From assembly GCA_027491035.1 (NCBI GenBank), contig JAIXWZ010000110.1:7427-71426 (forward strand): 64,000 nucleotides of DNA, written 5' to 3'. The notes beneath the pieces were generated by a model. It saw only the letters and a program-made list of their open reading frames with translations. It was not told the DNA's origin and ran no database searches. Shown piece after piece: positions 1-64,000 of this stretch. The translations under genes were made by a program, and so were the position numbers. Source of the DNA: Comamonadaceae bacterium (GTDB lineage: Bacteria; Pseudomonadota; Gammaproteobacteria; Burkholderiales; Burkholderiaceae_C). Numbering within the stretch: position 1 is the stretch's first letter; every line of letters starts with the position of its first letter.

Positions 1-389
1 AGCTGGCTCAGGAAGGTGCCCCGACGCAGCGCCGCATAGACACCCATCGGAATGCCGATCACCAGCGCCAGCAAAGCCGCTGCCAGAGCCAGCTCGAGCG
101 TGGCCGGGAAACGCTCGACGATGAGCGTCGAGACTTTCGTGCCTTGCCGCAGGCTCAGGCCGAATTCGCCCTGCACCGCATTGAAGAGAAAGTGCAGATA
201 CTGCACGAAAAAGGGTTGGTCCAGACCCAGGTCGGCCCGCATCTGGCGGATCTGCTCTGCTGTGGCATCTTGCCCCAGCAGAAAGACCACTGGATCGCCT
301 ACGTACTGAAACAGCAAGAACGCGATGAACGCCACCGAGGCCATGACCACCACGGCTTGCAAGAGGCGTTGAACAATGAAAGCGAGCAT
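1..389 (-). CDS. Peptide/nickel ABC transporter permease (DppB/OppB-like), 3' end truncated by window edge
   Basis: Manual translation from ATG at 389: MLAFIVQRLLQAVVVMASVAFIAFLLFQYVGDP...LGLDQPFFVQY...GEFGLSLRQ...ERFPATLELA, the typical DppB N-terminus; lies downstream of a family 5 SBP. Confidence 0.9.
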   Translation of the reverse strand, partial: MLAFIVQRLLQAVVVMASVAFIAFLLFQYVGDPVVFLLGQDATAEQIRQMRADLGLDQPFFVQYLHFLFNAVQGEFGLSLRQGTKVSTLIVERFPATLELALAAALLALVIGIPMGVYAALRRGTFLSQ

Positions 390-414
390 GAAGGACCGCG
401 TGGGCGCGGAGAAT

Positions 415-456
415 AAAAAAACAAAACCCGGCGCCGCAGCGCGGACGCCGGGGTTG
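415..456 (-). terminator. Intrinsic terminator-like hairpin between SBP and permease genes
   Basis: Imperfect inverted repeat AACCCGGCG...CGCCGGGGTT followed on the minus strand by TTTGTTTTTTT. Confidence 0.65.
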
Positions 457-469
457 TCGTGGGAGGGTG

Positions 470-2041
470 TCAGTTCACCTGAATCAGTCGCCAGTCGAGC
501 CGGTTGTCGGCGCGGTGGACCACCTCAACGTTCTTCTTCATGGCCCAGGGGATGATCTGGTTGTGAAGCGGAATGTGCGAGACGGTGTCGTTGGACAGTT
601 GCAGGCCTTCGGTCAGCAGACGGTTGCGCACGGGCAGGTCGGTTTCGACCTTGATCCGGTCGACCACGTAGTCCATGCGTGCGTTGGTGTAGCGGCCCAC
701 GTTGTAATTGCCGTCGCCGCCCGTACCCACCGTGCGTGTGAGCGACTGCAAGCTGTAGAGCGCGTCGAAGGTGGGCACGCCCCAGCCGAGCATGTAGATG
801 CTGGCCTCAAAGCGCTGGATCATGGGGAAGTAGGTCACCAGCGGCAAGGTGCGCAGCTTGGCGCGCACACCCACCTTGGCCCACATGGCGGTGATGGCCT
901 GGCAGATTTCCTCGTCGTTGATGTAGCGGTTGTTGGGGCAGGCGAAATCGACCTCAAAGCCGTTGGGATAGCCGGCATCGGCCAGCAGCTTTTGCGCGGC
1001 GGCCACGTCGTACGGCAGGCGCTGATGGACTTTTTCGGTCCAGCCGGCCACCTGCGGCGCCACCAGGGTGCCGGTGGGCTGGCTCAGGCCGCGCATGGTC
1101 ACGCGGTTGAGGTTGGCGCTGTCGATGGACTGGTAGAGCGCCTTGCGTACGCGCAGGTCCTTGAGCGGGTTCTTGCCCTTGACGTTCGAGCCGGGCAGTT
1201 CATCGCGGTGCTGGTCCATGCCCAGGAAAATCGTGCGGTTCTCCACGCCGTCCATCACCTTGAGGTTGGCGTTGGCGCGCAGACGGGGCAGATCCTGGGG
1301 GCTGGGATCGAGCACGAAGTCGACCTCGCCGGAGAGCAGGGCGGCAATACGTGTGGCTTCGGCGCGCACTGGCGTGTAGACGATCTCGGTCACATTGGTC
1401 GGATTGTTGCCCCAGTAGTTGGGGTTGCGCACCAGGACCAGCCGCTGGTCAGGTTGCCACTCCTTGACCATGAACGGGCCGGTGCCCATGGCATTGCGGT
1501 GGGCAAAAGTCTCATCCTTGGTGCGGATGTCCTTGGGCTCCGCGGAGCGGTTCTTCTCGGCCCAGGCCTTGCTCATGATCCGCAGTTCCGTGAGCTGGTT
1601 GATCAGCACCGGATTGGGGTCCTTCATGAGGATGTCAATCGTGTTGTTGTCAACCTTGACCACGCGGTCGATGCCTTGCGTGTAGACCTGGTAGTTGGAA
1701 GTGCGGGCCATGGCCCGGGTGATCGAGAACACCACATCTTCGGCCGTCAGGGCAGAGCCGTCACTGAATTTGACACCCTGGCGCAGGGTAAAGCGCATCT
1801 GGCGAGGAGAAATCTCGCGCCAGCTGGTGGCCAGTTGCGGCTCGGCTTTGAAGGTGCGGCTGTTGTAGTAGACCAGCGCGTCATAAATCGACGCATGAAC
1901 CCCATTGCCCAGCGCATTATTTTGGGAATGAATGTCTAGCGTCGGAATGTCGCTGGCGCTGGTCCATTTGAACGTCTTGGCATGCAGGCCAGCGGCGCTC
2001 AAGGCCAAGGCTGCACAGAGGGTCACGAGTCGAAGTTTCAT
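470..2041 (-). CDS. ABC transporter substrate-binding protein, family 5 (dipeptide/oligopeptide-like)
   Basis: Signal peptide MKLRLVTLCAALALSAAGLHA; TLDIH, FTLRQGVKFSDG and GTGPF motifs; start set at ATG 2041. Confidence 0.92.
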   Translation of the reverse strand: MKLRLVTLCAALALSAAGLHAKTFKWTSASDIPTLDIHSQNNALGNGVHASIYDALVYYNSRTFKAEPQLATSWREISPRQMRFTLRQGVKFSDGSALTAEDVVFSITRAMARTSNYQVYTQGIDRVVKVDNNTIDILMKDPNPVLINQLTELRIMSKAWAEKNRSAEPKDIRTKDETFAHRNAMGTGPFMVKEWQPDQRLVLVRNPNYWGNNPTNVTEIVYTPVRAEATRIAALLSGEVDFVLDPSPQDLPRLRANANLKVMDGVENRTIFLGMDQHRDELPGSNVKGKNPLKDLRVRKALYQSIDSANLNRVTMRGLSQPTGTLVAPQVAGWTEKVHQRLPYDVAAAQKLLADAGYPNGFEVDFACPNNRYINDEEICQAITAMWAKVGVRAKLRTLPLVTYFPMIQRFEASIYMLGWGVPTFDALYSLQSLTRTVGTGGDGNYNVGRYTNARMDYVVDRIKVETDLPVRNRLLTEGLQLSNDTVSHIPLHNQIIPWAMKKNVEVVHRADNRLDWRLIQVN

Positions 2042-2158
2042 GGTGGTGTAGACAAACAAATTAAAGATACCGGATTATCCCGGGCTTTGTGCTCGGATTT
2101 CATTAGGGACTGCCCTGATTCCTTTTCGGCCAGACGGGCTGTGTCTGGGTGTCGCGTG

Positions 2159-2400
2159 ATGACGGGGCGGGGGCCGCAGTGACGGGGCGGGGGCGCGATG
2201 ACTGCCCCTCCCGTCATTGCGAGGCGCGCAGCGCCGTGGCAATCCACGTGCCTGCGCCAAGGCCGCAATGGATTGCTTCGTTCCTCGCAATGACGGGGCG
2301 GGGGCCGCAATGACGGGGCGGGGGCGCGATGACTGCCCCTCTCGTCATTGCGAGGCGCGCAGCGCCGTGGCAATCCATGTGCCTGTGTCGAGGCCGCAAT
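2159..2400. repeat. CGTC-tagged palindromic (REP/MITE-like) repeat, one full unit (2210-2297) plus a 131-bp-period partial duplicate
   Basis: 15-bp IR CCCGTCATTGCGAGG...CCTCGCAATGACGGG with inner IR GCAATCCA...TGGATTGC; GTCATTGCGAGG recurs at 2213 and 2344. Confidence 0.85.
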
Positions 2401-2414
2401 CGCGCAGGGTTTGC

Positions 2415-3329
2415 TTAGCTGCGTGGGCTGATCTGGCCGAGATCGAGTACCGCGTCGACCACGGTTTTTCCGTCTTCGGCCAGCAGCAAGATGTCGCCGT
2501 CGACTTGCACAAAGCTGTAGCCCTGCGGCGTGGGCCCCAGCGCCTCGAGCAGGCGGGCCGGCAGCGGGCGGGTTGACAGGCTGGCCGGCAGGGCCTGGCC
2601 GATCTTCCAGCTGCGCTGGGCCTGAGAGGACTCGCACCGGGCGTTTTTGAGCACCAGACCACCCGGGCAAGGCCCGTTGCCCCGGTTGGCGGTGAAGTAA
2701 TCTTGGATCGATTTGCGCAGGCCGGGATCGAAAAACTTCCCGGGTTCGGGTTTCTTGCCATCGGCCGCCGGCCTGCCCGGCGGCGTGGCCACCGGGACCG
2801 CCACCGCCACTGTCGGGGCCGCTGCGGTTGCGCCTGCAGCTTGCACCACCGCCGGCGTGCCGCCGACCACGGGTGCCGGCCGTGGGGCCAGGTCGCCGGC
2901 GCGCACGGTTTCGCTGGCGGCCGGCCTGGGCGGGGCGCTGAACAACTGGGCCAGCTGCTCGGGCTTGTTGCGCAGCCTGGCCTCCAGCGCGCCTTCAATT
3001 TGGCTGGTCAGCTGCATCGAGTCGGCATTTCCGAGCCAGTTGCTGCGATTGGCATGGATGATGCGCAGCTGCTCTTCGGAGCAGCCGGCCAGGTTGCGGC
3101 GCAGCCATTCGGCCGCCTTGGTGCCGCGCTCTTTGAGGTCGTGCGTGCCAAGCGCCATGGCTCTGAATTCGCTGACCAGGCAATTGGGCGCGGCTGCTGG
3201 CCTCGCGGGCGCATTGGCTTGAGCATTGGCCGGTGCACGGCCAGGCGCCGGATTGGCGGGCGCATTTTGCGCTTGGACGCCGAGGGCGGTCAGCAGCCCG
3301 AAAGCCAGGGACAGGAGGGATTTGGGCAT
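2415..3329 (-). CDS. Secreted hypothetical protein with C-terminal RcnB-like domain
   Basis: Signal peptide; Ala/Pro-rich linker; C-terminus CPGGLVLKNARC...WKIGQALP...GYSFVQVDGDILLL resembles RcnB-family proteins. Confidence 0.6.
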   Translation of the reverse strand: MPKSLLSLAFGLLTALGVQAQNAPANPAPGRAPANAQANAPARPAAAPNCLVSEFRAMALGTHDLKERGTKAAEWLRRNLAGCSEEQLRIIHANRSNWLGNADSMQLTSQIEGALEARLRNKPEQLAQLFSAPPRPAASETVRAGDLAPRPAPVVGGTPAVVQAAGATAAAPTVAVAVPVATPPGRPAADGKKPEPGKFFDPGLRKSIQDYFTANRGNGPCPGGLVLKNARCESSQAQRSWKIGQALPASLSTRPLPARLLEALGPTPQGYSFVQVDGDILLLAEDGKTVVDAVLDLGQISPRS

Positions 3330-3462
3330 GGGGGGTCCGAGCATCTTTGGGCCTGTACGGACCAGGCCTTGAAAAAAGATTATCGGCGGCAGGCCGACGC
3401 ACTTGAGCTTGGCGCCTTCGCCCCCGCTGCGCCTTGTCCGCCCACGGCGGCGCTGCGCGAGC

Positions 3463-4440
3463 TCAGACGCTGTCGACTTTGATGCCCTGGCTGGCCACCA
3501 CTTTTTGCCAGTCGCTGAAGTCCTGACTCAGAAAGCCGGTCAAGGCCGCAGCGCCGAGTGCCGCCGGCTCCAGCGCATCGGTCTTGAAGCGGGCCTGGAC
3601 ATCGGGCATGGACAGCACCCGCGGCAGCGCGGCGTTGATGCGATCGGTCACCTCAGCCGGTGTGCCGCGTGGGGCCACCAAACCGAAGTAGTTGCTCACA
3701 TCAAAGCCCGCAAAGCCCAACTCGGCCATGCTCGGAACATCGGGCAACGCCGGGGTGCGGCGCGAGGTGGTGACGGCCAGCGCTTTGATGCGGCCGTCGC
3801 GCACAAAGGGGGCCAGCGCGGGGATGGTGCCGGTGACCAGATCGAGCTGTCCGGCCACCATTTCCAAAGTGGCCGGTGCGATGCCGCGGTAGGGGATGTG
3901 GGCGATCGACACGCCGGTGCGCGCCTTCAGGCTCTCGAGCACCAGGTGGTTGATGCCGCCGGCACCCGCCGATCCGTAGTTGAGTTGGCCCGGGCGGCTG
4001 CGCGCGTACTCGACGAGTTCGCGCAGGTTGCTCACCGGGAGGTCTTTTTTGCAAGCCCACAGCAAGGGGCCCTGCGCGACCATGCTCACCGGCGTGAAGC
4101 CGCGCACCGGGTCGTAGCCAGCCTGGGGCAGGACGGCTGCCACGGTGGTGAAGGGCGCTGCAATGAGCAGCAGGCTGTAGCCGTCGGGCGCGCTTTGTGC
4201 CACATGCTGCGCGCCGATCGCGCCGGAGGCCCCGGCTCTGTTCTCAACCACAAAGCTGGCACCGAGCACCTCGCCGAGCTTTTGCGCGAGCAGCCGACCC
4301 ATGGCATCGGTGCCGGCGCCCGGCGCAAACGGCACGACGATACGCACCGGCCGCTGCGGCCAAGAGGCATGGGCTGCCAGCGGCAGCAAGGTGGCGGCGG
4401 TCAGGCCGAGGGCACGGCGGCGGTTAATCAGGACGGTCAT
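3463..4440 (-). CDS. Tripartite tricarboxylate transporter receptor (Bug/TctC family)
   Basis: PVRIVVPFAPGAGTD, VVENRAGASGAIG, PDGYSLL, HIPYRG, TPALPDVP motifs; RR-type leader; start at ATG 4440. Confidence 0.93.
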   Translation of the reverse strand: MTVLINRRRALGLTAATLLPLAAHASWPQRPVRIVVPFAPGAGTDAMGRLLAQKLGEVLGASFVVENRAGASGAIGAQHVAQSAPDGYSLLLIAAPFTTVAAVLPQAGYDPVRGFTPVSMVAQGPLLWACKKDLPVSNLRELVEYARSRPGQLNYGSAGAGGINHLVLESLKARTGVSIAHIPYRGIAPATLEMVAGQLDLVTGTIPALAPFVRDGRIKALAVTTSRRTPALPDVPSMAELGFAGFDVSNYFGLVAPRGTPAEVTDRINAALPRVLSMPDVQARFKTDALEPAALGAAALTGFLSQDFSDWQKVVASQGIKVDSV

Positions 4441-4587
4441 GGATGGGTCTGAGGGTAGTGAACGGTTGCGCCGGGCATCATGCCCGATATGGCGAAGAAT
4501 TATGTGAATTATTTGTGACACTGCCGAGCTTCGGCCCCAACCGACGTGGCTTTGCATCGGCCATGGGTGGCCAGGCCTGGCGGCGGC

Positions 4588-5796
4588 TCACTTGGTCAGC
4601 AGCCGCATCGCGTCTTCGAGGCCGCGCAGCGTCAGCGGGTACATGCGCTGGTTCATCAGTTGCTGCACAACCGCGATGCTTTGCCGGTACTGCCAGACGC
4701 CTTGGGGCTCGGGGTTGATCCAGGCGAACTTGGGGAAGGCGCTGGTGAGCCGCGAAATCCACTGTGCCCCGGCCTCTTCGTTGTTGTATTCGACACTGCC
4801 GCCGGGCTGCAGGATCTCATAGGGGCTCATGGTGGCGTCGCCGACGAAGATGAGCTTGTAGTCCTTGTTGTACTTGCGGATGATGTCCCAGGTCGGAAAC
4901 TTCTCGGCAAAGCGGCGTCGGTTGTTCTTCCACATGAAGTCGTAGACGCAGTTGTGGAAGTAGTAAAACTCCAGGTGCTTGAACTCGGCCTTGGCCGCCG
5001 AGAACAGCTCCTCGACGCGGGCGATGTGCTCGTCCATCGTGCCGCCCACATCCATGAGCAGCAGCACTTTGACGTTGTTGTGGCGCTCGGGCATCATCTT
5101 GATGTCCAGGTAGCCGGCATTGGCTGCGGTCGAGCGGATGGTGTCATCGAGGTCGAGCTCTTCCTGGCTGCCTTCGCGGGCAAACTTGCGCAAGCGCCGC
5201 AGCGCCACCTTGATGTTGCGCGTGCCCAGCTCTTGGGTGTCGTCGTAGTCCTTGTAGGCGCGCTGGTCCCACACCTTAACGGCCGATCGGTTGCGCCCCT
5301 TTTCCTGGCCGATGCGTATGCCCTGCGGGTTGTAGCCGTTGGCGCCAAAGGGGGAGGTGCCGCCGGTGCCAATCCACTTGCTGCCCCCTTCGTGCCGCTC
5401 TTTCTGCTCTTCGAAGCGTTTCTTGAGCGTCTCCATGAGCTCGTCCCAGCCCATTTTCTCGATCTTGGCTTTTTCTTCGGGGCTCAGCTGCAGCTCCAGG
5501 TTCTTGCGCAGCCACTCCAAGGGAATGTCCTTGGTGAAGTCGGCCACCATCTCCACGCCTTTGAAGTAGGCCCCGAAGGCGCGGTCGAACTTGTCGTAGT
5601 GCTTCTCGTCCTTGACCATGACGGCGCGGCTGAGAAAGTAGAAGTCGTCGATCTTCCAGGCGCCCTCGCCGTCCATCTGGGCATCGCTCTTGGGGCCGAC
5701 CACGCCGGCCTGCAAGGCTTCGAGCAGGCTCAGCAGTTCGTGCACCGACACCGGCAGCTTGGCCGAGCGCAGGGTGTAGAAAAAATCGATCAGCAT
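4588..5796 (-). CDS. VWA domain protein (CoxE-like partner of MoxR ATPase)
   Basis: MIDAS-like LLMDVGGTM, IFVGDATMSPYE; ELDLDDTIRSTA; same operon as MoxR. Confidence 0.85.
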   Translation of the reverse strand: MLIDFFYTLRSAKLPVSVHELLSLLEALQAGVVGPKSDAQMDGEGAWKIDDFYFLSRAVMVKDEKHYDKFDRAFGAYFKGVEMVADFTKDIPLEWLRKNLELQLSPEEKAKIEKMGWDELMETLKKRFEEQKERHEGGSKWIGTGGTSPFGANGYNPQGIRIGQEKGRNRSAVKVWDQRAYKDYDDTQELGTRNIKVALRRLRKFAREGSQEELDLDDTIRSTAANAGYLDIKMMPERHNNVKVLLLMDVGGTMDEHIARVEELFSAAKAEFKHLEFYYFHNCVYDFMWKNNRRRFAEKFPTWDIIRKYNKDYKLIFVGDATMSPYEILQPGGSVEYNNEEAGAQWISRLTSAFPKFAWINPEPQGVWQYRQSIAVVQQLMNQRMYPLTLRGLEDAMRLLTK

Positions 5797-6401
5797 GCGG
5801 CGCTCCTGCGGTCTGCCTGCGCGAGCAAGTCGAACAGGTGGGTCTTCACCTCGGGCCACTCGCCCTGAGTCAAGCTGTACATCACGGTGTCGCGCACCGT
5901 GCCGTCGCGGCGCAGCGCGTTGCCCCGGATCACCCCGTCCTTGCGCGCGCCCAGGCGCTCGATGCCGCGCTGCGAGCGCCAGTTGAAGTTGTCGGTGCGC
6001 CAGCCCACCGTCAGGCAGCCCAGGGTTTCAAACGCATGGGTGAGCAAGAGCAGCTTGCAGGTGGTGTTGACGTGGGTGCGCTGCCAGCGCTGCGCATACC
6101 AGGTGTAGCCAATCTCCAGCCGGCGCACCGCCGGGAAGATGTCGTGGTAGCTGGTGCTGCCTATGACTTGCCCGCTGGCCTGGTCGACCACGGCAAAAGG
6201 CAGGCGGCTGCCGGCCGCTTGCAGGGCCAGGGCATCGGCGATGTAGCGCGCGGTTTGGCCGGGCTCGGGCACCGAGGTCACGCGCAACTCCCACAGCCGG
6301 CCATCGGCGGCGGCCGCTGCCAGGGCGGCCTCGTCGCCGGCCAGCAGCGGGCGCAGCAACACGCCGCGTGCTGCCAACTGGATCGGTGCCGCAAAAGTCA
6401 T
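5790..6401 (-). CDS. GNAT family N-acetyltransferase (RimJ/RimL-like)
   Basis: LEIGYTWYAQRWQRTHVNT, NWRSQRGIERLGARKDG motifs. Confidence 0.88.
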   Translation of the reverse strand: MTFAAPIQLAARGVLLRPLLAGDEAALAAAAADGRLWELRVTSVPEPGQTARYIADALALQAAGSRLPFAVVDQASGQVIGSTSYHDIFPAVRRLEIGYTWYAQRWQRTHVNTTCKLLLLTHAFETLGCLTVGWRTDNFNWRSQRGIERLGARKDGVIRGNALRRDGTVRDTVMYSLTQGEWPEVKTHLFDLLAQADRRSAAC

Positions 6402-6404
6402 GGC

Positions 6405-6650
6405 TCAGGGTTGCACAGGAGGGTCTTCATCGCTGTGCGATCGCCTGTCGCGCCAGTTGCGAGCGAGCCTGCGGCCCATGCCGGCGCCCAGACCCACCAG
6501 CACGATGCCGCCCAGGGAGGCCACACCGTAGCCGGGTTCAAACACATCGAGCCCGATCAGCTGGCCGAGCCAAAAGCCCAGCAAGGCCCCAACCACGAAA
6601 CCGATGGCGTCGCTGATGCCTTCTTGCCAGAGTCTGCCGTGGCTTTGCAT
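6405..6650 (-). CDS. Small two-TM hypothetical membrane protein
   Basis: 81 aa with two Gly-rich hydrophobic segments; fills the gap between MoxR and GNAT in the same orientation. Confidence 0.7.
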   Translation of the reverse strand: MQSHGRLWQEGISDAIGFVVGALLGFWLGQLIGLDVFEPGYGVASLGGIVLVGLGAGMGRRLARNWRDRRSHSDEDPPVQP

Positions 6651-6681
6651 GGCTTGCGTTACAGGGGCGGGCCCAGCGGCT

Positions 6682-7533
6682 TTAGCGGTTGCGCTGGTTC
6701 ATGAAGACCAGCTTTTCAAACAGGCTGACATCCTGTTCATTCTTGAGCAGCGCGCCCACCAAAGGGGGCACCGCCACTTTGTCGTCCTTGCTGTGCAGGG
6801 CTTCGGCGGGCATGTCTTCGGCCACCAGCAATTTGAGCCAGTCCAGCAACTCGGAGGTGGAAGGCTTTTTCTTCAGGCCCGGCAGGTTGCGCACGTCGTA
6901 GAAGGTCTTCATCGCCGCAGCCAGCAGTTCTTGCTTGAGGCCGGGGAAGTGGACGCCGACGATCTTTTTCATGGTCTCGGCGTCGGGGAACTTGATGTAG
7001 TGGAAAAAGCAGCGGCGCAAGAAGGCATCGGGCAGCTCTTTTTCGTTGTTGGAGGTGATGAACACCAGTGGCCGGTGGCGGGCGCGTATGAGCTCGCGCG
7101 TCTCGTAGACGTAGAACTCCATGCGGTCGATCTCGCGCAGCAGGTCGTTCGGAAACTCGATGTCGGCCTTGTCGATCTCGTCGATCAGCAGGGCCACCGG
7201 CTGCTCGGCGGTGAAGGCTTGCCACAGCACGCCCTTGACGATGTAGTTGTGGATGTCCTTGACCTTCTCGTCGCCCAGTTGCGAGTCGCGCAGGCGCGAG
7301 ACGGCGTCGTACTCGTACAGGCCTTGCTGGGCTTTGGTGGTCGACTTGATGTGCCACTGCAGCAGCGGCATGTTCAGGGCTGCGGCCACCTCTTCGGCCA
7401 GCATGGTTTTGCCGGTGCCCGGCTCGCCTTTGACGAGCAGCGGTTTTTTCAGGGTGGCCGCCGCATTGACCGCCAGCATCAGGTCGTCGGTGGCGATGTA
7501 GTGTTCAGAGCCTTTGAATTTCATGGTGGACAT
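6682..7533 (-). CDS. MoxR family AAA+ ATPase
   Basis: Walker A GEPGTGKT, Walker B LLIDEIDKAD, ITSNNEKELPDAFLRRC. Confidence 0.93.
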   Translation of the reverse strand: MSTMKFKGSEHYIATDDLMLAVNAAATLKKPLLVKGEPGTGKTMLAEEVAAALNMPLLQWHIKSTTKAQQGLYEYDAVSRLRDSQLGDEKVKDIHNYIVKGVLWQAFTAEQPVALLIDEIDKADIEFPNDLLREIDRMEFYVYETRELIRARHRPLVFITSNNEKELPDAFLRRCFFHYIKFPDAETMKKIVGVHFPGLKQELLAAAMKTFYDVRNLPGLKKKPSTSELLDWLKLLVAEDMPAEALHSKDDKVAVPPLVGALLKNEQDVSLFEKLVFMNQRNR

Positions 7534-7662
7534 CAGGGTCGTGTTGATGGCGCCGGCATTCGCACATGCGGTCCTTGCTGTCAGCAGGGGTTCAGGTTTG
7601 CCTCAAGGCGCTGGCTATAATTCGCGAGTTTTTTCAGTCGACCACCGGATTGTGCGCTCAAA

Positions 7663-8328
7663 ATGATGAAGCTGATCTCCATGTTTTTCACCGCGATTGT
7701 CTCTCTCGGGACGACTGCGGTTTACGCCCAGGATATCAAGGGCGACGCCAAGGCCGGTGAGGGCATTGCTGCCATGTGCATTGGCTGTCACGGCATCAAG
7801 GGCTATCAGGCCAGCTTCCCCGAGGTCTACCGGGTGCCCATGATCTCCGGTCAGAGCGCCAAGTACATCGTCGCCGCGCTCACCGCCTACCAAAAAGGCG
7901 AGCGCCGCCACCCCACCATGCGCGGTATTTCGGAGTCCCTGACCGAGCAAAACATGGCCGATCTGGCCGCCTACTACAGCCAGCACGGCCTGCCCGGCGG
8001 CCAATCGGTCGCACCCAAGGACGTCAAGCCAGCCAGCGCCCAGGCCACTGCCTTGCTCAACAAGGCCAATTGCGCCTCTTGCCACGGCGCCAACTACAGC
8101 ACACCGATCGACCCGTCTTACCCCAAACTCGCGGGCCAGCACGCCGATTATTTGTTTGTCGCACTCAAGGCCTACAAAAACGACGCCAACCAGGTGGTCG
8201 GTCGCAACAACGCCATCATGGCGGGCTTTGCCAAGCAGTACACCAACGCCGAACTCAAGCAGATCGCCAATTACCTGGCTTCGCTGCCCGGCGACATGAA
8301 GGTCGTGCCGCAAAGCCGCTTTCGCTAA
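7663..8328 (+). CDS. Diheme cytochrome c4 (c553-type)
   Basis: Signal peptide, two CxxCH motifs (CIGCH, CASCH), YPKLAGQ. Confidence 0.92.
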   Translation: MMKLISMFFTAIVSLGTTAVYAQDIKGDAKAGEGIAAMCIGCHGIKGYQASFPEVYRVPMISGQSAKYIVAALTAYQKGERRHPTMRGISESLTEQNMADLAAYYSQHGLPGGQSVAPKDVKPASAQATALLNKANCASCHGANYSTPIDPSYPKLAGQHADYLFVALKAYKNDANQVVGRNNAIMAGFAKQYTNAELKQIANYLASLPGDMKVVPQSRFR

Positions 8329-8343
8329 AGCGCTGCAGCTTAG

Positions 8344-8372
8344 AAAAAAAGCCGCCCTTGGGCGGCTTTTTT
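8344..8372. terminator. Bidirectional intrinsic terminator
   Basis: AAAAAAAGCCGCCC-TTG-GGCGGCTTTTTT between convergent genes. Confidence 0.9.
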
Positions 8373-8383
8373 ATCTCTCGGGC

Positions 8384-8818
8384 TCAGTCCCGGGTGGCGC
8401 GGCGCTGCACGCAGTCAAGATAAGCCGGTCCGTCGGGCGGCCGATTCGAGCGCTGGCTCTCCCAGATCATGCGGCCCAGGCAGTCCATCGCCTCATGATG
8501 CGCCTCATGCAAGGACTGGCGCCGCACCGTCAGCAACTCAAGGGCCTGGCGGATGCCGCGCGGCTGGTCGATTGAGCACTGCTCGCTGATCGACAAGTGC
8601 ATGGACAGATGTAAAAACGGGTTGCTGCGCCCGTCTTCCACCTCGTACATGCGCGAGAGCGCCTGCTCGGCATCGGCCAGTTCGGCGTGGTACTCGGGAT
8701 GCTCGGCAATCCACTGACCGGCCAGGGTTTCAAGCGCAGTCATCGGCTCGCCCGCCAGTGACTTGGCATGGACCGCGCAAAAGAATTTGCGCACATCGGC
8801 TTGGGAGGGGGTGAACAT
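8384..8818 (-). CDS. DUF1841 family protein
   Basis: MFTPSQADVRKFFC...HPEYH...NPFLHLSMHLSISEQ...HEAHHEAMDCLG, His-rich pattern of this family. Confidence 0.85.
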   Translation of the reverse strand: MFTPSQADVRKFFCAVHAKSLAGEPMTALETLAGQWIAEHPEYHAELADAEQALSRMYEVEDGRSNPFLHLSMHLSISEQCSIDQPRGIRQALELLTVRRQSLHEAHHEAMDCLGRMIWESQRSNRPPDGPAYLDCVQRRATRD

Positions 8819-8821
8819 GGT

Positions 8822-8908
8822 GCGAGCCTAAACGAGGTTCAGCGAGCTTAAACGAACTTGCGCGAGCTTTGATGAGCTTGAGTTGGGCTTGAGTTGGACT
8901 TGAGTCGG
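8822..8908. repeat. Degenerate short tandem repeats (three ~20-bp units, then ~11-bp CTTGAGT-based units)
   Basis: GCGAGCCTAAACGAGGTTCA / GCGAGCTTAAACGAACTTGC / GCGAGCTTTGATGAGCTTGA, then CTTGAGTTGGG/CTTGAGTTGGA/CTTGAGTCGGG. Confidence 0.55.
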
Positions 8909-9053
8909 GCCCGGTGCCCAGCCGCCAGCAGCGACTGGGCACGAGACTAGAATTTAACCTGTCATCCACCGTCGGCGTGCAAGCAGTCCAAGGGGTCGAG
9001 TCGGCGACCGCTTTGGCAGGTGTTGGCTGCTGTTTATCGAAAGATCCCATTTC

Positions 9054-9755
9054 ATGATCAACAAAATCGCCCCTTCGGTCGAAGCGGCCCTGGCTGGCTT
9101 GCGTGACGGTGCCACCGTGCTCATCGGCGGCTTTGGCACTGCCGGCATTCCCAATGAACTCATCGATGGCCTGATCGCCCAGGGCGCGCGCGATCTCGTC
9201 ATCGTCAACAACAACGCTGGCAACGGTGAAACCGGTCTGGCGGCGCTGCTCAAGGCCGGCCGGGTGCGCAAGGTGATTTGCAGCTTTCCGCGCCAGGTCG
9301 ACAGCCATGTGTTTGACGGCCTCTACCGTTCGGGTCAGGTCGAGCTGGAGCTGGCGCCGCAGGGCAATTTGGCCGAGCGCATCCGCGCCGCGGGTGCCGG
9401 CATCGGTGCCTTCTTTTCGCCCACCGGTTATGGCACCGATCTGGCCCGGGGCAAGGAGACGCGCGAGATCAACGGCAAGATGTATGTGCTGGAGATGCCC
9501 ATCCATGGCGACCTGGCCCTGATTCGGGCCGAGTGCGGCGACCGCTGGGGCAATCTGACCTACCGCAAGGCCGCACGCAACTTCGGCCCCATCATGGCCA
9601 CGGCGGCCAAGAAGACGGTGGCCACCGTCCATGAGATCGCTGAACTGGGCACGCTCGACCCCGAGCACATCGTCACCCCGGGCATCTTTGTCACCCACAT
9701 CGTGCGCGTCGAGCGCGTGGCCACCCAGGCCGGCGGATTCAAGAAAGCAGCCTGA
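9054..9755 (+). CDS. pcaI: 3-oxoadipate CoA-transferase subunit A
   Basis: IGGFGTAG, NNNAGNG, CSFPRQ, PQGNLAERIRAAGAGIG; followed by subunit B and thiolase. Confidence 0.92.
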   Translation: MINKIAPSVEAALAGLRDGATVLIGGFGTAGIPNELIDGLIAQGARDLVIVNNNAGNGETGLAALLKAGRVRKVICSFPRQVDSHVFDGLYRSGQVELELAPQGNLAERIRAAGAGIGAFFSPTGYGTDLARGKETREINGKMYVLEMPIHGDLALIRAECGDRWGNLTYRKAARNFGPIMATAAKKTVATVHEIAELGTLDPEHIVTPGIFVTHIVRVERVATQAGGFKKAA

Positions 9756-9757
9756 CC

Positions 9758-10399
9758 ATGAGCTACACCAAACGCAGCAAAGACGCCCTGGCCCAGCGCG
9801 TGGCGCGCGACATCCATGACGGCGCCTACGTCAATCTGGGCATTGGCCAGCCCACGCTGGTGGCCAACCACCTGCCCGCCGGCATTGAAGTGATTTTGCA
9901 CAGCGAAAACGGCATCTTGGGCATGGGCCCGGCCCCAGCGGCCGGCCAAGAAGACTACGACCTGATCAACGCGGGCAAGCAGCCGGTCACACTGCTGCCC
10001 GGTGGCGCCTTCTTCCACCACGCTGACAGCTTTGGCATGATGCGCGGCGGCCACCTCGATATTTGCGTGCTCGGCGCCTTTCAGGTCAGTGCCACGGGCG
10101 ATCTGGCCAACTGGAGCACCGGCGAAAAAGACGCGATTCCTGCGGTGGGCGGCGCCATGGACCTGGCCATCGGCGCCAAGCAAACCTGGGTCATGATGGA
10201 CCTGCTGACCAAGACCGGCCAGTCCAAGGTGGTGCAGCAGTGCGGCTACCCGCTCACCGGCATTGGCTGCGTCAAGCGCATCTACACCGACCTGGCCACC
10301 CTGGCTTGCACACCGCAGGGCTTGCGGCTGATTGACACGGTCGACGGCCTGTCCCATGCCGAGCTCGAGCAGCTGGTGGGCCTGCCTATTGAAGTCTGA
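9758..10399 (+). CDS. pcaJ: 3-oxoadipate CoA-transferase subunit B
   Basis: VNLGIGQPT, catalytic SENG motif, GGAMDLA. Confidence 0.92.
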   Translation: MSYTKRSKDALAQRVARDIHDGAYVNLGIGQPTLVANHLPAGIEVILHSENGILGMGPAPAAGQEDYDLINAGKQPVTLLPGGAFFHHADSFGMMRGGHLDICVLGAFQVSATGDLANWSTGEKDAIPAVGGAMDLAIGAKQTWVMMDLLTKTGQSKVVQQCGYPLTGIGCVKRIYTDLATLACTPQGLRLIDTVDGLSHAELEQLVGLPIEV

Positions 10400-10471
10400 G
10401 ATGGCAAGTCTGAGATGGCCTTTTGAGCCTGCTCGGCGCCGCTTTTTTCTTTTCTTTCCTGTGAGACTTAC

Positions 10472-11674
10472 ATGACCCACGCCTTTGTTTGTGATGCCAT
10501 CCGCACCCCCTTCGGCCGCTACGGCGGCGCGCTTTCGAGCGTGCGCACCGACGACCTGGGTGCGATCCCGCTCAAGGCCCTGATGGCGCGCAACCCCCAG
10601 GTCGACTGGGCGGCCGTCACCGACGTGATTTACGGCTGCGCCAACCAGGCCGGCGAAGACAACCGCAACGTGGCCCACATGGCCAGCTTGCTGGCCGGCC
10701 TGCCGATGGACGTGCCAGGGGCCACCATCAACCGCCTGTGCGGCTCGGGGCTCGATGCGGTCGGAACGGCCGCGCGTGCCATCAAGGCCGGTGAGGCCGG
10801 CCTCATGATTGCCGGCGGCGTCGAAAGCATGAGCCGCGCACCGTTTGTGATGCCCAAGGCCGAAAGCGCGTTTTCGCGCAGCAATGCCGTCTATGACACC
10901 ACCATCGGCTGGCGCTTTGTCAACAAGCTCATGAAAGAAAAGTACGGCGTCGACTCCATGCCGGAGACGGCCGAAAACGTGGCCACCGATTACAAGATCG
11001 AGCGCGAGGCGCAGGACCGCATGGCCCTGGCCAGCCAGATGAAGGCCGTGGCCGCGCAGAAAGCCGGCCACCTGGCCCGCGAAATCTGCCCGGTCACCAT
11101 CCCCCAGAAAAAAGGCGATGCGATCGTGGTCGACAAGGACGAGCACCCGCGCGAGACTAGCTTGGAAGCACTGGCCAAGCTCAAGGGCGTGGTGCGGCCC
11201 GATGGCACGGTGACGGCCGGCAACGCCTCGGGCGTCAATGACGGCTCCTGCGCCTTGCTGCTCGGGAGCGAAGCGGCCGCCGCCAAGAACGGTTTGACCC
11301 CCAAGGCCCGCGTGGTGGGCATGGCCACCGCAGGCCTGGCTCCGCGCATCATGGGCATGGGCCCGGCGCCGGCCACCCGCAAGGTGCTTGAGCTGACCGG
11401 CTTGAGCCTGGCGCAGCTCGACGTGATCGAGCTCAACGAGGCCTTTGCTGCGCAAGGCATTGCCGTGCTGCGCGACCTGGGCCTGGCCGATGACGACGAG
11501 CGCGTCAACGCCTGGGGCGGTGCCATCGCCCTGGGCCACCCCCTGGGCGCCTCGGGCGCCCGCCTGGCCACCACCGCCGTCAACCGCTTGCACGCCACCG
11601 GCGGACGCTATGCGCTGTGCACCATGTGCATCGGCGTGGGGCAGGGCATTGCGCTGATTCTCGAGCGGGTTTGA
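10472..11674 (+). CDS. pcaF: 3-oxoadipyl-CoA thiolase
   Basis: GCANQAGEDNRNVA, NRLCGSG, GHPLGASG, CIGVGQG. Confidence 0.93.
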   Translation: MTHAFVCDAIRTPFGRYGGALSSVRTDDLGAIPLKALMARNPQVDWAAVTDVIYGCANQAGEDNRNVAHMASLLAGLPMDVPGATINRLCGSGLDAVGTAARAIKAGEAGLMIAGGVESMSRAPFVMPKAESAFSRSNAVYDTTIGWRFVNKLMKEKYGVDSMPETAENVATDYKIEREAQDRMALASQMKAVAAQKAGHLAREICPVTIPQKKGDAIVVDKDEHPRETSLEALAKLKGVVRPDGTVTAGNASGVNDGSCALLLGSEAAAAKNGLTPKARVVGMATAGLAPRIMGMGPAPATRKVLELTGLSLAQLDVIELNEAFAAQGIAVLRDLGLADDDERVNAWGGAIALGHPLGASGARLATTAVNRLHATGGRYALCTMCIGVGQGIALILERV

Positions 11675-11775
11675 GTTTTTTTAGCCGGGCAGGCCGCATC
11701 TCCCGATGAGATCTGGGGCTGCGGCTTGGGTGCGTGCGTGCAGATCGCGGCTGTTGCGCGCTGCCCGCCTTCACC

Positions 11776-11801
11776 GTAAGATTCTTACTTCATATTCTTA
11801 C
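11776..11801 (+). promoter_or_regulatory. Probable TA operator (palindrome plus extra half-site)
   Basis: Perfect palindrome GTAAGA-T-TCTTAC (11776-11788) and repeated ATTCTTAC (11794-11801), 14 bp before the antitoxin ATG. Confidence 0.7.
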
Positions 11802-11814
11802 CGTGGACTCTTGC

Positions 11815-12120
11815 ATGCTCGTCACCGAAAAGGGCCAGGTCACCATCCCCAAACACATACGCTTGGCGGCCGGTGTGGCCCCCGGCAGTGAAGTCGCCTT
11901 CAGCCTTGAAGGCAGCCGGATCGTCATTACGCCAGTGAGCACGAGCGTCAAGCAGGACAGGCGGGCCAAGCTCAAGGCTGCGGCAGCACGGGTGCGCGGG
12001 ACGTTCAGCGCTGAGTTCCAGCAGCTCGGTGCGGATGAAATCATGGGTTTCATTCGCGGCGATAAAGCGACCGGATCCACCAAGGACAACAAGGGCACCA
12101 GACGCCGTGGGCCCCGCTAG
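11815..12120 (+). CDS. AbrB/MazE/SpoVT family antitoxin (VapB-like)
   Basis: MLVTEKGQVTIPKHIRLAAGVAPGSEVAF, AbrB-fold signature. Confidence 0.9.
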   Translation: MLVTEKGQVTIPKHIRLAAGVAPGSEVAFSLEGSRIVITPVSTSVKQDRRAKLKAAAARVRGTFSAEFQQLGADEIMGFIRGDKATGSTKDNKGTRRRGPR

Positions 12121-12544
12121 TCTTGCCAACTACGACGGGACAGCCGGTGTCCTCGTTGACACCAACATATGGTTGGACTGTATCGATGAGACCAGTGCCT
12201 GGCGCGACTGGGCAGCTCAGAAGTTGCAGGACTGTAGCGAGCGGTGCCCGCTCCATGTGAACATCGTCATCTACTCCGAGTTGCTGATTCCGGGTCCTGA
12301 TGTCCGCGCCCTGGACGCCCTGCTCGACGTCTACGACACGCTGCGAACCCCTCTGCCGTGGGCCTGCGCATCTCTGACTGCAGCCGCCTATGCCATGTAT
12401 CGGCGCCGGGGCGGGGCCAAGCATAAACCGCTGCCCGACTTCTACATCGGCGCCCACGCCGCCGTCTCAAACCTGGCCCTGCTGACCCGCGACCCTAAGC
12501 CCTACAAGAGCTATTTCGCTCGGCTTGAGATCATCGCCCCCTGA
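12107..12544 (+). CDS. PIN-domain toxin (VapC family)
   Basis: VLVDTNIW, IYSELL, PLPDFYIGAHA, LLTRD acidic tetrad; start (GTG 12107) uncertain; overlaps antitoxin. Confidence 0.88.
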   Translation: MGPASLANYDGTAGVLVDTNIWLDCIDETSAWRDWAAQKLQDCSERCPLHVNIVIYSELLIPGPDVRALDALLDVYDTLRTPLPWACASLTAAAYAMYRRRGGAKHKPLPDFYIGAHAAVSNLALLTRDPKPYKSYFARLEIIAP

Positions 12545-12804
12545 TCGGACCGACCTGTCTGGGATCTTGGCCATTGCTGTTGCGAGGCAAGCGCTTCAAA
12601 AAGTACTTGCCACCATCGACCGCCGTTCACTCTTGGCGGCGTAGCGATCGCCCTCCCGCGGCCGCTTTTTCATTTAGGTGCGTTTTTGGGTCGTGTAGAT
12701 GCTCTTTTTTCCAGCTCGGGAAAAACTGATTTCCACCCGCTTTCTTGTGTCGGCCTAGCGGCTTTGCCACACTGTTGGATGCTAAAAACAACCAGGAGAT
12801 GAGC

Positions 12805-13728
12805 ATGAGCCAAGCTGTGGGCTGGATCGGTCTGGGTCGCATGGGCGAGGCCATGGCCAAGAAGTTGATCAAGGCCGGCCACGATGTGCGGGTCTGGAAC
12901 CGCACCGCGTCCAAGGCCGCGCCGCTGGCCGAGGCCGGCGCCACCATCGTGGCGACCAAGCAGGATCTGGCCGGCTGCGCCGTGGTGTTCACCATGGTCT
13001 CGACCACCGACGACCTCAAGGAGGTGCTGTTTGCCAGTGGCGGGCTGCTCACCGGTTCGGTCAAGCCGCGCATGGTGATTGACTCGTCATCGATCTCTCA
13101 GGAGGGCTCGGCCGAGATCCGCCAGCGGCTCGAAGCCATGGGCGTGGCGTATTTGTGCGCGCCGGTGTCGGGCAATGCCAAGGTGGCCAAGGCGGGCAAG
13201 CTGCTGCTGGTGGCCTCGGGCCCCAAGTCGCTCTACACCGAAGTCGAGCCCATGCTGCAGGCCATGGCCCGCCGCGTGATGTGGGTGGGCGAGGGCGAAT
13301 TGGCGCGGGTCTGGAAGATCGCGCACAACACCATGTTTGGGGTGGTGATTCAAAACCTGTGCGAGATCACCGTCATGGCCGAGAAGGCTGGCATTCCTCG
13401 CCACATCTTCCTGGAGAGCATCAACGACTCGGTGCTCGGCTCCATGTACACCAAGTACAAAACGCCGATGCTCACCAACCTCACCTTTGACCAGGTCACC
13501 TTCACGCCCAAGCTCTTGCTCAAGGACATGGACCTTGGGCTGGGCGCGGCCAAGGCCCACGGCGTGCCCATGCCCGCTGCCGCGGCCACGCGCGAGTCGA
13601 TCGCCCGCATGGTCGGCCGCGGCTATGACGACATCGATTTTGCGGTGCTGCTCAAGGAGGTTGCCGCCGATTCGGGGCTCGAGCTCAAGAGCGAGAACGT
13701 CAAGATGAGCGACGGCCTGGAGTCTTAA
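12805..13728 (+). CDS. NAD(P)-dependent oxidoreductase, beta-hydroxyacid (3-HIBADH/6PGD) family
   Basis: GWIGLGRMG Rossmann motif, VWNRT, catalytic Lys in VWKIAHN; RBS AGGAG upstream. Confidence 0.88.
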   Translation: MSQAVGWIGLGRMGEAMAKKLIKAGHDVRVWNRTASKAAPLAEAGATIVATKQDLAGCAVVFTMVSTTDDLKEVLFASGGLLTGSVKPRMVIDSSSISQEGSAEIRQRLEAMGVAYLCAPVSGNAKVAKAGKLLLVASGPKSLYTEVEPMLQAMARRVMWVGEGELARVWKIAHNTMFGVVIQNLCEITVMAEKAGIPRHIFLESINDSVLGSMYTKYKTPMLTNLTFDQVTFTPKLLLKDMDLGLGAAKAHGVPMPAAAATRESIARMVGRGYDDIDFAVLLKEVAADSGLELKSENVKMSDGLES

Positions 13729-13732
13729 AGCC

Positions 13733-15079
13733 ATGGCCGATCGCGCCACGCTGATCCGCGGTGCCACCGTCATCACCATGGACCGCCAGGGGGACTTGCC
13801 CCGCGGCGATGTGCTGGTGCGCGGCGAGCAGATCGTCGAGATCGCCCCTCAGATCCATGCCGAGGGCGCCGAGGTGGTCGATGCCAGCGGCCACATCGTC
13901 ATTCCGGGGCTGATCAACGCCCACATGCACACCTGGCAGACGGCGCTGCGCGGCCTGGCGTCCAACTGGACCTTGCTCGAGTACTTTGCCAAGATGCACG
14001 CCGGTCTGGCCACGGTGTTTGCGCCCGAAGATCTGCACATTGCCACCCTGGTGGGCGCGCTCAACCAGATCAACTGCGGCACCACCACGCTGGTCGATTG
14101 GTGTCACAACAACCCGACGCCGGCGCACAACGACGCGGCTATCGACGGCCTGCTGGCTTCGGGCATTCGCGCCGCGTTTTTTCATGGCACGCCCAAGCCC
14201 GATCCCAAGCCGGGCGAAAAGCCGTTTTGGGAGGTGCCGCATCCGCGCGCCGAGGTCGAGCGCCTGCTCAAGGCGCATCAGGGCCGTGCGCTCTTGTCCA
14301 TCCACGCGGCCGTGCTCGGCCCACACTACTCCACGCTCGATGTGGCGCTGCACGACTTTGCGATGGCGCGCGAGCTGGGCCTGATCGCCTCATTGCATCA
14401 GGGGGGCGGGCCTGCCCGCACGCCCGATGGCTGGCTGCGCCTGCAAGAGCAGGGTCTGCTGGGCCCACAGATCAACATCGTGCACGGCCATGCGCTCGAT
14501 GACGCGCAGCTGCAGCGTTTTTGCGACCTGGGCATGAGCTTTTCAGCGGCCGCCGAAAACGAGATGACACAAGGCCACGGCCATCCGCTGACCGGCCGCC
14601 TGCGCCAGTTTGGCCGCTCGCCCTCGCTCGGGGCCGACCTGGAGAGCGTGCTCGGCGGCGACATGCTGTCGCAGGCGCGCATTGCGCTGGGCGTGCAGCG
14701 CTCGCTGGACAACGTGGCCCATCGCCAAGCGCACGGATCCATCCCGCCCACCTCGACCCTCACCACGCGCGAGGCGCTGGGCTGGGTCACGGTCGAGGGC
14801 GCGCGCATGCTCGGCCAGCTCGACCGCATTGGCACGCTCGCGGCGGGCAAGCAGGCCGATCTGGTGCTTGTTCGCGCCAGCGATCTGAACATGCAGCCGG
14901 TGCACGATGCGGTCAACAGCGTGGTGTTTCAGACCACGCTGGCCAATATCGACAGCGTCATGATCGCCGGCCAGTGGAAAAAGCGCGACGGACGCTTGCT
15001 GGGTGTGCAACTGGCTCCGCTGCTCGATCGCTTGCAGGCCTCTGGGCGCAAGATCACCCAGGCCATGGGGCTGGCCTGA
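13733..15079 (+). CDS. Metal-dependent amidohydrolase (AtzA/TrzA/MTA-SAH deaminase-like fold)
   Basis: PGLINAHMH, GTTTLVDW, VHGH, LGAD, IGTLAAGKQADLVL. Confidence 0.85.
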   Translation: MADRATLIRGATVITMDRQGDLPRGDVLVRGEQIVEIAPQIHAEGAEVVDASGHIVIPGLINAHMHTWQTALRGLASNWTLLEYFAKMHAGLATVFAPEDLHIATLVGALNQINCGTTTLVDWCHNNPTPAHNDAAIDGLLASGIRAAFFHGTPKPDPKPGEKPFWEVPHPRAEVERLLKAHQGRALLSIHAAVLGPHYSTLDVALHDFAMARELGLIASLHQGGGPARTPDGWLRLQEQGLLGPQINIVHGHALDDAQLQRFCDLGMSFSAAAENEMTQGHGHPLTGRLRQFGRSPSLGADLESVLGGDMLSQARIALGVQRSLDNVAHRQAHGSIPPTSTLTTREALGWVTVEGARMLGQLDRIGTLAAGKQADLVLVRASDLNMQPVHDAVNSVVFQTTLANIDSVMIAGQWKKRDGRLLGVQLAPLLDRLQASGRKITQAMGLA

Positions 15080-15226
15080 AGCCATGGCGCATCAGGGTAA
15101 GCCTGCTGCCATGCGCCGTCGCTGTGGCGCACACTGCCCGTTTCGCCCAGAGCCGTCCGGTGCGCGCTCGTCCTGCGCCGGCCGGCTGACCGATTTGTTC
15201 TTCATTCCAACCCTCAGGAGACCGCT

Positions 15227-16177
15227 ATGAAACGCTTTTTTGTAGGCGCCGCCGCTGCGCTTGCCGTGGCTTGCAGCTGGGCCCAGGCCTATCCGAGCAA
15301 GACCATCCGGATCGTCGTGCCCTTTACCGCCGGCAGTGCCACCGACATCATGGCGCGGGTGGTCGGCGAGAAGCTGCAGGCGGCCTGGGGTCAGCCGGTG
15401 GTGGTGGAAAACCGGCCGGGCGCGGGCGGCACGCTGGGCGCGACCCAGGTCGCGCGCGCCGAGGCCGACGGCCACACCTTGCTGGTGGTCTCCACCGGCC
15501 ACGTGGTCAACCCAGCTCTGTACGGCAACTTGCAGTACGACACGCTCGGTGATTTTGCGGGCGTCACGCCGCTGGCCACCCTGCCCAGCGTGCTGGTGGT
15601 CGGTGCCGGCAGCCCCATCAAGTCGGTGGCCGAGCTGATTGCGGCGGCGCGGGCCAAGCCCGGCGCGCTCAACTACGCCTCGGCCGGTGTGGGCAGCGCC
15701 ACCCACGTCAATGCCGAGAAGTTTCGCGCCAGCGCCAATCTGCAGCTCACGCACATTCCGTTCAAGGGCACGCCTGAGACCATCGTCGAGACCAGCACCG
15801 GCCGCACCGACTTCATGTTCACGCCGGTGCTCGCGTCGCTGCCGGCCATCCGCGAGAACCGCCTGCGCGCCATTGCGGTGAGCACGGCCAAGCGCTCGTC
15901 GGCACTGCCCAATGTGCCCACCGTCGCCGAGGCCGGCCTGCCCGGTTTTGTGTTCGATTTCTGGATCGGCCTGCTCGCGCCGAGCAAGACGCCTAAGCCG
16001 GTGCTGGCCAAGCTCAACGCCGAGGTGCTGCGCATCGTCAACCTGCCCGAGGTCAAGGAGCGCATGACCACCCTGGGCGCCGAGCCCATGCCGATGTCGC
16101 CCGATCAGTTTGATGCCTACATCAAGGACGAGTACACCACGTTGGGCGCGGTGATGCGCTCGGCGCCCAAGCAGTAA
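15227..16177 (+). CDS. Bug/TctC family receptor
   Basis: YPSKTIRIVVPFTAGSATD, ENRPGAGG, HIPFKG. Confidence 0.93.
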   Translation: MKRFFVGAAAALAVACSWAQAYPSKTIRIVVPFTAGSATDIMARVVGEKLQAAWGQPVVVENRPGAGGTLGATQVARAEADGHTLLVVSTGHVVNPALYGNLQYDTLGDFAGVTPLATLPSVLVVGAGSPIKSVAELIAAARAKPGALNYASAGVGSATHVNAEKFRASANLQLTHIPFKGTPETIVETSTGRTDFMFTPVLASLPAIRENRLRAIAVSTAKRSSALPNVPTVAEAGLPGFVFDFWIGLLAPSKTPKPVLAKLNAEVLRIVNLPEVKERMTTLGAEPMPMSPDQFDAYIKDEYTTLGAVMRSAPKQ

Positions 16178-16253
16178 TTCAACCCAGCGGGGGCGGCCGG
16201 ACGGTTCCCACCGACGGCCGCAGCGTAGCCGCCTGCCTTGCGATGGAGTTTGC

Positions 16254-17162
16254 ATGATCGATCTGCGCGTCAACGTCTTCAACACCTCGAGCAACTTGCC
16301 CCTGCTGGCGGCCTTGCAAGCGGGCGATTTTGAGCGCGAGGGTTTGCGTGTTGAGGTTCAGCACACGCCCAACTCGGACGAGCAGCGCGCCGGTCTGGCC
16401 GCCGGGCGTTTCGAGATCGCGCATGCGGCCGTCGACAACGCGGTGGCCCTGATCGAGTCGGGCACCGATGCCGTCATCGTCTGCGGTGGCGACGCGGGTC
16501 TCAACGACTTCATCGTGCGCCCCGAGATCGGCAGCTTTGCCGACCTGCGCGGTGGCAAGCTGGCGGTCGATGCGCCCAACACCGCCTATGCGCTGGCGGC
16601 CAAGAAGATCCTCAAGGACCGCGGCTTGCTTGAGGGGCGTGACTACCAGGTCAAGCTCGCCGGCGGCACTGGCCCGCGCGCGGCGGCCCTGGCCAGCGAC
16701 CCTGAGCTGGCCTGCGGCATGATCAACCCGCCCTTTAACTTCAAGCTGCGCGCCCAGGGGCTCAAGAGTCTGGGCACACAGTTCGACTTGCTTGGGCCCT
16801 ATCAGGCCACCGGCGCCTACGTCATGCGCAGCTGGGCGCAGGCCCATGCCCAGACGCTCACGGCCTACCTGCGCGCCTATGTGAGCGGGCAGCGGCGAGT
16901 GATGGACCGGGCCCACCGCGCAGACATGCTGGCCTTGCTGACCGCCAATTTCAAGCTCGAGGGGCAGGCCGCCGAGAACACCTACGAGGCCTTGCTCACC
17001 GAGGGCTCGGGGCTGGCGCGCGATGCCGCCTTCAATGCCGAGGGCTTTGACCGGGTGCTGTCGATCCGCGCCGAGATGGAGGGCATGTGGGGCGGCCGGC
17101 CGCCGGCAGCGCAGCGCTATGTCGACCTGTCTTTTTACCAACGCGCCCTGGCCCAGGGCTGA
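16254..17162 (+). CDS. NMT1/THI5/SsuA-like periplasmic-binding-protein-fold protein, no signal peptide
   Basis: AGDFEREGLRVEV, ADLRGGKLAVDAPNT pattern of PBP type II; RBS GGAG 5 nt before ATG. Confidence 0.75.
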   Translation: MIDLRVNVFNTSSNLPLLAALQAGDFEREGLRVEVQHTPNSDEQRAGLAAGRFEIAHAAVDNAVALIESGTDAVIVCGGDAGLNDFIVRPEIGSFADLRGGKLAVDAPNTAYALAAKKILKDRGLLEGRDYQVKLAGGTGPRAAALASDPELACGMINPPFNFKLRAQGLKSLGTQFDLLGPYQATGAYVMRSWAQAHAQTLTAYLRAYVSGQRRVMDRAHRADMLALLTANFKLEGQAAENTYEALLTEGSGLARDAAFNAEGFDRVLSIRAEMEGMWGGRPPAAQRYVDLSFYQRALAQG

Positions 17163-17177
17163 AACCGGAGCCAGACC

Positions 17178-17774
17178 GTGCCCGAGCAACGCCTGCCTTA
17201 TGTTGACGCCAGCGCGCTGAGCGATCCGGCCATGCGCGCCGAATTCGAGCGCGCCGCCCGCGAGGGTGCGCCACGGCCCGAAAGTCACGCCATCCGGGCC
17301 CATGTGCCGGCGGTGTTCTGGTCCTTCGCCAACGCCTGGAACGACACCTTTGTGCAAGGCGTGTGCGATCACGCCATCAAGGAGTTGTGCCGGCTTTATG
17401 TGTCGCAGTCGGTCAACTGCAATTACTGCGGCAACCAGCGCTCGCTCAAGGCGCAAGCCCAGGGGCTGGTCGAAGACGATGTGCGCGGGCTGCTCGATTT
17501 CGAGAAATCGGCACGCTATGACGCCCGGCAGAAGGCTGCCTTGCGGCTGGCCGAGGCCATGACCTGGGGGCTCGATTCGGGCGACGAACTCTGGCGCGAC
17601 CTGAAGGCGCATTTTGAGGTGCCGCAGATTGTCGAGCTGGGTTTTTTCATCGGCTTGACCATGGGTCAGCAGCGCTGGAACCGCTTGCTCAATTTGCAGC
17701 ATGGCAGCTTCATGGGCGGCACCGTGGGCGGTCTGGCGCCCGATGAGGCGGCCCGGCAGGGCGGGGCACGTTGA
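17178..17774 (+). CDS. AhpD/carboxymuconolactone decarboxylase-like protein
   Basis: KELCRLYVSQSVNCNYC, RQKAALRLAEAMT, HFEVPQIVELG. Confidence 0.78.
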   Translation: MPEQRLPYVDASALSDPAMRAEFERAAREGAPRPESHAIRAHVPAVFWSFANAWNDTFVQGVCDHAIKELCRLYVSQSVNCNYCGNQRSLKAQAQGLVEDDVRGLLDFEKSARYDARQKAALRLAEAMTWGLDSGDELWRDLKAHFEVPQIVELGFFIGLTMGQQRWNRLLNLQHGSFMGGTVGGLAPDEAARQGGAR

Positions 17775-18658
17775 TGGCGCGCATTGACTTCTTGGGCGTG
17801 GGCAAGATGGGCTTGCCCATGGCGGGGCACCTGAGCCGCGCCGGCCATGCGGTGGCTGTGGCCGATCCCAGCCCCGAGCGCATGGCGCTTGCCGCGCAGG
17901 CGGGCTTGGCCGTGGGCGATGCCCACAGCCTGGCGCAGGCCGACTTCGTGATCTCGTCGCTGCCCCATGATGCGGCCTTGCTGGCCGCTGCCGCGCAGGT
18001 GGCTGCCGGTGCCCGCGCCGGCGCGGTCTACATCGACACCAGCACGGTCTCGGTGCGGGCCTCGGCGCAGGCGGCGGCGCTGTGCAGTGCGCGCGGCATC
18101 GAGCCACTGCGCGTCACGGTGTCGGGCAACAACAAGATGGCCGAGGCCGCGGCGCTGACCATCATGGCCTCGGGCCCGCGCGCCGCTTACGAGCAGGCGC
18201 AAGCCCTGCTGGCTTGTTGGGGCCCGCAGTGCTTCTACCTGGGCGATGCCGAGCAGGCGCGGCTGATGAAGCTGGTGGTCAATTTGCTGATCGCCCAAAC
18301 CAGTGCCATGCTGGCCGAGGGCTTGACGCTCGGGCGCAAGGGCGGCCTCGATTGGCAGGACATGTGGCAGGTGCTGTGCGCCAGCGCAGTCGGCTCGCCC
18401 ATCCTCAAGGCCAAGTCGGTGCAGCTGAGTCAGCGCGACTTCACGCCCACTTTCACCGTCGAGCAGATGATCAAAGACTTGGAGCTGATCGTGGGCGCCG
18501 CCCGCGACGTGCATGCGCCCTTGCCGCAGACCGCAGCGACCTTGCAGCTGATGCATGCGGCCGTTGCGCAGGGCCAGGCCCTGGACGACTACGCGGCCAT
18601 CATCTTGGCGGTCGAGCGCAGTGCGGGCCTGGCCACCGATCTGGAGCGAAAACCCTGA
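17774..18658 (+). CDS. NAD(P)-dependent oxidoreductase, beta-hydroxyacid dehydrogenase family (second paralog)
   Basis: FLGVGKMG, catalytic Lys in LMKLVVN, FTPTFTVEQMIKDL; TGATG coupling to the upstream gene. Confidence 0.87.
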   Translation: MARIDFLGVGKMGLPMAGHLSRAGHAVAVADPSPERMALAAQAGLAVGDAHSLAQADFVISSLPHDAALLAAAAQVAAGARAGAVYIDTSTVSVRASAQAAALCSARGIEPLRVTVSGNNKMAEAAALTIMASGPRAAYEQAQALLACWGPQCFYLGDAEQARLMKLVVNLLIAQTSAMLAEGLTLGRKGGLDWQDMWQVLCASAVGSPILKAKSVQLSQRDFTPTFTVEQMIKDLELIVGAARDVHAPLPQTAATLQLMHAAVAQGQALDDYAAIILAVERSAGLATDLERKP

Positions 18659-19716
18659 TGAACGCCTTCATCTACAACGCCTACGCCGCCCGGGTGGTCT
18701 TTGGTGCGGGCAGCCTCAAGCACCTCGAGCGCGAGATTGACGCCCTGGGCTACAAGCGCGCGCTGGTGCTGTCGACCCCAGAGCAGCGCGCATCGGCGCA
18801 GATGGTGGCCGATCTGCTTGGGGCCCGTGCGGCCGGTGTGTTTGACCGTGCGGTGATGCATGTGCCGATCGAGACCGCCCGCGAAGCGCGCGAGGTGGCG
18901 CGCCAGCTCGGTGCCGACTGCGCGGTGGCCATCGGCGGGGGTTCGACCACTGGCCTGGGCAAAGCCATTGCGCTCGACTCGGGTCTGCCCATCATCGCCA
19001 TCCCCACCACCTATGCCGGCTCGGAGATGACGCCGGTCTACGGCATCACCGAAGGCGGCTTGAAGAAGACCGGCAAGGACGCCAAGGTGGTGCCGCGCGC
19101 CGTCATCTACGACCCCGAGCTCACGGTGAGCTTGCCGCCGGCCATGAGCCTGACCAGTGGCATCAACGCGATTGCCCATTCGGCCGAGGGCCTGTATTCG
19201 GCCGACCGCAACCCGGTGATCGACTTCATGGCGCGCGACGGCATCGCCGCCCTCGGCCGCGCCTTGCCGGCGATCTGCAAGAACCCCCAGGACATGCAGG
19301 CGCGCACCGATGCGTTCTACGGCGCCTGGCTGTGTGGCATCGTGATGGGCAGTGTGGGCATGGCCTTGCACCACAAGCTGTGCCACACGCTGGGCGGCAC
19401 CTTCAATTTGCCCCACGCCGAATGCCATACCGTGGTGCTGCCCCACGCGCTGGCCTACAACGCGCCGGCCGCGCCCGAGGCCATGGCCAAGATCGCGCAA
19501 GCCCTGGGCGGCAGCAGCGGCCCGGCGGCGGTGTTTGATCTGGCCAGAGACAACGGCGCCGCGGTGGCCCTGCGCGATTTGGGCATGAAGCAGGCCGACC
19601 TGGACAAGGCCTGCGACATCGCTGTTCAAAACCAATACCCCAATCCCAGGCCGCTCGATCGGGCGGCTTTGCGGCAGTTGTTTCAAAACGCCTGGGAGGG
19701 CGTGCGGCCGGGGTGA
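18658..19716 (+). CDS. Maleylacetate reductase
   Basis: RVVFGAG, AVMHVP, GGGSTTGLGKA, IPTTYAGSE, HHKLCHTLGGTFNLPHAE; TGATG coupling. Confidence 0.92.
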   Translation: MNAFIYNAYAARVVFGAGSLKHLEREIDALGYKRALVLSTPEQRASAQMVADLLGARAAGVFDRAVMHVPIETAREAREVARQLGADCAVAIGGGSTTGLGKAIALDSGLPIIAIPTTYAGSEMTPVYGITEGGLKKTGKDAKVVPRAVIYDPELTVSLPPAMSLTSGINAIAHSAEGLYSADRNPVIDFMARDGIAALGRALPAICKNPQDMQARTDAFYGAWLCGIVMGSVGMALHHKLCHTLGGTFNLPHAECHTVVLPHALAYNAPAAPEAMAKIAQALGGSSGPAAVFDLARDNGAAVALRDLGMKQADLDKACDIAVQNQYPNPRPLDRAALRQLFQNAWEGVRPG

Positions 19717-19746
19717 TCAGCAGGCCCTATCGCGCGATCGACCCTG

Positions 19747-19875
19747 CGTCATTGCGAGGCGCAGCCTTTAGCCGCGAGGAGCAAAGCGACGTGGCGGGCC
19801 GTGGCAATCCACTTTGTTGTGTCGTGGCCGATGGATTGCTTCGTTCCTCGCAATGACGGGGCGGGGTGGCAATGA
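19747..19875. repeat. CGTC-tagged palindromic repeat, copy 2
   Basis: CGTCATTGCGAGG...GTGGCAATCCA...TGGATTGCTTCGTTCCTCGCAATGACG plus satellite GCAATGACGGGG, between convergent genes. Confidence 0.85.
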
Positions 19876-19968
19876 CGGGGCCAGGTGGCAATCCCGAGTT
19901 TCTGTGGGAGCCGCGCCCTCGCGGCGATGGGGCCTAAACAGAAGCGCTGCCCGCTGCAACCGAGGGCC

Positions 19969-20895
19969 CTACAAGCCCATCCGTGAGGTCCACTTGCGCT
20001 CGTAATCCATCTTGGCAAAGTGCTCGACCATGAAGTCGATAAAGGTTCGCACTTTGGCCGACAGGTGTTTGCGGCTGGGGTAGGCCAGGTTGATGGTCAA
20101 GCGCGGCAGGTCCCAGTCGTCGAGCACCGGCACCAGGCGGCCGGCTACGATGTCTTCGTAGACGATGTAGGTCGGCTGCACCAAAATGCCCAGCCCGTCG
20201 AGTGCGGCGGCCCGCAGGATCTGGCCGTCGTTCGATTCGAGCAGGCCCTTGACCGACAGCGTGCTGCTCACGCCGCCTTTGGTAAAGCGCAACTCGTTGG
20301 GGTTGTTGGAGTGGGTGTAGATCAGCAGCTTGTGACGCTGCAGCTCTTCCAGGCTGCGCGGCGTGCCGCAGCGCGCCAGGTAGCCGGGCGAGGCGGTCAG
20401 CATGCGGCGCGTCTCGGCCATACGACGGATGGTGATGTTGGAGTCGGGCTCCGATTCCCGGTTGCGAATCGCCACATCGATGTTGTTGTCGATGATGTCC
20501 ATGTAGCGGTTGGCCGCCTCCAGGTGCACCTGCACATTGGGGTAGCGTTGGGTGTATTCGCGCAGCAGCGGCGCCACATGGTGCATCGCAAATGAGAGCG
20601 AGGCGGTGACCCTGAGCACCCCGGTCGGGTTGAGCGCCGTGGCATTGACGGCTGCCTCGGCATCCCTGAGATCGGCCACGATGGTGCGGGCGCGGCTGTG
20701 AAATTCGCGCCCGGTATCGGTCAGGAACAGGCGCCGCGTGTTGCGCTCGACCAGCCGAGCCCCGAGCCTGGCCTCCAAAGCGGCCAGGTGCCTGCTCGCC
20801 GCCGCATTGGACAGCTGCAGCGTCTCGGCGGCGCGGCTGAGGCTGCCGGTTTCGGCCACGCGCACAAACAGTTCGATTTCGGTCCAGCGGTCCAT
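19969..20895 (-). CDS. LysR family transcriptional regulator (CrgA/DmlR-like)
   Basis: HTH GSLSRAAETLQLSNAAASRHLAALEARLG, RNTRRLFLT, SNDGQILRAAALDGLG; start ATG 20895. Confidence 0.92.
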   Translation of the reverse strand: MDRWTEIELFVRVAETGSLSRAAETLQLSNAAASRHLAALEARLGARLVERNTRRLFLTDTGREFHSRARTIVADLRDAEAAVNATALNPTGVLRVTASLSFAMHHVAPLLREYTQRYPNVQVHLEAANRYMDIIDNNIDVAIRNRESEPDSNITIRRMAETRRMLTASPGYLARCGTPRSLEELQRHKLLIYTHSNNPNELRFTKGGVSSTLSVKGLLESNDGQILRAAALDGLGILVQPTYIVYEDIVAGRLVPVLDDWDLPRLTINLAYPSRKHLSAKVRTFIDFMVEHFAKMDYERKWTSRMGL

Positions 20896-20990
20896 GGGCT
20901 CATCGGCGCAGGTCACAAAGGCCGCCGGGCCAGTCGTGCCCGTCGGGAGGGGCTGATGGTAACCGCAAGCGCCCTGGCTGCCTGTCTTTA

Positions 20991-21055
20991 TTCCATTGGG
21001 CGGAAAAGTCATTTACGCAGGCGCTATTTTTCTTCTGGTTTTGAAAATCTATAGT
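20991..21055 (+). promoter_or_regulatory. Putative LysR binding sites and -10 element in the divergent intergenic region
   Basis: TTCC-N7-GGAA (20991-21005) and TTC-N7-GAA (21033-21045), both T-N11-A; TATAGT at 21050-21055. Confidence 0.55.
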
Positions 21056-21091
21056 CCGGCCACCTCAGCCATCCCAAGTGGAGACCGTCCT

Positions 21092-21934
21092 TTGCGCAAC
21101 CTCAATCAGGACACCATCACACAGGCCGTGATCGCACGCCTGTCTGACACGCCTGATGCGCGTCTGAAGGAGGTGCTCACCTGCGTGGTGCAGCATCTGC
21201 ATGCCTTTGCCCGCGAGGTTCATTTGACCGAAGCGGAGTTGCAGGCTGGCATTGAGTTCCTCACCGCGGTGGGCAATAAGTGCAGCGCTTCGCGGCAGGA
21301 GTTTGTTTTGCTGGCCGATGTGCTGGGTCTGTCGACCCTGACGGTGGCCATGAACCATGACAAGCCGGCCGGTTGCACTGAGGCCACCACTTCCGGACCT
21401 TTTTATCTGCCCGATGCCCAGCCCATGGCCAGCGGCGCCGACCTGGCCGGCGGTGCGCCGGGCCAGCCCTGCCTGGTGCGCGGCCGGGTCTGCGCCCTCG
21501 ACGGCGGCCCGGTTGCGGCGGCGCAGGTGGAGGTGTGGCAGTCTGATGCCGATGGCCGCTACGACGTGCAGTACGAAGACCTGGGTGGCCAGCGCGCGCG
21601 CGGCGTGTTTTCCACCGGATCCGATGGCCGTTTTCAATTGCGCAGCGTGCTCGCTTGCCCCTACCCGGTCCCCGAAGATGGGCCGGTGGGCCAGTTGATG
21701 CGCGCATCCAGAGGCCATCCCTGGCGGCCGGCGCACATGCATTTCAGGATCAGTGCGCCCGGTTTTGAGACCCTGGTCACGCAGGTCTACCGCGAGGACG
21801 ACCCGTACCTGGACAGCGATCCGGTTTACGGCGTGCGGCAGTCTTTGGTGGCGCCCTGGGTGCCCGATGAGCAGGGCTTGTACACGCTCGATTTTGATTT
21901 TGTTTTGCAGCGCCGGCGAGGGGGCCAACGTTGA
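21092..21934 (+). CDS. Intradiol dioxygenase, hydroxyquinol 1,2-dioxygenase-like
   Basis: MRNLNQDTITQAV N-terminus, RQEFVLLADVLG, Fe ligands Y (GRYDVQ), Y (CPYPVP), RPAHMH; TTG start with GGAG RBS. Confidence 0.88.
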   Translation: MRNLNQDTITQAVIARLSDTPDARLKEVLTCVVQHLHAFAREVHLTEAELQAGIEFLTAVGNKCSASRQEFVLLADVLGLSTLTVAMNHDKPAGCTEATTSGPFYLPDAQPMASGADLAGGAPGQPCLVRGRVCALDGGPVAAAQVEVWQSDADGRYDVQYEDLGGQRARGVFSTGSDGRFQLRSVLACPYPVPEDGPVGQLMRASRGHPWRPAHMHFRISAPGFETLVTQVYREDDPYLDSDPVYGVRQSLVAPWVPDEQGLYTLDFDFVLQRRRGGQR

Positions 21935-22239
21935 TCAAGCACATCGTCATGTGGAATCTGCGCGGCGAGACCGATCAGGCCAAGGCAGCGGCTGTGGCCA
22001 CGCTCAAGCGCAGTTTTGAGTCGCTGCGTGGCCGCGTTCCTGGGCTGCTGCATCTGGAGATCGGCGTCGATTCGAGTCGCATCGACTACGCCTGCGACGT
22101 GGTCCTGTATTCGGAGTTTGAGTCACAAGCGGCGCTTGATGCCTATGCGGTGCACCCCGAGCACCTGCGCGTCAAGCAGGAGTTGTCTGATTTGCGCATT
22201 GCCCGCCACCAGGTCGACTACCTGGCCGAGCCGCGCTGA
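21931..22239 (+). CDS. Dabb (stress-responsive alpha/beta barrel) family protein
   Basis: MIKHIVMW...LDAYAVHPEH. Confidence 0.88.
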   Translation: MIKHIVMWNLRGETDQAKAAAVATLKRSFESLRGRVPGLLHLEIGVDSSRIDYACDVVLYSEFESQAALDAYAVHPEHLRVKQELSDLRIARHQVDYLAEPR

Positions 22240-22258
22240 ACGCGAGGAGAGTTAGGTC

Positions 22259-22876
22259 ATGGATGCAGCACTGCGCGACGAATTGGAAATCCGGCAGATG
22301 GTCGAGCGCTGGGCGGTTTGGCGCGATGCCGGCGACTGGGAGCGTTTTGCCACCGTCTGGCACCCTGACGGGGTGATGATGGCCACCTGGTTTCAGGGGC
22401 CGTTTCGCGAGTTCATCCGCGTGACCCAGGAGGGCTGGGCCAAGGGCGTGAGCATCTTGCATTTTCTCGGCGGCAGCGCGGTCGAAGTGGCCGGCGATCG
22501 GGCGATTTCGCAAACCAAGATGACGATTTCCCAGCGCGGCATGGTCGAGGGCGCCAGTGGCCCGGTGCTGTGCGATGTGGTGTGCACCGGTCGTTTTTAT
22601 GACTTTGTCACCCGCCATGAGGGCCAGTGGAAGCTTTTGCACCGCCAGCCGATTTACGAGAAGGACCGCATCGATCCGGTCGACCCCAGTGCGGTGCTGC
22701 AACTCGATCAGCAGGCCTTGGCCGGTTTTCCAGAGGGTTATCGCCATCTGGCCTATATTCAGACCCGCATCGGCTACAAGGTCAAGATGGATATGCCGAT
22801 GCTCAAGGGCGAGGGCGTGCAGGCTCTGTACGGGCGCGGCCGCCGCTGGCTGCAAGGCGGCGAGCTCGAGCGCTGA
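22259..22876 (+). CDS. NTF2-like/SnoaL-like domain protein
   Basis: EIRQMVERWAVWRDAGDWERFATVWHPDG, VEVAGDRA, WKLLHR. Confidence 0.8.
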   Translation: MDAALRDELEIRQMVERWAVWRDAGDWERFATVWHPDGVMMATWFQGPFREFIRVTQEGWAKGVSILHFLGGSAVEVAGDRAISQTKMTISQRGMVEGASGPVLCDVVCTGRFYDFVTRHEGQWKLLHRQPIYEKDRIDPVDPSAVLQLDQQALAGFPEGYRHLAYIQTRIGYKVKMDMPMLKGEGVQALYGRGRRWLQGGELER

Positions 22877-22916
22877 GCCGCCTGCGCCCTTTGAATTTCC
22901 ACACCAGGAGACTTCC

Positions 22917-23900
22917 ATGATGAACAAGCGATCGTTCAATGCGGCCATGGCGGCGGGCCTGCTGGGCGGCTCGGTCTTTGCCGGCTCAGCCTGGGCCCAA
23001 GCTTTCCCCAGCAAGCCCTTGCGCGTCGTCGTGCCCCAGCCTCCTGGCGGCGGTTTCGACGTGGTTGGCCGTTTGCTCGCCGACCGGCTCGGCAAGGCCC
23101 TGGGTCAGACCGCGGTGGTGGAAAACCGGCCCGGCTCGGGCACCCTGGTGGGCACCGACCTGGTGGCCAAGGCGCCGGCCGACGGTTACACCTTGCTGGT
23201 CGGCTCGGTGTCCAATCTGGCGCTCAACCCGGGTCTGTACCCCAATATTCCCTATGACAGCCTGCGCGATTTCGAGCCGGTGGGTTTGGCTGTGGCCTAC
23301 AGCTACACCCTGGTGGCGCGCAAGGACCTGCCTTTTTCCAATCTGCGCGAGCTGATCGCGCACGCCAAGGCCAATCCGAAAAAGCTGACCTACGCCTCCG
23401 GCGGCAGTGGCTCGGGCCAGCATGTGCTGGCGGCGGCCTTGTGGAACCTGGCCGGTGTGGAACTGGTGCATGTGCCCTATCGGGGCGCGCAGGCGGCCTA
23501 CCAGGATTTGCTGGGTGGGCGCGTTGACGTGTTCTTCGACCTCTCGCCGACCGCGCGGCCGCAGGTGGAGTCGGGCAACCTCAAGGCCCTGGTGGTCTCT
23601 GGCAGCGCCCGTCTGCCCTTTCACCCCGATGTGCCGACCATCATGGAGACGGGCGTGGCCAACCTCGATCTGGAGTCCTGGTTTGGCCTGTTCGTGCCGA
23701 GCAAGACGCCGGCCGATGTGCAGGAGCGCCTGCGCAGCGAGCTCTCGCGCATTGTTCAGGGCGCCGACCTGGTCGAGACCTTTCGCAAGGCCGGTGGCAA
23801 GCCGCTGGCCTTGAGTGGCGAGCAGGCCCGCGCCCTGGTCAAGCGCGACGTGGACCGCTGGTCCAAGATCACCCGCGACCTGGGCATCAAGGCCGAATGA
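22917..23900 (+). CDS. Bug/TctC family receptor
   Basis: FPSKPLRVVVPQPPGGGFD, ENRPGSG, HVPYRG; AGGAG RBS. Confidence 0.92.
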   Translation: MMNKRSFNAAMAAGLLGGSVFAGSAWAQAFPSKPLRVVVPQPPGGGFDVVGRLLADRLGKALGQTAVVENRPGSGTLVGTDLVAKAPADGYTLLVGSVSNLALNPGLYPNIPYDSLRDFEPVGLAVAYSYTLVARKDLPFSNLRELIAHAKANPKKLTYASGGSGSGQHVLAAALWNLAGVELVHVPYRGAQAAYQDLLGGRVDVFFDLSPTARPQVESGNLKALVVSGSARLPFHPDVPTIMETGVANLDLESWFGLFVPSKTPADVQERLRSELSRIVQGADLVETFRKAGGKPLALSGEQARALVKRDVDRWSKITRDLGIKAE

Positions 23901-23994
23901 GACCGAGGCCGCCACACTGACTTTTGCGGCTGCCGCGCCCACATGATCTGCAGGCGCTAAGCTCTACCTTTTTAACTTTCTTGACGGTTTCACC

Positions 23995-24579
23995 ATGCCC
24001 ATCTCCGACGCCAGCCTCGATCAGCTTTTTCGCCAAGCCCGCACGGCCAACGGTTTCATTGACAAGCCTGTCGCACCTGCTGTGCTGCGCCAGGTCTACG
24101 AGCTCGCGGCGATGGCGCCGACCTCGATGAACACCCAGCCCACCCGCTATGTGTTTTTGACCACTGCCGCTGCCAAGCAGCGCGTGGCCCCCGCCCTGGC
24201 CCCGGCCAACGTGGACAAGACGGCCTCGGCGCCGGTGTGCGTGATCGTGGCCACCGACACCCGCTTTTATGAGCACATGCCGCAGATCTGGCACAAGCCG
24301 GAGGCCAAGGCCATGTTCGAAGGCAATGCCGGCATGGCGTCGGCCACGGCGATTCGCAACGGCACCCTGGGCGGCGCCTATTTCATTTTGGCCGCGCGCG
24401 CCTTCGACCTCGATTGCGGTCCGATGAGCGGCGTCGATCTGGCCAAGGTCAATGCCGAGTTCTTCCCCGATGGTCGCTACCAGGCCAATTTCCTGATCAA
24501 CCTGGGCTATATGGACAAGAGCAAGCTGTTCGATCGCAACCCGCGTCTGGCCTTCGAGCAGGCCTGCGAGGTGCTTTGA
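23995..24579 (+). CDS. Nitroreductase-family protein, RutE/malonic semialdehyde reductase-like
   Basis: LFRQART, APTSMNTQP, RAFDLDCGPMSG, NFLINLGY, RNPRLAFE. Confidence 0.85.
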   Translation: MPISDASLDQLFRQARTANGFIDKPVAPAVLRQVYELAAMAPTSMNTQPTRYVFLTTAAAKQRVAPALAPANVDKTASAPVCVIVATDTRFYEHMPQIWHKPEAKAMFEGNAGMASATAIRNGTLGGAYFILAARAFDLDCGPMSGVDLAKVNAEFFPDGRYQANFLINLGYMDKSKLFDRNPRLAFEQACEVL

Positions 24580-24640
24580 ACTCTGGGCGCCGACGGACCC
24601 GCATCCGCACAACGCATTGACATCATCGAGGGAGCTTCAA

Positions 24641-25438
24641 TTGAAAATCGGCAAATCCATCATTCCGCACACGGCCATCAGCACATCGAGCGAGCAGCGC
24701 ATCGTGGTGCGCGGCCATGACCTGTCTCGTGACCTGATTGGTCAGGTCAATTTCGGCGACTACTTTTTCCTCTTGCTGACCGGCAAGATGCCCGATGCGG
24801 CGACCAGCGCCTTGGTCAACGCCACCATGGTGGCCATTGCCGAGCACGGTTTGGTGCCCAGCAACCAGGCAGCGCGCATGACGCTGGCGGCAGCGCCCGA
24901 TGCGATGCAAGGCGCGGTAGCCGCCGGCATCTTGGGTGCGGGTTCGGTGGTGCTGGGCGCCTCCGAGACGGCGGGCAAACTCTTTTTGCGCGTCGAGGCC
25001 GAGGCAGCGGCCAACCACGGCGGCGATCTCAAGGCAGCGGCCAAGGCGGTGGTTGCCGATCTGCGCGCCAACAAGCAGATCGTGCCGGGCTATGGTCATC
25101 CGGAGCACAAGAGCGCCGATCCGCGTGTGGGCGCCTTGTTTGCGCTGTCGGCTCGCGTCGGTGGCGGGCAGAAGTATGTGGAGCTCTCGCGCATCATTGA
25201 GTCTGTGATTCCCGAGGTGACGGGCAAGGACTTGCCGATGAATGTCTCGGCGGCGATTCCCGCGGTGCTGATGGGCGTCAATTTCCCGGTGACCGCGCTC
25301 AAGGGCGTGCCCATGCTGGCCCGCGTGGCCAGCTTGATTGCCCACCTCAATGAGGAAATGGCCGATCCGATCGGTTTTGCACTGGCCAACCACGCGGTGT
25401 CCCAGCAGCAGTACACCGGTACCCCTGCAAAGGATTGA
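24641..25438 (+). CDS. Citrate-synthase-fold protein (citryl-CoA lyase-like)
   Basis: VRGHDLSRDLIG, AEHG, PGYGH, NVS; short single-domain size; TTG start with GGGAG RBS. Confidence 0.82.
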   Translation: MKIGKSIIPHTAISTSSEQRIVVRGHDLSRDLIGQVNFGDYFFLLLTGKMPDAATSALVNATMVAIAEHGLVPSNQAARMTLAAAPDAMQGAVAAGILGAGSVVLGASETAGKLFLRVEAEAAANHGGDLKAAAKAVVADLRANKQIVPGYGHPEHKSADPRVGALFALSARVGGGQKYVELSRIIESVIPEVTGKDLPMNVSAAIPAVLMGVNFPVTALKGVPMLARVASLIAHLNEEMADPIGFALANHAVSQQQYTGTPAKD

Positions 25439-25440
25439 TC

Positions 25441-26586
25441 ATGGTCCAGGTTCTTAAAGACATCAAGGTCGTCGAGCACGGCACCTTCATCACCGGCCCG
25501 TTTGCCGGCATGATGCTGGCCGATCTGGGCGCCGACGTGGTCAAGGTCGAACTGCCCGGCACGGGCGACCCGTTTCGCGCTTACCGCGGCGAGCTCTACA
25601 GCCCGCACTTTCAGTCGTGCAACCGCAACAAGCGCTCGATCACGCTCAACACCAAGGACGCGGCCGAGTTGGCGCGCTTTGACGAGATGATCGCGCAGGC
25701 CGACGTCTACATCCAAAATTTTCGCCCCGGTGTGGCCGAAAAGCTCGGCGCCGGCTACGAGCGCCTGAAGAAAATCAACCCGCGTCTGATCTATTGCGCC
25801 ATCAGCGGCTTTGGCCGCGATGGCCCTTACAGCGATCGGCCCAGCTACGACTCGGTGGCGCAGGCCTACAGCGGCTTTCTGGGCTTGCTGGTCAACCCTA
25901 ACGACCCGCGGGTGGTGGGGCCGGCCCTGGCCGATGCGATGACCGGCTTTTACTCGGCCTATGGTGTGCTGGGCGCCCTGCACGAGCGCAACAGCACGGG
26001 CAAGGGCCGTCTGGTGGAGGTCTCGATGATCGAGGCCATGACGCACTTCAACCTCGACTCCTTCACCCACCTCTTTACCATCGGTCAGCTGGTCGATCCC
26101 TTCAGCCGGGCGCGGCTCTCGCAGTCGTATGTGCTCGAGTGTTCCGACGGCAAGTGGGTGGCCCTGCACATGTCCTCGCCGCCCAAGTTCTGGGAGGGCT
26201 TGGCCAAGGCGATGGAGCGCTCCGACATCTTTGATGATCCGCGCTTTTCCACCCGCGAGGGGCGTGCCGAGAACCAGGAGGCCTTGATCGGTGTACTACA
26301 GGCGGTGTTCAAGCACCGCACTCGCACCGAGTGGTGCAACCGTCTGCTCGCCGAGGATGTGCCGCACGCGCCCATGTACAACTCGGCCGAGGTGCCCGAA
26401 GACCCGCAGATCCAGCATCTGCAGATGTTTGTGGAAGCGCCTTCGCCGGTCAAAGGCATGTTCAAGACGGTGCGCTCGCCGGTGTCCTATGACGGCGAGC
26501 GTTCGCTCAAGGTCACGGCGCCGCCGCTGCTCGGTCAGCACAACGAAGAGTTCAAGACGGGCTGGCCGGCGCGGCCAGACGCCTGA
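25441..26586 (+). CDS. CoA-transferase family III (CaiB/BaiF)
   Basis: GPFAGMMLADLGADVVKVE, NRNKRSITL, NFRPG, SYD (catalytic Asp), PPLLGQH. Confidence 0.93.
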   Translation: MVQVLKDIKVVEHGTFITGPFAGMMLADLGADVVKVELPGTGDPFRAYRGELYSPHFQSCNRNKRSITLNTKDAAELARFDEMIAQADVYIQNFRPGVAEKLGAGYERLKKINPRLIYCAISGFGRDGPYSDRPSYDSVAQAYSGFLGLLVNPNDPRVVGPALADAMTGFYSAYGVLGALHERNSTGKGRLVEVSMIEAMTHFNLDSFTHLFTIGQLVDPFSRARLSQSYVLECSDGKWVALHMSSPPKFWEGLAKAMERSDIFDDPRFSTREGRAENQEALIGVLQAVFKHRTRTEWCNRLLAEDVPHAPMYNSAEVPEDPQIQHLQMFVEAPSPVKGMFKTVRSPVSYDGERSLKVTAPPLLGQHNEEFKTGWPARPDA

Positions 26587-26602
26587 GGAAGGGGCCCAAG
26601 CG

Positions 26603-27571
26603 ATGGTGCAAATCAAGCGACGCCTGGCTTTGGCGCTGGGCTGCCTGCTCACGGCAAGTTGGGTCATGGCGCAGGACTTTCCGGTCAAGCCGGTGCGCAT
26701 GGTGGTGCCCTTTGCGGCCGGCACCACCACCGACATCGTGGCGCGCGCTGTGGCCGAAGGCATGGCCCGCCAGCTCGGGCAGTCTGTGGTGGTGGAAAAC
26801 CGCGCCGGCGCGGGGGGCGGCATCGGCTCCGATCTGGTGGCCAAATCCTCGGCCGACGGCTACACCATTTTGATGGGCACGGTGGGGACGCACGCCATCA
26901 ATGCCACGCTGTTCAAGAAGCTTGCCTACGACCCGCAGCGCGACTTCGCTCCCGTGGCTTTTGCCGGCTACACGCCCACTTTGCTGGTGGTCTCTGGCGC
27001 CTCGCCGGTCAAGTCGCTCAAGGACTTGGCCGATTTGGCCCGGCGACCCGATGGCCGGGTGAGCTTTGCGTCGGCCGGCAACGGCACCTCTGGCCATCTG
27101 GCCGGCGAGCTGCTCAAGGCGCGCTTGGGCGGTGAGATGACCCATGTGCCCTACAAGGACGGCGCCCTGGCGCTGTCCGATGTCATGGGTGGGCAGGTGC
27201 AGTTCATGTTCTACCACCCCGCCGCCGCGCTGCCGCACATCAAGAGCGGCAAGTTGCGCGCCCTCGGCGTCTCGAGCGCCAAGCGCAGCCCTGCGGCGCC
27301 CGAGGTGCCCGCCATTGCGGAGGCTGGCCTCGACTTTGATCTGGTGGCCTGGTTCATGGTCTACGCGCCAGCGGCCACGCCCGCGCCGGTGCTGGCTCGC
27401 CTGCGCGATGCGGCAGCGCAGACCCTGGCCAACGCCGACATTGCAGGGCGTCTCAAGGCCCAGGGGCTTGAGCTCAATGCGATGCGCGCCGAAGAAATGA
27501 CGGCATTTGGCCGCAGTGAGTTGGCCAAGTGGGCCGAGTTGGTCAGGCGATCGGGCGCCCAGGTGGATTGA
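26603..27571 (+). CDS. Bug/TctC family receptor
   Basis: FPVKPVRMVVPFAAGTTTD, ENRAGAGG, HVPYK. Confidence 0.92.
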   Translation: MVQIKRRLALALGCLLTASWVMAQDFPVKPVRMVVPFAAGTTTDIVARAVAEGMARQLGQSVVVENRAGAGGGIGSDLVAKSSADGYTILMGTVGTHAINATLFKKLAYDPQRDFAPVAFAGYTPTLLVVSGASPVKSLKDLADLARRPDGRVSFASAGNGTSGHLAGELLKARLGGEMTHVPYKDGALALSDVMGGQVQFMFYHPAAALPHIKSGKLRALGVSSAKRSPAAPEVPAIAEAGLDFDLVAWFMVYAPAATPAPVLARLRDAAAQTLANADIAGRLKAQGLELNAMRAEEMTAFGRSELAKWAELVRRSGAQVD

Positions 27572-27610
27572 ACCCGCGTTTTCATTTTTCAACTGCAACA
27601 GGAGACCCCT

Positions 27611-28813
27611 ATGAAAAAAATCGATCGACGCTCGGTGCTGGCCGCTGGCGCTGCAGGCGCCGCCCTGGCGATGACCTCCAGCGCCCGCGCCCAAGGCGCG
27701 CCGATTCGCATCGGCAGCACGCTGGCCCTGACCGGCCCGCTGTCGGCCACCGGCCTGACGCACAAGCTGGTGGGCGACATTTACGTCGAGCAGCTCAACG
27801 CGCGCGGCGGCTTGCTCGGTCGCAAGGTCGAGTGGATCTGCCGGGACGACCAGTCCAAGCCCGATCTGGCCCGCACCTTGTACGAGCAGCTGATCACCAC
27901 CGACAAGGTGGAGCTGCTCATGGGGCCCTATGCCACCGGCGCCATTTTGTCGGCCATGGGCGTGGCACAGCGCTACGGCAAGGTGCTGGTCCACCACACC
28001 TTCGGCATCCCCTCGCTGGCCAAGTACGACATGCACTTTCCGGCCTGGTCGCTTGGCCCCACGCCCCAGACCACGGTGCCCAACACCCTGTTTGACATGC
28101 TGGCCGCTTCGCCCAAGCCACCCAAGACGATCGCCATCGTCACCAGCAAGTTCCCCTCGATCCACTTCCTCTCGCTCGGTGGCCGTGAAGTGGCCAAGAA
28201 GCGCGGTCTGCAGGAGGTGCTCTTCCTGGAGTGGGAATTTGGCAACCGCGACTTCGGCCCGATCGCCGCGCGCATCAAGGACTCCAAGCCCGATCTGGTC
28301 TGGGTCGGTGACATCGGCCTGGAGGGCAATATGTTGCTCGACGCGATGAAGAAGATCGACTACACGCCGCCGATGAACTTCCACCTCTACCCGGCGCCGG
28401 GCCCGATGTCGAAGTCGCCCGAAGGCCGTGGCGCCATGTCGCTGACCATCTTTGAAGAGCACCAGCCCTTCCTGAGCAACCAGGTCGGCGCGCAGTTCGT
28501 CAAGGTCTTCAACGAGCGGGCCACGGCCGCCAAGCTGGCCGACACCAGCGTGGAGACGCAGGCAGCCGCCTCGTTTTCGGCCTGGCAGATTCTGGAGGCC
28601 GGCGTCAGGGGTGCCAACAGCCTGGACGACAAGGCCATTGCCGCCTTCATCAAGGGCAACCGCATCGACACCATCCACGGCCGTCTGCGCTTTGATGGGC
28701 CGAACAACTACGGTGATGACCTGATGAAGATCAAGCAGGTCCAAAACGGCAAGTGGCAGGTGGTTTGGCCCCAGCAATTTGCAGCGCCGGGCACCCGACT
28801 GCAACTCAAGTAA
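27611..28813 (+). CDS. Branched-chain amino acid-type ABC substrate-binding protein (Tat signal)
   Basis: DRRSVL Tat leader, GGLLGRKVE, DDQSKP. Confidence 0.88.
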   Translation: MKKIDRRSVLAAGAAGAALAMTSSARAQGAPIRIGSTLALTGPLSATGLTHKLVGDIYVEQLNARGGLLGRKVEWICRDDQSKPDLARTLYEQLITTDKVELLMGPYATGAILSAMGVAQRYGKVLVHHTFGIPSLAKYDMHFPAWSLGPTPQTTVPNTLFDMLAASPKPPKTIAIVTSKFPSIHFLSLGGREVAKKRGLQEVLFLEWEFGNRDFGPIAARIKDSKPDLVWVGDIGLEGNMLLDAMKKIDYTPPMNFHLYPAPGPMSKSPEGRGAMSLTIFEEHQPFLSNQVGAQFVKVFNERATAAKLADTSVETQAAASFSAWQILEAGVRGANSLDDKAIAAFIKGNRIDTIHGRLRFDGPNNYGDDLMKIKQVQNGKWQVVWPQQFAAPGTRLQLK

Positions 28814-28855
28814 TTGAGTTCGGGCCGATCTTTTGCACACCACAGCAGGGCACCC

Positions 28856-29713
28856 ATGACGCTTCCGAGTCTTAACTTACTGTTGCAGTCCATCCTCTCG
28901 GGGGTCTTCATCGGTGCCCTCTATGGCTTGATCGGCCTGGGGTTGGGCCTGACCTGGGGCTTGCTGCGCCAGATCAACCTGTCGCATTTCGGTCTGGTCT
29001 TCCTGGCCGCCTATCTGAGCTATCAGATGGCCACGGTCGGCCAGTTCGATCCTCTGCTGGCCCTGCTGGTGCTGCCGCCGCTGTTTTTCCTGTTCGGCGC
29101 GCTCATGCAGTGGGTGCTGTCGAAGTTTGCGATCACGCCCTTTAACTCTCTGCTGGCCACCTTCGGTTTGACGGTGGTGCTCGAGTCCATCATCCAGGGC
29201 ATCTGGACGGCCGATTTCCGGCGCCTGGAGTCGGGCTACAACGACCTCAAGTTCAAGGTCTTTGGCCTGTTTGTGCCGGTGCCTGAACTGATCACCTTCT
29301 GCCTGGCAGTCGGCATCGCAGTGGCCATCTGGGCGGCCATGCGTTACACCGATCTGGGCAAGGCCTTGCGGGCGATGGCCGAAGACGGCCCGATTGCGGC
29401 GGCCTTTGGCATCAACCAAAAGGGCCTGTCGCTGATTCTGGCGGGCGTGTGCGCCGCGCTGGCAGCCATCGCTGGCGTCTGCCTGGCCCTGACGTTCACG
29501 CTGGCGCCCTCACAGATTTTTGCCTGGGTGGGCGTGGTGTTTGCCGCGGTGATGCTCGGCGGGCTCGGCAGCCCGCTCGGGCCCTTGGTGGCGGGCATCA
29601 TCATTGGCGTGAGCGAGGCCATCACCATGGCGGTGGCTTCACCGTCATGGGCGCCGATCGTCTCCTTCTCCCTGCTCATCGTCATGCTGCTGCTGCGGCC
29701 CGGAAAGGGCTGA
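28856..29713 (+). CDS. Branched-chain amino acid-type ABC permease (LivH-like)
   Basis: GALYGL, INLSH, TDLGKALRAMAED, LGGLGS. Confidence 0.88.
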   Translation: MTLPSLNLLLQSILSGVFIGALYGLIGLGLGLTWGLLRQINLSHFGLVFLAAYLSYQMATVGQFDPLLALLVLPPLFFLFGALMQWVLSKFAITPFNSLLATFGLTVVLESIIQGIWTADFRRLESGYNDLKFKVFGLFVPVPELITFCLAVGIAVAIWAAMRYTDLGKALRAMAEDGPIAAAFGINQKGLSLILAGVCAALAAIAGVCLALTFTLAPSQIFAWVGVVFAAVMLGGLGSPLGPLVAGIIIGVSEAITMAVASPSWAPIVSFSLLIVMLLLRPGKG

Positions 29714-29718
29714 TCGCC

Positions 29719-31486
29719 ATGAACAAAACGTTTTCCGGGATTTTGGCCGCCGGCGCGCTGCTGGCTGTGGTGCCCTGGTTGGGCCTGCCCGCCTTCTACG
29801 AGTCCTTCCTCTACCTGATCGCGCACTGGGTGATCCTGGCCATGTCCTGGAACATCCTTTCGGGCTATTCGGGGTATTTCTCCTTTGGCCACGGCGTTTT
29901 TTATGGCGTGGGCATGTATGCCACCGCGGGCCTGGCCGGCAAGCTGGACTGGCCCTTCTTGGCCACCTTGCCGATGGCCGTGCTGATCCCGGCTGTGCTG
30001 GGCGTGTTGCTGGGCGCTGTGGTGTTTCGGGTCAAGGCGGTGCGCGGCGAGCTGTTTGCGCTCTTGACGCTGGCCGTCACCTTCGTGGTGGCCACCATCA
30101 TCATCAACACCCGCATCGATGGCGGCCCTGGCGTCTACCTGATGGCCGTTGAAGTGCCCAAGCTCGGGCCCTCACCGTCGTCGTCGCTCTACCTGATGGC
30201 GCTCATCGGCGCGGTGCTGACGGCACTGGTTGCCTACAAGGTGCAGCAGTCCAAGCTGGGCGTGGGCCTGTCGGCCATTCATGACGACGAAGATGTGGCC
30301 GAGGTCATGGGTGTGCCCACCTATGGCTACAAGCTGCTGGCGCTGGCTCTGTCGAGCGGCCTGGCGGGGCTGGCTGGCGGCATTCATGCGCTGTTCGTGC
30401 AGTACGTCACGGTGGGCGAGACCTTCAACATCACCGTGCCACTGACGGTGGTGCTGATGAGCTGCCTGGGCGGCTCGCGCCACTGGGCCGGCCCTGCGGT
30501 TGGCGCGGTGCTGATCACCTCGATGCTGTACTTTTTCACCGCCGGCAACAACCCCGTGCTGGGCAAGGCGGTGGTGGGCGTGGTGCTCATCGTGGTGATT
30601 TTGTTCATGCCCAATGGCGTGATGGGTTTCTTTATGAAGCGCCGCGCACAGGCAGCCGCGCGCCGCAGCCGTGAGATCGAGCAGAGCCTGGGCGCAGCGC
30701 TCCATGCGGGCCTGCCGCCCGAGCCCGACGTCGTGGCTGCGCCCCGGCCAGCCGCCGACCAAGAAGCGCAGGTCTTGCTGCAAACGCGCGGCCTGTCCAA
30801 GGCCTTCAAGGGCGTGCAAGCCCTCAGCGAGGTGGACTTGCAGGTTCACAAGGGCGAGATCCTGGGCTTGCTCGGCCCCAACGGCTCGGGCAAGTCGACC
30901 TTTATCAACGTGGTCAGCGGCCACTACGTGGCCACCGGCGGCAGCTATGCCTTCGAAGGCCGTGAACTGGCCGGCATGGCCGCGCACCAGATCGCGCAGT
31001 CGGGCATTGCGCGCACCTACCAGATCCCGCGGCCCTTCATGCACATGACGGTGCTGGAGAACGTGATCATGTCGGCCATGTTTGGCGGCGCGGCCATGGG
31101 GCGCGAGCAGGCCACAGAAGAGGCCATGCGCTGCCTGGAGTTCACGGGTCTGAAGCACAAGGCCGAGAGCCTGCCCGATGACCTGAATCTGCATCAGCGC
31201 AAGTTTCTCGAATTGGCCCGCGCGCTGGCCGCCCGGCCTCGGCTGGTGCTGCTCGACGAGGTGCTCTCGGGCATGACGCCCAGCGAGATCGACGAGGCCA
31301 TTGTGCTGATTCGCCGTATTCGCGATCAGGGCTCGACCATCGTGTTCGTCGAGCACGTCATGCGCGCGGTCATGGCCTTGTGTGACCGGGTGGCGGTGCT
31401 CAACCATGGCAAGCTGATCGCGGTTGGGCCGGCCAAGCAGGTGATGAGCGATCCGCAAGTTGTCAGTGCCTACCTGGGGAAGCCCC

Positions 31487-31494
<8 letters not shown>
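29719..31494 (+). CDS. Fused ABC permease/ATP-binding protein (LivM-LivG)
   Basis: N-terminal SGYSGYFSFGH TM domain; C-terminal GPNGSGKST and LLDE. Confidence 0.9.
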
Positions 31495-32200
<706 letters not shown>

Positions 32201-32264
32201 TCGCTCGCGGCCTCTGCGCTGGTGGGGCTGGCGGGGCGGCCTGAGCAGATAATCGCCCCTGTCC

Positions 32265-33014
32265 ATGGCCCTGATCACCGATCCCTTTTTCTACGCGGTT
32301 GCCATCCCATCGGTTTTGCTGATGGGGGTCAGCAAGAGTGGCTTTGGTACCGGCTTTGGCTCGCTGGCCGTGCCCTTGATGGCGCTGGCCGTGAGCGTTC
32401 CCGACGCGGCGGCCATCATGATGCCGGTGCTCTTGCTGACCGATATCCTCAGCCTGGCTTTTTTTCGCAACCAACTCGACTGGCGTCTGCTCAAATTTCT
32501 CGTGCCTTGCGGTCTGGTGGGCACCGTGCTGGGTTTCATGCTGTTTCGGCTGCTTAGCCCCGGCGTGGTGGAGGCGCTGGTGGGCGGTTTTACGCTGCTG
32601 TTTTTGGCGCAGCGCCTGCTGTTGCCACCCAAACCCGATGCCCCGCCGCCGCCGCGCTGGGTGGGCGCCATCTTGACCGCCACTTCGGGCTTTACCAGCT
32701 TCATTGCGCACGCCGGTGGCCCGCCGATCAGCGCCTATGTGATTCCGCTCAAACTCAGTCCGGTGCTGTTTACCTCGACCATGGCGGTGTTCTTCTTTGT
32801 CATCAACCTGTCCAAGTGGATTCCCTACGGCTTTCTGGGTCTGCTGGACATGCGCAACATGCTCACCTCGCTGGTGTTGCTGCCCTTGGTGCCTTTGGGC
32901 GTTTGGGTGGGCGTGCGCCTGGCCCGCCGAATCAAGCCCGACCTGTTTTACAAGTTCATCTATGCCGGGATGTTTCTGACCGGCCTGAAGCTGCTCTGGG
33001 ACGGGCTGCGCTGA
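32265..33014 (+). CDS. TSUP/TauE/SafE family transporter
   Basis: GVSKSGFGTGFG, AHAGGPP; multi-TM. Confidence 0.87.
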   Translation: MALITDPFFYAVAIPSVLLMGVSKSGFGTGFGSLAVPLMALAVSVPDAAAIMMPVLLLTDILSLAFFRNQLDWRLLKFLVPCGLVGTVLGFMLFRLLSPGVVEALVGGFTLLFLAQRLLLPPKPDAPPPPRWVGAILTATSGFTSFIAHAGGPPISAYVIPLKLSPVLFTSTMAVFFFVINLSKWIPYGFLGLLDMRNMLTSLVLLPLVPLGVWVGVRLARRIKPDLFYKFIYAGMFLTGLKLLWDGLR

Positions 33015-33032
33015 GCAGACCGCCCGATCGCC

Positions 33033-33515
33033 TCAGCTCGCGGCCAGCTGGCCGCCCTCAAAGGCGCATTGGCGCCAGGCCTCAAAAACCGTCACGGCCA
33101 CCGCATTGGACAGGTTCAGGCTGCGCTGGCCGGCGCGCATCGGCAGTCGCAGGCGCTGCTCGAGCGCAAACGATTCGCGCAGCTCAGCGGGCAGGCCGGC
33201 CGTCTCGGAGCCGAACACCAGCCAGTCGCCGGCGGCAAACTGCACCTCGAAGGCGGGCCTTGAGCCGTGCCGGGTCATGGCGAACATGCGCTGCAAGGCA
33301 GGCTGCTCGCGTGCCAGCAGGGCCTGCCAGCTGGCGTGGCGGCGTACCGGGGCGTACTCGTGGTAGTCCAGCCCGGCGCGGCGCAGCTGGCGGTCGTCCA
33401 TCTCGAAGCCCAGGGGCTCGACCAGGTGCAGGCTGCAGCCGGTGTTGGCCGCCAGCCGGATGATGTTGCCCGTGTTGGGCGGGATCTCGGGGTGAACCAG
33501 GACGATGTTGAACAT
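33033..33515 (-). CDS. trmL: tRNA (cytidine/uridine 34-2'-O)-methyltransferase
   Basis: PEIPPNTGNI, RRAGLDY, FGSETAGL, RSLNLSN. Confidence 0.95.
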   Translation of the reverse strand: MFNIVLVHPEIPPNTGNIIRLAANTGCSLHLVEPLGFEMDDRQLRRAGLDYHEYAPVRRHASWQALLAREQPALQRMFAMTRHGSRPAFEVQFAAGDWLVFGSETAGLPAELRESFALEQRLRLPMRAGQRSLNLSNAVAVTVFEAWRQCAFEGGQLAAS

Positions 33516-33586
33516 GCCCCCGATTATCGGCAGTGCCTCGGGCCCGCCCGGTCGAACGGGTCGGATCAGACGGGCTCAGGGCGGGC

Positions 33587-34303
33587 TCAGGGCGGTGTTC
33601 GCGCGATCACCAGCGCGCTGACCGATCGGGCTCCCGCCTCGAGCAAAGCCGTTGCGGCGGCGGCCAAGCTGGCGCCTGTGGTCATGATGTCGTCGACCAG
33701 CATCACCTGGCGGCCTTGCAGCTGGCCGGTGGCCAGTGGGTCGACCCAAAACGCGTCCCGTACATTGAGCTGCCGGGCATCGCGCGGCAGCTCGCTTTGC
33801 GCTTGGGTGTGACGCAGGCGCAGCAGCAGGCGTGCCGACACCGTGGCGCGGCAGCGGCTGCGCCGGTGCAGCCGCCGGCACAGCTCCCAGGCCTGGTTGT
33901 AGCCCCGCTCAGCCAGGCGCTGCGCTGACAGCGGCAGCGGCACGAGATAGTCGGGCGCTTGCAGATCGGCCAGGGCAGGGCCCACACCCGGGGTGTGCAG
34001 CAGCAAGTCCACCAGTGGCTCGCCCAGGCCGGTGTCCTGCTCGAACTTGTAGCGTGCGAGCAGCTCGCTCCAGGGATAGGCGTAATCGACCGCAGCCCAG
34101 CACGCGGCCAGCGGCAGGGGGCTGCGCAGGCACTGCAGGCACTGCGCTGTAGTGAGCACGAGCGCGCACAGTGGGCAGCGGGCCTTGGTCGCCGCAAAAG
34201 TCGTTCGGCAGTGCTGGCACAGGCGCTGGCTCGGCCAGCTGCGGCAAACCGCACACTGGCTGGGCAGTTGCAGCGCCCGATACAAAGCTGAGCCGGCCGA
34301 CAT
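33587..34303 (-). CDS. comF: ComF family protein (zinc ribbon plus PRTase-like)
   Basis: Paired CxxC motifs, RGYNQA, MLVDDIMTTGASL; start uncertain (34303 or 34312). Confidence 0.85.
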   Translation of the reverse strand: MSAGSALYRALQLPSQCAVCRSWPSQRLCQHCRTTFAATKARCPLCALVLTTAQCLQCLRSPLPLAACWAAVDYAYPWSELLARYKFEQDTGLGEPLVDLLLHTPGVGPALADLQAPDYLVPLPLSAQRLAERGYNQAWELCRRLHRRSRCRATVSARLLLRLRHTQAQSELPRDARQLNVRDAFWVDPLATGQLQGRQVMLVDDIMTTGASLAAAATALLEAGARSVSALVIARTPP

Positions 34304-34372
34304 GAGGCCCATATACTGGCCGCCGTTGTCGGCGCTGTCCAGAGGCGTTGACGTTTTTTTTGCTTTGCCACC

Positions 34373-35278
34373 TTGAGCCCCAGCGCCACCCCCCCGACAT
34401 ATGACCGAGCCGCCGTCTTGCGCTGGCAGCGCATTGCGGCGCCGCAGACCGACTGGCTGCATGCCCAGGTGGCCCAGCGCATGTTCGAGCGGCTGCAGTG
34501 GATACGCGCCAAGCCGCAGGCTTGGACCCATTGGGCGCCCCTGAACACCGGCGCTGAGGTCAACGGCCGGCTGCTGGCTGAGCTTGGCCCGCGGGCCAGC
34601 CTGGTTGAGGCTGACGGCGTGCGTCAGGCGCTGGCACGCGAGTTGTATGCGCCGCCCTGGTGGCGCTGGCAGCGTCGGCAGCTGTCCTGGCAGGAGCCGG
34701 CCGAGCAGTCGCAGGACATGGTCTGGGCCAATCTGGTGCTGCACACCGCGCTCGATCCGCAGGCCCTGTTGCTGCGCTGGCATGGCCTGCTGCGGGTTGA
34801 CGGGTTTGTCATGTTCTCCTGCCTGGGCCCGGACACAGCGGTCGAGATGCGCGCGCTTTACGACGAATTGGGCTGGCCTGCGGCCGGTGCCGCGCTGACC
34901 GACATGCACGATTGGGGCGACATGCTGGTCGGTTGCGGTTTTGCCGAGCCGGTGATGGACATGGAAAAGCTCACCCTGACCTTCGAATCGGGCGAGCGCC
35001 TCCTGGCCGAGTTGCGCCAGTGGGGCCGCAATGTGCATCCGGCCCGTTTTGCCGCCTTGCGTGCCCGCTCTTGGCGCCAGCGCCTGCTCGACGCCATCGA
35101 GCAGCGCTGGCCGCGTCAGAGCGACGGCCGGCTGGGCCTGACGGTGGAGTTGGTCTACGGCCATGCCCTGCGCGCGCCCGTGCGGCTCAAGGCCGATGCG
35201 GTGACGGCTTTGCCTCTGCAGCACATGCGCGACATGCTCAAGGGGTCAAGGCCAAGGGTGCCGCCAGATCAGCGCTGA
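34373..35278 (+). CDS. BioC-like methyltransferase-fold protein
   Basis: DMVWANLVLH, GFVMFSCLGPDT, DMHDWGDML, GFAEPVMDME; glycine-rich motif I not recognisable; divergent from comF. Confidence 0.7.
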   Translation: MSPSATPPTYDRAAVLRWQRIAAPQTDWLHAQVAQRMFERLQWIRAKPQAWTHWAPLNTGAEVNGRLLAELGPRASLVEADGVRQALARELYAPPWWRWQRRQLSWQEPAEQSQDMVWANLVLHTALDPQALLLRWHGLLRVDGFVMFSCLGPDTAVEMRALYDELGWPAAGAALTDMHDWGDMLVGCGFAEPVMDMEKLTLTFESGERLLAELRQWGRNVHPARFAALRARSWRQRLLDAIEQRWPRQSDGRLGLTVELVYGHALRAPVRLKADAVTALPLQHMRDMLKGSRPRVPPDQR

Positions 35279-35388
35279 ACCATTACACTTTGCGGCGTGT
35301 TCAGTCAGCCAGGGGCTGCGGCCAGAGCTGACGCGCACGGCGGCATTTTCCGCTGCTGCACTGCGGTGCAACTTGGGCAGAAAAGAAC

Positions 35389-35889
35389 GTGTCTTCTGCG
35401 GTTCATCCCTTCCGCTTGGCCAAGCCCATGCATCAAGGTGACGGCCAGTCTCCTGACCTGCAATGGTCGCTGCGGCGCAACTGCAGCCTCAGCCCAGCGC
35501 AATTGCTGCGCTTTTACATCGGCCTGTGCCTGCTCTCGCTGTCGATTGCCACGGCGTTTTGGTTTTCTGGCGCGCGTCTGGTCATGCCTTTTGCGTGGCT
35601 CGAGCTGATCGCGGTGGGCGTCGCCTTGCTCATCTATGCCCGCCACGCTTGTGACGGCGAAAAAATCACGCTGCAAGGGCCTGTGCTGGTCGTCGAGCGC
35701 GACCACGGCCGGCGCAGCGAGCGCACCGAGTTTGACCGCCAGTGGGTGCGCATCGAGCCGTGCAGCGGCGACGGATCGCTCATCGAAGTGTCCGGCCAGG
35801 GACGCAGTGTGCTGGTGGGGCGGCACTTGCGCCCGGAGCTGCGGCCCGCGCTGGCGCGCGAGATCCGGCTGGCTTTGCGAGGCGCTTGA
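35389..35889 (+). CDS. DUF2244 family membrane protein
   Basis: LRRNCSLSP, two TM segments, YARHACDGE; precedes the cox operon. Confidence 0.82.
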   Translation: MSSAVHPFRLAKPMHQGDGQSPDLQWSLRRNCSLSPAQLLRFYIGLCLLSLSIATAFWFSGARLVMPFAWLELIAVGVALLIYARHACDGEKITLQGPVLVVERDHGRRSERTEFDRQWVRIEPCSGDGSLIEVSGQGRSVLVGRHLRPELRPALAREIRLALRGA

Positions 35890-35991
35890 CACCTGACGCC
35901 AAACTTTCGCCAACCCTGTGGCCAGCCCTCTGGCACTGCCTATAATCCCAGGGTTTGACTGGCACTTGATACTTCTAGAAAAGCACAGACG

Positions 35992-37239
35992 ATGAACGCG
36001 AGCAACACCCAGGGCATGAGCATGAAACGCGCGCAAGCGCTGGTCCCATTTCTCGGCGATGCCGCGCTGCGCGCCTCGGTCAAGGCCAGCTGCGCCTTGA
36101 CGCTGGGGCTGACGGCCCTGTCGGCCTCGGCTTCGGGCTCGGCCTTCAATTTGCCCGGTGGCCCGCAGCCCTTCCAGCTCAACTTGCCAGTGCCGGCCAC
36201 CCGCATTGCGGCCGAGCAAAACTGGCTGCACTGGGCCATGATGATCATCTGCCTGGTGATTTTCATCGCGGTTTTCGGTGTGATGTTCTATTCGATCTGG
36301 AAGCACCGCAAGTCGCTTGGCCACAAGCCGGCTACCTTTCATGAGTCCACCGCTGTCGAAATCGCCTGGACGGTGGTGCCATTTCTCATCGTCATCGGCA
36401 TGGCGCTGATGGCCACCAAGCTGCTGGTGGCGCAAAAAGACACGACCAATGCCGATCTGACCATCAAGGTCACCGGCATCCAGTGGAAGTGGGGCTACGA
36501 GTACATCAAGGGCGAGGGCGAGGGCATTGCCTTTGTCTCGACTCTGGACGCCAGCCATCGCGCCATGAGCGATGCCGGCGGCCCCAAGAAGGGCGAGATC
36601 GTCAGCGACTACCTGCTCAAGGTCGACAAGCCTCTGGTCGTGCCGGTCAACCAGAAGATCCGCATCATCACCACCGCCAACGACGTGATCCACGCCTTTG
36701 CCGTGCCCCAGTTCGGCATCAAGCAAGACGCCATTCCTGGCTTCGTGCGCGACACCTGGTTTCGCGCCGAGAAAACCGGCGACTTTTATGGCCAGTGCCA
36801 AGAGCTGTGCGGCAAGGAGCACGCCTACATGCCGATTCACGTCAAGGTCGTGACCACCGAGCAGTACAGCGCCTGGGTCCAGGAGCGCCAGAAGGAAGCT
36901 GCAGCCAAGGCCGACGATCCGAGCAAGGTTTGGCAGCAAGCCGATCTGGTGGCGCGCGGCGAGAAGGTCTACGCCGCCAACTGCGCCGCTTGCCACCAGG
37001 CCAGCGGCAAGGGCGCCGGTCCGATCAAGGCACTGGACGGCTCGGCCATCGTGCTCGATGCCGACCACCTCAAGACCACCAACATCTTGCTCAACGGCGC
37101 TGCAGGCGGCGCCATGCCGGCCTGGAAGCAGTTGAGCGACACAGAAATTGCCGCCGTCATCACTTACACCAAGAACACCTGGTCCAACAAGACCGGTCAG
37201 GTGGTGCAGCCGGCCCAGGTTCAGGCCGCGCGCAAGTAA
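35992..37239 (+). CDS. coxB: Cytochrome c oxidase subunit II with C-terminal cytochrome c
   Basis: QWKWGY, DVIHAF, CuA motif CQELCGKEHAYM, CAACH. Confidence 0.95.
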   Translation: MNASNTQGMSMKRAQALVPFLGDAALRASVKASCALTLGLTALSASASGSAFNLPGGPQPFQLNLPVPATRIAAEQNWLHWAMMIICLVIFIAVFGVMFYSIWKHRKSLGHKPATFHESTAVEIAWTVVPFLIVIGMALMATKLLVAQKDTTNADLTIKVTGIQWKWGYEYIKGEGEGIAFVSTLDASHRAMSDAGGPKKGEIVSDYLLKVDKPLVVPVNQKIRIITTANDVIHAFAVPQFGIKQDAIPGFVRDTWFRAEKTGDFYGQCQELCGKEHAYMPIHVKVVTTEQYSAWVQERQKEAAAKADDPSKVWQQADLVARGEKVYAANCAACHQASGKGAGPIKALDGSAIVLDADHLKTTNILLNGAAGGAMPAWKQLSDTEIAAVITYTKNTWSNKTGQVVQPAQVQAARK

Positions 37240-37278
37240 AGCGCAGCGTTCGAAGAGTTCTTATAAAAGGGTAGCGTC

Positions 37279-38889
37279 ATGAGTGCAGTTCTCGATCACC
37301 ACGACCACGATCACGACCACCATGCCCCCACCGGGTGGCGTCGCTGGGTGTTTGCAACCAACCACAAGGACATCGGCACGCTTTACTTGCTGTTTGCCTT
37401 TGCCATGCTGATGATCGGCGGCGTGCTCGCGCTGCTCATTCGCGCTGAGCTGTTCCAGCCCGGTCTGCAGGTGGTCAACCCCGAGCTGTTCAACCAGCTC
37501 ACCACCATGCACGGGCTGATCATGGTCTTTGGCGCCATCATGCCGGCCTTCGTGGGTTTCGCGAACTGGATGATCCCGCTGCAGATCGGCGCCTCTGACA
37601 TGGCTTTTGCCCGCATGAACAACTTCAGCTTCTGGCTGATGATTCCTGCGGCCATGATGCTCGCCGGCTCCTTCTTCATGCCAGGCGGCGCGCCTGCTGC
37701 GGGCTGGACGCTGTACGCGCCGCTGACGCTGCAGATGGGCCCGTCCATGGATGCTGGCATCTTTGCTCTGCACATTCTGGGCGCCTCGTCCATCATGGGC
37801 TCGATCAACATCATCGTGACCATCCTCAACATGCGCGCCCCAGGCATGACGCTGATGAAGATGCCGATGTTCGTCTGGACCTGGCTGATCACCGCCTACC
37901 TGCTCATTGCCGTCATGCCGGTGCTCGCTGGCGCCATCACCATGACGTTGACCGATCGGCACTTTGGCACCAGCTTCTTTAACCCCGCCGGCGGCGGCGA
38001 TCCGGTGATGTACCAGCACATCTTCTGGTTCTTCGGCCACCCCGAGGTCTACATCATGATCTTGCCGGCCTTCGGCATCGTCAGCCACATCATTCCGGCC
38101 TTTGCACGCAAGCGCCTGTTTGGCTATGCCTCCATGGTCTATGCCACCGGCTCGATTGCCATCCTGAGCTTCATCGTCTGGGCGCACCACATGTTCACCA
38201 CCGGCATGCCGGTGACCGGTCAGCTGTTTTTCATGTATGCGACCATGCTGATTGCGGTTCCGACCGGGGTGAAGGTGTTCAACTGGATCGCGACCATGTG
38301 GAAGGGCTCGATGACCTTCGAGACCCCGATGCTGTTTGCCGTCGGCTTCCTCTTCGTGTTCACCATGGGTGGCTTTACCGGGCTGATCCTCTCGATCGCG
38401 CCGGTCGATACCCAGTTGCAAGACGGTTACTACGTGGTGGCTCACTTCCACTATGTGCTGGTGGCCGGTTCGCTCTATGCCATGTTCGCAGGCTTTTATT
38501 ACTGGGTGCCCAAGTGGACCGGTGTCATGTACAACGAGACCCGCGGCAAGATCCATTTCTGGTGGTCGCTGATTTCTTTCAACGTCACCTTCTTTCCCAT
38601 GCACTTCCTGGGTCTGGCCGGTATGCCGCGTCGCTACGCCGACTACCCGATGCAGTTCACCGACTTCAATATGTGGGCCTCGGTGGGCGCCTTCGCCTTC
38701 GGTATTGCGCAGGTCTACTTCTTCCTCTTCATCGTGCTGCCGGTCATGCGCGGGGTCGGTGAGAAGGCGCCTGCCAAGCCCTGGGAAGCCGCTGAAGGCC
38801 TGGAGTGGGAAGTGCCCTCGCCTGCGCCTTTCCACACGTTTGAGACGCCACCCAAGCTCGATGCCACGGCCACTCGTGTGATCGGCTGA
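37279..38889 (+). CDS. ctaD: Cytochrome c oxidase subunit I (A1 type)
   Basis: HKDIGTLY, FGHPEVY, WAHHM, AHFHY. Confidence 0.97.
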   Translation: MSAVLDHHDHDHDHHAPTGWRRWVFATNHKDIGTLYLLFAFAMLMIGGVLALLIRAELFQPGLQVVNPELFNQLTTMHGLIMVFGAIMPAFVGFANWMIPLQIGASDMAFARMNNFSFWLMIPAAMMLAGSFFMPGGAPAAGWTLYAPLTLQMGPSMDAGIFALHILGASSIMGSINIIVTILNMRAPGMTLMKMPMFVWTWLITAYLLIAVMPVLAGAITMTLTDRHFGTSFFNPAGGGDPVMYQHIFWFFGHPEVYIMILPAFGIVSHIIPAFARKRLFGYASMVYATGSIAILSFIVWAHHMFTTGMPVTGQLFFMYATMLIAVPTGVKVFNWIATMWKGSMTFETPMLFAVGFLFVFTMGGFTGLILSIAPVDTQLQDGYYVVAHFHYVLVAGSLYAMFAGFYYWVPKWTGVMYNETRGKIHFWWSLISFNVTFFPMHFLGLAGMPRRYADYPMQFTDFNMWASVGAFAFGIAQVYFFLFIVLPVMRGVGEKAPAKPWEAAEGLEWEVPSPAPFHTFETPPKLDATATRVIG

Positions 38890-38903
38890 GTGCGCGCATC
38901 GCC

Positions 38904-39014
38904 ATGAGTCCCGAACAAGCCAAAAGCAACCGCCGCCTGGGCTGGGTCCTGGCGTCGGTGGTCTTGGTGTTCTTTGTCGGCTTCATCGTGCGCGTTGTCG
39001 TGCTCGGCATCTGA
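38904..39014 (+). CDS. Small single-TM cytochrome oxidase-associated protein (36 aa, not in the ORF track)
   Basis: Manual translation MSPEQAKSNRRLGWVLASVVLVFFVGFIVRVVVLGI* between subunit I and CtaG. Confidence 0.8.
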   Translation: MSPEQAKSNRRLGWVLASVVLVFFVGFIVRVVVLGI

Positions 39015-39027
39015 GGATCACGTCACC

Positions 39028-39645
39028 ATGGGACCTCGGCGCGACAACCTGCGGATGCTGGGCAAGCTCTCGGTCATCGTGCTGGGCATGTTTGGCTTTG
39101 GCTACGCACTGGTGCCCTTGTACATCGCGATATGCGAAATGACGGGCATCAATGTGCTGGCCCTGAGCGACAAGCTCATTCCGGGTGCCTCGTCGGTCCA
39201 GACGGCCAACACCCAGGTGGACAAGACCCGGACGATCACGGTCGAGTTTGATGCCAATGCGCGCGGCCCCTGGGATTTCAAGCCGGCGTTGCGTTCGGTG
39301 CAGGTCCATCCGGGCGAGCTGGCCACGGTGATGTACGAGTTTCGCAACGCGCAAGATCGCACCATGGCCGCTCAGGCCATACCGAGCTATGCGCCGCGCC
39401 AGGCGTCACCGCATTTCAACAAGCTCGAGTGTTTTTGCTTCAACCAGTACACGCTGGCTCCCGGCGAGAAAAAGCAGTGGCCCGTGGCCTTTGTGATCGA
39501 CCCGAAGTTGCCCAAAGACGTCACCACCATCACCTTGTCCTACACCTTCTTTGAAGTCGGGGGCAAGACGCCGCCCGCACCAGCCGGTACGGTGGGTGTG
39601 GGCAAGTCGGCGAGCATTCAAGCCGTGGTGGTGCCAGGTTCATGA
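39028..39645 (+). CDS. ctaG: Cytochrome c oxidase assembly protein Cox11
   Basis: LVPLYIAIC, Cu motif ECFCF. Confidence 0.94.
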   Translation: MGPRRDNLRMLGKLSVIVLGMFGFGYALVPLYIAICEMTGINVLALSDKLIPGASSVQTANTQVDKTRTITVEFDANARGPWDFKPALRSVQVHPGELATVMYEFRNAQDRTMAAQAIPSYAPRQASPHFNKLECFCFNQYTLAPGEKKQWPVAFVIDPKLPKDVTTITLSYTFFEVGGKTPPAPAGTVGVGKSASIQAVVVPGS

Positions 39646-39851
39646 GTCAGGCCCCCGTCGTCGCGCGCACGTCCTGGTGGGCAACGGTCAGGACCGTGGC
39701 CTGGTCTTTTTTGGGCTTGCGGGCCCGCGTGGGGCTCGAGCGCGATGTGCAGCAGATCAAGCCGCTGCATGTGGTGCTGGTTGGCTTTGTGGGTGTGTTT
39801 GTCTTCGTGGGGGCCCTGGCCGCCTTGGTCCACTGGATCGTGCCAGGTTAA
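39642..39851 (+). CDS. DUF2970-like small membrane protein
   Basis: VAWSFLGLR...PLHVVLVG, ATGA overlap with ctaG. Confidence 0.8.
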   Translation: MSQAPVVARTSWWATVRTVAWSFLGLRARVGLERDVQQIKPLHVVLVGFVGVFVFVGALAALVHWIVPG

Positions 39852-39923
39852 TGGGGTGGGGCCGTCGCTTCAGGCGGTGGGGTTTTGGTTTTTGTCGAGT
39901 TTTTGAGTATCAGAGGAAAGAGC

Positions 39924-40805
39924 ATGTCTTCAGCTGCACATGGCGCAACGCCCTACTACTACGTGCCCGGCCCGTCGCGCCATCCCGTCATGGCCGCCAT
40001 CGGTCTGTTCTTTGTGATTCTGGGCGCTGGCCAATGGATCAACGGCGCCGGCTGGGGTGCTTACAGCCTGCTTTTTGGCATGCTGTTTTGGCTCGGCGTG
40101 CTCTACCAGTGGTTTCGTGACGCGATTGCCGAGAGTGAAGGCGGTCTCTACGGCGAGCGCATCGACATGTCGTTTCGCTGGTCCATGAGCTGGTTCATCT
40201 TTTCTGAGGTGATGTTCTTTGGCGCGTTTTTCTCGGCCCTGTGGTGGGCCCGGGCGCATGCCCTGCCCGCGCTGGGCAGTCTAGACAACGCGTTGCTGTG
40301 GCCCGACTTTCGGGCGATCTGGCCCACCGTCGAGGCTGGCGTGACCGGCTCGCCGGCTGGCATCGTCGAGCCCTTCACCACGGTCGGCCCGTTCTGGCTG
40401 CCCACCATCAACACCGCCTTGTTGCTGACTTCGGGCGTGACCTTGACGATTGCCCACCACGCCCTGCGCGAGGGTCTGCGCGCCAAGACCATCACCTACA
40501 TGTGGCTCACGGTGGCTCTGGGCGTGATCTTCCTGGGGGTGCAGGGCTACGAGTACTACCACCTCTACACCGACCTGAACCTCAAGCTCAATTCGGGCAT
40601 GTATGGCTCGACCTTCTACTTGCTCACTGGCTTTCACGGCTTTCACGTCTTCGTGGGCATGTTGATGCTGCTGTTCATCACCTTGCGCCTGCAAAAGGGC
40701 CACTTCACCCCCGAGCGCCATTTTGGCTTTGAAGGTGCGGCCTGGTACTGGCACTTTGTGGACGTCGTTTGGCTGGGCCTGTACATCCTCGTGTACTGGA
40801 TGTGA
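39924..40805 (+). CDS. coxC: Cytochrome c oxidase subunit III
   Basis: WFIFSEVMFF, INTALLLTSG, TGFHGFHV, WYWHFVDVVW. Confidence 0.96.
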   Translation: MSSAAHGATPYYYVPGPSRHPVMAAIGLFFVILGAGQWINGAGWGAYSLLFGMLFWLGVLYQWFRDAIAESEGGLYGERIDMSFRWSMSWFIFSEVMFFGAFFSALWWARAHALPALGSLDNALLWPDFRAIWPTVEAGVTGSPAGIVEPFTTVGPFWLPTINTALLLTSGVTLTIAHHALREGLRAKTITYMWLTVALGVIFLGVQGYEYYHLYTDLNLKLNSGMYGSTFYLLTGFHGFHVFVGMLMLLFITLRLQKGHFTPERHFGFEGAAWYWHFVDVVWLGLYILVYWM

Positions 40806-40882
40806 TCGGCGCGCGGGGCGCGCGTGCGGCCCGGCCCCAAGCCGGCGGGCGGTAGCTGCTCCACTGCTTGCCAGCAATGCCC

Positions 40883-40907
40883 AGGCCGCTGGTTCAGCGG
40901 CCTTTTT
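40883..40907 (+). terminator. Intrinsic terminator after coxC
   Basis: AGGCCGCTG-GTT-CAGCGGCCT-TTTT. Confidence 0.8.
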
Positions 40908-40921
40908 CATGGGCGTGACGC

Positions 40922-41140
40922 CTATGTCGAGATGGGCAAGCCGGTCGGGCGGATGTAGCCCAGTTTCCAGGCCAGCAGCACGCACAGGAACAGCAGGATG
41001 GAAAAGCCCACCCGAAAAGCCAATGCGCGTGCCATGTGACTGGTCTTGGGTTTGCCGCGACCGTCTTTGAGCATGAAGTACAGAGCGCTGGCCAGGGCGC
41101 CCAAAATGGCCAAGAAGGCCAAGCCAACCAGATAGGACAT
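40922..41140 (-). CDS. Twin transmembrane helix small protein (DUF2909-like)
   Basis: MSYLVGLAFLAILGALASALYFMLKD...RALAFRVGFS; usual position opposite SURF1. Confidence 0.82.
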   Translation of the reverse strand: MSYLVGLAFLAILGALASALYFMLKDGRGKPKTSHMARALAFRVGFSILLFLCVLLAWKLGYIRPTGLPIST

Positions 41141-41157
41141 CGGAGAATTATCGACGC

Positions 41158-41928
41158 ATGAGCCACGGCCCGCATTTAGCACCAGCCAAGCCAGCAGGTT
41201 TGCGCTCAGCGCGCTGGTGGCTGTTGACCTTGGCCACCTGGGCCATGATCGGCTTGACGTTTTCGCTCGGGCGCTGGCAGCTCGAGCGGGCTGCCTACAA
41301 GAGCGATCTGGCGGCCAGCATCGAGGCGCGTGGCCGCGAGCCCGCCCTCGACGGCGCGGCCCTGCTCGCGCGTCAGGATCTGTCGGACCAACTTCACCGA
41401 TCGGTGACGGTGCGCGGGCAGTGGTTGGCCGAAAGCACGGTCTATCTGGACAACCGGCCGATGGCCGGCCGAGTCGGGTTCTGGGTGCTGGCGCCCTTGC
41501 AGATTGAAGGCAGCACGCAGGTGGTGTTGGTGCAACGCGGCTGGATCGCACGCGACTTCCTGGACCGCCAGCGCCTGGCCGCCGTGCAGACGCCCGCCGG
41601 CACGGTGCAGGTCTCGGGGCGTTTGGCCCTTTGGCCCGGCAAACTTTACGCCTTCGAGACCGACGAGCGCGGCCTGATCCGGCAAAATCTTGACATCGGC
41701 GCGTATCGCAAGGAAACCGGCCTGCCTTTGATCGACGCGCTCGTGGTGCAGACGGGGGAGGGCAGCGAAGGGCTGCAGCGCAACTGGGATGCGCCCAATC
41801 TGGGCCTAGACAAGCACCACGGTTATGCCTTTCAGTGGTTCTCTTTGTCCGCCTTGCTGCTCGTGCTCTACCTGTGGTTTCAGTGGATCGCTCCGCGGCG
41901 CCGAAAACCTTCTTCCAGTCCCTCATGA
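41158..41928 (+). CDS. SURF1 family cytochrome oxidase assembly protein
   Basis: LGRWQLERA, VLVQRGW, HHGYAFQWF. Confidence 0.92.
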   Translation: MSHGPHLAPAKPAGLRSARWWLLTLATWAMIGLTFSLGRWQLERAAYKSDLAASIEARGREPALDGAALLARQDLSDQLHRSVTVRGQWLAESTVYLDNRPMAGRVGFWVLAPLQIEGSTQVVLVQRGWIARDFLDRQRLAAVQTPAGTVQVSGRLALWPGKLYAFETDERGLIRQNLDIGAYRKETGLPLIDALVVQTGEGSEGLQRNWDAPNLGLDKHHGYAFQWFSLSALLLVLYLWFQWIAPRRRKPSSSPS

Positions 41929-42623
41929 AACCTTCCTCCACCGCCCAGACCAGCCAGGCGTCCGGTGAGCAGCCCCTGGGGCTGACCGTGCACGAGTTGC
42001 CCTCGCCCGAGCGGGCCAGCACAGCCGCGGCTGTGGCCGGGCGCTGGCGCATGCTGCTGATCTTGCTGGTCTGCGCTGCCCCCGTTATCGCGTCTTATTT
42101 CACCTACTACGTGATCCGGCCTGAGGGACGGCGCAGTTTCGGTGAGCTGATCGAGCCGCAGCGTCCCTTGCCCGCGGTCCAGGTGCTGAACTTGCAGGGA
42201 CAACCAGTGCCTTTGAGCGGGCTGAAAAACCAGTGGCTGCTGGTCAGCGTGGGCGCTGCGGCCTGCGATGCGGTGTGCCAGAACAACCTTTATCTGCAGC
42301 GCCAGTTGCGCGAGTCGCTCGGCCGTGAGAAAGATCGGTTGGATCGGGTCTGGCTGATCAGTGACGACGCACCGGTGCCTGATGCGCTGCAGCCGGCCTT
42401 GCAGGGCGCCACCGCCTTGCGCGTGCCGGCCGCCACCTTGTCGGCCTGGCTGGAGCCGGCTGCGGGCGCGGCCTTGTCCGATCACCTCTACGTGGTCGAC
42501 CCGATGGGCCACTGGATGATGCGATTGCCGCCACGGCTGGGCGTTGAAGACGCTGGCCGGGCCAAGCGCGACCTCAATCGCCTGCTGCGCGCCTCCAGCA
42601 GCTGGGACCAGAGCGGGCGGTAA
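41925..42623 (+). CDS. Membrane-anchored SCO/thioredoxin-like cox-cluster protein
   Basis: VCAAPVIASY TM, CDAVC, YVVDPMGHWMM. Confidence 0.75.
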   Translation: MKPSSTAQTSQASGEQPLGLTVHELPSPERASTAAAVAGRWRMLLILLVCAAPVIASYFTYYVIRPEGRRSFGELIEPQRPLPAVQVLNLQGQPVPLSGLKNQWLLVSVGAAACDAVCQNNLYLQRQLRESLGREKDRLDRVWLISDDAPVPDALQPALQGATALRVPAATLSAWLEPAAGAALSDHLYVVDPMGHWMMRLPPRLGVEDAGRAKRDLNRLLRASSSWDQSGR

Positions 42624-42633
42624 GGCACGCACC

Positions 42634-43812
42634 ATGCCTGAGACCAGCGCGCTTTACGACTTTGGCCCCACCGGCCGGCTGATGCTGGTGGGCGTGGTGC
42701 TGGCCCTGGGCCCGCTGGCCTGGGTGTGGCTGCGCCAGCGCAGGGGCACACCCGCGCAGCGGCTGCGCGCGCTGACCTGGGTGACCCTGTTCTTGACCTT
42801 CGATCTGGTGATTTTTGGGGCCTTCACCCGGCTCAGCGATTCGGGCCTGGGCTGCCCCGACTGGCCCGGCTGCTACGGCAGCGCCAGCCCGATCGGCGCG
42901 CGCGAGGAGATCACGCAAGCGCAAACGGCCTTGCCCACCGGCCCGGTCACCCACGGCAAGGCCTGGATCGAGATGATTCACCGCTACCTGGCCAGCGCCG
43001 TCGGTGTGCTCATTGTCACCCTGGCCGCTGCCACCTTCTGGCTGTCACGGCGGCGCGAGACGGGGCAAGGCGCAGCGCCGCTGCACGTCTCGCCGGCCTG
43101 GCCGCTCTTGACGCTGTTTTGGGTCTGCATGCAAGGCGCTTTTGGCGCGTTGACCGTGACCATGAAGCTTTTTCCGGCCATCGTCACCTTGCACCTGCTC
43201 GGCGGCATGGCGCTGCTGGCCTTGCTGCAAGTTCAGGCCAGCCGCTATGCACAGGCCGATGCGGCGCTGGCCGAACCGACCCCAGTGAGCGCATCGGCGC
43301 GCCTGCTGCTGTGGCTGGGCTTTGCCTTGTTGTGGTTGCAAATTGCGCTCGGTGGCTGGGTGAGCACCAATTACGCGGTGCTGGCTTGTACCGAGTTTCC
43401 GGGCTGCCAGGGCTCGTTTTGGCCGACCATGGACTTCAGGCAGGGCTTTACGCTCTGGCGTGAGCTGGGCGCTGGTCGCGATGGGGGCAACATCAGCTTT
43501 GCAGCGCTCACTGCCATCCATTACGTCCACCGTCTGGCGGCCTATGTGGTGATGCTGGTCTTGCTGCTGCTGGCCCTGAAACTGCGGCGCGAGCCGGCCA
43601 CGCAGCAGGCCGGGCGTTGGGTCTTGGGCTTGATCGTTTGGCAGTTTGCCAGCGGTCTGAGCAATGTGGTGCTGGGCTGGCCGCTGCTGGCCGCGCTGGC
43701 GCATACTGCGGGGGCGGCGGCGCTGGTCATCGTTTTGACCGCTACCATCTGCAACACGCGCACTGCGGCGCGCGCCCGATCGATCGTCCCTTTGTCGCAA
43801 GCCTCAGCATGA
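42634..43812 (+). CDS. ctaA: Heme A synthase (Cox15/CtaA)
   Basis: [33 protein letters not shown]. Confidence 0.92.
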
Positions 43813-44714
43813 GTTCCACCCCTCTCCCGTCCGCCGCGCCTGACCTGTCGCGCTGGTCCCAGTTTTACGCGCTGACCAAGCCGCGTGTGGTGCAGCTCAT
43901 TGTCTTTTGCGCGCTCATCGGCATGGTGCTGGCGGTGCCCGGCGCGCCGCGCTGGGCCGATGTGTCGCTGGCGCTGGTCGCCTGCCTGGGCATCTGGCTG
44001 GTTGCCGGTGCGGCTGCCGCATTCAATTGCATCGTCGAGCAGCACATCGATGCGCGCATGCGCCGCACGGCCTGGCGTCCGACCGCCAAAGGCCAGTTGA
44101 GCAATGCGCAGACGCTGCTTTTTTCTGCGGTGCTGTGCGCACTGGGCTCGGTGGTCCTCTACGTCTGGGTCAATCCCCTGACCATGTGGCTGACCTTTGC
44201 CACCTTTGTCGGCTACGCCGTCATCTACACCGTCGTGCTCAAGCCGTTGACGCCGCAAAACATCGTCATTGGCGGAGCCTCTGGCGCCATGCCGCCGGTG
44301 CTGGGTTGGGCCGCGATGACCGGTCAGGTCGGGGCCGAGGCGCTGATCTTGTTTCTGATCATCTTTCTGTGGACGCCTCCCCATTTCTGGGCCCTGGCGC
44401 TGTACCGGGTCGAGGACTACCGCAAGTCGGGTCTGCCCATGCTGCCGGTGACCCACGGCAATGAATTCACCCGCCTGCAGATCCTGCTCTACACCATCGT
44501 GCTGTTTGCCGCCTGCCTGATGCCCTTCGTCTTCCAGATGAGCGGCTGGTTCTACCTGCTGGTGGCCACCGTGCTGAGCGTCATGTTCTGTGCCTATGGC
44601 TGGGCCTTGTGGCGCGAGTATTCGGACGCGCTGGCGCGCAAGACCTTCCGCTTCTCGCTCATTCACCTGTCGGTGCTGTTCGCCGCCTTCCTGATCGATC
44701 ACTACATCCGATGA
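43809..44714 (+). CDS. ctaB: Protoheme IX farnesyltransferase (heme O synthase)
   Basis: [27 protein letters not shown]. Confidence 0.95.
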
Positions 44715-45307
44715 CTGCGATGCTGTACCGCCGTGCCACGATGTTGGCTGCGGCCACCTTGATGCTTGGCGCCTGCTCGCCCGACAAGCCGCAGTTTCGA
44801 AGCATCGACGTCACCGGGGCCGATTACGCGCGCGACTTCAAGCTGGCCGACCACAACGGGCAGCAGCGCACCCTGGCCGATTTCCGGGGCAAGGTGGTGG
44901 TGATTTTTTTTGGCTTTGCCCAGTGCCCGGACGTCTGCCCCACCGCCATGGCCGAGCTCGCCGAGGTCAAGCGACTGCTTGGCGCAGATGCGGGCAAGTT
45001 GCAGGGCCTGTTTATCACGCTCGACCCCGAGCGCGACACGCCCGAGGTGCTCAAGGCCTATATGGGCAACTTCGACCCGGCTTTTCTGGCCCTTCGACCC
45101 GAGGCCCAGGAGTTGCCCGACCTGGCCAAGCACTTCAAGATCTTCTACAAGAAAAACGAAGGCAAAACTGCGGGCAGCTACACCCTCGATCACACCGCCG
45201 CCAGCTATGTGTTCGACCCACAGGGGCGGGTGCGGCTCTACACCCGCCACGGCATGGGCCCTGCGGCGCTGTCCGAGGACCTGAAGATCTTGCTCAAGGG
45301 CGCTTGA
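44711..45307 (+). CDS. SCO1/SenC family lipoprotein
   Basis: Lipobox LGAC, CPDVC, DPERDT, DHTA. Confidence 0.93.
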
Positions 45308-45308
45308 G

Positions 45309-45356
45309 GCACCCCAGCACCCCAGCACCCCAGCACCTCAGCACCTCAGCACCTCA
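45309..45356. repeat. 8-bp tandem repeat x6 (VNTR-like)
   Basis: (GCACCCCA)3(GCACCTCA)3 between convergent stop codons. Confidence 0.9.
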
Positions 45357-46340
45357 GGGCTGGATTTTTTGCTCGCGGATGATCTGGCCCAGATCCTGGG
45401 TGTCGGCGGCGATACGGCTTTTGAGCTCGTCCGGCCCCGAGCCGATGGGCTGCCAGCCCTGTTGCACCAGCTTGGCGCGCACATCGGCCGAGCGCACGAT
45501 CTCGGCCACCACGGCGCTCAGGCGCTGCACTTGCGCCGCCGGCTGCGTGGCTGGCGCTGCCACCGCATTCCAGATCTCCAGCCGGTAGTTCTTCACGCCC
45601 GCCTCAGCCAGGCTGGGCACATCGGGCACCAGAGCGCTGCGCCCGGCGCTGGTGCTGCCGAGCACGCGCAGCTTGCCGCTGCGCGTCTGGGCGGCGGCCA
45701 GGGCCGGTGGCAGCAAGGCGGCCTGGATCTGCGCCCCCAAAATCGCCGTGATCACCTGTGGGTTGCCGGGGTAGGGCACATGCACCGGCGCGATACCGGT
45801 GCGCGCCTTGAGCAGCTCCATGCCCAGGTGGGCCACTGTGCCCACCCCGGGCGAGCCATAGCTGGCGGCCGAGCCGCTTTGGCGCATCTGGGCCAGCCAC
45901 TGCGCAGCATCCGCACCGGGCGCGTCGGCGGGCACGGCCAGCACCAGCGGGGCGGTGCCGATCAGGCTCACAGGCGCGAGATCTTTTTGCGGGTCATAGG
46001 GCAGTTTGGGGTTGAGTAAGCCGGCAATCGTCATGTTGCCGTTGATCATCAGCCCCAGGGTGTGACCATCCGTGGCCTTGGCCACATAGTCGGCGGCGAT
46101 GTTGCCACCCGCGCCCACCTTGTTGTCCACGATCACGCTCTGGCCCAGCGCCTTCGACAGCGGCTCGGCCAGCAGGCGGGCCGTCAGATCCGGGCTCGAG
46201 CCCGCCGGAAAACCGACCACCAATCGCACCGTCTTGTTGGGCCAGTCGGCGGTTTGCGCCGCCACACCGGTGCAGGTCAAGGTCAGGGCGAGCAGGGCGC
46301 CCATTGAGGTTCGTCGGCTGGTTAAGCGATAGCTTGGCAT
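45354..46340 (-). CDS. Bug/TctC family receptor
   Basis: WPNKTVRLVVGFPAGSSPD, DNKVGAGG, HVPYPG. Confidence 0.92.
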   Translation of the reverse strand: MPSYRLTSRRTSMGALLALTLTCTGVAAQTADWPNKTVRLVVGFPAGSSPDLTARLLAEPLSKALGQSVIVDNKVGAGGNIAADYVAKATDGHTLGLMINGNMTIAGLLNPKLPYDPQKDLAPVSLIGTAPLVLAVPADAPGADAAQWLAQMRQSGSAASYGSPGVGTVAHLGMELLKARTGIAPVHVPYPGNPQVITAILGAQIQAALLPPALAAAQTRSGKLRVLGSTSAGRSALVPDVPSLAEAGVKNYRLEIWNAVAAPATQPAAQVQRLSAVVAEIVRSADVRAKLVQQGWQPIGSGPDELKSRIAADTQDLGQIIREQKIQP

Positions 46341-46395
46341 TTTTGTCTCCAGGGTGGGGCCACTGGCCCGGCTGCGCCAGGCCCGCGTGGCCAGT

Positions 46396-47334
46396 TCAGG
46401 CGTAGGCTGCCAGTGCCTTGCGCATTTTCTTCATCGCCGCCACTTCGATCTGGCGGATGCGCTCGGCGCTGACCTGGTACTGGGCGGCCAGTTCGTGCAG
46501 CGTCATGCCGCCTGAGCCGTCGTCGTTGACCTTGAGCCAGCGCTCCTGCACGATGCGCCGGGCACGCGGGTCGAGCTCCTCGAGTGCGGCAGCGATGCCA
46601 TCGCTGGCCAGCACATCGCGCTGGTGTGACTCAATCAGGGCTGAGGGCTCTTGGCTCACGTCGGCCAGGTAGGCGATCGGTCCGTAGGCTTCTTGTCCGT
46701 CGTCGCCGGGCGAGGGGTCGAGCAGCACGTCGCCGCCGGCCATGCGCTGCTCCATCTCGATGACCTCTTCGCGCTTGACATTGAGCGTGCGCGCCATCGA
46801 GTCGATCTGCTCCTGGCTGAGCGTGTCGCGGTGGGTGGCCACCTCCACATCGTCCTTGAAGCCTTGTTTCATCGAGCGCAGATTGAAGAACAGCTTGCGC
46901 TGCGCCTTGGTCGTGGCCGTCTTGACCATGCGCCAGTTGCGCAAAATGTATTCGTGAATTTCGGCCTTGATCCAGTGCAGCGCATAGCTGACCAGGCGCA
47001 CGCCCTGATCGGGGTCAAAGCGCTTGACGGCCTTCATCAGGCCGATGTTGCCTTCCTGGATCAGGTCGCCGTGCGGCAGGCCATAGCCCAAGTATTTGCG
47101 TGACACCGACACCACCAGGCGCAGGTGCGAGAGCACCATGCGACTGGCCGCCTCGAGGTCGTTTTTCTCGCGCAGGCGGCGCGCGCACTCCTGCTCTTCT
47201 TCCAGGCTGAGCATGGGCAGGCGGTTGACCGCGCTGATGTAGGCGTCAAGATTGCCCAGTGGCGGCAGCAAGCTGGCGCTGGCCCACGGGTTGGCGATGG
47301 TCAGGGCACCCGGGTTGGCAGACAGATTTGTCAT
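46396..47334 (-). CDS. rpoH: RNA polymerase sigma-32 factor
   Basis: DLIQEGNIGLMKAVKRFDP, RpoH box QRKLFFNLR, VSAERIRQIE. Confidence 0.97.
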   Translation of the reverse strand: MTNLSANPGALTIANPWASASLLPPLGNLDAYISAVNRLPMLSLEEEQECARRLREKNDLEAASRMVLSHLRLVVSVSRKYLGYGLPHGDLIQEGNIGLMKAVKRFDPDQGVRLVSYALHWIKAEIHEYILRNWRMVKTATTKAQRKLFFNLRSMKQGFKDDVEVATHRDTLSQEQIDSMARTLNVKREEVIEMEQRMAGGDVLLDPSPGDDGQEAYGPIAYLADVSQEPSALIESHQRDVLASDGIAAALEELDPRARRIVQERWLKVNDDGSGGMTLHELAAQYQVSAERIRQIEVAAMKKMRKALAAYA

Positions 47335-47364
47335 GAGTGGCTCCTTTTGAGGAATGCCGTGAGT

Positions 47365-47391
47365 TTAGCACTCTCAATGCTCGAGTGCTAA
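47365..47391. promoter_or_regulatory. CIRCE element (HrcA operator) upstream of rpoH
   Basis: Exact consensus TTAGCACTC-N9(TCAATGCTC)-GAGTGCTAA. Confidence 0.95.
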
Positions 47392-47519
47392 CAACCCTAT
47401 GGATCGGTTTGCAGGGCTGAGCGCTGGTTTTTTGAACTCTTAAGAGCTAAAAAAAAGGCTATGGATGGTCAATATCGCAGGCCCCGACCGAAGCTCGCCA
47501 CGGCCGCCCCAGGCCTTGG

Positions 47520-47855
47520 CTAGTGCTTGCGCGGCGGCAGCTCACGCGCCTGCACATCTTCGACGGAGCCGGGGCCGTGCCGGCTCAGCAGTCCGGGCTC
47601 GTCGGCCAGCGGCCCCTCGCGCCGGGCCCCGCTGCTGCGCCGCATCACGGTTTGGCTCATGGCCCTGAAGTTACGCATACTTTCAAAGTGTGCGCTAACT
47701 TTGAGGCGTGACTTGCCGCCAAAGACCAGGCGCAGCAGCAGCGCGAACACGAAAAAAAGAAAGAGCGTGGCCACGATGGCCAGCGCCAGCGCAAATCCGA
47801 GCAGCCTGAGCACAAAGCGCAGCACGCCGCCCAGGGCGTCAAGCAGCAGCCTCAC
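47520..47855 (-). CDS. Hypothetical membrane protein
   Basis: GTG start, long hydrophobic segment, C-terminal VEDVQAREL; 3' part of a longer GC-rich ORF. Confidence 0.6.
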   Translation of the reverse strand: MRLLLDALGGVLRFVLRLLGFALALAIVATLFLFFVFALLLRLVFGGKSRLKVSAHFESMRNFRAMSQTVMRRSSGARREGPLADEPGLLSRHGPGSVEDVQARELPPRKH

Positions 47856-48083
47856 GATTGCACCCCGTGTGCCTGCGCCTTGATGCCCCAGACTTGAGCG
47901 CCTGACTGCCGCTGCAAGTGGGGTTCCCGGCCGATGCCCCGCCGCGCAGGGCTGCACGGCTCGTGGGTCTTCATCAGCGGTGGGGTGGCGCAGGCAAGGT
48001 TCATCGAAGGCAAGTATAGGCACAGCAGGCGGCCGAGCGATGCAAGCCCCTGGCATGGCCTGGCGCATGGACAATGGCGCACC

Positions 48084-48782
48084 ATGTCCACGCAGCCTTG
48101 GCTTAGCATCGTCATGCCCGTGCTCGATGAGGCGGCAAGCCTGGGCGCGGCCTTGCAGGCCCTGCAGCCCTGGCGCGCCGCCGGCGCCGAGCTGATCGTG
48201 GTCGACGGCGGCAGCCAGGACGAAAGCCTGCAGATCGCCAGAGAACGGGCCGATCAGGCTTTGACCGCGCCGCGCGGTCGGGCGGCGCAGATGAATGCCG
48301 GCGCCGCGCGCGCGCAGGGGCGCTGGCTGCTTTTTTTGCATGCCGATACCCGTTTGCCAGACGCTGGCCTCGATGCCCTCGGCCGGCTCGATCCGGCCGC
48401 ATGTTGGGGCCGTTTTGACGTGCAGATTGACGACCCTGCCCCGCTGCTGCGCATCGTCAGTGCCATGATCAACCTGCGCTCGCGCTGTACGGGCGTGGCG
48501 ACCGGCGACCAGGCCATGTTTGTGCGCAAAGACGTCTTCGAGCAAGTCGGTCGCTTTGCCGACATCGCGTTGATGGAAGACCTGGCTCTGTCGCGCAAGC
48601 TCAAGGCCGTGGCCCGACCGGTGTGCCTGCGCCCAGCGGTGCAGACCTCGGCCCGGCGCTGGCGGCGCCACGGCATCTGGCGCACGATCTGGCTGATGTG
48701 GCGCCTGCGTGCGGCCTATTTCTTTGGGGCCGATCCAGACGATCTGGCCCGTCGCTATGGCTACCGACCGCGTGAGCGCTGA
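48084..48782 (+). CDS. GT2 glycosyltransferase (TIGR04283-like)
   Basis: LSIVMPVLDE, VVDGGSQD, GRAAQMNAG, LFLHADT, TGDQAMF, MEDL, TSARRW. Confidence 0.87.
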   Translation: MSTQPWLSIVMPVLDEAASLGAALQALQPWRAAGAELIVVDGGSQDESLQIARERADQALTAPRGRAAQMNAGAARAQGRWLLFLHADTRLPDAGLDALGRLDPAACWGRFDVQIDDPAPLLRIVSAMINLRSRCTGVATGDQAMFVRKDVFEQVGRFADIALMEDLALSRKLKAVARPVCLRPAVQTSARRWRRHGIWRTIWLMWRLRAAYFFGADPDDLARRYGYRPRER

Positions 48783-49398
48783 CCGGGTGCCGGTGGCGGT
48801 GATGGCGCGCGCGCCGGTGGCCGGCCGCGCCAAGACCCGCCTGGCTCCCTTGCTGGGCGCGGCAGGGGCGGCCCGCGCGCATCGCCAATTGCTGCTGCGA
48901 ACCTTGCAGACCGTACAGCGCAGTGGTCTGCCCTTGCAGCTGTGGTGCGAGCCTTCGGCCCGTCATCGTTTCTTTCGCGCCTTGGCGCGGGTGTCTGCCT
49001 GCACCGCCCTTGACCAGCCCGCGGGCGACTTGGGTCAGCGCATGCACGCGGCCTTTGCGGCGCACGCCCGCCACAGCAATGCCCCGCTGCTGCTGATCGG
49101 CACCGATTGCCCAGCGCTCGATCCGCAGCACTTGCGCCAGGCGGCCCAGCGCCTGCTGGACGCCGACGAGGCGGTGTTCACCCCGGCCGAAGATGGCGGC
49201 TATGTGCTGGTCGGCCTGCGTCGCCCGCAGCCGGCTTTGTTCGAGGCCATCGACTGGGGGACCGACCGGGTGATGGCGCAGACGCGCACCCGCTTGACGC
49301 AACTGGGCCTGCGCTGCAGCGAGATGCCCGTGCTGTGGGATGTGGACGAGCCGGCGGATTGGCAGCGCTGGCTGTCGATCAAGCCAGCGCCGATTTGA
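48772..49398 (+). CDS. DUF2064/TIGR04282-like nucleotidyltransferase-fold protein
   Basis: MARAPVAGRAKTRL, GDLGQRM, LIGTDCP, PAEDGGYVLVG, WDVDEPAD; GTG start overlapping the GT2 gene. Confidence 0.85.
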   Translation: MSADRVPVAVMARAPVAGRAKTRLAPLLGAAGAARAHRQLLLRTLQTVQRSGLPLQLWCEPSARHRFFRALARVSACTALDQPAGDLGQRMHAAFAAHARHSNAPLLLIGTDCPALDPQHLRQAAQRLLDADEAVFTPAEDGGYVLVGLRRPQPALFEAIDWGTDRVMAQTRTRLTQLGLRCSEMPVLWDVDEPADWQRWLSIKPAPI

Positions 49399-49487
49399 TC
49401 GCCGCTGAGCACCAGTCTGTCAAGCGTGTCCCGGCTGGCGCCCCGACCTGACTGCGCCAGCCTAGGGTGCCGACCTTGAGTCAGGCC

Positions 49488-50624
49488 TCAATTGAGCAAG
49501 GCCTGGGCAAACTCGCGTGCATTGAAGGTTTCGAGGTCTTCGAGCTTTTCGCCCACGCCGATGAAGTACACCGGCACCGCCCGCCAATCCGGGTGTTGCG
49601 CCTGCCGTTGCCGGGCCCACAACGCAATGGCGGCCAGCACGCCGCCTTTGGCCGTGCCATCGAGCTTGGTGACGATCAGGCCGGTCAGCTGCAAGGCTTC
49701 GTCGAACGCTTTGACCTGCGCCAGCGCGTTTTGCCCGGTGTTGCCATCGATCACCAGCAGCACCTCGTCGGGCGCCTGCGGGTCGGCCTTGGTGATGACC
49801 CGTTTGATCTTCTTGAGCTCCTCCATCAGGTGCAGCTGCGTGGGCAGGCGGCCGGCCGTGTCGACCAGGACCACGTCCTTGCCACGCGCCTTGCCCGCTG
49901 CGACAGCGTCAAAGCTCACGGCGGCCGGATCGCCATCGGCCTGGCTGACGATTTCGACCGTGTTGCGCTCGGCCCAGACCATGAGCTGCTCGCGCGCCGC
50001 AGCCCGAAAGGTGTCAGCTGCGGCCAGCAGCACCGAGGCGCCACTGTCGGCCAGATGGTGGGTCAGTTTGCCGATCGAGGTGGTTTTGCCCGCGCCATTG
50101 ACACCAGCGACCATGATCACAGTGGGCTGATGCTGGCCAATCACAAGGGGCTGCTCGAGCGGCTTGAGCAAATCGGCCAGCGCATCGGCGAGCAGCCCTT
50201 TGAGTGCGGCCGGCTCGCTGACCCCGCTGCGCTTGACCCGCTGTTTGAGCTCGCCGAGCAGGTGCTCGGTGGCGGCCACGCCGGCATCGGCCATCAGCAA
50301 GGCGCTTTCGAGCTCTTCGTAAAGAGCCTCGTCGATGCGAGTGCCTGCAAATACACTGGTGAGGCTGCTGCCGGTTTTGCGCAGTCCGTCTTTGAGCCGA
50401 GTCAGCCAGCTTTGGCGTGGGGCGAGGGCCGGTGGGCTTGGGGCAGCGCCCTCGCTGAGCTGTGGCGCCACTGCTGATGAAGGTGGCGAAGGTTGTGAAG
50501 GTGGCGAAGCTAGCGGTTGCGCCGGAACTTGCGGTCGATCGAGCAAGTCTTTGGCAGGGTCAACGACGGCTGTTTGCGCAGGCGGCGAGCCAGGCGAGAG
50601 GAATTTCTTGAAGAAACTGAACAT
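49488..50624 (-). CDS. ftsY: Signal recognition particle receptor
   Basis: GVNGAGKTTSIGKL, DTFRAAA, DTAGR, TKLDGTAKGG. Confidence 0.97.
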   Translation of the reverse strand: MFSFFKKFLSPGSPPAQTAVVDPAKDLLDRPQVPAQPLASPPSQPSPPSSAVAPQLSEGAAPSPPALAPRQSWLTRLKDGLRKTGSSLTSVFAGTRIDEALYEELESALLMADAGVAATEHLLGELKQRVKRSGVSEPAALKGLLADALADLLKPLEQPLVIGQHQPTVIMVAGVNGAGKTTSIGKLTHHLADSGASVLLAAADTFRAAAREQLMVWAERNTVEIVSQADGDPAAVSFDAVAAGKARGKDVVLVDTAGRLPTQLHLMEELKKIKRVITKADPQAPDEVLLVIDGNTGQNALAQVKAFDEALQLTGLIVTKLDGTAKGGVLAAIALWARQRQAQHPDWRAVPVYFIGVGEKLEDLETFNAREFAQALLN

Positions 50625-50710
50625 GGAGCAGGACTTTTGCAGTCGCTCTATTCTATGGACCGTTGGCCGGGCCGCTGTTTTGCGTCCGGATTGTTAAAGA
50701 GGACCCTCGC

Positions 50711-52171
50711 ATGCGTTTTTTTTGGGCAAAGCCCTCGCTCTGGGCGGTTTGCGCCCTGTTGGTTTTGGGCGCGCCGCCTGTGCTGGCGCAGCCGGCCAGC
50801 GCTGCCGCCCAGCGACCGGTCGCTTCGGCGCAGCAATTTGTGCTGTCCAACGGCATGACGCTCATGGTCAGCGTCAACCGCCGCGCGCCCACTGCGGTGC
50901 ACATGCTGTGGCTGCGGGTGGGCTCGATCGACGAGGTCGACGGCACATCGGGCGTGGCCCATGTGGTCGAGCACATGATGTTCAAAGGCACGCCCAGTCT
51001 GGCGCCGGGCGAATACTCCAAGCGCATCGCTGCGCTGGGCGGGCGTGACAACGCCTTCACCAGCCGCGATGCCACCGCCTACCACCAGCAAATTCCCGCC
51101 GCGCGCCTGCGCGAGGTGATGGAGTTGGAGGCCGACCGGTTCGCGCGCAACACCTGGGCCGACGAGGAGTTCAAGCGCGAGATCGAGGTCATCAAGGAAG
51201 AGCGCAGGCAGCGCGTCGACGACTCGCCGCGCGGCCAGCTCTATGAAATCGCTCGTGCCGCCATGTTCACCGCCTCGCCCTACAGGCGTCCGATCATAGG
51301 CTGGATGAACGATCTTGACGCCATGACCGCCCAGGATGTGCGCGAGTTCTACCAGCGCTGGTACGCGCCTGCCAATGCTGCGGTCGTGGTGGCCGGCGAC
51401 GTCGATGTCGAGCAGGTGCGCCAGTGGGCCGAGCAGTACTACGGCGCCATTCCTGCGCGCGCCGTGCCCGAGCGCAAGCCTCGCCTGGAGCCGCCGCAGT
51501 CGGGGCCGCGCCGCATCGAGCACCGCGCGCGCAGCAACCAGCCTTATGTCAGCCTCATGTACAAGGTGCCGCAGCTTGAGGCCCAAGCCTTGCGCCAAGC
51601 CGAGCTCGGCCCCGGTACCAGTCGCGACGCCTTGGCCCTGACGGTGCTCGCTGCGGTGCTCGATGGCCATTCGGCCGCACGGCTGGACCGCGCTTTGACT
51701 CAGGGTGAGCGGCGCCTGGCCCTGCGCGCCGGCGCCTTCAACGGTTTGTACGGTCGGGGCCCGCAGGTGTTTGTGCTCGATGGGGTGCCCGCTGATGGTG
51801 TGCCGGCGCAGCAGTTGATGGACGCGCTGCGCGAGCAGGTGGGCCGCATCGCGCGCGAGGGTGTCAGCGAGGTCGAACTGGCGCGCGTCAAAACCCAATG
51901 GGTGGCCAGCGAAACCTACAAGCGCGATGCGCTGTTCAGCCAGGCCAATGAATTGGGGTCGAATTGGCTGCTGGGTTTTCCCATCGATGCAGGCGCTGTG
52001 ATCGTGCAGCATCTGCGCAGCATCACGGCGCAGGAAGTGCAATCGGTGGCGCAGCGCTACTTTGGCGATGAGCAATTGACCGAGGCGGTGCTTGTGCCGC
52101 AGGCCGGCACCCCCAGTCTGCCGCGTCGCGGCGGCCCGGGTGCCGGTGACACCCCCGCGAGGGAGCATTGA
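50711..52171 (+). CDS. M16 family zinc peptidase, catalytic subunit
   Basis: HVVEH (HXXEH), NAFTSRDAT, EERRQR. Confidence 0.92.
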   Translation: MRFFWAKPSLWAVCALLVLGAPPVLAQPASAAAQRPVASAQQFVLSNGMTLMVSVNRRAPTAVHMLWLRVGSIDEVDGTSGVAHVVEHMMFKGTPSLAPGEYSKRIAALGGRDNAFTSRDATAYHQQIPAARLREVMELEADRFARNTWADEEFKREIEVIKEERRQRVDDSPRGQLYEIARAAMFTASPYRRPIIGWMNDLDAMTAQDVREFYQRWYAPANAAVVVAGDVDVEQVRQWAEQYYGAIPARAVPERKPRLEPPQSGPRRIEHRARSNQPYVSLMYKVPQLEAQALRQAELGPGTSRDALALTVLAAVLDGHSAARLDRALTQGERRLALRAGAFNGLYGRGPQVFVLDGVPADGVPAQQLMDALREQVGRIAREGVSEVELARVKTQWVASETYKRDALFSQANELGSNWLLGFPIDAGAVIVQHLRSITAQEVQSVAQRYFGDEQLTEAVLVPQAGTPSLPRRGGPGAGDTPAREH

Positions 52172-53586
52172 TGAGCCCGCACCCTGTTTTCAAGGAGAGT
52201 TCTGTGTTGCGCCTGGCCCTGACCCTGGCGGCCTGCCTGCGCCGCGCCCCGTTTGCAGCCTTGCCGCGCTGCTTGAGTCTGCTGCTGGTCGGCTTGATGG
52301 CGCCGGCTTGGGCCAGTTTGCCGATCGAGCACTGGCAGCAGCCCAGCGGCGCGCGTGTTTACCTGGTGCGCAGCCCCTCGATCCCGATGCTCGACGTGCA
52401 GGTCGACTTTGATGCGGGTCTGCGCCGCGAGCCTGCCCAGCAAATCGGGCTGGCCAGTGCCATGGCCAATTTGCTCAGCAAGGGCGTGTTGGCCCACGGA
52501 AAGGACGGCGCGCTCGACGAAAACGCGATCACCGAAGCGTGGGTCGACCTGGGGGCCAGTTTCAGCGCCAGCGCCGGTGCCGATCGGCTCAGCTTCTCGC
52601 TGCGCTCGCTCACCGATCCGGTGCTGCTGGGCAAGGCGGTGGCCCTGGCCGCGCGCCAGTTGGGCGAGCCGGCCTTTCCCGCCCAGGTGTGGCAACGCGA
52701 GCGCGAGCGCTACATCGCTGACCTCAAGGAGTCCTACACCCGACCGGCCAGCGTGGCGGGGCGTCACTACGTCAAGGCGATTTACGGCGACCATCCCTAC
52801 GGCCATGAAATGACCGAGCAGACCTTGCAGCGCATCAGCACCGAGGACATGCAGCGCTTTTATCGCGCGCATGTCGGCGCTTGCCAAGCGCGCGTCAGCC
52901 TGGTTGGCGACATCGATCGCGCGCAGGCCGATGCTCTGGTGGGCCAGCTGCTGGCCCGCCTGCCCCAAGGCCCCTGCGGCTCGGGCGCCAGGCTGCCAGC
53001 GGTGGCCGAGGTGCAGCCCTTGACGCAGCCGGCTCAACTGCGCATCCCGTTCAAGGCAGCGCAGGCACGGGTGCTGATTGGCCAGCCCGGCTTCAAGCGC
53101 TCGGACCCCGACTTTTTCGCGCTGACCGTGGGCAATTACATCCTCGGCGGCGGCGGCTTCGTCTCTCGGCTGACGCGACAGGTGCGGGAGCTGCGAGGCC
53201 TGAGCTACAGCGTCTACAGCTATTTCTCGCCGGGCTTGCATGCGGGCTCCTTTACCATCGGCCTGAGCACCCGGCCCGATCAGGCCGATCAGGCGGTCGG
53301 CGTGGTGTACGACGTGCTGCGTGACTTCGTCGAAAAAGGCCCCAGTGAACAAGAGTTGCGTGAGGCCCAGCAAAGCCTGATCGGCGGCTTTGTGCTGCGC
53401 TTGGACAGCAATGCGCGGCTGCTTGAAAACGTGGCCAACATCGCCTGGCACGACCTGCCCCTCGATTACCTGAGCACCTGGTCGGCCCAGGTCGAGCGTT
53501 TGAGCACCGCCGATATCCGCGCCGCCTTTGCACGCAAAGTGCAGCCCGATCGCATGGTCACCTTGGTGCTGGGGGCCGGTTCGTGA
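52171..53586 (+). CDS. M16 family peptidase, non-catalytic subunit
   Basis: M16 fold, HXXEH absent (GLASAMANLL), GGGGFVSRL...RELRGLSY. Confidence 0.88.
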   Translation: MSPHPVFKESSVLRLALTLAACLRRAPFAALPRCLSLLLVGLMAPAWASLPIEHWQQPSGARVYLVRSPSIPMLDVQVDFDAGLRREPAQQIGLASAMANLLSKGVLAHGKDGALDENAITEAWVDLGASFSASAGADRLSFSLRSLTDPVLLGKAVALAARQLGEPAFPAQVWQRERERYIADLKESYTRPASVAGRHYVKAIYGDHPYGHEMTEQTLQRISTEDMQRFYRAHVGACQARVSLVGDIDRAQADALVGQLLARLPQGPCGSGARLPAVAEVQPLTQPAQLRIPFKAAQARVLIGQPGFKRSDPDFFALTVGNYILGGGGFVSRLTRQVRELRGLSYSVYSYFSPGLHAGSFTIGLSTRPDQADQAVGVVYDVLRDFVEKGPSEQELREAQQSLIGGFVLRLDSNARLLENVANIAWHDLPLDYLSTWSAQVERLSTADIRAAFARKVQPDRMVTLVLGAGS

Positions 53587-54182
53587 CGGCAGGACGCGCC
53601 GCATCAGGTAGCGCCCGCTTGCCCGGGCAGGTGCGCATCATTGGAGGGCGCTACAAGCGCACCCCCGTGCCGGTGGCCCAGCGCCCGGGCCTGCGCCCCA
53701 CGCCCGACCGGGTGCGTGAGACCTTGTTCAACTGGCTGGGCCAGGATCTGACGGGCTGGCATGTGATTGATGTGTTTGCCGGCACCGGCGTGCTCGGCCT
53801 GGAGGCGGTGTCGCGCGGAGCCAGCCGGGTGCAGGCCTTCGAGCAAGATGCCGAGCTCGTGCGGCGCATTGAGGCGATGCGCGAAAAACTGCAGGCCCAT
53901 GCCTTGAGCGTGGTGCGCGGCGACGGCTTGAGCCTGCTGCGCAGCGTGCCTGCGGGCAGTGCCCAACTGGTGCTGCTCGATCCACCGTTCGAGGCCAATG
54001 TCTGGGCGCCGGCTTTGCAGGCCGCGGCGCGGGCGCTGGCCGATCCGGGCTGTATCTATCTGGAGGCCAATCGCGCCTGGAGCGACGACGATGGCCTGCT
54101 CGATTTGGGCCTGCAAGTGCAGCGCCAGGGCAAGGCGGGGGCTGTGCACTACCACCTGATCGGCCGCAGGCAGCCGGACTGA
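53583..54182 (+). CDS. rsmD: 16S rRNA m2G966 methyltransferase
   Basis: VRIIGG, RPTPDRVRETLFNWL, DVFAGTG, DPPF. Confidence 0.94.
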   Translation: MTAGRAASGSARLPGQVRIIGGRYKRTPVPVAQRPGLRPTPDRVRETLFNWLGQDLTGWHVIDVFAGTGVLGLEAVSRGASRVQAFEQDAELVRRIEAMREKLQAHALSVVRGDGLSLLRSVPAGSAQLVLLDPPFEANVWAPALQAAARALADPGCIYLEANRAWSDDDGLLDLGLQVQRQGKAGAVHYHLIGRRQPD

Positions 54183-54222
54183 GCCATGCTGGGCCCAGAG
54201 CGGTTTCTAGGATAATCGGATC

Positions 54223-54723
54223 ATGGCGACGCCTTCCAAACGCATTGCGGTCTACAGCGGCACCTTCGATCCTTTCACGCTAGGCCATACCGATGTGGTG
54301 CGCCGCGCGCTGGGCCTGTTCGATCAGGTCATCGTTGCCGTAGCGATGGCGCATCACAAGAAAACCCTGTTCAGCCTCGAGCAGCGGGTCAGCCAAGTGG
54401 GCCAGGCCTGCGCCAGCCTAGGCGATGTGCGGGTGCTGCCCTTTGAGGGTCTGATCATGGACTTTTGCGCTGCGCAGCAAGCCTGCGCGGTGGTGCGCGG
54501 CGTGCGCAACCTCACCGACTTCGACTACGAGGCGCAAATGGCGGCCATGAACCGCAAGCTGCGGCCGCAGGTCGAGACAGTGTTCTTGCTCCCCGACGCG
54601 CCGCTGCAGTGCATCAGCAGCACGCTGGTGCGCGAGATCAGCAAGCTCGGCGGTGATGTCAGTCAAATGGTCAGCCCGGCCGTTGCCGAGCAGTTGCGAG
54701 CCGTCCATGTTGCAAAGGACTGA
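54223..54723 (+). CDS. coaD: Pantetheine-phosphate adenylyltransferase
   Basis: YSGTFDPFTLGH, RGVRNLTDFDYE, ISSTLVREI. Confidence 0.95.
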   Translation: MATPSKRIAVYSGTFDPFTLGHTDVVRRALGLFDQVIVAVAMAHHKKTLFSLEQRVSQVGQACASLGDVRVLPFEGLIMDFCAAQQACAVVRGVRNLTDFDYEAQMAAMNRKLRPQVETVFLLPDAPLQCISSTLVREISKLGGDVSQMVSPAVAEQLRAVHVAKD

Positions 54724-55250
<527 letters not shown>

Positions 55251-55266
55251 GGGGCAGGGGCGCGAT

Positions 55267-55893
55267 TTAGGCCGGTGCCGTGGGCGCAGGAGGGTCTTTG
55301 CGCGGGGGCTTGGGTCTGGGCGGTGCTTCGGTGTGGATCTGCTGCATCGCTTTTTCCATCTCGCCGCGCACGATCGAGTCGATGGCCTTGACGCTGCGCG
55401 CAATCGCGGCCTGCATGGCGGTGCGTTGTTCGGCCATGGGTTTGCCCAGCACCCAGTTGGAGACTTCTGACTTGTCGCCCGGATGGCCGATGCCGATGCG
55501 AAGGCGCCAGTAGTTGCCTGTGCCCAGCTGGGCGTGGATGTCGCGCAGGCCGTTTTGGCCGGCATGACCGCCACCGAACTTGAGTTTGGCCTGGCCGGGC
55601 GGCAGATCCAGCTCGTCGTGTGCGACCAGAATCTCTTCAGGCGCAATCTTGAAAAATCGCGCCAACGCGGCCACCGATTTGCCCGACAGATTCATGAAGG
55701 TTTGCGGCTCGAGCAGCCAGAGGTTGCTGCCCTGCACTTGCGTGCGACCCACGCGGCCATGGTAGGCGCGCTCGGTGGCCAGCGTGACCTTGAGCTCGCG
55801 TGCGACGTCGTCCAGCCACCAAAAGCCCGCGTTGTGCCGGGTGGCTTCGTATTCCTGGCCTGGATTGCCCAGGCCCACCAGGAGTTTGATCAC
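55267..55893 (-). CDS. pth: Peptidyl-tRNA hydrolase
   Basis: VGLGNPG, TRHNAG, FMNLSG, HDELD, GHAGQNG, RLRIGIG; GTG start. Confidence 0.95.
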
Positions 55894-55940
55894 GGGTAAA
55901 ACCGTCCAGGGCAGTGTCAGGGTAGGCTCGAGCTGGCTGC

Positions 55941-55978
55941 AAAAAAGCCCGTGCCTCGGGTGAGTGCACGGGCCTTTT
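55941..55978 (-). terminator. Intrinsic terminator after rplY
   Basis: GCCCGTGC...GCACGGGC stem with T6 on the minus strand. Confidence 0.75.
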
Positions 55979-55999
55979 CGGCGAGCTCTGCGGCAGGAA

Positions 56000-56635
56000 T
56001 TACTTCTTGCCTTTGGCCGGCTTGGCGGCGCCTTTTGCATCGGCTGCCGGTGCGGCTGCCGGCGCTGCGGCCTCTTCCTCGATTGCGGTCACCGATGCGA
56101 GCACCGGGTTGACCTGGCCTTTGGTGACCACCTTCACGCCCTTGGGCAGCGTGATGTCGTTGACGTGCAGCGAGTGGCCTTTTTTCATGCCGCTCAGATC
56201 GACGGCGATGAACTCGGGAATGTCGGCCGGGAAGCACGAGACGGTCAACTCGTTGACCACGTGGTTGACCAGGCACTTCTCGGCCTTGACCGCTGGCGAG
56301 TTTTCCTCGCCGCTAAAGTGCAGCGGAACCTTGACCGTCATGCGGGTGGTGGCCTCGACGCGCTGGAAGTCGATGTGCTGAACCTGCGGCTTGTAGGGGT
56401 GCATCTGCAAGTCGCGCAGCAGCACCTTGTGCACCGCGCCGCCGAGTTCCATCTCGAGGATGGAGGCGTGGAAAGCCTCTTTTTTGATGGCGTGAAACAG
56501 CGCGTTGTGATCGAGTTCGATCAGCATGGGCTCGCCCGTGCCACCGTAGACGATGCCGGGCGTGCGGCCCGTGATGCGCAGACGGCGGCTCGCACCCGTA
56601 CCCTGCAGCTTGCGCTCGAAAGCGACGAATTTCAT
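56000..56635 (-). CDS. rplY: 50S ribosomal protein L25/CTC
   Basis: [23 protein letters not shown]. Confidence 0.95.
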
Positions 56636-56720
56636 GGTTTTCTCCTGCTGAGGCGGACCGCGACCAGTCTCGCCTCGTGACAACAATGGCAGCTTGCGCT
56701 GCCGGCTTATCGTTTCCGGC

Positions 56721-57695
56721 TCAAAACAGGTTGTCTTGCTCCGAAAACAGACTCATGACCGACTCTCCGCGGGCGATGCGCTGTATGGTTTCAGCAAACA
56801 GCGGCGCCACCGAGAGTTGGCGTATCTTGCTGCACGCCCGGGCCTGGGCGTTCAGCGGTATGGTGTTGGTGATGACGACCTCGTCGAGCGCGTCGCCCTT
56901 GGACAATCGCTCGATGGCCGGCCCCGAAAAGACCGGGTGCGTGCAGTAGGCGTAGACCTTTTTGGCGCCGCGCTCTTTGAGCACTTCGGCTGCCTTGACC
57001 AGGGTGCCGGCGGTGTCGATCATGTCGTCCATGATGACGCAGTTGCGCCCCTCAATGTCGCCAATGACGTGCATCACCTCCGACACATTGGCTTTGGGGC
57101 GGCGCTTGTCGATGATGGCCATGTCGCAGCCCAGCTGCTTGGCCAGGGCGCGCGCGCGCACCACGCCGCCAACGTCGGGGCTGACGACCATCAGATCGGA
57201 GTAGTTCTTTTGTGTCAGATCGCCCAGCAGCACAGGCGAGGCGTAGATGTTGTCGACCGGGATGTCAAAAAAGCCCTGAATCTGGTCGGCGTGCAAGTCC
57301 ATGGTGAGCACGCGCGAGACGCCCACGGCCTGCAGCATATTGGCCACCACCTTGGCAGTAATGGGCACCCGCGCCGAGCGGGGCCGGCGGTCCTGGCGGG
57401 CGTAGCCGAAATAGGGGATGACGGCGGAAATGCGTTCGGCCGAGGCGCGCTTGAGCGCATCGACCATGATCAGCAGTTCCATCAGGTTGTCGTTGGTCGG
57501 CGCGCAGGTGGACTGCACCACGAACACGTCGCGGGCGCGCACGTTTTGCTGGATCTCGACTGTCACCTCGCCATCAGAAAACCGGCCGACGTGAGCTGCG
57601 CCCAGGGTGCCGCCCAGATCACTGGCGATCTCCTGCGCCATGGTTGGATTGGCGTTGCCCGTAAAGAGCAGGAAGTCGGAGGAGGGGGTGTGCAT
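56721..57695 (-). CDS. prs: Ribose-phosphate pyrophosphokinase
   Basis: [42 protein letters not shown]. Confidence 0.97.
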
Positions 57696-57846
57696 GTCAG
57701 GCCTCGCAAGGGTGGAGGGGGGCAGGGCGCAGAGTTTGGCGAGGTGTCTGGCGGTATCGGCGGGTACCCGTGGCTGACTCGGTCACGACCGGACTTGCTG
57801 GCGATCGGCCCACACAGGGGCAGGTCGCCTTCAAGGCCGAAACGTT

Positions 57847-57923
57847 TGGCAGGGGAGGAAGGACTCGAACCCTCGCATGCCGGAATCAAAATCCGGTGCC
57901 TTGACCAACTTGGCGACTCCCCT
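57847..57923 (-). tRNA. tRNA-Gln (anticodon TTG)
   Basis: Minus strand AGGGGAGTCGCCAAGTTGGTCAAGGCACCGGATTTTGATTCCGGCATGCGAGGGTTCGAGTCCTTCCTCCCCTGCCA folds as a cloverleaf with encoded CCA; usual ispE-tRNA-Gln-prs position. Confidence 0.96.
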
Positions 57924-57993
57924 ACACAGGAGCGCGACCCTTGCGGATTTCGCCCCTCAAATCTTGATGCCCGTGCACCTGAGCGGCGGCAGT

Positions 57994-58851
57994 TTACCAA
58001 CCGGCCAAGGGATGCATTGGCAGCATGCTGCACACCCGAGCGGTCCAACCATCAGCGGGCTTGCCTGGTTCGGCGTCTGCAAACCGGCCTGTGGGCAGGA
58101 GAGCAAACAGCGCGCTGCCTGAGCCCGTCATGCGCCCCTGCAGTCCCTGATCGCTCAGCCACTGAAGGCCCAGCCCGATTTCGGGTTGCAGTTTTTGCGC
58201 CACAGGCTGCAGGTCGTTGCGGCCAAATCCGAAGATTTGTTCCGGTCCAAGTGCAGCAAAGCCCGAAATTGTAGCAGCTTTGCTGTCGCGCCTGAGCTCG
58301 GGCGAGGCAAAGATGGCCGGCGTGGACAGACCGGCCGGCGGCTTGAGCACCAAAAACCGGGCATCGGGCAGATCGATCGGCTGCAGCTGCTCGCCGATGC
58401 CCTCGACCCAGGCATGGCGGCCGAGCAGAAAGAACGGGACGTCGGCGCCCAGCTGCAAGGCCAGGGCCTGCAGATCTTCGCGCGGCAGGGGGGTGTTCCA
58501 CAGGCGCATCAGGCCAAGCAGGCAGGTGGCGGCGTCGGACGAGCCTCCGCCCATACCTGCCTGTGAGGCAATGCGCTTGACCAGGTGGATGTGAACGCCC
58601 AAACGGCAGCCGGTGGCTTGCTGCAGGGCGCGGGCTGCGCGCACGCACAGGTCGTCGGCCGGCAGCGGCTCGCACCCCTCTTCGCTGCGGCTGATCTGCC
58701 CGTCCGTGCGCACCTGCAGATGCAAGGTGTCGCACCAGTCGATGAGCATGAAGACCGACTGCAGCAGGTGGTAGCCATCGCTGCGCCTGCCCACCACATG
58801 CAAGAAGGCGTTGAGCTTGGCCGGTGCCTGCAAGTCGTAGAGGGCCTTCAT
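57994..58851 (-). CDS. ispE: 4-diphosphocytidyl-2-C-methyl-D-erythritol kinase
   Basis: APAKLN, AGMGGGSSDAA, LGADVPFF, MTGSGS. Confidence 0.96.
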   Translation of the reverse strand: MKALYDLQAPAKLNAFLHVVGRRSDGYHLLQSVFMLIDWCDTLHLQVRTDGQISRSEEGCEPLPADDLCVRAARALQQATGCRLGVHIHLVKRIASQAGMGGGSSDAATCLLGLMRLWNTPLPREDLQALALQLGADVPFFLLGRHAWVEGIGEQLQPIDLPDARFLVLKPPAGLSTPAIFASPELRRDSKAATISGFAALGPEQIFGFGRNDLQPVAQKLQPEIGLGLQWLSDQGLQGRMTGSGSALFALLPTGRFADAEPGKPADGWTARVCSMLPMHPLAGW

Positions 58852-58921
58852 GGCAGATTCACGCCCGGGCGCGACGCAGAGGCGAGCCCATGTCCGGCCG
58901 CTGTTCGCACGTCCCTGGGCC

Positions 58922-59455
58922 TCATCGGTCCAGCAAGATGCGCAGTTGCACCGTGGGTTCAGGGTTTTGCCGGCTCGCCAGCAGCCGCCCCTGGCCCAGC
59001 CCCGACAGGTCGGCCTGCCAGCCCGCCACGGGCGTGGGCACGCCGGCCAGCCAATCGAACAGCGCCCCCAGCGGCAGCGCTGCGCCGGTGGCGTGGGTCA
59101 GCAGCTCTTCCATCGAGCGGTAGCGCCGGGCATCAGAGCCCGAGCGCAGCACCGCCTGCTCGGCCGTCCATTGCGCGCTGGCCACGGCTGTACCCAGGGG
59201 CGAGTTGAGCAGCAGCTGGCCCTGTGACGGGTTGCCGCTGAGCTCGAAGCCGGCTGAAAACGCCTGCGGCGGGTTCGACCCCACCTGCATGCTCAGCCGC
59301 CCGCTCCAGTGCTCGGGGCCTTGCCGCGCGGTGCGGGTGGCGCAGCCAGCCAGGGCGATGGCCGACAGCAAGATGAAGGCGCGGCGCGCCTCGGCGGCGC
59401 TGGCCTGAGCTTGCGCGGCTGGCTGGGCTTGCACGGCCTGCACGGCCTGCATCAT
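58922..59455 (-). CDS. lolB: Outer membrane lipoprotein insertase
   Basis: Lipobox LAGC, LLLNSPLG, LPLGALFDWL; TPR-lolB-ispE synteny. Confidence 0.85.
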   Translation of the reverse strand: MMQAVQAVQAQPAAQAQASAAEARRAFILLSAIALAGCATRTARQGPEHWSGRLSMQVGSNPPQAFSAGFELSGNPSQGQLLLNSPLGTAVASAQWTAEQAVLRSGSDARRYRSMEELLTHATGAALPLGALFDWLAGVPTPVAGWQADLSGLGQGRLLASRQNPEPTVQLRILLDR

Positions 59456-61209
59456 GGCTGAACCTGCAGGCGCTTGAGGGTCTCCTGCAAGGTGTCGTTG
59501 TCGGCGTTGAGCTGCAAGCCCTCGCGCCAGATCATCAGGGCGCGCTCGCGCTGGCCCAGGCTCCAGAGAATCTCGCCAAAGTGGGCGGCAATCTCGGCAT
59601 CGGGTTTGGCCTTGTAGGCGATTTCGATGAGCCGCAGCGCCTCTTGCCGGTTGCCCAGCCGAAACTCCACCCAGGCCAGGCTGTCCTGGATGTAGGGATC
59701 TGACGGTGCAAACTCCAGCGCTTTCTCGATGAGCTGCTTGGCCTCTGCCAGGCGCACGCCGCGATCGGCCAGTGAGTAGCCCAGCGCGTTGTAGGCGGCG
59801 TGGTAATCGGGTTTGAGCTGCAGGATCTGGCGCAGCAGGGTTTCCATCTCATCGAAGCGGCCGAGCTTTTCAGCCAGGATGGACTTCTCGTAGATCAGCT
59901 CGTGATCTTTGGGCGCTTGCACCACTGCGCGGCTCATGAGTTCGTAGGCGGGGGCGTATTGCTTGAATTCGCGCAGCAGGTTGACCTCGGCCAGCACTTT
60001 GCGCCGGGCCTCCTGGGCGTTGGGCTCGGGCAGTTGCTGGATCAGGGCTCGTGCCTGGGCCATCTGCCCCTGGCGCGCCAGCAGCGAAGCGCGCCGGCTT
60101 TGGGTCTGCACCAGCAGCTCTGGGTCCTGGACTTCGGCCAGCCACTTTTGCGCCTGTGCCAGGTCGCCCTGGCGCTCAGCGATCTGGGCGAGCATCAGAT
60201 GCGCCTGCGCCATGCCTCGGCGCACCCGCTGGTTGGAGCCCTCCTGAGCGGCCTGCGCGCGGGCCAGGCTCAGGTAGCGCTGCAGGCTCGCTTGTGCCAC
60301 GGTGCCTTGGGCCTGGTCCATCTGCAGCGAGCCCAGCAGCAGCCAGCCTTCGGCAAACTCGGCCTGCTCACGCGTGAGCTGCTCGAGTTGCAGCGCGCTT
60401 TCTGCATAGCGCTGGGCATCGAGCAAATTGCGGGCGTAGTTCAGCCGCACCTCGGCCGCAGCGCTGGCTGGCGGCTTTGCATCGAGGTATTGGCGCACCA
60501 GGGCCTCGGCCTGGGGCTGGCGTGGATTCATCAGCTCGAGCGCCAGATCGACGCCGGCCTGGCTGCGCGGCTGAGCCTGCAGCGCGCGGCGCGCCGCCTC
60601 AAGGGCCGCGGCGGTCTCGCCCGCGGCCAGTCTCAGCCGTCCGATGGCCGCCAGTGCAGCATCGGCCGTCTTCGGATCGGCCCGAGCACCGGCCAGTGCC
60701 TGCTCGCCCACCGAGGCGGCGAGCTTTTTGTCACTGGCGCGGGCATACAGCGCAGGCACCAGGCTCAACAGGCGCGGCCGCTCGGCCTCGGCCGTGAGCT
60801 CGATCACGGTGCGCAGGGCTTCAGCACTGTCGCCCACCCGATTCATGGCCAGCAGGATTTGCAGCACATAACGGCTGGCCTCCAGCGACTTGGGATGGGC
60901 TTCACGCCAGCTGCGCGCCACCTGCAAGGCCGATTCGCCCGCGCGAGCGCCCAGGGCCAGATCGGCCGCGCGCTGGAACAAGCGCTCATCCTGGGTCTTG
61001 CGCGCCGCATCGAGCAGCAAGGACACGGCTGCGCCGGTCTCGCCATTGGCCGCGTTCATTTCGCCCAGCAGCACCTGGTAGAACAGCTGGGCGTTGGACG
61101 CGCTTTGCCGGCGCGCATCGGTTGGAGGGGTCGTGCCAGCGCTCTGGGCGTGCACCGCCGGCGTGGCCAAGGTCAGGCCAAGCAGGGCCCACAGGAGCGG
61201 CTTTTTCAT
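59452..61209 (-). CDS. Tetratricopeptide repeat protein
   Basis: Signal peptide; AYNALGYSLAD, YIQDSLAWVEF, EIAAHFGEILW. Confidence 0.9.
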   Translation of the reverse strand: MKKPLLWALLGLTLATPAVHAQSAGTTPPTDARRQSASNAQLFYQVLLGEMNAANGETGAAVSLLLDAARKTQDERLFQRAADLALGARAGESALQVARSWREAHPKSLEASRYVLQILLAMNRVGDSAEALRTVIELTAEAERPRLLSLVPALYARASDKKLAASVGEQALAGARADPKTADAALAAIGRLRLAAGETAAALEAARRALQAQPRSQAGVDLALELMNPRQPQAEALVRQYLDAKPPASAAAEVRLNYARNLLDAQRYAESALQLEQLTREQAEFAEGWLLLGSLQMDQAQGTVAQASLQRYLSLARAQAAQEGSNQRVRRGMAQAHLMLAQIAERQGDLAQAQKWLAEVQDPELLVQTQSRRASLLARQGQMAQARALIQQLPEPNAQEARRKVLAEVNLLREFKQYAPAYELMSRAVVQAPKDHELIYEKSILAEKLGRFDEMETLLRQILQLKPDYHAAYNALGYSLADRGVRLAEAKQLIEKALEFAPSDPYIQDSLAWVEFRLGNRQEALRLIEIAYKAKPDAEIAAHFGEILWSLGQRERALMIWREGLQLNADNDTLQETLKRLQVQP

Positions 61210-61260
61210 TGGCTCATGATAATGGAAGGTTCAAGTCAACGCCTTGCAGTCTGATTGCGC

Positions 61261-62079
61261 ATGCCTGAATTGCCCGAAGTCGAGGTCACCCGACTGAGTT
61301 TTGCCAGCCGTATCACCGGTGCCCGCATCCAGGCCGCCAGCCTGGGCAAGCCGCTGCGCTGGCCTCTGGGCTGCCCCTGCGAGACCTTGACCGGGCGCAC
61401 AGTCACTGGCGTGCGGCGGCGCGGTAAGTATCTGCTGATCGACCTGCAGCCCTCTGGCCTGCTGCTGATGCACCTGGGCATGTCGGGCAGTGTCATGTTC
61501 GATACGCACTTGCCGCCCCCGGGACGGCACGATCACTTCGACTTGGTCACCAGCCAGGGCACGCTCAGGCTGCACGATCCGCGCCGTTTTGGCGCGGTGG
61601 TTTATTCGGCTGACGAGCAACAGGAGCCGGCTAGCAAGCTGCTCTCGGGGCTGGGCGTTGAGCCGCTGGGCGGCCAGTTCGATGCGCTGGCTTTTCATCG
61701 CGCGCTCAAGGACAAGAAGGCGACCATCAAGCAAGTCTTGCTGGCTGGCCAGGTGGTGGTGGGCGTGGGCAATATCTACGCCTGCGAGGCGCTCTTTATG
61801 GCCGGCATCCGGCCCACCTTGCGGGCCCATCGCATCAGCCGGCCACGCGCCGAGCGCCTGCATGCAGCCATTTGCCAGGTGCTGGCGCAGGCGGTGGCCC
61901 AGGGCGGCAGCACCCTGCGCGATTTTTCCAATGCCATGGGGCAGGCCGGTCACTTCCAGCTTGCGGCCCAGGTCTACGATCGCTCTGGCCAGCCTTGCCG
62001 GCACTGCCAGACGCCGATTCGGCGCATCGTGCAGCAGCAGCGCTCGACCTACTTTTGCCCCGATTGCCAGCGCCCATGA
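61261..62079 (+). CDS. mutM: Formamidopyrimidine-DNA glycosylase
   Basis: [21 protein letters not shown]-terminal zinc finger. Confidence 0.96.
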
Positions 62080-63125
62080 GCGCCGATGCCGTGCTCAGCG
62101 CGTCTGTGGTGCGAGGGTTTGCGCGGCGCCTGCTGGCCTGGCACCCGATCCATGGACGCAGCGACCTGCCCTGGCAGGGCAGCCGCGACCCTTACCGGGT
62201 CTGGCTTTCCGAAATCATGCTGCAGCAAACCCAGGTGGTCACGGTGCTGGGCTACTACCAGCGGTTTTTGGAGCGCTTTCCCTGCGTGCAGGATCTGGCC
62301 GCCGCGCCACTCGACGAGGTGCTGGGCTTGTGGAGCGGTCTGGGCTACTACAGCCGCGCGCGCAATCTGCACCGCTGCGCCATCGCGGTGGTCGAGCGCT
62401 TCGGCGGTTTTCCATCGACTGCCGAGCAATTGCAGAGCCTGCCGGGCATCGGCCCGTCGACCGCCGCAGCCATCGCCTCTTTTTGTTTTAGCGAGCGCGC
62501 CGCCATCTTGGACGGCAATGTCAAGCGGGTGCTCGCTAGGGTGCTGGCGTTTGACGGCGACGTGGGGACCAGCGCTGGGCACAGGCAGTTGCTGGCCTAT
62601 GCCCAGCAGTTGTTGCCGCCCGCCGATTGCATGCCCGTCTACAGCCAGGCCATCATGGACTTGGGTGCCACAGTCTGCCTGCCGCGACAGCCCCAGTGCG
62701 GCGTCTGTCCGCTCGCTGGCCTGTGCAAGGCCCGGCGCCAAGACCAGGTGACGCACTATCCGCTCAAGTCACGCAAGATCAAGCGCTCGAGCGTGCGACT
62801 GTGGCTGCTTTGGGCGGTGCGCGCCGACGGGGCCGTGTGGCTCGCACGCCGTCCGGAGTCGGGAATTTGGGGGGGCCTGTATTGCCTGCCGGTGTTCGAG
62901 TCGGCGCAGGCGCTGCTGCAGGGCCTGCCCGAGCGTTTGCACCCCACAGTGCAGGAGCAGCCTGCTTTTTTGCACGCCCTGACCCATCGCGATTTGCATT
63001 TGCATCCGATGCAGGTGGTCGTCGACGGCCGGCGCGATCGGCTCGGCCAGGGCCAGTGGTGCAAGCCCGACGAACTACCCGGCTTGGGCCTGCCGGCGCC
63101 AGTGCGCAAGCTGCTGACGGTTTGA
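62076..63125 (+). CDS. mutY: A/G-specific adenine glycosylase
   Basis: [51 protein letters not shown]. Confidence 0.96.
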
Positions 63126-63148
63126 GCGCCGACTCTTGATCAAGCGCC

Positions 63149-64000
63149 TCATCGCCGCGGGGGCGCGGCAACCCAACGCTGCCAAACCCGCCTGAAATCC
63201 CGCGCCGAGGCAAAACCGCAGGCTTCGGCCAGTTGTTCTTGTGTCAGGGCGGGCTGCTGGGCCAGCAGTTCTTGCGCCCGTGCCATGCGCAGCTGTTGCT
63301 GGTAATCCACCACGCCGATGCCGGTGTGTTGCATGAACAGGCGCGACAAATGGCGGGGGCTTACGCAGCCCACCGTGGCCAGCTCGGCCAATGACCAGCG
63401 GCGGGCCGGGTCTTGGCTCAGGCTTTGCGTGATGGCGTCTTGTGCGCGGTGCACCGCCGGGTGCATGTGGTTGCGGTGCGCCAGCCAAGGTGACAGCTGC
63501 GGATCATTCGGACCACGGCGGGTGTACATCACCAACTGCCGCGCCACCTGGGCCGCCAGCGCTGCACCCGCGACCTGTTCGACGATGTAAAGCGCCAGGT
63601 CAATGCCGGTGGTGATGCCCGCACTGGTCAGGACCCGCCCGTCATCCACAAAAATCCGGTCGGCTTGCACCTGCGCGGTGGGGGCCAGCGCTTGCAGGTC
63701 GGCAATCAAGCTGTGGTGGGTGGTGCAGCGCAGGCCATCCAGGTGGCCCGCCATGGCCAGCAGCAAAGCGCCCGAGCAGATGCTGGCCAGGCGCGTGTCC
63801 GCTTGCATGGCAGTTCGCAGCCAGCGCACCACTTGCCCCGCTGCGGGGGTGGCGTGGTCTTCGCGCTCGTGCCGGTTGCCGGTGATCAGCACCAGGCTGT
63901 TGGGTGGCAGGCTGGGGGGCAGGGGGGCCAGCCCGCCCAGCTGTGTGCCCAGTGAGGTGGGCACATCCGCCAGCGGCCCGCAGGTGTGCAGCGTCAGCGG
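63149..64000 (-). CDS. GlxA family (DJ-1/PfpI plus AraC) transcriptional regulator, 5' truncated by window edge
   Basis: SICSGA, TTHH, TSAGITTGIDLAL, SPRHLSRLF; frame open to position 64000. Confidence 0.9.
   Translation of the reverse strand, partial: PLTLHTCGPLADVPTSLGTQLGGLAPLPPSLPPNSLVLITGNRHEREDHATPAAGQVVRWLRTAMQADTRLASICSGALLLAMAGHLDGLRCTTHHSLIADLQALAPTAQVQADRIFVDDGRVLTSAGITTGIDLALYIVEQVAGAALAAQVARQLVMYTRRGPNDPQLSPWLAHRNHMHPAVHRAQDAITQSLSQDPARRWSLAELATVGCVSPRHLSRLFMQHTGIGVVDYQQQLRMARAQELLAQQPALTQEQLAEACGFASARDFRRVWQRWVAAPPRR

Follow-up and report, generated by a model that had tools for sequence, protein, structure and literature searches.

A citrate-synthase-fold protein with serine at the position of the catalytic aspartate, encoded with a family III CoA-transferase among aromatic ring-cleavage genes, and the reaction that the pair may perform

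The described proteins closest to the one analysed here are Hydrogenobacter thermophilus Ccl (PDB 6hxp) and the CCL module of ATP-citrate lyase, which, like it, consist of a citrate-synthase fold of ~260 aa with no N-terminal extension. Ccl has a SucCD-like citryl-CoA synthetase as partner and is encoded among reductive-TCA genes. Citrate synthase and 2-methylcitrate synthase are homologous to our protein in its C-terminal catalytic region; citrate synthase has, between its N-terminal region and the catalytic core, a ~130-residue segment that our protein lacks. By function, the comparison is with bacterial citrate lyase CitDEF and with the Ict/Ccl (itaconate) and SmtAB/Mcl (malate) systems, the last two of which pair a family III transferase with a CitE-type lyase: the transferase loads the acid on a thiol carrier and the lyase frees an acetyl-thioester and a carbonyl product. 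Since the acetyl-thioester can reload the next substrate, CitDEF-type logic has no need of ATP. Finally, PcaIJ and PcaF carry out CoA transfer followed by C2-C3 cleavage to acetyl-CoA; here the transferase belongs to family I, the cleaving enzyme is a thiolase and the substrate is the acid made by maleylacetate reductase.

The window (the whole 64,000-nucleotide stretch of DNA analysed, from a Comamonadaceae bacterium) encodes a short citrate-synthase-fold protein of 265 aa (24641..25438, + strand), hereafter the lyase-like protein, whose partner is a CoA-transferase. The ORF 24617-25438 (+) contains no internal stops on translation. Its likely start is the TTG at 24641, as the earlier note on this DNA had proposed: a GAGGGAG ribosome-binding site ends 6 nt before it, and the resulting length of 265 aa is that of the homologues (264-267 aa) and also fits the short fold of ~260 aa typical of citryl-CoA lyases. 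The protein matches Pfam Citrate_synt (9.6e-25) and belongs to the NF004868 family, with 314.9 bits against a curated cut-off of 193. Its best score with the synthase models is 56.8 bits for a cut-off of 421, which places it outside the citrate synthases and 2-methylcitrate synthases. The best PDB sequence match is 6hxp, the Hydrogenobacter citryl-CoA lyase (HMMER, E 1.6e-26), with only 27% identity; 6hxp is also the best fold match (TM 0.69/0.73) for the AF2 model, whose mean pLDDT is 75 and reaches 92-93 near the motif discussed below. The protein-atlas entry for this protein carries the same automatic names and nothing further.

The order of motifs in the lyase-like protein is that of GltA from the same genome, namely ADH(E/G) ... 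G(F/Y)GH ... DPR ... NV(D/S) ... R..G..AH..E. Both catalytic His motifs (containing the equivalents of His274 and His320 of pig citrate synthase) are retained, as the earlier note had stated: AEHG (24839..24850, +; residues 75-78 in 273-aa numbering, used throughout), whose counterpart in the own-genome citrate synthase is ADHE, and PGYGH (25085-25099, +; residues 157-161). In the alignments the latter extends into PGYGHPEH...DPR (25085..25126, +), which holds the equivalents of His320 and Arg329 together with an additional conserved residue, His164. His77 is invariant in 121 of 121 nearest homologues and in all 80 species loci collected (56-98% identity), and H161, H164, R170 and R236 are likewise invariant in the 80 loci. 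Thus, the equivalents of His274, His320, Arg329 and Arg401, all of which are shared with 6hxp, are kept in 80/80 species. In citrate synthase, the two Arg bind the oxaloacetate carboxylates. Such invariance suggests an active enzyme that may still bind a thioester and a carboxylate.

Two other active-site features are lost. Where citrate synthase and the solved citryl-CoA lyases read N-V-D, the lyase-like protein reads N-V-S, encoded by AAT GTC TCG (25241..25249, +; residues 209-211); translation confirms this observation, which was the starting point of the earlier note. The Ser aligns without gaps to the N-V-D of 6hxp (HMMER) and to the PNVD of the own-genome citrate synthase (MAFFT), that is, to the Asp known as Asp375 in pig citrate synthase and Asp1026 in ATP-citrate lyase. 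Ser211 is invariant in the 121 nearest homologues (68-92% identity) and in the 80 loci, so that all 201 members of this group deviate from the Asp expected in a citryl-CoA lyase. Its codons over the 80 loci are TCG (55), TCC (17), TCT (5) and TCA (3). TCG differs from GAC and GAT at all three codon positions; this and the invariance of the residue mean that the Ser is due neither to chance nor to sequencing error. Judging from its invariance and from the use of four synonymous codons, Ser at the Asp375 position is selected and under purifying selection. The other loss is that of the citrate-binding HGGAN, which is replaced by VVLGAS (24947..24964, +; His238 to Val and Asn242 to Ser, if His238 and Asn242 of the pig enzyme are correctly assigned to the HGG motif). 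The site reads V-L-G-A-S-E as compared with AHGGAN in the own-genome citrate synthase and HGG in Asp-bearing relatives, and it is I/V-L in 80/80 loci, which departs from the HGG(A)(N/L)E of citryl-CoA lyases. This change of the HGG His to Val or Ile had been overlooked in the earlier note. A scan at the sequence level for acidic residues typical of the clade returned E195 alone. Without the Asp base, condensation is not expected of the lyase-like protein; with the second citrate-binding residue lost as well, a citryl-CoA-type site is unlikely, in agreement with the suggestion that its chemistry is distinct from that of canonical citryl-CoA lyase.

How much does the family name say about function? 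NF004868 (PRK06224.1-5, named 'citryl-CoA lyase') also gives 284-349 bits with proteins that have Thr, Ala or Asp at the Asp position, and membership is therefore uninformative on the activity named. Asp or Glu is kept at the Asp position in only 10 of 66 NF004868 representatives; the other residues found there are Thr (22), Ala (13-15), Ser (9-10) and also Val, Pro and Gly. Going by these alignments, loss of the Asp is the rule across the NF004868 radiation and not a peculiarity of the window's gene. The earlier note had missed this general trend. Its idea that N-V-S might define a subfamily linked to CaiB genes, on the other hand, holds: the phylogeny places the N-V-S proteins in one well-supported monophyletic clade inside NF004868, and they are physically tied to one CaiB orthologue. 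Relatives that keep both the Asp and the HGG form a separate clade (support 98/85) and adjoin ATP-dependent ligases, not CaiB; a SucCD-like synthetase is present at 1 of the 3 examined (directly upstream of the Asp-bearing relative P0235). A literature search returned no paper on the N-V-S or Asp-less subfamily.

The partner gene (25441..26586, +) encodes a family III (CaiB/Frc-type) CoA-transferase of 381 aa. Its most likely start is the ATG at 25441, 2 nt after the end of the TGA (25436-25438) of the lyase-like gene; the two genes do abut, as had been noted. The protein matches Pfam CoA_transf_3 (3e-104) over positions 1-366 of 366, and in alignments its invariant Asp167 falls at the active-site Asp of YfdE, SUGCT and formyl-CoA transferase, the residue that is catalytic in family III CoA-transferases; the full-length domain and this Asp are what is expected of a member of that family. 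Among solved structures, a formyl-CoA transferase and SUGCT come closest (~1e-56). Scoring against the named family III equivalogs (formyl-CoA, succinate-glutarate, succinyl-CoA:mesaconate, oxalate and carnitine) gave at best 219, 204 and 200 bits for cut-offs of 442, 750 and 700, so that the protein falls outside all of them. By sequence similarity, the transferases closest to it are those for dicarboxylates, for example SUGCT. An orthologue occurs in 73 of the 80 loci: in 57 it directly follows the lyase-like gene, and in 12 it lies upstream of that gene and has the same orientation. Six loci with sufficient flanking sequence have no adjoining transferase.

The two genes belong to a co-directional run that is opened by genes for an intradiol ring-cleavage dioxygenase, a Dabb-barrel protein and a SnoaL_4 protein (21092..22876, +; Pfam), in an order conserved in congeners. 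A nitroreductase-fold, RutE-like FMN protein (23995..24579, +; Pfam Nitroreductase) is encoded 61 nt upstream of the lyase-like gene; it scores 265.8 bits with NF003768 (cut-off 152), a model named 'malonic semialdehyde reductase'. Downstream, as the earlier note had indicated, are Bug and Liv-type transporters: a Bug/TctC-family periplasmic carboxylate receptor with a signal peptide, 'Bug2' (26603..27571, +; Pfam TctC 7.3e-68), and a Liv-type ABC importer (27611..32200, +; Pfam) made of a binding protein, a permease, a fused permease-ATPase (29719-31494) and an ATPase. The run is closed by a TauE/SafE (TSUP) family membrane protein (32265..33014, +; Pfam TauE 1.2e-33), conserved in congeners. 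On the other side, a divergent LysR-type regulator (19969..21012, -; Pfam HTH_1 and LysR_substrate) is preceded by a maleylacetate reductase of the Fe-ADH family (18652..19716, +; PDB 3jzd 4e-149, 3hl0 2.5e-115, 3w5s 6e-114). The regulator resembles YafC/TtdR-type LysR proteins, a resemblance that gives no clue to the effector. The dioxygenase and the reductase, ~2.7 kb and ~5 kb upstream of the lyase-like gene, are the genes expected of a hydroxyquinol/maleylacetate cluster. Further upstream, canonical PcaI, PcaJ and PcaF (3-oxoadipate CoA-transferase and thiolase; 9054..11674, +) score 368, 283 and 700.7 bits with TIGR02429, TIGR02428 and TIGR02430, in each case above the cut-off. No ATP-grasp or CoA-ligase gene, and hence no SucCD-like partner, was found among the genes between 9 and 35 kb of the window.

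Gene context was counted over the 80 species loci by tblastn with the window's proteins; a GC3-based gene caller, with which the lyase-like gene was lost in 23-32 loci, was not used for these counts. A hydroxyquinol 1,2-dioxygenase-type gene (1tmx, 1e-77) lies immediately upstream in 48 of the 80 loci, and a maleylacetate reductase homologue directly precedes the lyase-like gene in five Alcaligenaceae loci. Bug2 orthologues of at least 50% identity are found in 55/80 loci, the Liv-type importer downstream in 36/80 and the nitroreductase-fold gene in 16/80 (Saccharospirillum included). The earlier note had linked the module to an unspecified hydroxy-acid; the strongest link in gene context is instead to maleylacetate reductase and an intradiol dioxygenase of the hydroxyquinol type. 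A LysR homologue (at least 40% identity) is divergently upstream in most loci, including autonomous three-gene units in which LysR is followed by the lyase-like, transferase and Bug genes alone (Cupriavidus, Bordetella, Achromobacter and Pseudomonas). Such self-contained units imply that the products of the module enter central metabolism without other dedicated enzymes. In a Ramlibacter locus, an FAD aromatic hydroxylase is encoded ~6 kb downstream of the lyase-like gene, past the Liv transporter genes.

PcaF and a homologue of PcaI were present in 10 of 10 other genomes tested (11 of 11 counting the window), and a maleylacetate reductase orthologue in the first five of these as well, often beside PcaF/PcaI. 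The module as a necessary replacement for PcaIJ/PcaF or for maleylacetate reductase was rejected on account of this co-occurrence; with PcaI, PcaJ and PcaF available, another pathway for unsubstituted 3-oxoadipate would be redundant and wasteful of thioester. With the queries used, neither hydroxyquinol dioxygenase nor maleylacetate reductase was found in Bordetella petrii NSA17 and in a Pseudomonas, 2 of the 5 autonomous-unit genomes, both of which have the module. The substrate therefore need not derive from hydroxyquinol, and maleylacetate as an obligatory substrate is weakened.

The reading that we favour, although tentatively and at somewhat less than even confidence, is that the pair works in two steps, as an 'activate, then cleave' module whose substrate is a maleylacetate/3-oxoadipate-type dicarboxylate. 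Citryl-CoA would not be the substrate since the His that binds the central carboxylate and the Asp base are both lost. The family III CoA-transferase would shift CoA from succinyl- or acetyl-CoA to the dicarboxylate, and the citrate-synthase-fold protein would then cleave C2-C3 of the acyl-CoA in the style of an acetyl-CoA enolate, either by retro-aldol on a 3-hydroxy acyl-CoA or by hydrolytic retro-Claisen on a 3-oxo acyl-CoA, giving acetyl-CoA and a carbonyl or carboxyl compound. The best candidates for the substrate would be the maleylacetate, 3-oxoadipate or 3-hydroxyadipate-stage acids of hydroxyquinol-type ring cleavage, or else substituted versions beyond the reach of PcaIJF. We infer reaction type, CoA donor and substrate from the fold, residues, subfamily invariance and gene linkage observed. 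By analogy, the proposed logic is that of CitDEF, Ict/Ccl and SmtAB/Mcl, with acetyl-CoA possibly recycled as donor; the module differs from these in having a lyase of the citrate-synthase and not the CitE/HpcH fold. The proposed sequence of steps is also that of PcaIJ/PcaF, whose substrate is made by the enzyme encoded next to the module. In comparison with Ccl, the synthetase would be replaced by a CoA-transferase and the reductive-TCA setting by aromatic ring cleavage. To our knowledge, hydrolytic retro-Claisen or similar chemistry is undescribed for the citrate-synthase fold, and with no acidic residue at the Asp position the enolate would seem to have no obvious proton donor.

A role without C-C cleavage to acetyl-CoA is also worth considering, if rather doubtful: the protein could perform other enolate or thioester chemistry on the CoA-ester made by the transferase, as a tautomerase, cis-trans isomerase, decarboxylase (of 2-carboxy or 3-oxo acyl-CoA), hydratase or thioesterase. 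The general base is missing, and the Asp position holds a variable small residue throughout the radiation, which argues that the shared chemistry needs no acid or base there. Moreover, both polarising His are kept and would suit enol/enolate stabilisation without deprotonation of an unactivated methyl, and ring-fission products, maleylacetate for one, require isomerisation, being 1,3-dicarbonyl/enol systems. However, every characterised citrate-synthase-fold member that we know of forms or breaks the bond between C2 of acetyl-CoA and a carbonyl; the autonomous units, with no further catabolic enzyme, are best explained by a product that is already a central metabolite; and a thioesterase beside a CoA-transferase would be futile. 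Alternatively, the module could act before ring cleavage, taking a side chain of two carbons off an aromatic or quinol-type 3-hydroxy-acyl-CoA in the form of acetyl-CoA, with the aldehyde or quinone passed to the neighbouring reductase and dioxygenase. The adjoining nitroreductase-fold protein could then be a quinone reductase, the Ramlibacter hydroxylase would fit, and so would the persistence of the module in genomes where no hydroxyquinol dioxygenase was found. We nevertheless regard such a role as unlikely: the two invariant Arg equivalents favour an aliphatic carboxylate in the pocket, the transferase is similar to enzymes that act on dicarboxylates, no aromatic genes lie close to the autonomous units and the position of maleylacetate reductase in the Alcaligenaceae points downstream of cleavage.

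Could the annotation simply be correct? A citryl-CoA lyase that tolerates Ser would, together with the transferase, convert citrate to acetyl-CoA and oxaloacetate without ATP. The NF004868 score, the closest solved structure and the membership of the neighbouring receptor in the TctC (citrate receptor) family all agree with this, and one group argues that Asp1026, the equivalent residue of human ATP-citrate lyase, is not catalytic for cleavage (PMC10115795). Yet the replacement of Asp375 by Ser and that of His238/Asn242 by Val/Ser occur jointly and invariantly, the relatives with both residues are set apart in their own clade, one of the three examined beside a SucCD-like synthetase, and the conserved neighbours are ring-cleavage and not citrate genes, which makes the annotated activity very unlikely. 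Most improbable in our estimate is a non-catalytic protein serving as a scaffold, CoA-ester binder or regulatory subunit of the transferase. Loss of the base and the tight coupling of the two genes speak for it, as does the allosteric role proposed for the citrate-synthase-homology module of ATP-citrate lyase (PMC10115795); the invariance of His77, His161, His164, Arg170 and Arg236, the purifying selection on Ser and the 6 loci that hold the lyase-like gene without an adjoining transferase speak against it.

From the residues and gene linkage described above, the lyase-like protein and its CoA-transferase probably perform an undescribed reaction. It is conceivable, although we consider it doubtful, that the N-V-S clade, possibly together with the rest of the Asp-less and HGG-less NF004868 radiation, is a new functional class of citrate-synthase-fold enzymes which, with the dedicated CoA-transferase, would form a CoA-recycling, ATP-independent branch of aromatic catabolism that cleaves maleylacetyl-, 3-oxoadipyl- or substituted CoA to acetyl-CoA and a C4 acid without a thiolase. 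The name 'citryl-CoA lyase', carried by this protein and thousands of relatives, can suggest a capacity for reductive TCA or for the cleavage of citrate, which is probably absent. As a well-defined unit of two genes, the module lends itself to testing, and it occurs in culturable Variovorax, Cupriavidus, Bordetella, Achromobacter and Hydrogenophaga. Hydroxyquinol-type ring cleavage is a route for many phenolic, nitro- and chloro-aromatic compounds; once the substrate is identified, the catabolism of aromatics or of dicarboxylates would gain a step, and it would also become clear what a citrate-synthase active site is capable of without its aspartate.

The open reading frame at 24617-25438 (+) translates cleanly, and the true start of the lyase-like gene is almost certainly the TTG at 24641, six bases 3' of GAGGGAG; the start coordinate in the earlier note (24641) agrees with these signals and with the resulting length of 265 amino acids, the same as that of the homologues. 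Residue numbers used here are those of the 273-aa ORF (minus 8 for the 265-aa protein). Among family models it hits Pfam Citrate_synt (9.6e-25) and, in NCBIfam, NF004868 'citryl-CoA lyase' (314.9 bits; cut-off 193). Of the solved structures, the Hydrogenobacter citryl-CoA lyase 6hxp comes closest (1.6e-26 by sequence; TM 0.69/0.73 for the AF2 model, pLDDT 92-93 around the motif), followed in the fold ranking by the CCL modules of ATP-citrate lyases. The motifs are AEHG (residues 75-78), PGYGH (157-161) and N-V-S (209-211; AAT GTC TCG at 25241-25249).

The earlier claim that Ser replaces the catalytic Asp is borne out by the alignment of N-V-S, free of gaps, with N-V-D of 6hxp, and by its alignment with PNVD of the citrate synthase of the same genome. 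The Ser is not noise, because TCG has no base in common, at any of the three positions, with either Asp codon, N-V-S is invariant (121/121 nearest database homologues at 68-92% identity; 80/80 best species loci at 56-98% identity) and several Ser codons (TCG, TCC, TCT, TCA) are used across these 80 loci, which come from Comamonadaceae, Alcaligenaceae, Burkholderiaceae, Saccharospirillum and one Pseudomonas. His77, His161, His164, Arg170 and Arg236 are likewise invariant in 80/80. The possibility, raised earlier, that another acid occupies the Asp375 position is narrowed by a sequence scan, in which E195 is the sole acidic residue invariant in the N-V-S clade and not also found in Asp-bearing relatives, but some other side chain may reach the site.

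A second motif has also changed: citrate synthase and the Asp-bearing short relatives have H-G-G-A-(N/x)-E where the lyase-like protein has V-L-G-A-S-E, and the HGG site is I/V-L in 80/80 species loci. We take the H and N of H-G-G-A-N-E to be the citrate-binding His238 and Asn242 of pig citrate synthase. Among 66 full-length representatives of the 50%-identity clusters nearest to the lyase-like protein, the Asp position holds Thr (22), Ala (15), Ser (9), Asp (9), Glu (1) or other residues (10). In a maximum-likelihood tree a small clade retains HGG and N-x-D (support 98/85), a large clade of 59 representatives is HGG-less (99/93), and the N-V-S group nests within the latter as a monophyletic subfamily (99/96), a point that the earlier note had asked to be checked. 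NF004868 also scores HGG-less Thr, Ala and Asp variants highly (homologues P0136, P0144, P0147 and P0208, 284-349 bits); therefore, the name 'citryl-CoA lyase' covers a radiation that mostly lacks the two citrate-site residues. In a small sample of three loci, members of the Asp-bearing clade neighbour a SucCD-like synthetase, fumarase-type subunits or AMP-forming ligases, and no CaiB was found beside them. On metagenome contig L108 (2463-5771), a short citrate-synthase-like gene with Asp and HGG lies directly 3' of ATP-grasp and CoA-ligase (SucCD-like) genes and is followed by an amidohydrolase, with PrpD-like and NicX-like genes close by; the arrangement suggests a synthetase paired with a lyase, in a setting that is non-autotrophic and possibly concerned with N-heterocycles.

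As the earlier note had it, the lyase-like gene abuts a CaiB/BaiF transferase, with Bug and Liv-type transporters downstream. The most likely start of CaiB is ATG 25441; two bases separate it from the TGA (25436-25438) of the lyase-like gene, within whose 3' end the ribosome-binding site of CaiB (AAGGA) sits. The product is a full-length family III CoA-transferase (Pfam 3e-104), and its invariant Asp167 falls, in alignment, on the active-site Asp region of YfdE, SUGCT and formyl-CoA transferase. Next in order are a Bug/TctC receptor that carries a signal peptide (26603-27571), a Liv-type ABC system and a TauE-family membrane protein. LivM-type permease and LivG-type ATPase are fused in one 591-aa ORF (29719-31494), a fusion kept in relatives such as Ramlibacter, where the called gene has 577 aa.

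The link between N-V-S and CaiB genes, also proposed for checking, is borne out: a CaiB orthologue (at least 55% identity) is present at 73/80 loci, immediately downstream of the lyase-like gene at 57 of these 73 and upstream on the same strand at 12; at 6/80 none was found despite room in the locus. The downstream Bug has an orthologue at 55/80. An intradiol dioxygenase homologue of the hydroxyquinol 1,2-dioxygenase type (1tmx, 1e-77; PnpC, 5e-77) lies immediately upstream of the lyase-like gene at 48/80. In congeners of the window's source, a Polaromonas MAG, the whole array is conserved: divergent LysR, intradiol dioxygenase, Dabb, SnoaL_4, Bug, nitroreductase-fold protein, lyase-like gene, CaiB, Bug, LivKHMGF and TauE. 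Other Polaromonas carry this hydroxyquinol-type enzyme, as a second dioxygenase, and a 259-aa gene between the nitroreductase-fold and lyase-like genes (10258-12012 in L020, a Polaromonas-like congener); both were lost in the sub-lineage of the window, leaving a 61-nt gap (24580-24640). The 259-aa gene had no family match; elsewhere, a Ramlibacter locus has a 254-aa gene weakly matching Phenol_MetA_deg (outer-membrane channel family). Five Alcaligenaceae loci have a four-gene unit of Bug, maleylacetate reductase homologue, lyase-like gene and CaiB, the reductase being directly upstream of the lyase-like gene. The Saccharospirillum operon comprises lyase-like gene, CaiB, dioxygenase, TRAP transporter, nitroreductase-fold protein and amidohydrolase, and in Cupriavidus, Bordetella, Achromobacter, Burkholderia and Pseudomonas a minimal unit (LysR, lyase-like gene, CaiB and sometimes Bug) has unrelated flanks.

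The nitroreductase-fold gene (23995-24579) matches the RutE-type 'malonic semialdehyde reductase' model NF003768 (265.8 bits; cut-off 152), has no Rut pathway nearby and recurs with the module as far as Saccharospirillum; its product could reduce an aldehyde-acid or a quinone. Dabb-barrel and SnoaL_4 genes (21931-22876), 3' of the first dioxygenase and kept with it in congeners (76-92% identity), matched no NCBIfam model and may act on the ring-fission product as isomerases or through lactone chemistry. Further upstream, a co-directional block (12745-19716) encodes a HIBADH-type dehydrogenase, a TRZ/ATZ-like amidohydrolase (NF006056, 559 bits), a Bug receptor, a leaderless NMT1-like protein, a CMD-family protein, a second HIBADH-type dehydrogenase and a maleylacetate reductase (Fe-ADH, 18652-19716; 3hl0, 2.5e-115). 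A PIN-domain ORF (12029-12544), possibly a toxin-antitoxin remnant, separates this block from the pca genes. At four Rubrivivax loci (L056, L057, L063 and L064), homologues of the two dehydrogenases, the amidohydrolase and the Bug (window 12.7-18.7 kb) lie directly downstream of lyase-like gene, CaiB and Bug; therefore, the window's two halves seem to form a single catabolic supercluster.

The module is probably not a gap-filler in the 3-oxoadipate pathway: PcaI, PcaJ and PcaF are encoded 13 kb upstream (9054-11674, all above NCBIfam equivalog or subfamily cut-offs), and PcaF and a PcaI homologue occur in 10/10 other genomes tested. The maleylacetate reductase has orthologues in all five genomes of the first test set, often adjoining pca genes. 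Strict dependence on hydroxyquinol is also probably excluded, since the module occurs in Bordetella petrii NSA17 and Pseudomonas sp. LRF_L74, in which the queries used found neither a hydroxyquinol-type dioxygenase nor a maleylacetate reductase.

Judged from sequence, the family III transferase is catalytically intact, and the protein coupled to it has the citrate-synthase fold. This partner retains both the His that polarises the thioester/enolate and the carbonyl/hydroxyl His, together with two carboxylate-binding Arg, and lacks both the Asp base and the His/Asn holding a citrate carboxylate in citrate synthase. We tentatively favour, at somewhat less than even confidence, a route in which the transferase would form a dicarboxylyl-CoA and the lyase-like protein would cleave its C2-C3 bond, releasing acetyl-CoA. 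No counterpart of citrate's central carboxylate would be expected in the substrate, hydrophobic Val/Ile-Leu standing where citrate synthase has His-Gly. The substrate may be a 3-oxo acid, with a C2 that is activated from the start; an Asp base would then not be needed or would even do harm. The candidate substrates are 3-oxoadipyl-, maleylacetyl- and 3-hydroxyadipyl-CoA, or substituted analogues not accepted by PcaIJF. If acetyl-CoA were the donor, CoA would, speculatively, cycle as in citrate lyase. An aldehyde-acid product would fit the RutE-like reductase and the nearby HIBADH-type dehydrogenases; a quinone-reductase role would fit equally well.

With the same polarising His, the protein might instead perform non-lyase enolate chemistry on a CoA ester, which we regard as rather unlikely. 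A role of the module upstream of ring cleavage appears improbable. A true citryl-CoA lyase, as the annotation reads, is very doubtful for a protein without the citrate-site residues; it is kept in play because Asp1026 of human ATP-citrate lyase, at the equivalent position, is in one published view not the cleavage catalyst (PMC10115795). Least probable of all is a non-catalytic partner, a reading that the His and Arg residues invariant in all 80 loci speak against.

No paper on the N-V-S subfamily was found. The product name 'citryl-CoA lyase' has spread through NF004868 to proteins mostly without citrate-site residues, and the N-V-S module represents a widespread, mis-named form of a fold and module type already known.
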